Below, one piece after another: positions 1-64,000 of a DNA stretch of 64,000 nt; position 1 is the first letter of the stretch; each line of letters begins with the position of its first letter. The position numbers and the translations under genes are program-made. The stretch lies in the NCBI GenBank assembly GCA_951406725.2, contig OX597839.1, forward strand, positions 14,322,001 to 14,386,000. Reading direction: 5' to 3'. This stretch comes from Octopus vulgaris. Its lineage: Eukaryota. The notes beneath the pieces were generated by a model. It was not told where the DNA came from. It worked only from the letters and a program-made list of their open reading frames with translations, and did no database searches.

Positions 1-102
1 GAAGGAAGCGACCCAAGATAGAACTGACTGCAGGACACTGATCCAACGAGTGACCGAGAGTCGACTTCGACTGAGCGGATAGAGAGAGAGATGCGATTAC
101 AT

Positions 103-105
<3 letters not shown>

Positions 106-158
<53 letters not shown>
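106..158. repeat. (TG)n microsatellite
   Basis: Pure TG run; one of many (TA)n/(TG)n/(TATG)n/(TAA)n tracts in the window. Confidence 0.95.
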
Positions 159-160
<2 letters not shown>

Positions 161-368
161 CCAAAGAAGATTTGATCAATATGTAGGCCAAGTCAAATTA
201 ACCTTCCCTCTATGAAAAATACATCCTATATTTAGAGATGGACTCAGTGCGGCAGTCTAGAGGAAAGACCATTCAATCTTTTACAGTGCAGCTGCTACTG
301 CTAATTATTTTTTTAGGTTTCGTGTGTGCACATGCATTATCAGGCCACTGTTACCAATAAGTATTACA

Positions 369-683
369 GTGGAGGTACATGGCTTAGTGGTTAGAGCAGC
401 GGACTCGCCGTCGAGGGATCGCGGGTTCGAATCTCAGACCGGGCGATGTGTGTGTTTATGAGCAAAAACACCTAAGCTCCACGCGGCTCCGGCAGAAGGT
501 AATGGCGAACTTCTGCTGACTCTTTCGCCACAACTTTCTCTCACTCTTTCCTCCTGCATCTTGCAGCTCACCTGCGATGGACCGGCGTCCCGTCCAGGTG
601 GGAAACCTATATGCCAAGGTAACCGGGAAACCGGTCCTTATGAGCCAGGCATGGCTCGAGAAGGAACAAACAAAACAACAACA
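369..683 (+). mobile_element. tRNA-derived SINE, full length, with target-site duplication
   Basis: A-box TGGCTTAGTGG, B-box GGTTCGAATC, (CAA)-rich tail; 13-bp TSD AATAAGTATTACA at 356-368 and 684-696; sister copy at 42150-42452. Confidence 0.85.
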
Positions 684-752
684 AATAAGTATTACACTTA
701 AGTCATAAAGAAAGGGATGCTGGATTATTTTAGTGTTAGAGTATGGGGTTAA

Positions 753-895
753 GGTGGCGGCGCAATGGCCCTGTGGTTAGGGCAACGGACTCGCGGTTGA
801 AGGATCGCGGTTTCGATTCCCACACCGGGCGTTGTGAGTGTTTATTGAGGCTCCGGCAGGGAATGGTGGCGAACTCTGCTGTACTCTTTCACCAT
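753..895 (+). mobile_element. Truncated tRNA-derived SINE, same family
   Basis: TGGCCCTGTGGTTAG...GGTTTCGATTCCC head and GGCTCCGGCAG body shared with 369-683. Confidence 0.7.
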
Positions 896-992
896 GACAC
901 ACAGAAAGACATTTTGCCGTTTATATATATAGAGGTGTAGGTCTAATCGACTTTCATTGATTATTTCCTGTTGTTCTCTTATTATTGATTTA

Positions 993-1046
<54 letters not shown>

Positions 1047-1257
1047 ATTTCTGGGTTTCAAGAGAATTAGGTACTTTAATAATGAAAGTACCAAGGTCAG
1101 TTCAGCGATAGAGCTGTCATGTGCAAACAACATATAAAGACAAATACGTACTCACGAAAGTAAACACGAATTTGTTCTGTTACGCATACATTCACAAATT
1201 GCTGACCGAATTACACAGTGAGTCATCAAGGTCACACATGGATACACTCTCTGACCG

Positions 1258-1455
1258 AATTTGGATCGGCGTTCTCTAGTTATAATTATTAATTTTTTTA
1301 CCTGTATTCACCTGCTAAAAACGTTTTCTGTTTTTTTTTTCTTCCATGATGTTCATCAAAAGGCAGAAGAAAAAAAGAAAACAAAAAAACCTGAAAGAGT
1401 TGCAGTGAATCACAAATCCATTTGTTGTTATTGTATGTTTAGATATGTAGTATGT

Positions 1456-1487
<32 letters not shown>

Positions 1488-1647
1488 ACACACATACACA
1501 CACACATACATATACTTGCACACACATGCACACACACATACAATTATATATACATATATATACATATATATGTATATATATGTATATATAATTGTATGTG
1601 TGTGTGCATGTGTGTGCAAGTATATGTATGTGTGTGTGTATGTGTGT

Positions 1648-1679
<32 letters not shown>

Positions 1680-1879
1680 ACATACTACATATCTAAACAT
1701 ACAATAACAACAAATGGATTTGTGATTCACTGCAACTCTTTCAGGTTTTTTTTGTTTTCTTTTTTTTCTTCTGCCTTTTGATGAACATCATGGAAGAAAA
1801 AAAAAACAGAAAACGTTTTTAGCAGGTGAATACAGGTAAAAAAATTAATAATTATAACTAGAGAACGCCGATCCAAATT
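1258..1879. repeat. ~620-bp near-perfect palindrome centred on a (CA/TA) microsatellite
   Basis: AATTTGGATCGGCGTTCTCTAG... mirrored by ...CTAGAGAACGCCGATCCAAATT; mirror-image ORFs on both strands; centre ~1568. Confidence 0.95.
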
Positions 1880-1884
1880 ATATA

Positions 1885-2255
1885 CTAGCAGTATCGCCCG
1901 GTGTTGCTCGGGTTTGTAAGGGAAATAACTATAAAGCATTTTTAGAGAGTTATAGCCAAAAAATGGGAAAAAAATGATGGTAAATTTTTTTTTAGTTAAA
2001 AAGGTCGAGTTGCGTCCCCTAGACAGTCTGTGGTTTGTGTTTCTGATTCTCGACCCCATGTCGAATTTATCGATTTTTTTCAGAACTGGGGGAACTTTTC
2101 AAAATTTTCGCTGCGTTAGTTTTGAATTATGACATTGGGCTATGTGTGTGTCAAGTTTCATCAGAATCGGTTGAAAGCCGTGGTCAGGGTGAGGGTACAA
2201 CCAAACAGACACACAGAAACACACACAGACAAACTGCCGTTTATATATAGAGAGA
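1885..2255 (-). mobile_element. Non-autonomous Helitron
   Basis: Minus strand reads A|TC... at 2255 and ...CCCGAGCAACACCGGG hairpin + CTAG|T at 1885; inserted at AT with no TSD. Confidence 0.8.
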
Positions 2256-2300
<45 letters not shown>

Positions 2301-2655
2301 TTGTATTGTTCATCAACTTACAGATATTATAATGTTGGATTATTTATTCATTTTACAAATTAGAACATCAAAAGCATACAAAAATATTATATAAATCAAT
2401 AGATAAGATAATAATACAAATACAGATTTTAAAAGTCGTAGTATAAATTAATGAAACCATTTTCTTATTTATATTATACATTTACGGTAAAAATATTTCT
2501 TTACCTTCACCCGTTTAAATGATTTAATTGCATTGCAATTAAAAACATTTATGTATTAAGAATTTGGGTGCTTTACCAACAGTATATTGGATAAATGATA
2601 TCCCATAGTGGGTTACACCCATAACCCCTATCTTACTTTGTACTATACATACATA

Positions 2656-2730
<75 letters not shown>

Positions 2731-2756
2731 GCAGCGTGGAAGGTGTTTATAAGCCA

Positions 2757-4059
2757 CTAGCAGTATCGCCCGGCGTTGCTCGGGTTTGTAAGGGAAATAA
2801 CTATATAAGCATTTTTAGAGAGTTATAGCCAAAAAAAAGCAAAAAAAGCATTAAAAATGGAAAAAATATGATGGTAAATTTTTTTTTAAATCGTTGACTC
2901 ATCGTAGACATTTTTAGAGAGTTAATTCCCTTATATAATAGCGAAAAAATGTATTAAAATGGAAAAAAAAAACGATGGTAAATTTATTTTTTAATCGTAG
3001 ACTCATGTAGACGCTTTCTTAGCCATTTCTGTTTTGGTGTCTTCAAGCCATGAAGTCGTTGTTCTAAAAGAACACTGGTCTCCTTGACAACGCATTACGA
3101 CGTTGATTTCCTTACACTCCCTTCCCCACAGGTGCAGGTGTGAGCGTGGACGCCAACTCCGCCGCCATCGACACGAAAAATTATGCATTAAAATGGAATA
3201 AAAAATGATGTTAAATTATTTTTAAAATCGTAGACTCATCGTAGACGCGCGCTAATATTCAGACGGGCTCGATATGAATCACGACTATAAGCTACCCGAA
3301 TTTGGTTAAACTGCACCGCAAAATGTGGGAGTAGTTAGGAATCTAAATCGAAGGGGACAGACACTCACACAACTACAGTTTTATATATATAGATATACAT
3401 AGCGCAGTAGTGGTGAGATGTGACAGCAAAGAAAAGCATACATTCACTCTCTGCATGCAATTAGACTCGGAAAGTTCGTGAGGAACCCATTGACCCAATT
3501 TGCTGACTTTTCCGATAGCACACAGGTCTCAATGAATGGTTGAATGACCAAATCCAAGCTTCTCTGCTAGTTCCTCAACAGTTACGATGAGATTTTGTTC
3601 CACCAGGGTTTTCAGAATGTCCTTGTCGAGTTCTACAGATCTTTCAGGATGAGGCTCGTCTTCTAGGCTGTAGTTTATGGCTCGGGATTTCTGGAACCAC
3701 CATTGACACTGCCTTACGCTTATTGTCCAATCCCCATATACTGCATTAATATTTCTTGTACTTTGCACACATTTATATTCTGTTATTCTTTTATATGTTT
3801 CAGCCTTGAGGTTGTGGCCATGCTGGATCATGTGTGTGTGTGTGTCTATCTGTCTGTCTGTCTGTATGTATATATGTATATGTATGTGTGTGAACAATAA
3901 TATTTTCAACAGATGTGTTGCAAATGTATCTGATTGTTCTCAAGCTTCAATACTGTGTGTGTGTATGTGTGTGTGTATGTATGTATGTATGTATATGTAT
4001 GTATGTATGTATATGTATGTATGTATGTGTGTGTGTATGTATGTGTGTGTGTGTATGTA

Positions 4060-4094
<35 letters not shown>

Positions 4095-4595
4095 ATGTAT
4101 GTATGAGTGTATGTTTACTTTATTACTAACACAAGCCACTACGGTTATTTAATTGTAAAGTCTTCCTCAAATCACTCTCTCTCTCTCTCGCTAATTTACT
4201 CTCTTCCAAGAACATTTTCACTCACTCTTAGCTCTTAGCTTCCCATACATTTTACTCATGTATCTATCAGCGACATAGACAGAATACTTTCAGTTTAGTC
4301 TTCCTCAAATCACTCTGTCGCTATTTACTTTCATTTTATTCGTTGCCCACTGTGTGTGTGCGTTTGCGTGTGGTGTAAACCAGACTAAGAAAAGCATTTG
4401 ACACACACACCAGAATGTGAGTTTTCTGTAAATTTTGCTTAATTGGAGTTAAAATTTTAAAAACTGGACCTGGCATGACGCGATGCATTGTACTCTGAAA
4501 AATGCTAGGTAAATTGTAATTGAAGAAATCCTATATTGTAGATTTGTATAACTCCCAAAGGGAGGCAGATAAAATCTGCCTTTTATAATAAGAGA
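2757..4595 (-). mobile_element. Composite non-autonomous Helitron (3' CTAG at 2757; 5' TC ends at 3393 and 4595)
   Basis: Terminal hairpin CCCGAGCAACGCCGGG + CTAG|T. Removing 2757-4595 restores GCCA|TTTAAG, the exact mirror of CTTAAATGGC at 5656-5665. Confidence 0.8.
3529..3795 (-). pseudogene. Mariner (Mos1/SETMAR-like) transposase N-terminal HTH fragment
   Basis: INAVYGD..ISVRQCQWWFQK...SLEDEPHPERS...ELAEKLGFGHSTIH resembles the mariner DNA-binding region; related fragment at ~59030-59137. Confidence 0.75.
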
Positions 4596-4645
4596 TTTAA
4601 GAAACACACAAAAGCCGTTCGATTCACTTCAACATTTAAGTTTAA

Positions 4646-4695
4646 TTTGTCAAAATATTCTCGTCGCTAAAATCCGCGACCTGTTCACTGACAAA
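4646..4695 (-). ncRNA. Minimal type-I hammerhead motif (G3-C8 variant; GAAA changed to GAGA)
   Basis: Mirror of 5562-5611 with one core substitution. Confidence 0.5.
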
Positions 4696-5561
4696 GTCCG
4701 TGCTGCATCTGAGAAAGTAACAGTTAGTTCGTCATATATATGTACGTATGTATGTGTGTATGTATGCATACATGTGTGTATGTATGTACGTATGCATGTA
4801 CGTACATACGCCTGTGTATGCATGTATGTATGTATGTATGTATGTATGTATGTATGTATGTATGTATGTGTGTGTATATGCACGCACATACACTCTATAA
4901 ACATAAAGCTATAAACCTGTAGCGATGGATGGATGTAGAGTGACCACTCATCACAAAGCTATCAAATTTCAACTTCCTCCGGCCGAAGCTAGAAAGTGAT
5001 TTACGACGCTTACTCCCAAAACTATACCCTAAAATCTATTATCAGATCTTTATCTCTATATCACAGAACTAATGTTTTACTATTGTGCGTATGTATGTAT
5101 GTATGTACATACATACATACATACATACATACATACATACATACGCACATACATACATACATACATACGCACAATAGTAAAACATTAGTTCTGTGATATA
5201 GAGATAAAGATCTGATAATAGGTTTTAGGGTATAGTTTTGGGAGTAAGCGTCGTAAATCACTTTCTAGCTTCGGCCGGAGGAAGTTGAAATTTGATAGCT
5301 TTGTGATGAGTGGTCACTCTACATCCATCCATCGCTACAGGTTTATAGCTTTATGTTTATAGAGTGTATGTGCGTGCATATACACACACATACATATATA
5401 CATACATACATACATACATACATACATACATACATACATACACAGGCGTATGTACGTACATGCATACGTACATACATACACACATGTATGCATACATACA
5501 CACATACATACGTACATATATATGACGAACTAACTGTTACTTTCTCAGATGCAGCACGGAC

Positions 5562-5611
5562 TTTGTCAGTGAACAGGTCGCGGATTTTAGCGACGAAAAT
5601 ATTTTGACAAA
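5562..5611 (+). ncRNA. Minimal type-I hammerhead ribozyme motif, G3-C8 variant
   Basis: TTTGTCA-GTGAACA-G-GTCGC(GGATTTTA)GCGAC-GAAA-ATAT-TT-TGACAAA: 7-bp stem I, 5-bp stem II, palindromic stem III. Confidence 0.65.
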
Positions 5612-5939
5612 TTAAACTTAAATGTTGAAGTGAATCGAACGGCTTTTGTGTGTTTCTTAAATGGCTTATAAACACCTTCCACGCTGCAATTGTTTTCGTT
5701 TCAGCACACGATCTCAGATCAAATTACTTGCTATGCGAGTACATCTCCGTAATATATATATATATACACATGTCTGAATGTATATAAATCAGAGAAGAAC
5801 CACCATGTAGCAATTCAACAATGATATCACGATGATATAATTAAATCATACCATGTAGAATTAAGTAAAGTACAAACTAAAAAATAAATAGTATATAATT
5901 GGTAAAAAGACCACACACACACACATATATATATATATA

Positions 5940-6445
5940 TTCTTTTACTTGTTTCAATCATTTAACTACGGCCATGCTGGAGCACCGCCTTTTAGTTGAA
6001 GAAATCGACCCCAGGATTTGTCTTTGTAACCCTAGTATTTATTCTATCGGTTCTTTTGCCGAACCGTTAAGTTACGGAGACGTAAACACACCAACATCGG
6101 TTGTCAAGTGATGGTGTGGGGACAGACACACACATACACACACATAAACATATACGACATGCTTCTTTCAGTTTCCATCTGCCATATTCACTCACAAGGC
6201 TTTGGTCAGCCCGAGGCTGACACTTACCCAAGGTGCCATGCAGTCGGACTGAACCCAGAACCATGTGGTTGGGAAGCAAGCTTCTTATTTCTTTATTGCC
6301 CACAAGGGGCTAAACAGAGAGGGGACAAACAAGGACAGACAAATGGATTAAGTCGATTACATTGACCCCAGTGCGTAACTGGTACTTAATTTATCGACCC
6401 TGAAATGATGAATGCCAAAGTCGACCTCGGCAGAGTTTGAACTCA
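5940..6445 (-). mobile_element. Nested SINE fragments (CORE-like cephalopod SINE types)
   Basis: GGCCATGCTGGAGCACCGCC and ATCGACCC...AAAGTCGACCTCGGC...TTTGAACTC motifs recur at ~54115-54330, 56545-56700, 57060-57260 and 58030-58225. Confidence 0.65.
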
Positions 6446-6473
6446 CCTTCTTACTACACAACCACTCCTGTGC

Positions 6474-6530
<57 letters not shown>

Positions 6531-7112
6531 TGTGTGTGTACACTATTGATTTTCATGTAACACTAATCATTAAGCTACCTTATTTCTCTGTTTTGTAATC
6601 TGATACAAAGACAGGCTGTTTTTTTAATGATTCAGATGTGTTCCACGCATGACCACCCACACTGATATCTTATGATTATCGTCATTCAGTGTTGACGGCA
6701 GTTTCGAGAAAAACATTGCCAAACAAATTGTGTTTATCATCCGTAAGCCTTGGCAAGCGATTGCCTACAGAAACTGTGGGATGACGTCAGCAGCTGGACG
6801 TCAGCAACCGGGTGCGTTAACCGGAAGCTGGGGCAACCGGAAGGGGTCAGCCGTCAGGCGTGCGCAGGGAGCGGGGAATTGCGCCCTTTCCAACGTGGGT
6901 CGTGCAGGTGACAAGACGTGTGAGGACGTCGCTAAGGGTTTGGGCTAGCAGCTGCTATCGTTAGTGTTCGGGTCGGGGCTGTGTGGAAGGACTAGTCACC
7001 ACTGGAGGGTCTCCGTCACTAAGAAGAGAAGATAGGTACCTCTATATTCAAATCGCGCACGCACTTCAAGCTATTTCGGCCGTTCTTAAACATTTACATT
7101 TTTTTCAACACG

Positions 7113-7877
7113 ATGTCTGCAAAAATTAGGATCGCCAGTGACGTCGTCAGACCTTTTAATGGCGAAGGCGATGTAGTGGCCTGGATTCGCAAAATCAGGC
7201 TGGTGGCAAGACTGCAGGGCATAAGCGACGTGGCGAGTCTTATGGCGCTGTATTTAGAAGGGAGCGTGTTGACGCTCTACCTAGAGATGGATGAAGAGGA
7301 ACGGCTCAGCGAGGAGAATATAGAGCGACGCTTGCGTGATGCCTACACGGAATGCGAGTACACAGCTTTTGCTAAGCTAGGTGCAATCAGGTGGACGGGA
7401 GGCCAAGTGGATGACTTTGCATCAGAAGTTAGAAGGCTAGCGACTCTGGCCGGGTTTGCGGGAGAAGGGCTGGCGAGAGCAGCCCGGCTGGCGTTTGTCA
7501 ATGGTTTCCCCGACGATGTAGGGATTCACCTACAACGACTGCCCGGGATTAAAAAGATGCCGCTGAGCGAACTTGTGGCTCAGGTTCGCGTGTTGACGAG
7601 ACACTCTGGGCGGAAGGCGATAGCGATGGCGGTGACGGAGGCGCGTAAAGACGGACGACGTCCCGAGAAAGAGGTACAGAAGCTTACCGTGCAACGAGAG
7701 CGGCCGTTCTCAGGACGGTGTTTTAGATGCCAGGGACCACACATGGTGCGGGACTGCACGCAGCTGGGGCCCGTTTGCTATCGATGCAGGCAAACAGGGC
7801 ACATTGCCCGTGATTGCAACCAGGGAAACGACCGCGGGGAAGTTGCTGCCTCTCGAACTTTCCCCTCAAACGAGTAG
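7113..7877 (+). CDS. gag: Gag with two CCHC zinc knuckles
   Basis: CFRCQGPHMVRDC and CYRCRQTGHIARDC; 254 aa from an ATG. Confidence 0.9.
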   Translation: MSAKIRIASDVVRPFNGEGDVVAWIRKIRLVARLQGISDVASLMALYLEGSVLTLYLEMDEEERLSEENIERRLRDAYTECEYTAFAKLGAIRWTGGQVDDFASEVRRLATLAGFAGEGLARAARLAFVNGFPDDVGIHLQRLPGIKKMPLSELVAQVRVLTRHSGRKAIAMAVTEARKDGRRPEKEVQKLTVQRERPFSGRCFRCQGPHMVRDCTQLGPVCYRCRQTGHIARDCNQGNDRGEVAASRTFPSNE

Positions 7878-10027
7878 AGGCGCTATTGGAGACGCTGCCA
7901 TTGATTGACGTGGAGGCTGAGGGGGAGACGTTCAAGGCCCTTGTGGATACGGGCTGTACGACCACCCTGGTGACTTCGAGGGTGACGAAGGAATGGAACG
8001 AGGTGAGTAGTGTCCGGGCGGTCGACGGCAGCGAAATCCGTTGCAGAGGCAGCAGCAAAGTAGAGATAGTGGTGTGCGGCGCGACGCTAAGGCTGCAGGC
8101 AATTGTGGCCGAACGCGTGATAGATGGAGTTGATGTGGTGATGGGGATGGACGCCATCAACTGCCTCGGTGGCGTCAGTGTTGTGGGAAATGAGGTCACT
8201 TTCGGAAGCGTGGGGGCGTCGTGCACTGCGAGTCAGGATCGCCAGAGAGAGCAGAGCCCCGCGAGGGACTGCGCCGCTTACACCATCGAGGACAAAGACT
8301 TTCAGGCGGCGTTCGATGGTCAGCGGTGGACGATAGAGTGGCGATGGAAGGACGAGCCCCCGACGCTGGAGAACAGGGTGAGCTGTTACCAGCATACCCT
8401 GAAAGGCCACGCCAGGGTCGAGTTTGAAGACGAGGTGGAGAGGTGGATCGAGGAAGGGGTCCTTGTCCCTTGGAAGGAGGAGGTAGCGGGCGGAGTGCTA
8501 CCCCTGATGGCGGTGGTGCAGCCTACGAAGGGAAAAGTCAGACCGGTGCTGGACTTCAGGGAGCTAAACCAGCACATATCGTGTCACACGGGAGGTGAGG
8601 CGACAGACGTTTGTGGCGAGGCATTACGTAAGTGGAGACAGTCGACTGAGGCAGCGACGATTGTCGACTTGAGATCGGCATACTTGCAGCTCCATGTGAG
8701 CGACAAACTGTGGCGATATCAGCTGGTGCGGTACAAGGGCCGGACGTACTGTCTAACCAGGCTGGGTTTCGGGCTGAATTCCGCTCCGAAGATCATGGCG
8801 GCAGTGCTTAGGTCCGTCCTAGGGAAAGACGGCAAGATTAGACAGGCCACCAGCTCCTACATTGACGACATTTTGGTGGACGAAACTGTAGTGCCAGCCG
8901 ACGAGGTAGTTAGACATCTGGAGAAGTTCGGACTGATTGCTAAGCCACCGGAGTCGATTGAAGGGGGAGCCGCGCTGGGGCTGAAACTGCGAAGAGATGG
9001 ATCAGGTGAATTGATGTTCCGGAGAGGAAATGAAATCCCAGAGCTGAGTTCCAGCGTCAGCAGGAGAGAGCTGTTCTCGGTGTGTGGGAAGTTGGTCGGT
9101 CACTACCCGATCGCTGGATGGCTGTGCACAGCGTGTAGTTACACCAAGAGACGAGCAGAAGGAGAGAGGTGGGGCGACAAGGTGGGAGAAGGGACGGTGG
9201 CGATGATGCAGGAAATCCTAGAGAGGACAAGAGCGGAAGACCCGGTCAGGGGGAACTGGTACGTGCCCAAGACGAAATGCGGGACCGTCTGGTGTGATGC
9301 TAGCAGTATAGCGATAGGGGTGGTGTTGGCAATCGAAGGCACTGCGGTGGAGGACGCGGCCTGGCTTCGGAAAGCAGATGATTTCAACCACATCAATGTC
9401 GCCGAATTAGACGCGCTGCTGAAAGGGGTGAACTTGGCCTTGAAATGGGGGCTGCGCACGATTGAAATCCGGACGGATTCGGCCACTGTGCTTGGCTGGG
9501 TAGGATCGGTGACCACCGGTGACAGGAGAGTGCGGACGAAAGGTGCTGCGGAGATGTTAGTGAAGCGCCGTCTAGGAGTTCTAGGTGAATTGATCGCCGA
9601 GTTCGGACTGAAGCTGAACGTGGTTTTCGTGCCTTCGGAGAAAAACAGGGCGGACGTACTGACCAGGGTGAAAAGAGCGTGGTTGGAAGAACCGAAGGAG
9701 GCCAGGAAAGGGATAGCTGCGGCGTGTCGGTTGGATGACTCTGAACTGAAGAAACTGCATGCTATGCATCACCTGGGTGTGGACAGGACCCTGTATCTGT
9801 CGAAAAAAATTGATGCTGACGTCACTAGGAGAAGCGTCCGGAAGGTGGTCGGGAGCTGCGACAGGTATCAGTCCATCGACCCTGCTCCGTGTGGGCATGA
9901 ACAGGGAAACCTTTCCGTGGAGCAGAACTGGAAAAGGCTAGCTGTGGATGTGACACACTACCGTCAGCGAATGTATCTCTCCATGGTCGACTGCGGGCCG
10001 GGCCGGCTGGCCATTTGGAGGAGTTGA
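7814..10027 (+). CDS. pol: Pol: aspartic protease, reverse transcriptase, RNase H, integrase N-terminus
   Basis: LVDTG; DLRSAYLQ, RLGFGLNSAP, YIDD; WCDAS/AELDA/RTDS; HAMHHLG..SCDRYQ zinc finger; VDVTH. Confidence 0.9.
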   Translation: MQPGKRPRGSCCLSNFPLKRVEALLETLPLIDVEAEGETFKALVDTGCTTTLVTSRVTKEWNEVSSVRAVDGSEIRCRGSSKVEIVVCGATLRLQAIVAERVIDGVDVVMGMDAINCLGGVSVVGNEVTFGSVGASCTASQDRQREQSPARDCAAYTIEDKDFQAAFDGQRWTIEWRWKDEPPTLENRVSCYQHTLKGHARVEFEDEVERWIEEGVLVPWKEEVAGGVLPLMAVVQPTKGKVRPVLDFRELNQHISCHTGGEATDVCGEALRKWRQSTEAATIVDLRSAYLQLHVSDKLWRYQLVRYKGRTYCLTRLGFGLNSAPKIMAAVLRSVLGKDGKIRQATSSYIDDILVDETVVPADEVVRHLEKFGLIAKPPESIEGGAALGLKLRRDGSGELMFRRGNEIPELSSSVSRRELFSVCGKLVGHYPIAGWLCTACSYTKRRAEGERWGDKVGEGTVAMMQEILERTRAEDPVRGNWYVPKTKCGTVWCDASSIAIGVVLAIEGTAVEDAAWLRKADDFNHINVAELDALLKGVNLALKWGLRTIEIRTDSATVLGWVGSVTTGDRRVRTKGAAEMLVKRRLGVLGELIAEFGLKLNVVFVPSEKNRADVLTRVKRAWLEEPKEARKGIAAACRLDDSELKKLHAMHHLGVDRTLYLSKKIDADVTRRSVRKVVGSCDRYQSIDPAPCGHEQGNLSVEQNWKRLAVDVTHYRQRMYLSMVDCGPGRLAIWRS
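7823..7881 (+). promoter_or_regulatory. -1 programmed ribosomal frameshift signal (slippery site plus pseudoknot)
   Basis: G GGA AAC in gag frame at 7823-7829; 6-nt spacer; stem GGGGAAGTT/AACTTTCCCC; loop GCCTCT can pair with AGAGGC at 7876-7881; pol lies in the -1 frame. Confidence 0.8.
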
Positions 10028-10692
10028 GATCGGGCATTGCTGACGAGATCGCGCAGATCCTGAACGGGATATTTTTAGAGAGAGGTCCCGTGGAAGAACT
10101 ACTGATGAACAACGGGGCGGCGTTTCGTTCGGAAGCATTGAGGGTTATGCTTGATCGGTGGAATGTGCGACGCTTGTTCAGAGCAGTGTATAGGCCGAGC
10201 GGTAACGGGATCGAGGAGAGACACCATCGGACAGTCAAGGCCATAGCGGAAAGAGGGCACATTTCGCCGCTTGAAGCAGTTTTTTGGTACAACTTGTCTC
10301 CCCGATCCGGACAGGCTGAGGAATCTGTGCCGCAGAGAGCTGTGTTCAAATATGAATGGAGGCACCCGAGCAAAGCGCCGGAGGGTCACGAGGAAGAGAA
10401 GGGACCCGTTCGCGTGAAAATAGGGGAGGAAGTCTGGGTCAAGCCACCAAAGGCGCGCTGTACGTCTCAATGGAGCAGAGGAACGGTGACGGCGATCAAT
10501 TCCAGAAGCAACGTATCCGTAGATGGAACACCACAACACGTCTTGGACCTTCGCAGGATTGTTGCTTCGACGGATGATGATTCTGGAGAGGGGGAGAACG
10601 AGGAGCCCAGCTTGAAAAGATCTCGACGAGCAAGGCGCTCTCCCGGTTGGATGGTGGACTACAACATGGAGCGGAGAGATTGTGATCTTTAA
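10015..10692 (+). pseudogene. Integrase core and C-terminus, separated from pol by a frameshift near 10020
   Basis: LLMNNGAAF (DNG expected), YRPSGNGIEERHHRTVK, GEEVWVK. Confidence 0.85.
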
Positions 10693-10835
10693 GATCAGGG
10701 TGGCGTGTGGGATGACGTCAGCAGCTGGACGTCAGCAGCCGGGTGCGTTGACCGGAAGCTGGGGCAAGGGGAAGGGGTCAGCCGTCAGGCGTGCGCAGGG
10801 AGCGGGGAATTGCGGAATACCTACTGTCTGGCTAC

Positions 10836-10877
10836 GCTGCATTGAAAAGGGGCAATACCCCGAAACGCGTCTGCAGC
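10836..10877 (+). ncRNA. Minimal type-I hammerhead ribozyme motif, U3-A8 variant
   Basis: GCTGCA-TTGAAAA-GGGG(CAATA)CCCC-GAAA-CGCG-TC-TGCAGC; predicted GUC cleavage after 10871. Confidence 0.8.
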
Positions 10878-11197
10878 TGCCGGTCAAGTAGTGTGGAGCG
10901 ACTGACCTCCCTTGTTCGAAGGTTATATGGATACAGTTTGTGTATCAAATAGCTAACTTAAGGCGATGGCCTCATGGAGCTAATAAGCGGACAGCTTTAT
11001 TCTTATTTTTATAAGAATGCCATATTAGTATGGCGATAACTATTATTTTCCGAGAACGCTGCCGTTGTTCTCTTTTAGAGAGACTTACTAATTTTAATAT
11101 TTCTATTATTGAAAACAAGTGGATGTATTCCACCGAAGCTAGGTAAATAAAACCTTCGAACAGAGATTGTCAGAAGCGACACCTACTGTCTGGCTAC

Positions 11198-11239
11198 GCT
11201 GCATTGAAAAGGGGCAATACCCCGAAACGCGTCTGCAGC
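11198..11239 (+). ncRNA. Second, identical hammerhead motif
   Basis: Exact copy of 10836-10877, 362 bp downstream. Confidence 0.8.
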
Positions 11240-11407
11240 TGCCGGTCAAGTAGTGTGGAGCGACTGACCTCACTTGTTCGAAGGTTATATGGATAGAGTT
11301 TGTGTATCAAATAGCTAACTTAAGGCGATGGCCTCATGGAGCTAATAAGCGGACAGCTTTATTCTTATTTTTATAAGAATGCCATATTAGTATGGCGATA
11401 ACTATTG

Positions 11408-11507
11408 NNNNNNNNNNNNNNNNNNNNNNNNNNNNNNNNNNNNNNNNNNNNNNNNNNNNNNNNNNNNNNNNNNNNNNNNNNNNNNNNNNNNNNNNNNNNN
11501 NNNNNNN
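11408..11507. other. Assembly gap (100 N)
   Basis: Run of N. Confidence 1.
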
Positions 11508-14500
11508 CAAATTTGAATTAGCAATTTTGTCCAGATTTTCTGGATGCAATATTTTGACATATTTTGTTTTCTGATAACTTTTGTGATTTGATACTAAATG
11601 ATAGTGAGAATATATTTATCAGAGATCTCTGAAATGTAAACAGTTTTCATAATACAAAATGTGTTAAAATATTGCCAATAAGTACTAAAAAAAAAAAATT
11701 TGAATTAGCAATTCTCTTCACATTTTTATGGGTATTTGCAATATTTTGACTCATTTTGTATTTTATAAACTGTGACGAGTGATCTCGGGTAAATATAAGT
11801 TACCTGATTAATAATAAGTTTATATTTATCAAAAATATATCTAAAATGTCAAAACTTATCAAAATACAAAATATTTCAAAGTATTGCATATAAGTACTAA
11901 TTAAAAATGCTTCAAAATATTGTAAATAAGTGCTAAAAACCAAAAAATTTGAATTTGCGATTTTGTTTCTATTTTATGCTTATTTGCAATATTTTGTACA
12001 CATTTTGTTTTCTGAAAACTTTTGTGACTTGGGTGATCTCTTGATAAGTTACGTGTGAAATGTCAAAACTTTTAAGAATACAAAATATGTTACCTGATTG
12101 ATAGTGAGACAACTTTATCAAAGAGATCACTAAAGTGTCAAATGTTTTGAGGATACAGAATGTGTCAAAAAAGTACTAAGGAAAAAAACAAATTTGAATT
12201 AATAATGTTCACTTTGTATGATTATTTGCAATATTCTGAGACATTTTGTTTTTCTGAAAACTTTTCTGACTTGAGTTATCTGTTAGGTAAATATAAATTA
12301 ACTGATTATACTTATCAAAGAGATCACTATTAGGTCAAAAGTTTTATGGATACAAAATGTCAAAGTATTGCAAATAAGTACTAGAAGAAAACTGTATTAG
12401 CAATTTTGTTGACTTTCTTATGCTTATATGCAATATTCTAACACATTTTGTTTTCTGAAGACGTTTATGACTTCTGATCTCTTTGCTAAATATAAGATTA
12501 TATTTATTAAGTTTATAGTTATCAAAGAAATTTTTCTGGATACTAATATTTTGACATATGTTTTCCGATAACTTTTGTGATTTGATACTAAATGATAGTG
12601 AGAATATATTTATCAAAGAGATCACTGAAATGTAAAAAGTTTTCATGATACAAAATGTGTTAAAATATTGCCAATAAGTACTAAAGAAAAAAATTTGAAT
12701 TAGCAATTCTCTTCACATTTTTATGGGTATTTGCAATATTTTGACTCATTTTGTATTTTAAAAACTGTGACGAGTGATATCGGGTACATATAAGTTTCCT
12801 GATTAATAATAAGTTTATATTTATCAAAAATATATCTAAAATGTCAAAACTTATCAAAATACAAAATATTTCAAAGTATTGCATATAAGTACTAATTAAA
12901 AATGCTTCAAATTATTGTAAATAAGTGTTAAAAACCAACAAATTTGAATTTGCGATTTAGTTTCTATTTTATGCTTATTTGCAATATTTTGACACATTTT
13001 GTTTTCTGAAAACTTTTGTCAAGAGATATCTGTTACGTAAATATAAGTTAACTGATTGGATACCAAATGTGTCAAAGTATTGCAAATAAGTACTAGAAGA
13101 AAACTGTATTAGCAATTTTGTCCTCTTTCTCATGCTTATATGCAATATTCTAACACATTTTGTTTTCTAAAAACTTTTATGACAAGTGATTTCTTTGCTA
13201 AATATAAAAAATATTGTAAATAACTTTTGTCAAGAGATATCTGTTACGTAAATATAAAGTTAACTGATTGGATACCAAATGTGTCAAAGTATTGCAAATA
13301 AGTACTAGAAGAAAACTGTATTAGCAATTTTGTCCTCTTTCTCATGCCTTATACCCAATATTCTAACACATTTTGTTTTCTAAAAACTTTTTATGACAAG
13401 TTATTTCTTTGCTAAATATGAAGTAACTAATTGATAATAAGATTTTAGTTATTTATAAGTTTATAGTTATTATAGAATGTTTTCTGGATACAAAATATGT
13501 CAAAATATTGCAAATATGTACTAAAAAACAAATTTGAATTAGCAATTTTGTCCACATTTTTATGCAATATTTTGACATATTTTGTTTTCTGATAACTTTT
13601 GTGATTTGATACTAAATGATAGTGAGAATATATTTATCACAGATCTCTGAAATGTAAAAAGTTTTCATAATACAAAATGTGTTAAAATATTGCCAATAAG
13701 TACTAAAAAAAAAAAATTTGAATTAGCAATTCTCTTCACATTTTTATGGGTATTTGCAATATTTTGACACATTTTGTATTTTAAATACTGTGATATCTCG
13801 GGTACATATAAGTTACCTGATTAATAATAAGTTTATATTTATCAAAAATATATCTAAAATGTCAAAACTTATCAAAATACAAAATATTTCAAAGTATTGC
13901 ATATAAGTACTAATTAAAAATGCTTCAAATTATTGTAAATAAGTGCTAAAAACCAACAAATTTGAATTTGCGATTTTGTTTCTATTTTATGCTTATTTGC
14001 AATATTTTGACACATTTTGTTTTCTGAAAACTTTTGTCAAGAGATATCTGTTACGTAAATATAAGTTAACTGATTGGATACAAAATGTGTCAAAGTATTG
14101 CAAATAAGTACTAGAAGAAAACTGTATTAGCAATTTTGTCCACTTTCTCATGCTTATATGCAATATTCTAACACATTTTGTTTTCTAAAAACTTTTATGA
14201 CAAGTGATTTCTTTGCTAAATATGAAGTAACTAATTGATAATAAGATTTTAGTTATTTATAAGTTTATAGTTATTATAGAAAGTTTTCTGGATACAAAAT
14301 ATGTCAAAATATTGCAAATAAGTACTAAAAAACAAATTTGAATTAGCAATTTTGTCCACATTTTTATGCAATATTTTGACATATTTTGTTTTCTGATAAC
14401 TTTTGTGATTTGATACTAAATGATAGTGAGAATATATTTATCAGAGATCTCTGAAATGTAAAAAGTTTTCATAATACAAAATATGTTAAAATATTGCCAA

Positions 14501-17500
14501 TAAGTACTAAAAAAAAAAAAATTGAATTAGCAATTCTCTTCACATTTTTATGGGTATTTGCAATATTTTGACTCATTTTGTATTTTATAAACTGTGACGA
14601 GTGATCTCGGGTAAATATAAGTTACCTGATTAATAATAAGTTTATATTTATCAAAAATATATCTAAAATGTCAAAACTTATCAAAATACAAAATATTTCA
14701 AAGTATTGCATATAAGTACTAATTAAAAATGCTTCAAAATATTGTAAATAAGTGCTAAAAACCAACAAATTTGAATTTGCGATTTTGATTCTATTTTATG
14801 CTTATTTGCAATATTTTGACACATTTTGTTTTCTGAAAACTTTTGTGACTTGGGTGATCTCTTGATTAATATAAGTTACGTGTAAAATGTCAAAACTTTT
14901 AAGAATACAAAATATGTTACCTGATTGATAGTGAGACAACTTTATCAAAGAGATCACTAAAGTGTCAAATGTTTTGAGGATACAGAATGTGTCAAAAAAG
15001 TACTAAGGAAAAACAAATTTGAATTAGCAATGTTCACTTTTGTATTATTCTTTGCAATATTCTGAGACATTTTGTTTTCTGAAAACTTTTGTGACTTGAG
15101 TTATCTGTTAGGTAAATATAAATTAACTGATTATATTTACCAACGAGATCACTAATATGTCAAAAGTTTTAGGGATACAAAATGTGTCAAAGTATTGCAA
15201 ATAGAGAACAAGAAATTGAATTAGCAGTTTTGTTCCCTTTGTTATGATTATATGCAATATTTTAACACATTTTCTTTTTTGAAATCTTTTGCGACGAGTG
15301 ATCTTGGTATATATAAGGTAACTGATTGATAATAAGAGTGCATATAAGTACTAATAAAAAATGCTTCAAAATATTGTAAATAAGTGCTAAAAACCAACAA
15401 ATTTGAATTTGCGATTTTGTTTCTATTTTATGCTTTTTTGCAATATTTTGACACATTTTGTTTTCTGAAAACTTTTGTCAAGAGATATCTGTTAGGTAAA
15501 TATAAGTTAACTGATTAATAATAAGATTATACTTATCAAAGAGATCACTATCAGGTCAAAAGTTTTATGGATACAAAATGTGTCAAAGTATTGCAAATAA
15601 GTACTAGAAGAAAACTGTATTAGCAATTTTGTTGACTTTCTTATGCTTATATGCAATATTCTAACACATTTTGTTTTCTGAAGACGTTTATGACTTCTGA
15701 TTTCTTTGCTAAATATAAGATTATATTTATTAAGTTTATAGTTATCAAAGAAATTTTTCTGGATACTAATATTTTGACATATGTTTTCCGATAACTTTTG
15801 TGATTTGATACTAAATGATAGTGAGAATATATTTATCAAAGAGATCACTGAAATGTAAAAAGTTTTCATGATACAAAATGTGTTAAAATATTGCCAATAA
15901 GTACTAAAGAAAAAAAATTTGAATTAGCAATTCTCTTCACATTTTTATGAATATTTGCAATATTTTGACTCATTTTGTATTTTAAAAACTGTGACGAGTG
16001 ATCTCGGGTAAATATAAGTTACCTGATTAATAATAAGTTTATATTTATCAAAAATATATCTAAAATGTCAAAACTTATCAAAATACAAAATATTTCAAAG
16101 TATTGCATATAAGTACTAATTAAAAATGCTTCAAAATATTGTAAATAAGTGCTAAAAACCAACAAATTTGAATTTGCGATTTTGTTTCTATTTTATGCTT
16201 ATTTGCAATATTTTGACACATTTTGTTTTCTGAAAACTTTTGTCAAGAGATATCTGTTACGTAAATATAAGTTAACTGATTGGATACCAAATGTGTCAAA
16301 GTATTGCAAATAAGTACTAGAAGAAAACTGTATTAGCAATTTTGTCCTCTTTCTCATGCTTATATGCAATATTCTAACACATTTTGTTTTCTAAAAACTT
16401 TAATGACAAGTTATTTCTTTGCTAAATATAAAGTAACTAATTGATAATAAGATTTTAGTTATTTATAAGTTTATAGTTATTATAGAAAGTTTTCTGGATA
16501 CAAAATATGTCAAAATATTGCAAATAAGTACTAAAAAACAAATTTGAATTAGCAATTTTGTCCACATTTTTATGCAATATTTTGACATATTTTGTTTTCT
16601 GATAACTTTTGTGATTTGATACTAAATGATAGTGAGAATATATTTATCAGAGATCTCTGAAATGTAAAAAGTTTTCATAATACAAAATGTGTTAAAATAT
16701 TGCCAATAAGTACTAAAAAAAAAAATTTGAATTAGCAATTCTCTTCACATTTTTATGGGTATTTGCAATATTTTGACTCATTTTGTATTTTAAAAAACTG
16801 TGACGAGTGATATCGGGTACATATAAGTTACCTGATTAATAATAAGTTTATATTTATCAAAAATATATCTAAAATGTCAAAACTTATCAAAATACAAAAT
16901 ATTTCAAAGTATTGCATATAAGTACTAATTAAAAATGCTTCAAAATATTGTAAATAAGTGCTAAAAACCAACAAATTTGAATTTGCGATTTGTTTCTATT
17001 TTATGCTTATTTGCAATATTTTGACACATTTTGTTTTCTGAAAACTTTTGTCAAGAGATATCTGTTACGTAAATATAAGTTAACTGATTGGATACCAAAT
17101 GTGTCAAAGTATTGCAAATAAGTACTAGAAGAAAACTGTATTAGCAATTTTGTCCACTTTCTCATGCTTATATGCAATATTCTAACACATTTTGTTTTCT
17201 AAAAACTTTTATGACAAGTTATTTCTTTGCTAAATATGAAGTAACTAATTGATAATAAGATTTTAGTTATTTATAAGTTTATAGTTATTATAGAAAGTTT
17301 TCTGGATACAAAATATGTCAAAATATTGCAAATAAGTACTAAAAAACAAATTTGAATTAGCAATTTTGTCCACATTTTTATGCAATATTTTGACATATTT
17401 TGTTTTCTGATAACTTTTGTGATTTGATACTAAATGATAGTGAGAATATATTTATCAGAGATCTCTGAAATGTAAAAAGTTTTCATAATACAAAATATGT

Positions 17501-20500
17501 TAAAATATTGCCAATAAGTACTAAAAAAAAAAAATTTGAATTAGCAATTCTCTTCACATTTTTATGGGTATTTGCAATATTTTGACTCATTTTGTATTTT
17601 ATAAACTGTGACGAGTGATCTCGGGTAAATATAAGTTACCTGATTAATAATAAGTTTATATTTATCAAAAATATATCTAAAATGTCAAAACTTATCAAAA
17701 TACAAAATATTTCAAAGTATTGCATATAAGTACTAATTAAAAATGCTTCAAAATATTGTAAATAAGTGCTAAAAACCAACAAATTTGAATTTGCGATTTT
17801 GTTTCTATTTTATGCTTATTTGCAATATTTTGACACATTTTGTTTTCTGAAAACTTTTGTGACTTGGGTGATCTCTTGATAAGTTACGTGTGAAATGTCA
17901 AAACTTTTAAGAATACAAAATATGTTACCTGATTGATAGTGAGACAACTTTATCAAAGAGATCACTAAAGTGTCAAATGTTTTGAGGATACAGAATGTGT
18001 CAAAAAAGTACTAAGGAAAAACAAATTTGAATTAGCAATGTTCACTTTTGTATTATTCTTATGCAATATTTTGAGACATTTTGTTTTCTGAAAACTTTTG
18101 TGACTTGAGTTATCTGTTAGGTAAATATAAATTAACTGATTACACTTATCAAAGAGATCACTAATATGTCAAAAGTTTTAGGGATACAAAATGTGTCAAA
18201 GTATTGCAAATAGAGAACAAGAAATTGAATTAGCAGTTTTGTTCCCTTTGTTATGATTATATGCAATATTTTAACACATTTTGTTTTTGAAAACTTTTGC
18301 GACGAGTGATCTTGTTGGTAAATATAAGGTAACTGATTGATAATAAGAGTGCATATAAGTACTAATAAAAAAATGCTTCAAAATATTGTAAATAAGTGCT
18401 AAAAACCAACAAATTTAAAGTTGCAATTTTGTTTCTATTTTATGCTTATTTGCAATATTTTGAGACATTTTGTTTTATGAAATCTTTTGTCAAGAGATAT
18501 CTGTTAGGTAAATATAAGTTAACTGATCGATAATAAGATTATACTTATCAAAGAGATCACTATCAGGTCAAAAGTTTTATGGATACAAAATGTGTCAAAG
18601 TATTGCAAATAAGTACTAGAAGAAAACTGTATTAGCAATTTTGTTGACTTTCTTATGCTTATATGCAATATTCTAACACATTTTGTTTTCTGAAGACGTT
18701 TATGACTTCTGATTTCTTTGCTAAATATAAGATTATATTTATTAAGTTTATAGTTATCAAAGAAATTTTTCTGGATACTAATATTTTGACATATGTTTTC
18801 CGATAACTTTTGTGATTTGATACTAAATGATAGTGAGAATATATTTATCAAAGAGATCACTGAAATGTAAAAAGTTTTCATAATACAAAATGTGTCAAAA
18901 TATTGCAAAAGTACTAAAAAAAAAAAATTTGAATTAGCAATTCTCTTCACATTTTTATGGGTATTTGCAATATTTTGACTCATTTTGTATTTTAAAAACT
19001 GTGACGAGTGATCTCGGGTACATATAAGTTTCCTGATTAATAATAAGTTTATATTTATCAAAAATATATCTAAAATGTCAAAACTTATCAAAATACAAAA
19101 TATTTCAAAGTATTGCATATAAGTATAATTAAAAATGCTTCAAAATATTGTAAATAAGTGCTAAAAACCAACAAATTTGAATTTGCGATTTTGTTTCTAT
19201 TTTATGCTTTTTTGCAATATTTTGACACATTTTGTTTTCTGAAAACTTTTGTCAAGAGATATCTGTTACGTAAATATAAGTTAACTGATTGGATACCAAA
19301 TGTGTCAAAGTATTGCAAATAAAGTACTAGAAGAAAACTGTATTAGCAATTTTGTCCACTTTCTTATGCTTATATGCAATATTCTAACACATTTTGTTTT
19401 CTAAAAACTTTTATGACAAGTGATTTCTTTGCTAAATATAAAGTAACTAATTGATAATAAGATTTTAGTCTTTAGATAATAAGATTTTAGTCATTTTGTT
19501 TTCTGAAAACTTTTGTGACCTGGGTGATCTCTTGATAAGTTACGTGTAAAATGTCAAAACTTTTAAGAATACAAAATATGTTACCTGATTGATAGTGAGA
19601 CAACTTTATCAAAGAGATCACTAAAGTGTCAAATGTTTTTAGGATACAAAATGTGTCAAAATATTGCAAAAAAGTACTAAGGAAAAACAAATTTGAATTA
19701 GCAATGTTCACTTTTGTATTATTCTTTGCAATATTCTGAGACATTTTGTTTTCTGAAAACTTTTGTGACTTGAGTTATCTGTTAGGTAAATATAAATTAA
19801 CTGATTACACTTATCAAAGAGATCACTAATATGTCAAAAGTTTTAGGGATACAAAATGTGTCAAAGTATTGCAAATAGAGAACAAGAAATTGAATTAGCA
19901 GTTTTGTTCCCTTTGTAATGATTATATGCAATATTTTAACACATTTTGTTTTTTGAAAACTTTTGCGACGAGTGATCTTGTTGGTAAATATAAGGTAACT
20001 GATTGATAATAAGAGTGCATATAAGTACTAATAAAAATGCTTCAAAATATTGTAAATAAGTGCTAAAAACCAACAAATTTAAAGTTGCAATTTTGTTTCT
20101 ATTTTATGCTTATTTGCAATATTTTGAGACATTTTGTTTTATGAAAACTTTTGTCAAGAGATATCTGTTAGGTAAATATAAGTTAACTGATTAATAATAA
20201 GATTATACTTATCAAAGAGATCACTATCAGGTCAAAAGTTTTATGGATACAAAATGTGTCAAAGTATTGCAAATAAGTACTAGAAGAAAACTGTATTTGC
20301 AATTTTGTTGACTTTCTTATGCTTATATGCAATATTTTAACACATTTTGTTTTCTGAAAACTTTTGTGACTTCTGATTTCTTTGCTAAATATAAGATGAT
20401 AATATTTATTGATAAGTTTATAGTTATTAAAGAAAGTTTTCTGGATACTAAATATGTCAAAATATTGTAAATAAGTACTAAAAACAAATTTGAATTAGCA

Positions 20501-23500
20501 ATCTTGTTCACATTTTTATGCAATATTTTGACATATTTTGTTTTCTGATAACTTTTGTGATTTGATACTAAATGATAGTGAGAATATATTTATCAAAGAG
20601 ATCACTGAAATGTAAAAAGTTTTCATAATACAAAATGTGTTAAAATATTGCCAATAAGTACTAAAAAAAAAAAATTTGAATTAGCAATTCTCTTCACATT
20701 TTTATGAATATTTGCAATATTTTGACTCATTTTGTATTTTAAAAACTGTGACGAGTGATCTCGGGTAAATATAAGTTACCTGATTAATAATAAGTTTATA
20801 TTTATCAAAAATATATCTAAAATGTCAAAACGTATCAAAATACAAAATATTTCAAATTATTGCATATAAGTACTAATTAAAAATGCTTCAAAATATTGTA
20901 AATAAGTGCTAAAAACCAACAAATTTGAATTTGCGATTTTGTTTCTATTTTATGCTTATTTTCAATATTTTGACACATTTTGTTTTCTGAAAACTTTTGT
21001 GACTTGGGTGATCTCTTGATTAATATAAGTTACGTGTAAAATGTCAAAACTTTTAAGAATACAAAATATGTTACCTGATTGATAGTGAGACAACTTTATC
21101 AAAGAGATCACTAAAGTGTCAGATGTTTTTAGGATACAGAATGTGTCAAAATATTGCAAAAAAGTACTAAGGAAAAACAAATTTGAATTAGCAATGTTCA
21201 CTTTTGTATTATTCTTTGCAATATTCTGAGACATTTTGTTTTCTGAAAACTTTTGTGACTTGAGTTATCTTTTGTGACTTGTAAATATAAATTAACTGAT
21301 TACACTTATCAAAGAGATCACTAATATGTCAAAAGTTTTAGGGATACAAAATGTGTCAAAGTATTGCAAATAGAGAACAAGAAATTGAATTAGCAGTTTT
21401 GTTCCCTTTGTAATGATTATATGCAATATTTTAACACATTTTGTTTTTTGAAAACTTTTGCGACGAGTGATCTTGTTGGTAAATATAAGGTAACTGATTG
21501 ATAATAAGAGTGCATATAAGTACTAATAAAAAATGCTTCAAAATATTGTAAATAAGTGCTAAAAACCAACAAATTTAAAGTTGCAATTTTGTTTCTATTT
21601 TATGCTTATTTGCAATATTTTGAGACATTTTGTTTTATGAAATCTTTTGTCAAGAAATATCTGTTAGGTAAATATAAGTTAACTGATTGATAATAAGATT
21701 ATACTTATCAAAGAGATCACTATCAGGTCAAAAGTTTTATGGATACAAAATGTGTCAAAGTATTGCAAATAAGTCCTAGAAGAAAACTGTATTAGCAATT
21801 TTGTTGACTTTCTTATGCTTATATGCAATATATCTTACAAACAACTTGCACATGCAAGTGCTACCAGTTAAAAGCTCCGTATATCGGAAGCTAGCAAGTG
21901 TATGGGGTCATCAGGAGAGAATGCGCGCCGTTTCGGGGCCTACCTCTCAACACATTTTGTTTTCTGAAGACGTTTATGACTTCTGATCTCTTTGCTAAAT
22001 ATAAGATTATATTTATTGATAAGTTTATAGTTATCAAAGAAATTTTTCTGGATACTAAATATGTCAAAATGTTGCAAATGAGTACTAAAACACAAATTTG
22101 AATTAGCAATCTTGTTCACATTTTTATGCAATATTTTGACATATTTTGTTTTCCGATAACTTTTGTGATTTGATACTAAATGATAGTGAGAATATATTTA
22201 TCAAAGAGATCACTGAAATGTAAAAAGTTTTCATAATACAAAATGTGTTAAAATATTGCCAATATGTATTAAAAAAAAAAAATTTGAATTAGCAATTCTC
22301 TTCACATTTTTATGGGTATTTGCAATATTTTGACTCATTTTGTATTTTAAAAACTGTGACGAGTGAACTCGGGTAAATATGTTACCTGATTAATAATAAG
22401 TTTATATTTAAGATTATACTTATCAAAGAGATCACTATCAGGTCAAAAGTTTTATGGATACAAAATGTGTCAAAGTATTGCAAATAAGTACTAGAAGAAA
22501 ACTGTATTAGCAATTTTGTTGACTTTCTTATGCTTATATGCAATATTCTAACAAATTTTTTTTTCTGAAGACGTTTATGACTTCTGATCTCTTTGCTAAA
22601 TATAAAATTATATTTATTGATAAGTTTATAGTTATCAAAGAAATTTTTCTGGATACTAAATATGTCAAAATGTTGCAAATGAGTACTAAAACACAAATTT
22701 GAATTAGCAATCTTGTTCACGTTTTTATGCAATATTTTGACATATTTTGTTTTGTGATAACGTTTGTGTCTTGAGTTATCACTTGGGTTACCTGAGTGAT
22801 AGTTATATATATTTATCAAATATATTTATCAAAGTTATCATTGAAATGTAAAAAGTTTTCTGAATACAAAATGTGTTAAAATATTGCCAATAAGTACTAA
22901 AAATAAATTTGAATTAGCAATTCTCTTCACATTTATATGGTTATTTGCAATATTTTGTATTTTAAAAACTGTGACGAGTGAACTCGGGTAAATATGTTAC
23001 CTGATTAATAATAAGTTTATATTTATCAAAAATATATCTAAAATGTCAAACTTAGCAAAATACAAAATGTTTTAAAGTAATGCATATAAGTACTAATTAA
23101 AAATGCTTCAAAATATTGTATATAAGTGCTAAAAACCAACAAATTTACTTTGACACATTTTGTTTTCTGAAAACGTTTGTTACCTGTAATATGTCAAAAC
23201 TTTTAAGAATACAAATTTGAATTAGTAATGTTCACTTTTATATGCTTCTGTGCAATATTTTGACACAGTTTGTTTTCTGAAAACTTTTGTGAAGTCACAA
23301 AAGTGATGTCTTGATTAATATGTTACCTGTAAAATGTCAAAACTTTTAAGAATACAAAATATGTTACCTGTAAAATGTCAAAACTTTTAAGAATACAAAA
23401 TATATTACCTGATTGACCGTGAGATAACTTTATCAATAAGATCAAAAATTGTCAAAAGTTTTAAGGATACAGAATGTGTCAAAATATTGCAAAAAATTAA

Positions 23501-26500
23501 GTACTAAGGAAAAACAAATTTGAATTAGCAATGTTCACTTTTGTATGCTTCCTTGCAATATTTTGACACAGTTATTTTTCTGAAAACTTTTGTGACTTGA
23601 GTTAACTTTTAGGTAATTATAAGTTAACTGATTGATAATAAGACTATACTTATCAAAGAGATCACTAATATGTGAAAAGTTTTATGGATACAAAATGTGT
23701 CGTAATATTGCAACTAACTACTAGAGAAGAAGAAACTGAATTAGCAGTTTTGTTCCCTTTCTTATGATTATATGCAATATTTTAACTCATTTTGTTTTCT
23801 GAAAACTTTTGTGAGGAGTGATCTCGTTTGTAAATATAAGTTAAATGATTGATAATAAGATTATACTTATCAAAGGTCAAAAGTTTTATGGATACAAAAT
23901 ATTGTCAAAATAAGTACTAGAAGAAAACGGTATTAGCAATTTTGTTCACTTTCTTATGCTTATATGCAATATTCTAACACATTTTGTTTTCTGAAAACTT
24001 TTGTGATGAGGGATCTCTTTGCTAAATATAAGTTAACTCATTGATAATAAGATTATATTTACTGATAAGATTATAGTTATCAAAGAAAGTTTTCTGGATA
24101 CAAAATATGTCAAAATATTGCAAATAAGTACTAAAAAACAAATTTGAATTAGCAATTTTGTTCACATTTTTATGCAATATTTTGACACATTTTGTTTTCT
24201 GATAACTTTTGTGACTTGAGTGATCACTTGGGTTACCTGATTGATAGTAAGAATATTTTTATCAAAGAGATCACTGAAATGTAAAAGAGATCACTGAAAT
24301 GTAAAAAGTTTTCAAAATACAAAATGTTAAAATATTGCCAATAAGTACTAAAAATAACAAATTTGAATTAGCAATTCTCTTCACATTTGTAATGTTATTT
24401 TCAATATTTTGACACATTTTGTATTTTAAAAACTGTGATTAATAATAAGATTATATTTATCAAAAATATAACTAAAATGTCAAAACTTATCAAAATACAA
24501 AATGTTTCAATGTATTGCATATAAGTACTAATAAAAAATGCAATTTGCAATTTTGTTTCTATTTTATATTTATTTGCAATAATTTGACACATTTTTTTTT
24601 CAGAAAACTTTTGTGACTTGGGTGATCTCTTGATTAATATAAGTTACGTGTAAAATGTCAAAACTTTTAAGAATACAAAATATGTTAAATGATAGTTAGT
24701 GAGATAACTTTATCAAAGAGATCATTAAAGTGTCAAAGTTTTTCAGGATACAGAATGTGTCAAAATATTGCAAAAAAGTACTAAGGAAAAACAAATTTGA
24801 ATTAGCAATATTCACTTTTGTATGCTTCTATGCAATATTCTGAGACATTTTGTTTTCTGAAAACTTTTGTGACTTGAGTTATCTGTTAGGTAAATATAAG
24901 TTAACTGATTGATAATAAGACTATACTTATCAAAGAGATCACTAATATGTAAAAAGATTTATGGATACAAAATGTGTCGAAGTATTGCAAATAACTACTA
25001 GAGAAGAAGAAACTGAATTAGCAGTTTCGTTCCCTTTCTTGCAATATTTTAACTCATTTTGTTGTCTGAAAACTTTTGTGAGGAGTGATCTAGTTGGTAA
25101 ATATAAGGTAAAAATAAGATTGATAATAAGATTATATTTATGGATAAGATTATAGTTATTATAGAAGTTTTCTGGATACAAAATGTGTCAAAATATTGCA
25201 AATAAGTAATATATTGACACATTTTGTATTTTAAATACTGTGAAGTCTATTTTATGCTTATTTCCAATATTTTGAGACATTTTGTTTTCTGAAAACTTTT
25301 GTGACTTGAGTTATATGTTAGGTTATAAGTTAACTGTTTAATAATAAGATTATAGTTATCGATAATCTTATAGTTACTATTGAATGTTTTCTGGATACAA
25401 AATATGTCAAAATATTGCAAATAAGTACTAAAAAACAAATTTGAATTAGCAATTTTGTTCACATTTTATGCAATATTTTGACATATTTTGTTTTCTGATA
25501 ACTTTTGTGATTTGAGTGATAACTTGGGTTACCTCAGTGATAGTAAGAATATATTCATCAAAGAGATCACTGAAATGTAAAAAGTTTTTAGAATACAAAA
25601 TGTGTTAAAATATTGCCAATAAGTACTATAAAAAAAAAATTTGAATTATCAATTCTCTTCACATTTTTATGGTCATTTGCAATATTTTGACACATTTTGT
25701 ATTTTAAAAACTGTGACGAGTGATCTCGGGTAAATATAAATTACCTGATTAATAATAAGATTATATTTATCAAAAATATAACTAAAATGTCAAAATACAA
25801 AATGTTTCAAAGTATTGCATATAAGTACTAATAAAAATTGCTTCAAAATATTGAAAATAAGTGCTAAAAACAAACAAATTTGAATTTGCAATTTTGTTTC
25901 TATTTTATGCTTATTTGCAATATTTTGACATATTTTGTTTTCTGAAAACTTTTGTGACTTGGGTGACTTGATTAATATAAGTTACCTGTAAAATGTTAAA
26001 ACGCTTAAGAATACAAAATATGTTACCTGATTGATAGTGAGATAACTTTATCAAAGAGATCACTAAATTGTCAAAAGTTTTCAGGATACAGAATGTGTCA
26101 AAATATTGCAAAAAAGTAAGTACTAAGGAAAAACAAATTTGAATTATCAAAGAGTTAACCAAAATGTCAAAACTTATCAGAATACAAAATGTTTCAAAGT
26201 ATTGCATATAAGTACTAATAAAAAATGCTTCAAAATATTGTAAATAAGTGCTAAAAACCAACAAATTTGAATTTGCAATTTTGTTTCTATTTTATGCTTA
26301 TTTCCAATATTTTGAGACATTTTATTTTCTGAAAACTTTTGTGACTCGAGTGATCTGATTGATAATAAGGTTATATTTATCCAAGAGATCACTAAAGTCT
26401 TCAAAGGTTTTTAGAATACAAATTGTTTCAAAATATTGCCAAACAGTACTAAAAAACAATAAATTTGTATTAGCAATTTCGTTCTCTTTCGTATGCTTAT

Positions 26501-26905
26501 TTGCAATATTCTGGCACATTTTGTTTTCTCAAAACTTTTATGACTTGAGTAATCTCTTGTTAACTTATTGATAATCAGATTATATTTATCAATGAGATCA
26601 CTAACGTCTCGAAAATTTTGAGGATACAAAATGCAAAAGTATTGCAAATAAGTACTAAAAAAGCAACAAATTTGAATTAGCAAATTTTGAATTAGCAAAT
26701 TTTGACACATTTTGTTTTCTTAAAACTTTTGAGATGAGTGATCTCAAGGGTAAATATAATTTAACTGATTCATAATAAGATTATATTTATCAAAGAGATC
26801 ACTAAAGTCTTGAAAGTTAGTAGGATACAAAACGTGTCAAAATATTGCAAATTATTACTAGAAATAGTAATAAAACTAGAAATGTTCACTTTTTAATGCT
26901 TATAA
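11508..26905. repeat. AT-rich satellite: ~200-bp fold-back monomer with ~0.8-kb and ~3.0-kb higher-order units
   Basis: Recurring TTTGAATTAGCAATT, TGCAATATTTTGACACATTTTG and its reverse complement CAAAATGTGTCAAAATATTGCA; marker blocks at ~13530, 14333, 16540, 17348. Confidence 0.92.
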
Positions 26906-28039
26906 CACACAAAAGACACACAAAAACACAAAAAACAAAAGTCACACAAAAGAAACAGAAAACACTCTCAAAAGACACACAAACTCTCACAAAAGACACT
27001 TAAAAGTGATAGAATACGACCGTACGTGAGGACGCTGTTGAACAAGAGAAATATGTCTCCAAAACTCCTCATGTACGGTTGTATTCTAACAAGTGGTGAC
27101 CCGCCGACGTTTTCGATCATACAGCCATGTTCACTCGAACATTCTACATAGGTGACTTAGCGCCAGTTAAATTGACCAACCGTTCGAATATCATCTTTAC
27201 TTCAATTTTATCGTCGTTTTGTCTACAACAAAATGTCTGGCAAGAGGCTATCTGTAGCAATATAGTTTTCTTCATTGCTATCTTTACTATTAGAGAAAAA
27301 TATAAAAATGATCTCGTTTGAGATTACAAACATCTTTGGCTAGTTTAAAGTTGTTGTCTCCACTATTTTGATTGGTTAGCATCTAAGCGTGGTCTGTCTC
27401 TCTACTTACTTCGCACCAGTGTGTAAATTGCCCAATCACGGCTTTCGGACAGGACTTTTCATTTGAGCCATCTTAACTCTTTAAATAGGCTGATTCTCTT
27501 ACGACCTTGGTCGGAGACCACACAGAGCTTACTCAACCATGTTCCAGTTCGAAAGGCAGACGACAGCCAAGCTAAACATAATATGAAGACGCTATTGTAA
27601 GCCAGTGACAGACAGAACGTCATCACCATCATCTCTATCTACGAAGATTTTAACTTGTACACAAGATAAATACAGATTCAACTCATTCTGTTAGTGTGAA
27701 AATCTCACCACGGAAAAACAGTTGCAGTATATATATCTGAAAGAATATCTATATCAAGAGAAAAATATGCACGACAAGTGACTCAACTAATCTCAGCTCT
27801 AAGACTCGAATCTTATATAGAACTCATTATCGTGTACTACATGAACTGGTAAAATAACTTCATTTAAACTCAAAATGTTGAGACTTCACGTATGCTCTAT
27901 GGTATTTGCATTCCTTATTCAGTACTCTTGTCACACACACGAACACACAGATACAAATATTATAAGCATGCATTCAAGACACAACACTACGCTAATAATG
28001 CCAAATCACATGAGATCACCATGTCACGCACATATGGTT

Positions 28040-28152
28040 GTGATCTATGTGCCTGGTGTACCCTTATCAGACGGGTAGTCATGATGGGTATACTGGGCTT
28101 CGTATATTTTAATATAGTGTCACTGTGATGGCATGAACTTCTCTCACTCAAG
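28040..28152 (+). mobile_element. 3' end of a retroposon with a (TAA)n tail
   Basis: GCCTGGTGTACCCTTATCAG...CTCTCACTCAA followed by (TAA)n; longer copy at ~53583-54085. Confidence 0.65.
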
Positions 28153-28180
28153 AATAATAATAATGATGATAATAATAATG

Positions 28181-28226
<46 letters not shown>

Positions 28227-28227
<1 letters not shown>

Positions 28228-30034
28228 TGTTCCCAGAAGAGCAGAAAGGATGACGCAAAGGGTCATATGGCTGTAAAGATCAACTAATGATTAATAAAGC
28301 CGTAACTGAAGACAGCCACAGAAAGAAGAAAGGCCTCAGTATGGCCTGGATTGACTACAAAAAGGTGTTTGATAGCATCCCCCACACATAGATCCTCGAA
28401 ACACTAGCCATTAACAAATGCTAAATAGAACTGGATGCGGATATAAATGTTACGGCAAAACGATCAGCCACCTTTTATATATGGATGACCTAAAACTATA
28501 CGCTGCAAATGACAAACAACTGGAAACACTATTAAAGACAGTTCATGGATTTACCAAAGAAATAGATATGAAATTTGGATTAGAAAAATGCGCCAAAGTA
28601 ACCCTGAAAAGAGGAAAACTAGTTAAGAGTAACAACATCACACTAGATAAAACCAATGAAATAAAAGAATTAGACCAAAGCCAAACTTACAGATACTTAG
28701 GAATCCACAACACACACAAAAGAAAGAGAAAATAAAAAAAAGAATATTATAGACGAGTTAGATCAATACTGAAAACAGAGCTCAATGCTAAAAACAAGAT
28801 AATAGGTATTAACACATTAGCTGTCCCAGTTATAAGTTACAGCTACAATATCCTTAACTGGACACTAAATGAACTGACCAAAATAGATAGGAAAGCAAGA
28901 AAAATAATGACAGGATGCATCACCCAAAATCTGACATAGAAAGACTATATATACAACGTATAGAAGATGGTAGAGGCCTTATACAGCTGGAAAACTACTA
29001 TAAAATAACCACCATAGGACTGCAAAAATATCTACTTCTGAAGGAAGGAAAACTGATGCAAATAGCGGCAAAACACGAGCAAAATAAAGAAGAAGAAGAA
29101 GAAGATGAAGAAACAACAGAAGCTATAAAACAAATGAAATCCAAACTAAAAATAGAACAGCAACGAACCATGATAAAACGATGGCAAGAAAAGCCCCTTC
29201 ATGGTAAATACTGGACTAAACTTAATGCAAGAGAAATAGACAAAGAAAAATCCTAGTAATGGTTGAGAAGCTCAGGACTCAAAGCAGAGACAGAGGGATT
29301 TTTAATTGCAATACAAGACCAAAGCCTCCCCAACAGAAATTACCAAAAACATGTAATGAAAATAAATATAACAAGTAACTGCAGAATATGTGGAGATGGA
29401 CAAGAAACAATAAATCATATTATCTCTGGCTGCCCAGTCCTGGCTAAGAAGGAATATATTCACAGACGTGACAGAGTTGGAACCTACATACACTGGAAGC
29501 TATGCCAACATTATGGAATAACAACAGAAAAAAGATGATATAGGCACACACCAGAAAAGGTCACAGAAAACGAGAAAGCAACCATACTCTGGGATATGCC
29601 GATACACACAGATAGAGAAATTAAGGCCAACAGACCAGATATAGTTGTCAGAGATCATGAAGAAAAAAATGCTTTCTAATTGATGTATCAATACCGGCAG
29701 ATGACAACGTGTCTCTAAAAGAAATGGAGAAACTCTCAAAATACAAAGACCTGGAAATAGAGGTAACCAGAATGTGGAATCTAAAAACAGAAACAATTCC
29801 TATCATAATAGGTGTATTAGACATGATAAAAAATATTCGGACAAATACATAACAAAAACACCAGGACTTACAAACACATATAACATACAGAAAATTGCAC
29901 TACTAGGCACATCCTACGCAGAACACTTTCCATACAATAACAATCAGAGCATCACAACAAATCACAGCACATACCCAAGGCACACAGAGCTGCGCTCAGT
30001 AGTGAAGTAAAAGCACGATATAAAAATAAAACTA

Positions 30035-30036
<2 letters not shown>
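28227..30036 (+). mobile_element. 5'-truncated R4/Dong-like non-LTR retrotransposon (RT, CCHC knuckle, restriction-like endonuclease), degraded
   Basis: HLLYMDDLKLY, KFGLEKC, CRICG..ETINHIISGC, ILWD..RPDIV; frameshifts and stops; flanked on both sides by (TAA)n. Confidence 0.85.
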
Positions 30037-30100
<64 letters not shown>

Positions 30101-30104
<4 letters not shown>

Positions 30105-30310
30105 TAAAGATCTTGAAATAGAAATCAGCAAAATGTGGAACCTGAAGACTAAAACAATACCTGTTGTCATAGGTGCCCTTGGAATGATAGCGAAAGGGGC
30201 TGATTGCTACCTAACTCAGATACCAGGAAACCCAAAAATGGCAGAAATTCAAAAGATAGTGCTCATGGGAACTGCTCATATCCTACGCAAAATACTTTCT
30301 ATGTAATCTC
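30101..30310 (+). mobile_element. Short 3' fragment of a related R4/Dong-like LINE
   Basis: KDLEIEISKMWNLKTKTIPVVIGALG...IQKIVLMGTAHILRK directly after (TAA)n. Confidence 0.75.
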
Positions 30311-30859
30311 ATTGCTCATTGAAATGTTCCATTTCAAGGCAGTTACAAGATTAGTGATTGTAGAGCCCTGGGAATGATTAAGAGCGAACTGAAAATCATT
30401 TCAGAATGGTCCCTGGCTTGCCGTCTCTGCCGGAAGAGCAATGGATTGTTTTAACTGGTATATATTACGTATTGGGAAGGGTTTTGCTGCTAAGAAAACG
30501 ATTACAAATCATGGATGTTTTTGCTTTCTGTTTTTTTTCCATTGTTTTCTTTTCTCTCACCTAACTTGACTTTGTAATGAAATATCTACAATTCCTGGGA
30601 TTATTACTTGTTCCGATATTGCAAAACTTTTGACTCAACACAATACACATGATTAACAAAAATAATACATGTGACTAACAAAAGCAATTAACAAAAATGT
30701 AACAGCAAAATTCTCTAAGAGTAGGGACTTCTACGTAAGAGCAAACAAGAAATCCTACAGGTACTTGATCATTCCGACTGTGAATGGTATCACTAGGGGC
30801 GCCTTGTTTCCGGCACTTCTACCCATCTCACAACTGTAAGCCATCAGAGTCACATTCAA

Positions 30860-31470
30860 CTACGTCACAACACAAGGCAGTTGGGCACCATGTCCTTTTT
30901 CATTCTCACCTTCCTTTTCAGATGGAGCTTAAAACGGTTGATGAGGGCTTGGCCAAAGAAGAAGTGTCTACCCTCAAACTTTTCAGTCTTGTGCACCACA
31001 TCACTTCTTCCATTTTAGTCACCTGGCGGAGGAATTAGAAGTATTCTTCTCGACCAACGAAACGCAGTGACGTTTTCTTAACTCTACCAGTCAGCAATGA
31101 TTACGCATTGCCAAGTGCGTGCAGGACGGCTCCCTCGGTCCTCTCGCATCTCTGACAAGTCCGGCTGCTTCCATGCCTGTAATACTGTATCCCCAAAAGA
31201 AAATAATCTCTGTTAACACTGCCAGACAAGGTATTTCTGGAATTATCTATTGGCCCTGGACCGAAAGACCTCGAGATGAAATCAGTTACTTGAATTTCAT
31301 CGACACTCAGAGTTTCTTCGAGGATGCTGTCGGTCCAGGATGTTTGGCCCAGTACGACGTTTCATTTCAAGACTCCAGCTGTACAAAATGTAAATCTGAC
31401 AAACGGAGACCACACCTGCTCACTAGCGAAGTAACGATGAAGATGTTGCAAACCTCATTGCCTGTCTGTG
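30860..31470 (-). mobile_element. Degraded L1/Tx1-like LINE ORF2 3' fragment
   Basis: Minus strand reads FFGQALINRFKLHLKRKVRM and SRSFGPGPIDN, recalling Tx1-type C-termini; many disruptions. Confidence 0.4.
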
Positions 31471-31540
31471 TATCATTAGCCACGCCACGACCAGTATGTG
31501 TGTGCACCAGTACACACACATACACATATATGTATGTATG

Positions 31541-31610
<70 letters not shown>

Positions 31611-31612
<2 letters not shown>

Positions 31613-31747
31613 AAATAAGAAAATGGAGAAACACATTAGTTGGTTTATCATCTTTAGGATATTAGAATGTTGAAATAAATAAGTCAACATTCTAATATCT
31701 TAAAGCTGATGAACCCAACTAATGTGTTTCTCCATTTTCTTATTTGT
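31611..31747. repeat. Hairpin with ~60-bp arms abutting (TA)n
   Basis: ACAAATAAGAAAATGGAGAAACACATTAGTTGG... / ...CCAACTAATGTGTTTCTCCATTTTCTTATTTGT. Confidence 0.85.
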
Positions 31748-32455
31748 ATTATAAATTAATGGTAAAATATTTCTTTAGCTTCACCCATTTAATACAATAA
31801 GTAAGTTTATTGCATTCCACACTTGTGTATTATTAACAGATGGAGTGGGGCGGGCTTACGGACCCCACGAACCCCGCCACGACACTGACCTTAGGTTTTT
31901 TTTTTTTTTTCCTTCTTTTTTTTTCCGGCTTACCTCGCATTCATGAGGGTCCTTTTACTCACAACATTCTTCCATCTTTCATCGAACACTTTCTTACTCA
32001 GGCCCCTCCTCTCTAGTTCTATTTGTCTTTTAGGTGGAATTTAAAATATTCCACCAGACCAGAACCAGAGATGAAGTTGCCTGCTATCACCCCTTTCATC
32101 CTCGTCTTCCATACTGCCTGTTTCGCAATTGAAACCACAGAGAGAAAACAATTCTTACCTTCTTTCGTTAAGAAATCCGGTGGGTCAATTTTTACAATGG
32201 ATTCAGTCGATAGCTGTACTCTGTTATATAATCATCACAACAAACATGAACAATCAACGTCGCCCATTGTCTCCCTTGATAAAAGGACTTTCACTTTGTT
32301 TCCCGCCAAAACAATTAACTTGTACAACAACGGCAGTTGAATAAAGTATCTTGTATCGTTAACACGTTGTTTCAGTCTCTCTCATTTTCTTAATCTTTCA
32401 TACTAAGTACTCACTACTTCCTTTAATACTCAATAATATATATATAACAACAACA

Positions 32456-32466
32456 TGGTGTCAGAA
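32456..32466 (+). promoter_or_regulatory. Primer-binding site (tRNA-Leu type) after an LTR end
   Basis: ...AACAACA|TGGTGTCAGAA, 78 bp upstream of the gag ATG. Confidence 0.75.
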
Positions 32467-32533
32467 TACTAAAAGAACTCAAAATACAGAAACCAAAGGA
32501 AAAAAGAAGTTGAAATCATACTTCAAAGACGAA

Positions 32534-34528
32534 ATGGAAAATTTACCGCATCCAAAAGACCTAGACTTTAATCAGGAAAATCTAGCCGCAGCATGGAAAA
32601 AGTGGAAAAAAGAATTCAATCTCTTTTTGATAGCAACAGAAAGTGACATGAAGCCAGACAAAGTAAAAACTTCAATGTTTTTAACTTGCATCAGTTCTAA
32701 AGACCGAGATATCCATTCCACACTGGATTTCGATTCACCCGACGAAGAAATGAACCTTCAGACAGTAATCGAAAAATTCGATGCATATTGTGAACCCAGG
32801 AAAAACATAACTTTCCTAAGACACAAATTCTTCACATGTGGACAAGCGGAACATCAAAAATTCGATGAGTACGTAGTAGAGTTGCGCCAAAAGGCACAAC
32901 AGTGCGAATTCGGCAACCTCACAGACAGTCTCACCAAAGATATTCTGATATGTGGAATCAGAGACATGAGATTAAGAGAAAGATTATTGAGAGAACCAAA
33001 TTTAGACCTACAAAAAACAATTCAAGCAGGTCAGAGTGCAGAGCAAACACGACTCCAATCAAGGATACTAAATGCCACATCCGAAACAAGAGATAACGAA
33101 ATCTCGAGGGTATATAGTCAACACGACAGAAAAGGCGCCAAAACTCAAATAACCCGCCATATGCAATCCAGACATCAAAACGAACAAGGCGGAAGTGACA
33201 GAAAGCCCGCGAAGTTTCAAGCGCCAAGTCAACACTACGTCACTAACTGTCACTATTGTGGTTATAATCACAAAAGAAATAAATGCCCAGCATTTCACAA
33301 GACATGTGAAAAATGCAAGAAACAAGGACACTATGCAAAAATGTGCAAATCAAGAAAATTTGTACATAAAGTAGAGATACATACCGACGATGAATCAGAT
33401 GACGATACACATGCACTCGAAATGATCACTGCAAATAATTCCCACGTGCACAAAATCGAAAAGTTCAAGACTCCAAAAGACATTTGGACGGTCGAACTAA
33501 AAGTGAACAACTCGAATGTAACATTCAAAATAGATACAGGAGCAGACGTAACCGTACTGCCATTCAGAGAATATAGAAATATAATTCCAAAACCACAACT
33601 GCAAAAAACTTCAACTCGATTATCAGCTTATAATAACACAGCTATAAAAGTGCTAGGAAAATGCACAGCAGTCATTAAATACAAAGAATTATCAAAGCAA
33701 ATAAAATTCATTGTTGCAAAAACAAACTCGCACGCAGTTATAGATGCAAAGACAGCTAAAGATCTGAACCTGATTCAGAGAATTTCAAAAATAAATTCGT
33801 CGAACACAAACGACATATTAGAAAAATATGAAGACTGTTTCGGAGAAATCGGCACTTTGTCAATAACACATCATATCACAGTGGATCCACAAATAACTCC
33901 TGTAATTCATCCACCAAGATCGGTTCCTTTTTCTATAAAAGAAAAACTCAACAAAGAATTAAAAAGAATGACAGAATTAGATATCATAAAACCTGTTAGT
34001 GAACCTACAGACTGGGTAAATTCCCTAGTCATCGTTGAAAAAGCCAACGGAAAACTCCGACTCTGTTTAGACCCCAAGAATCTAAACAAAGCCATAAAAA
34101 GGCAACATTTCAAACTCCCTACAGCGGAGGACATTTTTGCACAAATGCATAACCCTAAATATTTTTCAAAACTAGATGCATCTAATGGATACTGGCAAAT
34201 TCCAGTTGACGAAGAAAGCTCCCATCTTTTAACGTTCAACACACCTTTTGGAAGGTATCGCTTCACACGACTACCCTTTGGAATTCACAGCGCCAGTGAA
34301 GTTTTCCAAAAAGAAATTTCAAAAATAATAGAGGGCATAGAAGGAGCAAGAAATTCACAGGATGACATCATAATCTGGTCCAACACTTTAGAAGAACACA
34401 CAAATAGACTACAACAAGTTTTCGATCGAATCCGAAAGCACGGATTAAAGTTAAATAAATCAAAGTGTATCTTCTATGAATCACAAATCAAGTACCTTGG
34501 GCATATATTTTGTCGCGGGAAAAGATGA
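32534..34528 (+). pseudogene. Mag-like Gypsy gag-pol in a single frame, truncated within RT
   Basis: CHYCGYNHKRNKC, CEKCKKQGHYAKMC, IDTGAD, LDASNGYWQ, RLPFGI, SQDD, KYLGH; RNase H and integrase missing. Confidence 0.9.
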
Positions 34529-34646
34529 ACGATTTAAAATAAATATATCTTAATTGTAGTGTGAGAAAGTATATATATTCTGATGACAAAATATATTATC
34601 TTTCAAAAACATCCCAAATTTATAGACTATATCGTGTAGGTTTAAG

Positions 34647-34725
<79 letters not shown>

Positions 34726-35726
34726 CATATATAGTAGAGAATGAGACATCTTTCATCTGTCTCCCCACCACACCTCCATCTAGGGGGGCAAAGAGAGATC
34801 AGAAAAAAAAATTAGAACCTCACACCACCACCACCACCGCCGCCACGTAATTCAAAGTTGTTCATTTTGATATGGCTCAAGAGGCATGATGGACTTTTAA
34901 ATGGAGATTGAGAAAAATTGTTTCAATTAGAAAAGCAACATTTCTAGAAAATAGTAAATTGAAGTGTGAACACAGCACCTTACAGAGTATAAGTATATGA
35001 CATTTATTTTTTAAATTTAACTTCATTTGTTTTATATTCTAAATAATTTGCAATTTCAAAAAATATATTAATTTTGCGTTTTTTAATTTGATAAATTCTA
35101 CGGAATAATTTTGCGCGTTTTTTGATAAATTCTACGGAAAGAATTTAGTGCGAAAAAATTTATACATTTATACACAAAGACCTGTTGAGGCAAGCGAAGT
35201 TGATATCGAACCTCATCCCACGACAGGCACCCATGCCAACCCCCTTTGCTTGCGAAGACATGTTGGGGCAAGTGTGGCACCCGGCAGATGCCAGGACCCC
35301 TGGACTGGTGGTACGTAAAAAGCACTATCCGAATCGTGGCCGATGCCAGAACCACCTCGACATCCCCAATTTTCAAGAATTATTTAATTTATATAATTAA
35401 TTCATTAATTTTATTCTGTAAAATAGTAATTAATTCATTTATCTGTAAATCCGCGAGGAAAGCGACTATGTAATTTTTTTGTGTAAAATTGAAAATGTTA
35501 TATCTACACACACACACACATATATATTTTTAGTGAAATCCAACACCTTTTTGTCTTAAAAAGCAGAAAGGTATCTAAAAAAATCCTTTTTTTAGGGGGG
35601 GGGTTAACGCGCATGCGCGAATCGCGCACTGCGCATGTCACCTCGTAGGATCTCGAGTAGGATCTCGTCTGGCGCGCGCGCGAATTCGCGTGTGCGAAAC
35701 CGGGACCACTACACTTGACAAGTACC

Positions 35727-35931
35727 GACCCCGGTACTTATCTTTTTAAGTTTGGAACTAATTCTGTTGGTCCCTTTAGCCAAACCCCAGTAAATGTTTA
35801 GATCAACACCCGCACGATTTTCACTAAGGAAAAAAAAAAATCGTGCGGGTGTTGATCTAAAAATTTACCGCAGTTTGGCTAAAGGGACCAACAGAATTAG
35901 TTCCAAACTTAAAAAGATAACTACCGGGGTC
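35727..35931. repeat. Fold-back duplication of a SINE segment (~95-bp arms)
   Basis: GACCCCGGTA...CCGCACGATTTT / AAAATCGTGCGG...TACCGGGGTC; the right arm continues into SINE sequence (AAGGCGGTGCTTCAGCATGGCC). Confidence 0.85.
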
Positions 35932-36666
35932 TATTTGTTCGTTTAAACATTTCAAGGCGGTGCTTCAGCATGGCCGTAGTCCAATGACTGGAACAAGTGA
36001 AAAAGGCAGGTAGCATGGATCGATTCAAAACCCGAAGGTAATAGTGAGCAGGTAGTAAATTTAAAATGCTAGTCTAAGGGAGAGCACCTATTTTAAAAGT
36101 AGATCTTGCATTAGTTAACGCTAATACCTCCCCTTGAACACCTTTCGTGGGGTCCACTCTAGCAAGGTCCAATCAAACTAAATATTCTTGATACACTGCT
36201 TCTTAATGGAGCTACATAATAATTCTGTATCACCCACCTCTTTGCTTCCCTATCCCTATTGTCACCCATATTAGTTAGCTGTAAATAAAAGTAAGAAAAT
36301 TCTTGGGTTTTTCTCTTCACTTGACTAAGTCATAAAAGTTATTTTGTTGATACCACTCTGTTTCCTAGTTGCAAATAAAGTTTGCAGGTTAAAAATAAAT
36401 TTCATTATATGTTATATATATATGCTTTTATACACATGTACTTACATGTATGTAACGTGTAAATCTATGTACCCATACGTGCATGTATGTGTGTATGTAT
36501 GTCTGCATGGATGGATGTTTTATCTGTTTCAATCTTTCGGCTGTGATTGTGCAAGGAGAAAGTCTTTGGGGAAATAAAGACGTGAACCAGTCGAAGTATC
36601 AAACAAAAAAAATTTTTTAATGAAATCCATCAAGAAACAAATCCTGTCATTTCTTTTATCAGTTTA

Positions 36667-37052
36667 CTAGCAGTATCGCCCGGCGTTGCTCGGGTTTGTT
36701 TCGACCGTTTAGAATTGGAATATTTTAAAAGTAAAAACTTTGCATTATGTAGCTTGTTATTCTCTTTAAGTGAACATTTTTCTGGTTGAAATACACTGAA
36801 AAATGGCGACACAGCAGTAAAAAAATCATCGTAAAAAATAGGGATTTTCATAGAAAAAAAGCACCTTTTTGATGTAAATAATTTTTTGTGTTAACATGGT
36901 CTGATTTGAATTTTTTCTTCTACGGAAGGAAGAGCAAACCTTCTTCTATCATACTCTCAATTTTGGTCAATTTGCGCTGCAGGGTCTCAGAGGAGATAGT
37001 GTTAGTTGAAGGCTACCAAACCTGCCATACTTCAGCTTTATATAGGGAGAGA
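36667..37052 (-). mobile_element. Non-autonomous Helitron
   Basis: Same CTAGCAGTATCGCCCGGCGTTGCTCGGG terminus as at 2757; TC 5' end at 37052; AT target. Confidence 0.8.
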
Positions 37053-37489
37053 TTAGAAATGAGAATTTGAAGTTGTGTGAGAGGCATTGGCAAAGGTCAC
37101 AGACGCGCAAGTTGAAGGAAGGCGATAAATGATTGAAAGGTAGTAAAATTATTCCAACATAAAAAATAGTGTACTTTATCGTGAAGTATATTTGCCACCA
37201 AAATGTGGCTAACCTTTAAGGGTAGATGCTACTGTAGCTCGTAGCCCCAGGAAGACATCTTTTCCAGCTGGCTATTGATACACTTTCTGTGCCTTGTCAG
37301 TATTTGCAAAGAAAAGTCATCTTTCCCGTCTTCAACCTGACATGATACACATGGATCCGAGTTTCTGGGTATTGACATTTCATCAGCATGTGACAACCAC
37401 CGGTTCGAGATGAGAAGTGGTGCTCAATGCAAAGAACCACTTCCCATATGTATGTATGAATATAATATACATACATACATATATATATG

Positions 37490-37579
<90 letters not shown>

Positions 37580-37586
<7 letters not shown>

Positions 37587-40500
37587 AATATTAGGGAATA
37601 AATCCAAATTTACAGGGAAAAAATCAGATTTAGGATTAAATCCAATTTTATAGTAAAATATTATATAATATTATTAGAGACAAAACCACTATTTTGCAAA
37701 ACAAACAAGGAAAGACTTAATCAATACATAAAATTTTAATAAAAAGTAAAAAAAAACGCCACTACAATTGTTTCTTGTCCTGATCGACAATCTTCAGGTG
37801 GACTTCCAATCTAAAATATCAATATTTTAAAATATAAAAATAATAATTTTAAAATAATTAAAGTATTAATGAAAAAAATATAAATATATAATCTATATAT
37901 AACCTATATATAATCCATATATAATCAATATATAAACAATATATAAACTAAAATAAACCTATCAACAATTAAATATAAAATATAAAATATAAAATATAAA
38001 ATATAAAACAAAACAAAAAATAAACTATATATACACCCATACACATATAACTAATTATATATAACCATATCTAAATACATACACTAAATCACACACCTAT
38101 ATATATATCCCTGTCTAGGCAACGATAAATAAATAAAATAGCCAAATACTTCAACACAATACTTATTCATACTCCCTCACACACACATACAACCCACATT
38201 CCCGCTCTAGAAACGGACATCATTTAAAACCATGAATGGAGAAATGGAACAAATGGAATTAAAAATTATATTCACTTGGTAAAACGAACATTACTCAAAA
38301 ATTATGAATGAAACAATGCAACAAAACAACAGACATCGCAAATAGACACAAATTACCACGAATTCCTTAATAAAACCACCATGACAAACCAAAACTCACA
38401 AAAACATATAATGATAAAATCTCCCTTTACTAAACTCTATAACATACCTATATAGCAATCCCCCTAACCTAAACATTCACACACAAATACACACACGTAA
38501 ACCACACACCCACGACACATACAAATACCCACCCCACTCACACATACCTATACATACATATAAACCTCAACATATACTCCAAAAACACACTCAACCCCAC
38601 ACAGACAAACAAACACATACATCCCCAAACCTATATAGCAAACCCATAAACACATTCACACACAAATATACATACGTAAAACACACACCATATACATATA
38701 CATACTCACTAAACTCGATATATACAACAATATTAACACACCCACACTCACACAGATAAACAAATTACACAACCAAAACACGCACACACTCACACACAAT
38801 CCCACATACATAAACACTCCAAAGAAAAACAATATTATTACACATAATACGATATATAAAATACATCGTAAGTAACCAGAATATCAAAAATAACAATATG
38901 ACATAAGGAGAAATAATATACATACTTTCAAGTCAGTTTCAAATTATGAAGTGAAATTAAATTCTAAGCCGTTAAAAACATCAAACCAAAATTACGTTAC
39001 CATAGGAACATAACTTATGTATAAAAAGAATACGCGCTATGGAAGCAAACGTCATTTAAAATTATGAATGGAGAAATAGAATAAATGGAATTAAAAATTA
39101 TATTCACGCGGTAAACTAACATTATTTAAAAAAATTATGAATGGATTATTTAATAAAACTACCATGATAAATTAAAACTCATAAAAACATAAATGATAAA
39201 ACCTCCCTTTACTAAACCCTATAACATACTTATATAGCAATCCCTTTAACCTATACATTCACACACAAATACACACACGTAAACCACACACCCATAACAA
39301 ATACAAACACCCACCCCACTCACACACACCCACAAGTACATATAAGCCTCAACATATACACCAAACAAAATTACGTTACCAAGGAACCTAACATATGTAT
39401 CAAAAGTATTCCCGCTCTGGAAACGAACATCTTTTAAAATTATGAATGGAGAAATGGAATAAATGGAACTAAAAATAATATTCACGTGGTAAAACGAACA
39501 CCACTCAAAAATTATGAATGAAATAATGCAATAAAACAACAAACATCGTAAATAGACAAATTACTACGAATTCCTTAATAAAACCACCATGACAAACCAA
39601 AACTCATAAAAACATATAATGATAAAATCTCCCTTTGCTAAACTCTATAACAAACCTATATAGCAATCCCCCTAACCTAAACATTCACACACAAATACAC
39701 ACACGTAAACCACAGACCCACGACTTATACAAATACCCACCTCACTCACACATACCTATACTAACGTATAAACCTCAATATACACCAAAAACCCACTCCC
39801 TCCCCACACAGACAAATTAACACATACATCCCCAAACCTATATAACAAACCCATATACACATTCACACACAAATATACATACGTAAAACACACACACACA
39901 ACATATACATATACTCCCTCACATATACGCATATACATACTCACTAAACTCGATATATACAACGATATTTACACACCCACACTCATACAGATAAATAAAT
40001 TATACAACTAAAATACGCACACACTCACACACAATCTCACATACATAAACACTCCAAAGAAAAACAACATTATTACACATAAAACGATATATAAAATACA
40101 TCGTAATTAACCAGAATATCAAAAATAACAATATGACATAAGGAGAAATAATATACATACTTACAAGTCAGTTTCAAATTATGAAGTGAAATTAAATTCT
40201 AAGCCGTTAAAAAAATCAAACCAAAATTACGTTGCCATAGGAACATAACTTATGTATAAAAAAAGAATACGCGCTACGGAAGCAAACGCCATTTAAAATT
40301 ATGAATGGAGAAATAGAATAAATGGAATTTAAAACTATATTTACGCGGCAAACCAACACTACTCAAAAAAATTATGAATGGATTCTTTAATAAAACTACC
40401 ATGATAAATTATTATATGTATTTATGAGTCTTAGTTTATCTTGGTAGTCCTAATAAACAATTTGTAGCAATCTACGTCTATCCCCGATATCTGCTATTTT

Positions 40501-41360
40501 ACTACATTATTCCATTCCCAACCCTAAGCAACGCTAGCCTACCACCCGGTTACAATTCCCAATTCCACTTATTCCACTCATAATTCCAATGACGCTCGCC
40601 TCCATAGTGCTACGTATGAGCCTCAACATATGCACCGGTGATTCGCTTCCACATCCGTGCGGATGGGTAAGAGTATGCATTGAGTGTAGTGATGGGGCTC
40701 CCTTTGCTATGCACGTTTGTACCTGTGTGGTAGTCTCCATGTGTATATTCGCGCACGGGTATAAGTGCGGGGGGGTATACACGCACGGCATGTGCGTGTG
40801 CTCCCTCACATGTACATGTGCATGCTTATTGGGCTCGATATGTGCAACGGTGTGTTCGCACCCGCATTCATGCGGATGGGTGAATTGCACAATTAAAATA
40901 CGCACACGTGTGTGTGTACGTTTTTTGGTTGTGTAGTTTGTTCATCCGGGTGTGAGTGGGTGTGAGCGTATTGTTGTGGATGTCGAGTTTGATACGTATG
41001 TATATGAGTGTGTTTGGGGGGTTGTACGTATGTGTTGTGTGTGTGTGTTTTGCGTATGTGTGTTTGTGTATGGATGAATATATGGGGATTGCTATGTGGG
41101 TATAATTGGGTATGGAGGGGGAGTTTTGTCATTGTATGGGTGTGGGTTTCATTTGTGATGGTGGTTTGTTGGTGATTTGTGGTATGTTCTGTATATTTGG
41201 GTTAGTTATGTATTGTTCTTGTGTGTGTAATTGTATACATGTATGATTGGTGTGAGTGGGATTGCGCCCATTTTTTGGGGATGTATGTGTTTATTTAAAA
41301 TTTTATGTATTGATTAAGTCTTTCCTTGTTTGTTTTGCAAAATAGTGGTTTTGTCTCTAA

Positions 41361-41372
<12 letters not shown>
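37580..41372 (-). mobile_element. Non-coding Penelope-like element between (TA)n tracts: inverted termini, hammerhead, ~1.2-kb internal tandem units and fold-backs
   Basis: 78-bp inverted repeat 37662-37739 / 41295-41372; hammerhead at 37759-37801; units starting ~38200 and ~39410. Confidence 0.7.
37759..37801 (-). ncRNA. Minimal type-I hammerhead ribozyme motif, canonical core
   Basis: CCAC-CTGAAGA-TTGTC(GATCAG)GACAA-GAAA-CAATTG-TA-GTGG. Confidence 0.8.
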
Positions 41373-41398
<26 letters not shown>

Positions 41399-41493
41399 CA
41401 TACATACACACACATTCGCCATGATAGATTGCTAGCGACTACACATTCTTTATTTTCTCTCCCTGTTCCTTTCATATATATATATATATATGT

Positions 41494-41543
<50 letters not shown>

Positions 41544-41674
41544 ATCGAGTTGGATATTTTATGATATTTTATATAATATATCCATTGAAGAAATATCTCT
41601 TCAAAATATAATATATTAAACCAATGTATCTTGGATCAAAATATCCCTATAAGAGGTTTGAATATCCTCATTGT

Positions 41675-41742
<68 letters not shown>

Positions 41743-42149
41743 ATATGTATGTATTCACTATTAGTAGAATATGTAGGCAGTTTTCATTAAAAGAACCAAC
41801 TGATAGTGGTGGAAAGTGGAATGGTCAGGAACCAAAGTCCAGTGACAGATGTTGGCTGATGGCCTTTGGATGGAGCATTACACATCTCTGTGTCACACAC
41901 GGTGACACAGATAAGGGACCAGCTACTGATTGTGCACAGTGTGGTGTTTTTGGATGGATTCAGGTATTGGAAGATTTTGTATTTATTCAGACCAGTGTTG
42001 AATGAGAACTGTTGCTGGTTGCAGTCTCTGATGATGCTGAATATCTCACCTGGTGGGGAAAAGGAAAAAGGAAAAGAGATATAGATAGATGCATAGGAAT
42101 ATTTGTTGGCAAATATTCATGCAAATATGACAATCACACACACACACAA

Positions 42150-42452
42150 TTTGGTTGTTCCTTCTCGAGCTATGCCTGGCTCATAAGAGTCAGTTTCCCG
42201 GTTTCTTGGCGTGTAGGTTCCCCACCTAGACGGGACGCCGGTCCGTCGAAGGTGAGCTGCAAGATGCAGGAGGAAAGAGTGAGAGAAAGTTGTGGCAAAA
42301 GAGTCAGCAGAAGTCTCGCCATTACCTTCTGCCAGAGCTGCGTGGAGCTTAGGTGTTTCGCTCATAAACACACATATCGCCAGGTCTGAGATTCGAACCT
42401 GCGATCCCTCGACCGCGAGTCTACTGCACTAACAACTAGGCCATGTGCCTCC
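42150..42452 (-). mobile_element. tRNA-derived SINE (family of 369-683)
   Basis: Reverse complement aligns end to end with 369-683. Confidence 0.85.
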
Positions 42453-42499
42453 ACAACACACACACAATATCAGTACAACACCTAATATCAGCAGCTGGG

Positions 42500-43540
42500 C
42501 CTGGCAGCATACACTGGTTTACCCCCGCTGCATCGTGCTGGTTCCGTACCCCTTTCAGCAACATCAAATTCACTCATCTGTTCACAAACACTCTCCAAGC
42601 TTTCCTATCATTTATAAACTCTCTTGCCTCTCTCACTCCAACACCTCTAACCACCAAAGCTTTCCTCACTCCATCCATCCACACAAACCCTGGTCTGTCT
42701 CTGGTTCTGCTGCCTACCACTTCAGCCTTCATCACTCCTCCTTACCATCCATTCCTCTTCTATCCTCTCCACGTGGCCAAACCACCTCAACATTAATCTA
42801 TCCATTTTGGTTGTTAGCTATTCTCTCATTTCTGCTCACCTTCACACATCCTCATTCCTCATCCTGTCCATCCATGTCACACCAACCATAGCCCTCAAAT
42901 ATTTCATCTCAAACACATCTAGTCGCCTCTTTTCTGCCTCTCTCAGCCCCCACGTCTCTGCACCATATAACATTGTTGGCACAATCATGCCCTCATACAC
43001 CCTTCATTTTGCGTTCATACTCAACCTTTTATCTCTTAGTATACCATTCACAACACCAAGTATCTTACCCCCCCTACTCTCACTCTATATCCCACTTTCT
43101 CAGCCAACCCACCCCCTCTGCCATCACATGTATTCCCAGATACTTAAAAACACTCACCTCCCTTAACATATCACCATTTATACTCACATCCATCCTACTA
43201 GCCATTCCATCTCTTGAACATCTCATCACCTTACTCTTAGCTACATTCACTTTCAGTTTCCTCTTCTCACACTCTTCCATACTCTACCACCAGTTTCCTT
43301 CATTGCTATTCTGAATCTGTCACAAGTGCTGTATCATCAGCAAACAACATCTGACTCACCTGCCATTTCTCTCCATTTTCTCCTACCATTTGGTCTTCCC
43401 TATCAAAGGGCCTAGCATTTACCTCTCTCACCACACCATCCATATATGAATTAAACAGTCATGGAGACATCACACAACTCTGTCTTAATTCCACCTTCAT
43501 ATCAAACCACTCACTTTTCACCACCCACCCTAATGCACAC
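42500..43540 (-). mobile_element. RTE-like LINE 3' fragment
   Basis: VSQMLFADDTALV, KLKVNVAKSKVMRC, FKYLG; degraded. Confidence 0.75.
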
Positions 43541-44460
43541 CCTACTTAAATAATTACATAAAAATACAGGTACCTGTACATCAGTGAAAATTAATGTAGA
43601 TTACAAGTGGTTCTGGACACCTCAGTGTCTGAAAAGTTGGTCTTGCATAATTTTATTTTCATATGTGGAGTTGTATAATGCTATTACTATATTTGGTATA
43701 TAATGCTCATATTGTATCATACTGTTGTCATATCTGTTGATATATGTAATTCTAGTGTGATATTTGGTGTTGTGCAGTGCTGTTATCACAACTGGTGACT
43801 GTATAATGCTATACTTACTGTTATATCTGTTGTACAATGCCTGTGTCATTTCTTGAAATGGATAATAATAGTATTATATGTGATACTGTTTCATCTTACT
43901 TGTCATACCGAGAATTGCACAATCCTTGTGTGAAATCAGGTGCTGTGTATGATGAGATTGAAATCTTTTGTTGTATGTAACGTGAGTATCATCATCATCA
44001 TCACTATCACTTATCATCACCAGTTAACTTCTGTCTTCCAGGTTGTCTTGCATTACTGTCTTTCGTTACTGTATTTATTTTGAGACGCTCTATGCTTCTT
44101 TCAATTACTTTAAATATAACAAAGAATTTAGTAAAATAACTTAGTTATCATTCAGCTAGTGTTAGGAACATAAATTGTGATTAAGGTTTGGTGGAAGATT
44201 TTAGTTTAAAATCTTTGAAAACAAGACATTTGTACTCAGAGCCAGAGCCGGTTTCAGCCAGGCTGGTTAACAGGATCTGATAAGTCACTGGGCTGTGTTG
44301 AGCTCCAATATCAGCAACACTATGTGTTGTATGATAACTATTATATCTTCTGTTGTTTATTACTGGTAACTTACATTTTGTATAATACTAGTGTCCTTTC
44401 TGTTATAAAATTTGAATTTTGTATAATATATTGAATGGTATTTTAAAAAAAATACTATAA

Positions 44461-44975
44461 AATGGTATTTGTTTGAAATATAAATTAGAAATTACTGCTT
44501 TTGATTTTGGCAAGTACACTTTAGTATGAGAATCTTTAAATCCATATATACTTCCTTGGTTAGTCTTCTGTAATAATCCATAATATTTATGTGTAAAATC
44601 CATTATATTGTCTTGTATTCCAAATATAGTTCATAGACTTAGATAATATAGAATAATGGAATCCTACATTGATAAGCATCTATAGATAACTCTTCTTCTC
44701 TTTGGTAATATCAAATGTGAAATTTGTATAATTTTACAAATGGTAGTTTTAAAAAAAAAAATATTATGAAGTAATATGGGAAAATGGTGTTTGTTTGAAA
44801 TATGAATTAAAAATGACTGCTTTTGATTTTGGTAAGTACACTTTTAGTATGAGAATCTTGAAATTCATTTATGCCTCCTTGGTAATTCTTCTGTAGCAAT
44901 CCATAATAATTATGTATAAAATCCATTATATTATCCTGTATTCCAAATATAGTTCATATACTTAAATAATATAAA
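44461..44975. repeat. Diverged direct repeat, ~320-bp spacing
   Basis: AATGGT[A/G]TTTGTTTGAAATA...TATTCCAAATATAGTTCATA at ~44461 and ~44783. Confidence 0.8.
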
Positions 44976-45064
44976 AATAAAATTATATGTGAAGTTATAA
45001 AATTATTTTACATATGTATATATCTTTCTGAAGAATTTTCTAATATTGATTTCCTGATATCAAT

Positions 45065-45099
<35 letters not shown>

Positions 45100-45110
<11 letters not shown>

Positions 45111-45412
45111 AAACAAGTCAAGATAGAAAATGCTAAAATAATTTTATAAAGAACATTTCAGTACCGGTTTCAGTAATTTTGAAACCTCTTCAACTGTAAG
45201 TGTAAACAAGAGAGACAGAGAAAGGAAAATGCCACTTATATTTGAACACTATACAAATATTCTTTTAAAAAAACTTTTTAAAAAATTTTTTCTAAATTTA
45301 ATTATTTAATCGTTACAGTTGAAAAGGTCTCAAAATGACTGAAACCGGTACTGAAATGCTCTTTATAAAATTATTTTAGCATTTTCTATCTTGACTTCTT
45401 TTTCATATATAT
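45100..45412. repeat. Inverted pair of ~100-bp arms between (TA)n tracts, each with a hammerhead motif
   Basis: Arms ~45100-45199 and 45313-45412. Confidence 0.85.
45313..45356 (+). ncRNA. Minimal type-I hammerhead motif, U3-A8 variant (decayed mirror at 45156-45199, minus strand)
   Basis: TTACAG-TTGAAAA-GGTC(TCAAAAT)GACT-GAAA-CCGG-TA-CTGAAA. Confidence 0.65.
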
Positions 45413-45438
45413 CAACTCGTGTGTTCCTTTTCATCCTT

Positions 45439-45483
<45 letters not shown>

Positions 45484-45959
45484 TATATTTATGACAAAAT
45501 CAGATAACAAAGCCAAGGCTGTGAGGAGTTTTCAGGACATTTATAAGGAAAAAGATACAGTTTTACAGCTGTTTCTGGGATATTATGGATATCCCTTCAT
45601 TAACGCTGATATGTGAGATAGTTAAATAGAGGTAAATATTTGAGTTTGAAATAAGGAATTATTACAGAAAAGGAAAAGATAGGTAATATTGAGGGAAATA
45701 AGAGAATGAAAGCAGAAATGAAAATATAAAATATATAAAGATATTGTAGTTGCAGTTCCATTATTCAAGGAAAGTGGTGTATAGAAGTGGTAAAAAAAGT
45801 TCCAATAGTAGTTCATGTTTAGTCATTTGAAAGTATGGAGGGGTGGATTCTGTGTTGCTCATTTGAAGGGGTCTTGTGGTGTGGATGAAAATTTGAGAAT
45901 GTATTGGTTGCATTTGTGGGTGGGTGTATGATTAGAATCCAAGGAGGAAAGAAACAATG

Positions 45960-48065
45960 GAATATTGTTATAAGCACAGTTGATGTGAAAGAACAAGTGG
46001 GTAAAGTGCCTAACTGGAAAGACCCCAGATCAGATGGGATTCAGGGCTTTTGGCTAAAGAGATGCCACGGTGTTTAAAAGACTAACAGCCCAGTTGAATG
46101 AGTGTGTCCAGAAAGGTACAGTTCCTGCATGGATGGTGACTAGGAGAATAACACTTATAATGAAAAATAGGAGAATATTGTGGGGAAACCACTGTCCCAT
46201 AACATGCCTAAACATAATCTGGAAGATAGTCACTGGAATATGTTCAGCAAAGACATATACTTTCCTGGCACAGGAAGAAATACCACCAAGGGAACAAAAG
46301 GATGTAGGAAGAGTTTTTAGAGTACCAAAGATCACCTGGTCTTTGATAAAACAATTTTGAGGCATTGTAAAAAACCTCATACAAACATGTGTATGGCTTG
46401 GATTGACTTTAAGAAGGCATATGATATGATGCCTCATTCTTGGATCATTGAATGCCTACATATGTTTGGTGTTGCTGACAATATCACAAATTTTCTGATG
46501 CATAGCATGAAAGAGTGGAAAACCAAATTGTACTCAAGTAATGTATTCCTTGGAGAAGTTAATATTAAAAGGGGTATCTTCCAAGGTGACTCGTTTTCTC
46601 TGTTTCTGTTTGTAATTGCACTAATACCCATAACAATGACACTTAGGAAAGTTAAGATGGGTTAACAATGTGGGAAGAAAGGCCCCTCATTGAACGATCT
46701 CTTATTCATGGATGACCTGAAGTTGTTTGGAAAGTCTGAAAAACAGATAGATTCCTTAACCAAAACAGTCTAGAAGTGTGGTAGGAACACCGGTATGGAA
46801 TTTGGGATGACCAAATTCTCAGTACTTAATACGAAAAGAGGGAAGAAAACAGCCTGCAGAGGATTGCGATTACCATCAGGAGAGACTTATGGGTGAACCT
46901 GATGGTAGTGGGTATAGATATTTAGGGATTTTGGAGCTGGATGACATTCTACACAGAGAAATGGGAGTCAATGTCAGTGAGGCATATCAGAAAAGGGTGA
47001 AGATGGTGTTGAAATCCAACCTGAATGCCAAAAATTTGATTACCGCAATGAATATCTGGACAGTTGTGGTGGTGAGATATAGTGTGTCCACCCTCAAATG
47101 GATTAAAGGACAAGAAAGTTGATGACGCTGCATGGGGCGCCACACCCTAAAGCAAATGTAAACAGACTGGATACAAAAAGAAAGAATGGTGGCAGAGGAC
47201 TAATTAGTATAGACCATTGTATAAGAAGTGAAAGGAGAACACTTACTGAGTATTTGATAAATAGTCAAGACCTGCTGCAATATGCCACAAAAGATATAGG
47301 TGTAAATGCAGATGAAATGATGGGCAAGGAAGAGTTTAACCAAAGAGCTGAGGAGAAGAGGAATGAAGACCTTCTTGAAATGAGAATGCATGGACAGTTT
47401 CGAAGGAATACACAGGACATTAAGGATAATACAGCATTGTGGGCATGGCTTCTGCGAGGTGATTTGAAGCGCCCCACTAAAAGCTGGATCATTGTTGCAC
47501 AAGACCAGGCTCTCACTAGCAAGTCAGTGAAGTATAACATCTATAAAATTTCTGACATCCAGAAATGCAGACTCTGTGGAAAGAGTGACCCACTTTGTAA
47601 GTGGATATGAGAGCCTTGCACAAAAGAATACAAGAGTTACCACGATAAAGTGTGTGTGTGTTCATTGACTCTTATGCTGTAAATACCAATATGAAGTTAC
47701 AGAGAACTGGTATGAGCATGTACCAAGTAAAGTTATGTAGGAAGATGCAAAAGTAATGATACTCTGGGATTTTGATTTTCAGATAGATTGTGTAATTGAA
47801 CACCATCGGACGGATTTTGTCATATTGAATAAGAGAGACAAATACTGTCAGATCATTGATGTAGCCATACCAAATGACATGAATATTGTGAGTAAAGAGG
47901 TTGAAAAATTGACTAAGTACTCCAAATTGAAAGTGGAAATGGAATGCGAGAGGGTAATGTAAAAGTGATACCATTGAAACTTCAAAACAGGAAATCTCAT
48001 GCAAGATTGATGTCTTGCAACAAGCAGCCTTGTTGGGCACAGCCCACATCTTAAGGAGAGTGTGA
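45960..48065 (+). mobile_element. Older degraded R4/Dong-like LINE
   Basis: AWIDFKKAYD, RGIFQGDSFS, LFMDDLKLF, YRYLGI, CRLCG, ILWDF; many stops and frameshifts. Confidence 0.85.
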
Positions 48066-48714
48066 TCTGTCTGAGGTCAACCTTGTCTTTCATCCTTTTG
48101 GGATCGCAAAATTAAGTATCAGTTGAACTTAGGGGGCTGATGTAATAAACAAAATCTCTCTTTTCAGATTTTACGCCTTGTGCCTATAGTCAAATGAACC
48201 ATGAATTTTGATAGCAGGTGTGAGAGAGAGTCAATTAAAATGGCTCTGTTATTTTATTGATTCTTTATTTTATAGGTTCTGGAAAGGAAGAAAGGTACAG
48301 TTGACCATGACAGGATGTGACCTTTGAATGTAGAAAGCCAGATGACTCTGTTTTATCTTTATATTGTGAATGAATGTGATGACAAACTGAACTCAACAAA
48401 ACTCTTTGTCTTTCTTTCTTCCTTCTTTCCATCCATTCTTTCAATCCATTCTTTGTCCATTCTTTTGTCAAGTCTTTGTTTCTTTCTTTAAAGTATGACA
48501 GGTTTATTTTATTTGATAATATTTGAATTTGTAATGAAGCTGACAATAGTTTAGTATTTTTCTTCTTCTTCATTGCCATCCTACAGGTTTTACTGTTAAT
48601 CTTTCTGGTGTCAATTAAATAAATACCCTTAATATAAACCAATAAAATGTGGAAAACAACGTCTGTGAACTGATATTGAAATCATGGCTGGTAGGACTGA
48701 CAATGATTAAAGAG

Positions 48715-48986
48715 TTAACTGAAGTTTGTGAGTCGCTTCACTGAAAGTAATGATATGACAAATAGTGGTAAGCTCAATGTAATGCAATCTGATTTGCCAA
48801 ATATGCCATTGCACATGTCTTCATTACACAACGAAACGCACAGTATTGCTGCTTCAGACATAATATAAGTGCACACGGAAATGTTGTAATTCCCATTAAC
48901 TTTTCTAAGTTTTTTGTATGGTGAATTGTTCATTGTGAATGAGAATGTCTCATCGTTACAGTCCCTAATAATAGCTTGTACTTGCC
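48715..48986 (-). CDS. Ly6/uPAR-domain GPI-anchored protein, coding exon 3
   Basis: Acceptor TTCTCTTCAG|GG, phase 1; QVQAIIRDC...CVSLCNEDMCN followed by hydrophobic tail LSLPLFVISLL and a stop. Confidence 0.88.
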
Positions 48987-49314
48987 CTGAAGAGAAAATA
49001 AACAATTGTGAGAAGCAAGGAGAGAAAGGGAAACCTTAAGTTTTTACTGCAAAACCCAAAAGAAGGAAACATTCCTGTAATGTTTTTGCGCAAGTCATTG
49101 GAAATAAATCTTTTTTTTAACCTGATAACATTCTTATTACTCTATCAAATGTATTGTTTTTAATTAATCATGCATTATCTTATAGCTTTGAGATTTCGAT
49201 GATGTAATTGTTTATTTTTAGAATGACATTGTAGGGTAAGTGAGAGAGGCTGGATCTGGCTGACTTGAACATAAAACATGTAGAGTATTTGGGCTGGATA
49301 AGGTTGGTTTAAAT

Positions 49315-49735
49315 CAGAGGTGTCAAACTCAATCACACAGAGAGCCAAAACTCAAATCACACTTAAGGTTGCAGACCGAACTGAGATAAGCATTCATTAA
49401 GCAGTGGAAAATGAAACCTTTTTTTAAACAATGATATGAATTAAAACAGACAAAATTTAAAATAATAGCAAATCAAGTCATACCAATTTATCAGAGCTGG
49501 ATGTTTGGCATCTTTCCTTGGCAATAAGTTCATTTATGTTTGGAATAAGGTTCTGAGTTATAGAGATTCTCATGATGGACTGCTGGTGTCCATCAATGAG
49601 ATGACACCTGTGTGATATTTTGTAAAGCTTCATCCCAGAGAACAGCTTCTCACACAGATATATAATACCAAACATGCTCAAGGTTTGAGCCGCATTTAGA
49701 TGAATTTGGGGCATCTCTTTAGGAATGAATAAAAT
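49315..49735 (-). mobile_element. hAT (Charlie/Buster-like) transposon end with transposase C-terminal remnant
   Basis: TIR-like CAGAGGTGTCAAAC; SMFGIIYLCEKLFSGMK..HRCHLID resembles the hAT dimerisation motif. Confidence 0.75.
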
Positions 49736-51609
49736 TAAAACTGAGTTTTTGGAGACTTACTTGTCAGGCAGCTGATTTGATCCGAGGTCATGTGTTCAAA
49801 CTAAAACGATTGATGACACATTTTTAGCCACTCAAAAATGCACAAACAGTTAACTTCACTTCAATTGTTATTATTTGTTATTTGATGACAATATTTCCAT
49901 CAGTGTCAGTTCATGCGGAAAAAGTTTTGGCAGCAAATCATCATCATCGCTGTTTTCATCATCAAACATCATTGTCATCATCATCGTCATCAATATCATT
50001 GTCATTTAATGTGCATTTTCCATGCTGGCATGGGCTGGATGGTTTTTGATAGGAACTGATAAGGCCCAAGGCCACACAAAGCTCCATAGTTTATCTTGGT
50101 ATGGCTTCTATGGCTGGACGCCGTTCCTAATGCGAACCCCTTTACAGATTTGTACTGGGTGCTTTCTACATGGCACTAGTACCAGTGCATTTTATGTAAC
50201 ACCAGCACCGATAGGGTCATCAAGTTACTAGCAAGACAAAACACCACCTCAGCTCGAAGCAGGGAGTAATAATGAGTGGGGTGGCTTTGTGCCAGTTGAT
50301 GAGAGAAGAAAGGTATAGAGGGCCAGGGGTAGATGTCCTGTGGTGTAGAGCAGATATGTTTAAAGTGAAGTTAACAGTCTTTGTTTTTCAATGACTTATA
50401 TGTGGAAACCATACTGAAAATGTTTAAAACTGAGTTATTTACTTGAGTGATTTATTTATTCAAAAAACATTTTTCTTTTGTCATATTAAATTAATTCATA
50501 GAAAATGCAATCTATTGGAAATCTAAAGCTTTCCATTTAATAATCAATATATTTTGCTGGCTAAGTTTACTTCTGTTAGGTTTTGTTGCTAAAACTTAAG
50601 GGTTACTGGATGAAAAATTTCATTCAACATAAAATAAAAAATATCAATTTAAAATAAATAAAAATAAGTAAAATTAAAAATAGATAAATTTGGTTAAAAT
50701 TCATTAAATTCATTTTAAAAATTCATATTTAACTTTCAGTAATTTTTATTGAAATTTCATTTAAATTATTATTGTTATTGTTGTTGTTATTGTGGTGGAA
50801 TCATTGGACAAAATTCCGTATATTATTTAGTTACAATTCTTTACAATCTGAGCGCAAACCTAGCTGAGGTCAAATTTGCCTTTCATAGACATGGGGTTGA
50901 TAAAACAAAAGTACCAGTCAAATACTGGGGTCAATTTAAATGATTTAACACTCTCCTCTACCAAATTGCTTATCTGGTCTCTAAATTAGAATTTTTTATT
51001 ATTATTGTTGTTGTTGTTTTTGTTGTTATTGCCTTAGCAGAGGCAGAGGTATTGTTTTCAATCGTGTTTGTTTGTTTGTGGACAAGATATCTCAAGAACC
51101 GCTGGATGGATTTGGATAAAACTTTCAGGGATGTTTGGTCTCATGACTTGTACAAACTGATTAGATTTTGGGATTGATCCAGTACTGGACAAGGATTCTG
51201 GATTATTTGTTATACTTACTTTACTTTACATAAAGTATTATGAACTTACGTTGACATTCAAGTCTTTCTCTGAACATCTCCCTTGAAAGTATGTTCATGG
51301 TTTCCACACAAGATATGGCTGCCTTGCTGTTTCCAAAGTTTTATTTTCATTTCTCTATTATTAATTTTTACTTGTGTCTCTATGTTAGTAGAAACTGATG
51401 GATAAATAAATCAAGCTACATAAACAAACAGCAGCAAAACCATTCAGAAATTAAATAACATCAACATATTCAGTAACAATAATAAATTTAATTTATCCTT
51501 GACAATTTTTAGTTTTACCAATTTTGAATAGATCGCTCCTCTCTAAAACTTCTTACCTACTTGACAGTTGCATTTCTAGCTCTGCCTTGAGGGAAGCTTT
51601 ACTTCTTGG

Positions 51610-51790
51610 ACTCACATTCTTGTGCGCAATAATGTTGTTAAACCTTCGTTAACAGCACTGTATGCAGGTCCTTTCCATTTTCTTTCATGCACGGATAAAT
51701 TTTTCACTTTAAACCTTAATGGTCATAAAAACACCATATCAATGGATAGACTGAAAAAAGCCTTCACAGAGAAAACTGTCCCTGTTCCCA
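51610..51790 (+). pseudogene. Gypsy integrase C-terminal (GPF/Y) fragment
   Basis: KPSLTALYAGPF...TISMDRLKKAF. Confidence 0.6.
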
Positions 51791-53371
51791 CTGCAGACGA
51801 CACACACACACACATACCATTACAAACATGGCCCAAACACCTACCTCCACATTCCATGACTACCATTGGAATTGGTCAGGTACCAAACAAGGACTCTGGA
51901 TTGTTTTTCTGTTTTTTACTTAATTTTTGAGAGTGGTCAGGCTCAAATTTAGTATTCTTATTTGTGAGAGCAGTCGAGTTTATTTCAGATAGTCTCATTT
52001 TAAAAATCATCTCCAGGTCCCGGGGCCTTCCAGTTACCCATTTTTTTGCTGATTTCCTTCACTTCCCTAACTGAAATGACTAGTTGACCCCAGTTTTGTT
52101 CACTGTTGCAAATTTAAGCCAATTTAAGAGGATAAAGACAATTTGACCTTAAAGGGTTTTGTGGTAAGAAAGTATATACGTGAGCACACACACACGCACA
52201 CACACAACACTTGTCTTCTTCCAGTTCATAACCAAAGATGCAAAGACAACTGGAAACGGATTTCTTTCCCCTTACCAGTTTGCTTAATATTAGTACTGTG
52301 ACTAGTCATTATATAAAATTTACTTAGTGACTTTACTCTGGCAAGGAGTGGGAAATACATGTCAGCCAGGCCAAATGAAGAATGCAGAGTTATGTGCCTT
52401 AACCAAGATCCACAATACTAGTATTGCAGTTAAGCATATCAAATTTACCCAGTGCCTTTATTTAATGAAGTTGGTTGAATGGCAGACAGTATTACTAGTG
52501 AGGCATACTGAAGCAAAGGGGCATAATATTAGCATTGTGGCTAATTGTTATCAATATAATTAACCCAGTATTTATATTCCTTTGAGGAGCATGAGTGGCA
52601 AACCCAATTCTCCACCTAGTTCAAAACCACCACTTGGCTTTTCAGTACCTTTAGTGGGGTCCACTCCATTGCAAGCATTTGAGCAAGGCTTCAAGTCAGG
52701 GATAATTCTTCCCTTTCTCACATCAGTCATGGAAACCTTTAGAAGAGTCATTGTTAGTGAGAGGGTGTGGGGTACCTTTTCTCCTCTTATTAAACCTTAA
52801 AGAAAAGAACAACCTACTGTATTTTCCAGCATACATGTCAACGTAGTATACAGTGGAAACATTCAAGCTTCATCACTGTCTTTCGAAATCCTGCTGCCCT
52901 TCACATAAAACTCTTAGTTCTTCAAAGTTAACTTGATGTATAAATTGACCTGCCATTTTTGATTGTTAATTTTAGCCTGAAATATTTGACTTGTATACCA
53001 GAAAATATAATACACGCGTGGTGTGTGAGCACACAACACGCATACATATGTATGCAGATGTACCTTGTTTTTTGCTATACAAGTCAACATAGTATGTTGT
53101 GTACACATGTGGTGTGAACATTCAAACATTGTCACTGTTTTTCCAAATCCTGCAGCATTTCACATGGAATGTTTGCTCCACCAAAGTCGTCTTGGTGTAA
53201 AGTTGGTCTACCCCTTTTGGCTGTAAATTATGGTCAGAAAACTTTTGACTTGTATGTAGGAAAATACAGTAAGTGTGGCACCTGTTGTCAGTCAGATAGT
53301 CTGAAGTAAGGAGAATTAAATGTTAAAAAACTACTGTTGTTGCATCTAGTGGATATATATATTCAACTTAC

Positions 53372-53548
53372 CATTTTTCATGTATCTTTCAATTGCACAG
53401 TATGGCTCTTTCATGTGTGAATATTTAGAACAGTTTACTGCAAACTTTGAATCCATTCCCCGTCTGTATTCCCTTATATCTGATTCACATTTTGAAAAAG
53501 GTTGGCTTCCTTCACAACTGTAGCAGAACAGACCATTGCTGGTTGAAA
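53372..53548 (-). CDS. Ly6/uPAR-domain protein, coding exon 2
   Basis: TTTACTTTCAG| acceptor, |GTAAGT donor, phase 1-1; VSTSNGLFCYSC...KC...NC...YCAIERYMKN. Confidence 0.88.
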
Positions 53549-54530
53549 CTGAAAGTAAAATTGAAAGGTGCAAATATAATATGCCCTGATGTAGTATTAG
53601 GCACTGGCTCTCATAACTTCTGATCTCAACTGATAAGAAATGTTATCCTGTTTATGTTTTAGCTTGGTATAAAAGATGGGTTATGGCAAATACTCTGCTC
53701 AATACCACAGATTTCCTTGTCAGTCGCTTGACTTTAATCAGTTGAGCATGTCCCTTTGTGGTTGATGATATGTGCATTTCTGATTATGAGCAGGGATTGT
53801 GGGAGAACATCATAGCCAGAGGGATTCCTTGAGGTTTGAATAATTCACTCCTTAGGACCTTTTGAACAGGATGGGCTAATCAACCTGGAGAAAATTCTAA
53901 CTGGGCCACACCTGTAAAGTTGTGCACTGTTTATCTTGATAAAAGATGACTATGTTAGACATATACAGAAGTGATGCACATGCCTGGTGTACCCTTATCA
54001 GGTGGGTGGTCATGATGGGTATACTAGGCTTCTTATATTTGTACCCTAGTGTCACTTTAATAGCATGTACTGCTCTCTCACTCAATAATTATAATAATAA
54101 TAATAATAATAATCCTTTCTACTAAAGGCACAAGGCCTGAGATTTTGGGTGAGGGATCTAGTTGATCACATCTACCCCAGTGTTTCACTGGTACATAATT
54201 TATTGACCCTGAAAGGATGTAAGGCAAAGTCTATCTTGGCAGAATTTGAACCAGGAAGGTAAAGATGGACAAACTGCCACTAAGCATTTTGCCTGGTGTG
54301 CTAACAATTCTGCCAACTCGCCACCTTAATAATAATAATAATAAAAATCACAAAAAATGATAATCATAATAAATGTAATAAATTACGGGCACGGGCGTGG
54401 CTGTGTGGTAAGAAGTTTGCTTCCCAAACACTTGGTTTAGTTTCAGTCCCATTGTGCCATCTTGGGGAAGGGTTCATAAACTTAAGGCCTTGTGAGTGGA
54501 CTTGGTTGATGGAAACTGGAAGAACCCTGT

Positions 54531-54570
<40 letters not shown>

Positions 54571-54589
54571 TGTATGTGTACAAGTGTTT

Positions 54590-54788
54590 GAGTAAAGATT
54601 ATTTGCCAACATAACATGGCAGTCCTGGTTAGGATGAATTCTGCTGTATGTAACCCCATGAAACATCATCTCCAGCTGGCTATACGACACATTATCCCTG
54701 CTCTTATATTTTCAAACAGGGGGTTAAAAGGTCGTAACATTCATCCTAACCAGGACTGCTACATTATGTTGGCAAATAATCTTTACTC
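54590..54788. repeat. Inverted repeat with 50-bp arms (MITE-like or fold-back)
   Basis: GAGTAAAGATTATTTGCCAACATAA...GGATGAAT / ATTCATCC...TGTTGGCAAATAATCTTTACTC. Confidence 0.75.
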
Positions 54789-56138
54789 TAGAGTACTGTT
54801 ACTGAATGTCTCTTGTTGAGAGATTTACTAATAGTAATTTTCTATTTCATATATTTTTGTTATCTCTTAAGATTTTTGTTTCTGTTATCTGTTTATCTAT
54901 TAAGATTAATGTCCAAAAGTTTGGCATTTGATCATGGACAGTCTTGTATGCAGTTAGCTGGTTCATATATTTTTGTTATCTGTTTATCTGTTAAGATTAA
55001 TGACCAAATTTGTTATTTAGGTTTTCCCAGATTAGGAATAATGACAGTTTAATGGTAATGTCCTGTTTGCGAGCCAATGAGAGACAGAGATGCCTATAAT
55101 TGGTTGTTTTATATTCTAAAAATAACACCCAAATCTTTCTCAAAATTACATTCTACCATTTTAAGTAAGAACACATTAGATAATGTAGTCCTAAATAGAC
55201 TATGTTTGAAAATAAGGCGGAATGGTCATTCTTAGAAAACTGCTTTTAATCATGGGGCTGCTCAACCTAGGCAGACCTGGGAGTAAAACAACTGCACCAA
55301 CAACAACAACAGCAGCAGCAGCAGCAACAATGTCTCAATGTTTATTTTGTTGTTGTTTTTTAACCCCAGGCCTGCCACGGTGAAACTAATCTATATTCAG
55401 ATCAACAATGTTTTTCCAGCAAAACTTTGCTCTCCTTTTCTCCTGTGGTTCGAATGAGATTTAACTACTATCTCTAGCAGGTTGAAATGACCCTGTAGTG
55501 GCTTACTCATTGGCAGTATATCTTGTTACTACAAGTGTAGTCATGGGAACATAGTAAATAGTCTGGGGACAGGGAGAGTCCATTGGACTGGGTTGCAGAT
55601 TATCTGGTTATGAGGCAGAACAGTGGTTCTCAACAGAGGTCCACATGGATCTTGCAGGTCCATATAAGATTTTGCTGTTAAAAATTATCTGCAATATATT
55701 GGTTGTACTTCTACTATGCACTAAATATTTTAATAATTTTCTCATAAAATTCCCAGTAAGGTTAATAAAAAAATATAATAGAGTTTTTTTTAAAACCTAC
55801 TATATGAAGTTGGTACTGAAAAGTTTTTGACTTCAAAGATATCACGATTTGAGGCCCAACCTTCTGAGTTCTTTTATAGAACTTAGAGAAACTAACTGAA
55901 GGGCCACTGCAATAAGTGTGTGAATTTGAGAGGGGAGTATGTTGAATAAAATCATAATTAACTGATCCTCCTGTATTTTCTTTTACCCAAAGCCAGGAAC
56001 TTTTCAGCTTCCCTTTGTATCTGCATGTGTGTGTGTGTGGTTTTACATCTTGAGCAAAGCTCTTCTTCAGAATTAGAGGGAAGTCTAATAGAAAAGGAAG
56101 CTGGAGGAAAGAGAATCACAAACGATTCACATGTGGTT

Positions 56139-56175
<37 letters not shown>

Positions 56176-57538
56176 TGTAAAATATGGAAATATTGTAAAT
56201 AATGCAAGTCTGTTGCAAATAAAATAAATGCAGTAATTGTTGTAAATATTGTAAATATATGTGAATACTACAGGCATGTGGTTAGAATGTCATAGGAAAG
56301 AATCTCAAAACTAATTTTTAAAGCCAAGCAGGAAACCTATGGGTAGACCAAGAATGAAATGGTTGGATAATATCCCTAGTTTCAGTTGGACATGTTTGGG
56401 GACTCAACTGGAAAGTATAATGACAGCTTCTTCTGATAGGACCTTGTGGAGAAAACATTGTTAGAATATGTAAATACTGTGACAATATTGCAAAATATGT
56501 AAAGATATGAATATTGTAAAATATATAAATAAATAATTATTCTTTTCTACTCTAGACACAAGGCCTGAAATTTTGGGGGAGGAGGCTAGTCGATTAAATT
56601 GATCCCAGTATGCAACTGGTCCTTAATTTATTGACCCCAAAAGGATGAAAGGCAAAGTCAACCTTGGCGGAATTTGAACTCAGAACGTAAAGACAGACGA
56701 AATAATATAAATAAATAATTATTGTAAAATGTGGCAAAAAACAATGTATGTAAATACTGTAAAAAACAAGTAAATATTCAAATATTTATTGTAATTCTTA
56801 TGAAGTTGTTGAAATTTGGAAATAACTGCTCCATTTGTAAAACTCAGGTTAATCGTCTAAAAGATTAATAATTTTAAAATTACGAGTGTGAAGGTATGTT
56901 GTTTCATACCTTTACAGGGGTTGATAAAATATGTACCAGTCAAGTACTGGGGTCAATGTAATCAACTAGACCCCTCCACCAAGATTTCAGATTTTATGCC
57001 TATGATTATTATTATTCAGTAGTCTTATTATTATTATTATCATAATTATTATTATCATGGTGAGCAGAATCATTAGTACACTGGGCAAAATGTTTAGTGG
57101 TATTTCGTCTGGGTATGTGTTAAGTTCTAATTCAGCAGTGGCTGACTTTGCCTTTCATCTATCTGAGGTTGTTAAAATAAGTACCAGTTGAGCACTGGGG
57201 TCAACGTAATTGGTGAGTCCCCTCCCTTGAAATTGCTGGTCTTGTACCAAAATTTGAAGCCATTATTATTATTTTTTATTATTTATTTTTTTCGAAAGTT
57301 TTCTCTTTTCCTCTTTTTTCCCGTTACTCTCCTTAACTTCAAATCCTCTCCTTCAAAAACTCGTGCATCAAAATCGACAGGAGCAACCATCATCATCACC
57401 ATTATTACTATTATTATTATAAATCAAATTCCACCACTTTGCCTTTCATCCTTTTGGGGTCAATAAGTTACGTAGCAGTCAAATAGTGGGGTCAATGTGA
57501 TTGATTTTCCCATCCCCTTGGAATTTAAAGGATTATTA

Positions 57539-57592
<54 letters not shown>

Positions 57593-57733
57593 GTTTACAA
57601 TGAAAATAAATTTTAAAAAGTGAAATGAAATTATATAGAAGAGAAATGTGGATCCATTGATTTAAGAGAGAAAGATATTCAAGTGAGTAATTGAGAAATT
57701 AACGAACATAGAAGCAATAAAGTACACAGTTAC

Positions 57734-57776
57734 CTGTTAGAAGAAAGGTAATGAGAACAGACCATGCAGGAACCAT
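57734..57776 (-). CDS. Ly6/uPAR-domain protein, coding exon 1 (signal peptide)
   Basis: ATG...MVPAWSVLITFLLT + G|GTAACT donor, phase 1, joins exon 2 in frame; a possible acceptor 5 nt upstream implies a further non-coding exon. Confidence 0.75.
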
Positions 57777-59179
57777 TGTTGCTGTAACTCATAAATGTTA
57801 TGTTCCTCTCACCTTCGGATCACGTCTATTTCTTATCAACAGTCTTGACTGTTCATTTGAGTGTACTCACCCCCCCTCTAAGCCTGCTGGTAACTTGAAA
57901 TAGGTTTGAATATTGATAAGTAGTCTGTCAACATCATCATCATCATGATTGGATAATAATTACAAAGCTGAAGATAAAGTTATAGAGTAAGAGTGATATA
58001 TTATGTTTTATCAGTCTCTTTTTTTTTTGTTGCTTGTTTCAGTTATCTGACTGAGGCCAAGCTGGGGCACTGATTTGAAGGGTTTTTAGTTGAAGAAATC
58101 AAACCCAGGACTTGATTTTTGTTTTACTGAACATCTAGTACTTAATCTTTCAGTCTCTTTTGCCAAATTGCTAAGTTACAGTTTGATGTAAACAAACCAA
58201 CACTGATTATCAAGTGTTGGTGAGGGGAAAGAGACCAGAAATTCACCTCCCCACCGCACATTCCCACACTCCCACCTCCACACAGCTATGTACACATACA
58301 CACACAAATACATCCACACACATATATACCACATACACATAAACACATATGCACCCTCCACATACCACATACACACATATGCATACATACACACATTTAG
58401 TGTAGCATCTAAGAAGTTAAATACCTTCGTAAAAAATATATTTCACCAAATTTTTATAAAATTTTAATATTTTATATTATTAAATCTTTATGTATTTATA
58501 CACCCTCCCATACATTTGTGTGGCTTATATAGCTTATAAAGGGTTTGGCAGTTTATAATTTTTCGTAAAACTCACTGTATAATACAATATTATATTTCTT
58601 TATATTTGTAATTACATATGTTTTAGAAATTTTTTGTATTTGATATTTGATATATTTATACATTTGTATATCTTTTCATATACTTTCTTAGAGTTTATAA
58701 TTATAAATAATTTTTTTGACAATGTATAAAGTCTTTTTATATAATTTACTGTATATGGGAATCCTTATTTTAGTATATTTTTTAATCATGCAATATATTC
58801 ATTTACATGCCCAAATTGGTTTAAGTATCTGAATGTACTCACATATACATTTAGTACACCTCTAATTCAATAGCCCCATAAACTAGATGCCATCTTTTAT
58901 GATATCCTATATTTATCCACCTGTAATAAAGAAAATAGTTCTTATATTGGTTTAAAATATACTCTGTATCTCTATTCATATGATAATTTAATTCCGTTAT
59001 ACATTCATTTAATTTAATTCCATTATACATTCTTCCTTGAAGATCTCTAGAGCTCGACAAAGATGTTCTGCAAAACCTGGTGGAACAAAATCCCACCTAA
59101 CTGTTGAGGAACTAGCTGAGAAGCTTGAATTTGGTCTTAGCACTCCACTAGTACGGATGCCAATCATCAAATTTGATAT

Positions 59180-60051
59180 ATAATAATAATGAAATTATTG
59201 TATACGGTGCTCAGGTGCACCACAACTTGTCAGAGTATATGCAGTAATGTACAAATGTCTGGAAAGCGAACAATGTATGAGTCAGATACATGTTTGTGTG
59301 TGTATGGAGGGAGAAAATCAGGTGTAGTGTTGGCGAATCTCAGAAAGCATGGAAGTTTTGAAGGATGCAGTGCTCCGACAACTAACAACTGATGCCGGCA
59401 GTTTGTTCCATGCTTCAGCAACTCTCAGCGTGAAAAAATGTTTCCTAAAGTCATGGGAGCTCTGCTGTTTTCTGACTTTGTAAATATGTCCATGGGTGTT
59501 AGATGGGTGGAGTTTGAAATGGTGCTCAGAGTTATTGTTTGTAAGATGGTTGATAATTTTATGGGTGTCTGCCAAGTCAGCTGCCAGACGTCGGAGTTTC
59601 AATGTGTCCATGCCCAGGGAAGTAAGGCGTTCAGGATATAGCAGATGCCTGATGGAGGGTATTCTTTTGGTTGCACGTCGCTGAATGGCTTCAGACAATT
59701 GATATCCTGGGCAAGATAGGGGTTCCAGACCGGCGATGCAAATTCCAGGTGAGGTCTTACCATAGCTATTTAAAGCCGCAGATAGATAGTCGGTGAGCGG
59801 CTCACAAAGGATTTGGTGAGTGATGCCAAGACACCCTCAGCCTTCTTGACAATTTTAGCGATGTGTTTTGTCCAACGCAAATCACTGTCAACAATGACAC
59901 CCAGGTCACGTTCACATGAAGACTTTTTGAGATTAGTGTTGTGGAGGGAGTAGGTGGACGCTGGGTTTCTCCTCCCAAAATGCATGGTGGTACATTTGTC
60001 CACAGCCAGCTTAAGTTGCCAGTCCATGATCCACTGCTGCATTGTGTCCAT
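59180..60051 (-). mobile_element. 5'-truncated CR1-like LINE 3' end
   Basis: WQLKLAVDKCTTMHFG, ERDLGVIVD, IQRRATKRI, FFTLRVAEAWNKLP; short (ATT) tail. Confidence 0.85.
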
Positions 60052-60064
60052 GTGTATATGTATG

Positions 60065-60111
<47 letters not shown>

Positions 60112-60418
60112 TCATCATCATCATCTTTGTTTAACTTGGGGTTTCCATGATGGCATGGGTTGGACAGTTTGACAGGATCTGTCCAGCCAGGGAGATGTCT
60201 AGATTCCACATTGTGTGTTGTGACATGGTTTCTACAGCCAGATGTCCTTCTTAGCACCAACCATTTTACAGAATGCGCTTGGTGCTTTTTATGTGGCACA
60301 AACACAGGAGCACTTAAGCAGCGCTGGCACATGGGCATTTCACATAGCACCAACACTTGTAAAGAAGCCTGTATGTATGGATTACAATGACTTTACTTGA
60401 CTTGATGCTAGGAATAAT

Positions 60419-60905
60419 TTCTTGTGACATGAATTATGGAAAGATGAATTTTTCCATCAGTTTTGTTTTTGCGATAAGAAACTAGTCTGGTCTGAGTGAC
60501 TCATTTTGGTTTTTTGCTTGAGTGTGGTATCTGTGAGTCATGAGTGGTTTTAGGTTGTTGCTAGGATCTGTTATCTATGGTTTGGATTGTATTATTGTCT
60601 GTTTATAAACTTTCAGGTTAACAGGTTACATATCTGGTTATAATGACATTATCGTTAAGATAATAGCATTCCCATGATTCTTGCGACAAGCATTATGGAA
60701 AGATAAATCTTTTTGTCAGTTTTGTTTTTGTGATAAGAAACTAGCCTGGTCCTAGTGACTTGAGTGTGGTGTCTGTGAGTAGAAATTGGTCTTAGATTGT
60801 TGCTAGGATCCATTAAGTATGTTTTGGGTTGTACTATTTTCTAGTTATGAAGTTTCAGGTTAACAGGGATTCATATCTGGTAATAATGACATTATCATCA
60901 AGATA
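60419..60905. repeat. Diverged tandem duplication, ~260-bp period
   Basis: TTCTTG.GAC...ATTATGGAAAGAT at 60419 and 60678; both units end TAATGACATTATC. Confidence 0.8.
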
Positions 60906-61537
60906 ATGACAACAATTTGAAGGTCCCTTTATGAGTTTACTTGATCTGCTAGAAATAGAAGTCAAATAATAGTACAGTCTCTTTTAAAAAACAACAGAAT
61001 GTTCCTGACAGGAAGAGATCTGCTCAGTTTCAACTGGTTGGAGCTAAACAACAAAAACAATGACAACAACAACTACAACAGCAACAACAAAACAAAAACA
61101 GCAGCAACAATAAGATCAACTCATTTGTTTTTAATTCTGATAATATTTTATTTTTATCACAGTTTATGTTGATAGTCATGGGTTTTCCCATGGATCAATC
61201 TCTGGTTTACTGCATTGGATGTTGGTGAGAGTCTCAAGGGATCATCTGTAGATTTCAGGCAAGACAAATACCACAAGGTATTTTGTTCCAAAGCTGTGTT
61301 TTTTTTTTATTTTTCTCACTCTTGTTTATATTTTAATTGTGGTAAAAAAAAAATACACACACATGCACTCATGTGATTACAGGCACATAGACACATATAC
61401 AAACACACACACAGCATGCAGATAGAGTGAAGGAGAGAGAGAAAGTGAGAAAGGAAATTTGCAAATTTTGACCATAATAAAAAAACACTTTATATCAGTG
61501 AAAAGGGTTTTATTTACATACTGAACTTTAGTGGTCA

Positions 61538-61768
61538 TTAACCCTTTCATTACCAACCTGGCTGAAACTGTCTTTGGCTCTGTTGTACAAATGTCTTGTT
61601 TTCAAAAGTTCTGAATTAAAATCTTCCACCAAACCTTAGTCACAATTTATGTTCCTAACACTAGTTTAATGATAACGATGTTATTTTACTAAATTCTTTG
61701 TTATATTTAAAATTAATTGAAAGAAATAACAAAACATTTCAACAGAAATATGGTAACAAAAGGTTTAA
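61538..61768. mobile_element. piggyBac-like MITE
   Basis: TTAA|CCCTTTC.TTACC ... GGTAACAAAAGGT|TTAA; related inverted copy at ~44095-44270. Confidence 0.65.
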
Positions 61769-61824
61769 ATAAGCTACCATGATAAATTGTGCATTTGGTA
61801 TGAAGATTCATTTTGACATTAGGG

Positions 61825-62075
61825 CAATGGTTCTCAACCGGGGTACATATAACCCTTCTGGGGTACATATAAGTCTTTGTTGTTAAAATTTATGTCTAAT
61901 AATTTGGTTATACTTCAACAATATCCAAACTATTTTAACAATTTTTTTTAATACAATTCCAAATATTTTATTATAAAAATATGATTTTTTTGAAACATTG
62001 AATGACTATGGGGGTCCAGTAGAGTAAAATAAGAATCAAAGATGTCCATAAGTAAAAAATTGTTGAGAAACACTG
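61825..62075. mobile_element. hAT MITE
   Basis: TIRs CAATGGTTCTCAAC / GTTGAGAAACACTG; imperfect 8-bp TSD CATTAGGG/CATTACAG; partial copy from 55621. Confidence 0.75.
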
Positions 62076-63331
62076 CATTACAGAAATGTATGTTGCATGT
62101 ATACTCATAGAATATATGTACTTAAAATGGATGAATCTTTCAGATATACTAAAAAAAGAGTGATAATTCCAATCATTGTGATGAACACAAAGTCCTACAA
62201 GATTGTTGGTTTGAGCATTAAAAAGAAATTATCATGTCTGTAAACATATGATGCAAGTGAGTTTGCATGATGGACATTACCTGAAATAAAGCTTCTGTTG
62301 TGCAAAGGTGTCTGTAGAAAGTCTTCTGAATGCAACTTATAATATCACTGACAGCTGCATTGTTACAGCTGCAGGAGCTGTAATGGTTATAGATGCAATG
62401 TGTTGCACGTTGCATTGCTATATCTCTGTGCATAACAAACAATAGAAACACAGTTGCAGGAACAGTTTTATTTTATTACTTTCCCTTTATTTGTCTTCTT
62501 TCTTTACCTATTTTCTTGACCAGCTAAACTGTACTTGTGGTTTATAATCTCATGGTGTTTGTTGTTAAGTGTGATATACTAATGAACTGAGACTCCTCCA
62601 ACCTCTGCAAGCTTGGAAAAACACATGTAAAAAGATGATGATGATGATGCAGATAATGATGATGCGTATACACCTACTTAATAAATTCATTTATAATTCA
62701 TATTAGAAAAAAGTAAATAAAGCAAGACAATGTAATTTTAAAAAATCAAAATAATAAATTAAACTCAAGTAAAATTGTTTCGATTTCTACTTTCTATTTC
62801 TTACATTTTATTATTTATTTACACAAAAAGAAACCAGGTTATTTCAAATATTGTGTGGGTCACAAAACAAACATGAAAAAAATAATGAAAAAAAAAAATT
62901 TTCTTTAAACAGCCTATTGTTCCCACCATGCCCTCTCTTTCTCACCTCCTCCTCTTCCCATTATTTTATCAATTATGTCAACAGATGAAGAGAAGATGGC
63001 AGAGTATTTAATATTAATGAATTAGCTGTTAATGTTAATTTGCAATTAGTGGTGAGTTGACAGAAATATTAGAGCAACAGAAGTGGATCCCAGGCAGTAT
63101 CTATTTGTGATGTTTTATGTTCTGAATTGAGTTGTGAGAATGTCAGCTTTGCATTTTATCCTTCTTGAGTTGATTATATCAAATGCCAATGTGTTGCTGG
63201 GAAAAATAGGACTAAATTTTGTTAAGTTTTTTTTTTTTTAATATTGTTTCACTCTAAACAGAATATTACAGTATTTTTCTAAATTGAATTATTTGCGCAT
63301 TTATGCATGTGTGTGTATATGTATGTATGTT

Positions 63332-63370
<39 letters not shown>

Positions 63371-64000
63371 CAGATGTAGAGTTAGATTGTGGCATGGAAA
63401 ATGAGATAAAGAGAGATATAAAAAACAAAAAGAAGAACAGAGAGATAGACAGACAGACACACAGACAGACAGAGAAGAATAGAGGTAGACAGATTTCAAT
63501 TATGCACTGTCAATTATTGGGTGTTGGTGTAAATCTTGAAGCTACAAAATAATGAAGCATTACATTTGAGAGAATAATCTGAATGCTAGAGGGTTGCTAA
63601 CAATAATATATACATCAACAACAATATACATGAAACCCATGCTAGCATTGGTTAATTGTAATATGTTACTAAAAGACGACAGAAGCCCATTTGGGTTTCT
63701 TGTCATCGTTTAAAAAGTTTGTTAAGTAGTATTAAGAGCTGAAGTGATCAAAGTGGTTATCATGTAAAGAAGAAATGGTGTGAAGAGATGATCTGGCAGC
63801 AAGCTTTGGGCACTAGAAATTCCATTACAAAATGACTCCTGGCAAAATCTTACACTCAAACCATTCATTGTAACCGTTTTGTTTGTAAATGATACGTTTT
63901 TAACAAAAGGGTATGTTCCGTCACTACAACTTCTGATGATTGCTTTAACTTCACCTAGAATAGAAGAGGGAAAAAAAGGAAAAGAGAAGAGAAACTAAAA

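Follow-up and report, generated by a model that had tools for sequence, protein, structure and literature searches.

Directional A-to-G changes in a fold-back Penelope-like retroelement of Octopus vulgaris suggest ADAR hyperediting fixed in the germline

Repeat copies inside one retroelement of the Octopus vulgaris genome differ from one another in one direction, with A in one copy facing G in the other. Which process wrote these changes, and on which nucleic acid, is the question raised by this locus. It lies in a stretch of 64,000 nucleotides (the window; contig OX597839.1 of assembly GCA_951406725.2, positions 14,322,001 to 14,386,000), for which an original prediction, made from the letters alone, held that fold-back transcripts had been hyperedited by ADAR and then reverse transcribed into the germline. 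Judging from sequence comparison across the family, we consider it very probable that changes made by ADAR hyperediting became germline-fixed through retrotransposition and passed to daughter copies, in several successive rounds.

The remainder of the window is likewise rich in repeats. Ty3/gypsy-like gag-pol frames, GC-rich and nearly intact, occupy 7113-10692 (motifs read by eye), and a second LTR-type gag-protease-RT frame of 672 aa is found at 32510-34528. An AT-rich satellite with subunits of ~200-217 bp and a higher-order period of about 0.8-1 kb extends over 11800-26300, and two inverted repeats on microsatellite-like arms lie at 1452-1683 and 4734-5523.

Identity, layout and strand of the element

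A first look at the 2.8-Gb genome gave 1657 candidates for the 3' part of the element, 467 for the hairpin cassette and 1005 for the ORF part, which are not copy numbers, the best 40 of each having been scored; 60 stretches were read. The end at 37590, beside (TA)n, is common to most copies and the opposite end varies, while in many copies an inverted second arm is also present. Longer genomic copies continue past 41296 into a minus-strand ORF, intact at 840 aa in L034, 824 aa long in L048 and in two pieces in L090, and a tandem 5' pLTR, which is a copy of the 3' repeat, is present in L034, L037 and L090. Because the ORF, the hammerhead motif and the fixed 3' end all lie on the minus strand, this is the sense (RNA) strand. 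As the layout of ORF, pLTR and hammerhead matches descriptions of Penelope-like elements (PLEs), the stretch 37590-41296 reads, on sequence grounds, as a 5'-truncated PLE copy comprising the 3' non-coding region only (Table 1). A reading as a non-autonomous family was dropped, since the longer copies carry the ORF.

In the longer copies only, a single ORF appears to combine a reverse transcriptase (RT) with a C-terminal GIY-YIG, as in EN+ PLEs. Atlas look-alikes of the L034/L048-type protein, at 0.95-0.98, have HTH_animal, GIY-YIG and RVT_1 domains, and the PLE protein motifs YRDD, VYKC..YIG and Cys/His are visible by eye. A Pfam scan of the element's ORF protein gave neither an RT nor a GIY-YIG match. 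The PLE protein encoded at L034:2725-5247 has a long Asn/Lys-rich insert separating RT from endonuclease and is missed by both Pfam models. The other structural traits of EN+ PLEs, namely a partial tandem pLTR, an inverted 5'-truncated copy and a one-sided tail, were all found.

PLEs with pLTR hammerheads share with the present element the RT and C-terminal GIY-YIG-type ORF, the partial tandem pLTR and the inverted 5'-truncated copy, together with a tail at one end, microsatellite targets and a type I hammerhead (PMC8557442, PMC4209133); the tails described are 30-40 bp long (PMC8557442). Unlike the described PLEs, the octopus element has 3' non-coding sequence of about 4.2 kb, whose nested fold-backs appear to record editing. 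Neither of these two papers, in its accessible text, mentions editing of PLEs.

The hammerhead that the original prediction placed on the minus strand is retained as a putative ribozyme in the pLTR on the sense strand. By eye, positions 37801-37759 hold the complete type I core (CCAC/GUGG as stem I, CUGAAGA, UUGUC/GACAA as stem II, GAAA, stem III and UA), whose letters are unchanged in the eight commonest variants, representing 65 of 73 arms, and a type I hammerhead in a pLTR of the same architecture has been described for PLEs (PMC4209133). The claim found no backing in Rfam, where searches in gathering and E-value modes returned no hammerhead and only microsatellite-driven miRNA noise, and the MFE fold of the region is without a hammerhead structure (z 0.39).

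A 781-aa GIY-YIG family was considered as the source of the element's own ORF and rejected, BLASTP against the element's protein being not significant. It is a young PLE family with many open 781-aa frames, for example at C16:20838796 and C16:33685215 (150 of 6136 GIY-YIG candidates were scored). At 2 of 30 loci with an ORF fragment of this family, sequence related to the element's 3' end precedes the fragment on its 5' side, fused to it directly at L144:2596-2434 and separated by a TA-rich stretch at L128:2226-2150; template switching between PLE families may have produced this arrangement.

Table 1. Coordinates of the element and its parts within the window
Feature	Position	Strand	Basis or remark
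(TA)n microsatellite at insertion site	37460..37591, also 41363-41392	.	
Putative Penelope-like copy	37590..41296	-	Fixed end at 37590, other end variable; ORF on same strand in longer copies
68-nt terminal 'tail' extension	37590..37657	-	At one end only of palindromic insertions; second arms stop at 37658-37662
Putative type I hammerhead motif, short palindromic stem III, in 3' pLTR	37759..37801	-	Read by eye
Arm A partner and hot spot of T>C(+), equal to A>G(sense)	38190..38420	-	13 T>C against unedited precursor in L083
Tandem sub-repeats of 3' region	38198..40411	.	38198-39174 resembles 39408-40411; partial units 39030-39365, 40267-40407
Post-inversion partner of arm C, with T>C(+) hot spot at 38690-38790	38620..38790	-	Helices of 78 bp and 56 bp predicted
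Segment without inverted partner, unedited control	38821..39000	.	
Second partner of arm A; T>C(+) hot spot	39440..39630	-	Predicted 148-bp helix with 40411-40572; 10 T>C against unedited precursor in L083
Arm A	40408..40600	-	Repeat unit made an inverted copy by internal inversion; apparently edited afterwards
Arm B of older hairpin	40601..40907	+	47-50 of about 90 A changed to G before inversion
Arm C of older hairpin	40908..41296	+	22 of 41 sites changed in round 1; relatives gained T>C(+) at 40890-41090 in later rounds
Short inverted, 5'-truncated second copy of 3' end (terminal inverted repeat)	41290..41376	+	

Direction of the changes in the hairpin and its inverted relatives

The observation from which the original prediction started is reproducible: 39946-40020 and 40831-40905 differ at 21 of 75 nt, 16 of the differences being A>G and none G>A, and a longer alignment (39892-40022 with 40779-40907) contains 28 A>G and 0 G>A. 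That both arms of the hairpin at 40908 had gained G on the plus strand was likewise borne out. Arm B and the reverse complement of arm C differ by 89 substitutions in 205 columns; 43 of these are G|A and 28 are T|C, whereas the reverse types A|G and C|T number 0 and 2. The predicted folding energy of this stretch is -234 kcal/mol on the plus strand and -98 on the minus strand.

The tandem sub-repeats serve as templates and internal outgroups for polarising these changes. In 188 three-way columns that set the template beside both hairpin arms (order template/B/C), A/G/A occurs 46 times and T/T/C 19 times, with no template G>A, and the changed sites amount to 49 of the 91 A in arm B and 22 of the 41 T in arm C. 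Since each arm is an outgroup of the other, and since an unedited precursor of arm A survives, a G/C ancestor is excluded for these arms; polarised by outgroup, the variable sites in the arms tested were A/T in the older state, as the original prediction required. Within the B/C hairpin alone the 5'-neighbour contrast is weak (p 0.05, 0.08 and 0.007 in three trios), and three of the four 5'-G sites in arm C are changed.

The second inverted pair, 40408-40576 with 38245-38415, has the reciprocal pattern attributed to it: of its 53 substitutions, C|T accounts for 26 and A|G for 14, whereas the reverse types T|C and G|A number 2 and 1. The copies examined for a state lacking fold-backs (L083, L107 and L108) hold hairpin B/C in its original orientation, reversed relative to window-type copies, which correspond to the L083 type with segment 2931-3894 inverted. 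Both hairpin arms have T>C on the plus orientation in L083 (22 and 44) and in L108 (23 and 41), and this is A>G on the RNA strand, the strand of hammerhead and ORF. The later internal inversion thus made the polarity look reversed, and through it arms A and C came to be inverted partners of repeats lying upstream. The prediction of at least two rounds of opposite polarity is upheld as to the number, which exceeds one, and corrected as to the polarity, both rounds having fallen on the same sense RNA.

Arm A can be compared with its unedited precursor, which survives in L083 and L108. A>G is found at 27 of 97 A in the window copy and at 42 of 97 in L097, and the arm A of L034 has a different subset of A>G sites. 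In the fold predicted for a natural early copy, 40411-40572 forms a 148-bp helix with 39459-39620, and 40910-41012 forms one of 78 bp with 38689-38789.

Successive rounds across the family

Changes were assigned by Fitch parsimony to the branches of a FastTree phylogeny of 69 copies or arms, rooted on L083; it excludes L032 (which overlaps L034), L107 and L108 (whose architecture differs), L120, L082's minus arm and any arm below 900 nt. On internal branches T>C(+) outnumbers A>G(+) by 326 to 37, despite A outnumbering T, and on terminal branches by 117 to 68; these event counts are inflated by homoplasy, conversion or tree error, as 126 of the 253 inferred C>T changes fall on sites that also show T>C, and tests at the level of sites suffer less from this. 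A cassette tree rooted at the L101 end, which would turn the changes into C>T and A>G, was rejected, because the precursor copies place the root at the opposite end; the bias among private transversions (T>A over A>T) speaks against it as well.

The T>C(+) events are concentrated along the element, with 113 events on 67 T in arm A and 3 on 83 T in the hammerhead repeat. Peaks occur at 38290-38390, 38690-38790, 39490-39590, 40390-40640, 40890-40990 and 41040-41090, and 38790-39040 and 39640-39790 stay at background level. As the original prediction anticipated, the sense A>G changes appear restricted to paired arms, both of which are changed: with pairing predicted from homology, 251 of 767 sites with an inverted partner are changed against 22 of 297 without one (p 7e-20), and with MFE helices 187 of 464 inside against 86 of 600 outside, although the hot regions were drawn after the peaks had been seen and the sites are not independent. 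The mirror change is flat in the same comparison by inverted partner (61/949 with, 37/563 without). Segments said to be almost unchanged proved to be so, with 6 substitutions in 180 and no bias between 38821-39000 and 40056-40235, and 2 in 83 in the terminal inverted repeat. In the ORF of the same RNA, 31 copies have A>G at 20/1071 and T>C at 18/906, a control confounded by purifying selection.

ADAR has a 5'-neighbour order of U~A>C>G in vitro. In the hot regions of the family, the fraction of sites changed follows the RNA-strand 5' neighbour, being 82/125 (66%) after U, 75/106 (71%) after A, 25/79 (32%) after C and 5/28 (18%) after G (p 4e-5), and the 3' neighbour has a flat effect; outside the hot regions 5' G is not depleted (14/103). 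The predicted avoidance of 5' G is therefore visible at family scale and weaker in the old hairpin alone. The pattern fits the motif of invertebrate hyper-editing, in which upstream G is depleted and which reaches very high levels in octopus (PMC5625713).

The changes also come in clusters, as had been expected. Overdispersion among branches is 24 (chi2/df) against 1.4 for the mirror change, 13 branches have at least 12 T>C, and the bursts amount to 12-34 changes per branch, although one branch may cover more than one transposition. One branch has 21 T>C with 1 other change and another 13 T>C with 0 others, and after a branch with 31 events every later branch has at most 7 T>C. The two arms of palindromic insertions (L038, L044, L046, L047, L048, L089, L096, L101, L104, L105, L109 and L114) are tree sisters with few differences and without T>C excess, as though a single molecule had been the source of both or later homogenisation had evened them out.

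The features expected of ADAR are thus found together: A>G as the only change, on the transcribed strand, apparent confinement to predicted duplexes, disfavour of 5' G, and clusters that reach about half of the A. The genome has matches to ADAR-type deaminase domains at four loci. G>A clusters on the sense strand, the mark of APOBEC-type DNA editing, were not found, the sense-strand excess being A>G.

The suggestion that editing explains the CA-rich/GT-rich strand skew of the element applies to a small part of it only, since the least-edited copy already shows it (A1189 C541 T596 G165, against A1220 C588 T571 G169 in the window copy). Documented editing covers only about 50 of the roughly 590 C, and it contributes nothing to the A excess; older editing rounds may have added to the skew, and the A excess on the plus strand cannot come from A-to-I. 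A second strand bias runs through the family at 37590-41296, with 63 G>A(+) against 24 C>T(+) events at 82 CpG sites, and per site T>A(+) is more frequent than A>T(+) among private and ladder changes. Neither excess is explained by ADAR.

Origin of the changes and their meaning

It is very improbable that the deamination took place on DNA, in sense-strand DNA hairpins or in RNA:DNA hybrids formed during transposition. Sense RNA and sense-strand DNA are indistinguishable from sequence alone, and ADARs edit DNA in hybrids at mismatches on model substrates (PMC12925331). Editing of the cDNA strand in a hybrid would, however, give A>G on the plus strand along the whole element, whereas the observed change affects the sense strand and is restricted to intramolecular duplexes, and its ~50% conversion matches dsRNA hyperediting (PMC12925331).

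Misreading of template adenosines by the element's own reverse transcriptase, through DGR-like infidelity or structure-induced errors, deserves similarly little credence. It would affect the same strand, and there is a mild T>A(+) excess (A>U on RNA), but the duplex-restricted change consists of A>G alone, and arm A has no enrichment of T>A (0.10 per site against 0.05-0.16 elsewhere, internal branches). The A-rich ORF and the unpaired segments are spared, and avoidance of 5' G is a trait of ADAR (PMC5625713).

That the true direction was C>T/G>A, by APOBEC-like activity or methyl-C decay from a GC-rich ancestor, is hardly credible. In the background these changes are the most frequent, and CpG sites have elevated G>A as noted above, yet at the G sites of arm B both template and arm C have A, and at the changed sites of arm C both template and arm B have T; moreover, unedited precursors exist, and the G subsets differ among sister copies.

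An assembly or sequencing artefact, to which hairpins and microsatellites are prone, has a negligible chance of being the cause and is refuted at the family level: the 37 aligned copies of the hairpin cassette, the window included, have changes common to dozens of loci in a nested pattern, and contigs from four of four public runs, under three organism labels, give depth in 30 of 30 cassette bins. One run-derived contig (these are contigs, not raw reads) is identical to the cassette over 149 nt, and the contigs of X14, a run presumed rather than recorded to be RNA, which as contigs cannot show editing or expression, have the same variant spectrum as the DNA runs.

Hyperediting of fold-back RNA by ADAR, followed by reverse transcription into the germline in more than one round, is the core of the original prediction and is supported by the tests of polarity, duplex dependence, 5' neighbour, burstiness and independent data. 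The process would start from a family whose insertions have inverted 5'-truncated arms and internal inverted repeats, with the minus strand as sense. One fold-back junction would have been captured in the 3' region as hairpin B/C, about half of whose adenosines would then have been deaminated on the sense RNA. Surviving copies indicate that the ~1-kb segment holding the hairpin was later inverted in place. Further sense A>G followed in exactly the new partners, in the bursts of 12-34 per branch and in subsets that differ between sister lineages, and the small number of changes on later branches may reflect duplexes too mismatched by then. Inosine would have been read as G by reverse transcription, and the edited RNAs would still have been able to transpose, with edited copies acting as masters.

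Partial precedents exist. A>G hypermutation is known from avian retroviruses (Rous-associated virus as well as avian leukosis virus; Felder 1994, Hajjar & Linial 1995, as summarized in the review PMC12925331), where, as here, nearly 50% of A became G in an inverted repeat of a reverse-transcribed element and ADAR was held responsible. Those were single exogenous variants, whereas the octopus element is non-viral and germline-fixed, with changes that accumulated over successive masters and were inherited by many daughters. APOBEC 'DNA editing' has been reported for LTR retrotransposons of vertebrate genomes and for none in 19 invertebrate genomes, only LTR elements having been screened (PMC4866542). 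There too a host deaminase leaves clustered, strand-biased changes in genome-fixed retroelement copies, but the change is sense G>A by way of C deamination in cDNA, whereas here it is sense A>G tied to RNA duplexes, and edited copies found subfamilies. Hyper-editing of octopus repeat dsRNA and of the palindromic Harbinger repeat in Xenopus shares with the present case duplex dependence, upstream-G depletion and a weak downstream preference; those edits are in RNA only, and the present ones are in genomic DNA (PMC5625713). In our literature search no paper turned up in which ADAR edits had become fixed in a germline retroelement lineage and were passed down through it, a weak absence given the thin coverage of subscription journals, and the accessible text of PMC5974252 describes no such case. 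The parts that we regard as new are the iteration through master copies, the preserved series from precursor to product, and an element that builds its own editing substrate.

A broader reading is offered tentatively, and we consider it more doubtful than probable. ADAR would be a recurrent germline mutagen of PLEs in this genome, editing being a regular step of a life cycle in which the elements build their own inverted repeats at each insertion. The duplexes would be melted enough to escape dsRNA silencing, a measurable share of the repeat DNA of the genome would have been rewritten, and the copies would form a datable record of ADAR activity.

The octopus group is known for extreme editing. 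The present case is sequence evidence that A-to-I RNA edits can enter inherited DNA and be amplified there, and it implies that ADAR acts on retroelement RNA in germ cells or early embryos. On the practical side, genomic copies that look hyperedited can pass for RNA editing when reads are mapped to unedited paralogues. Edited retroelement RNAs are, on this evidence, not a dead end but founders of subfamilies, and the dated series of precursor, inversion and successive rounds offers a means of testing whether editing restricts or protects such elements.
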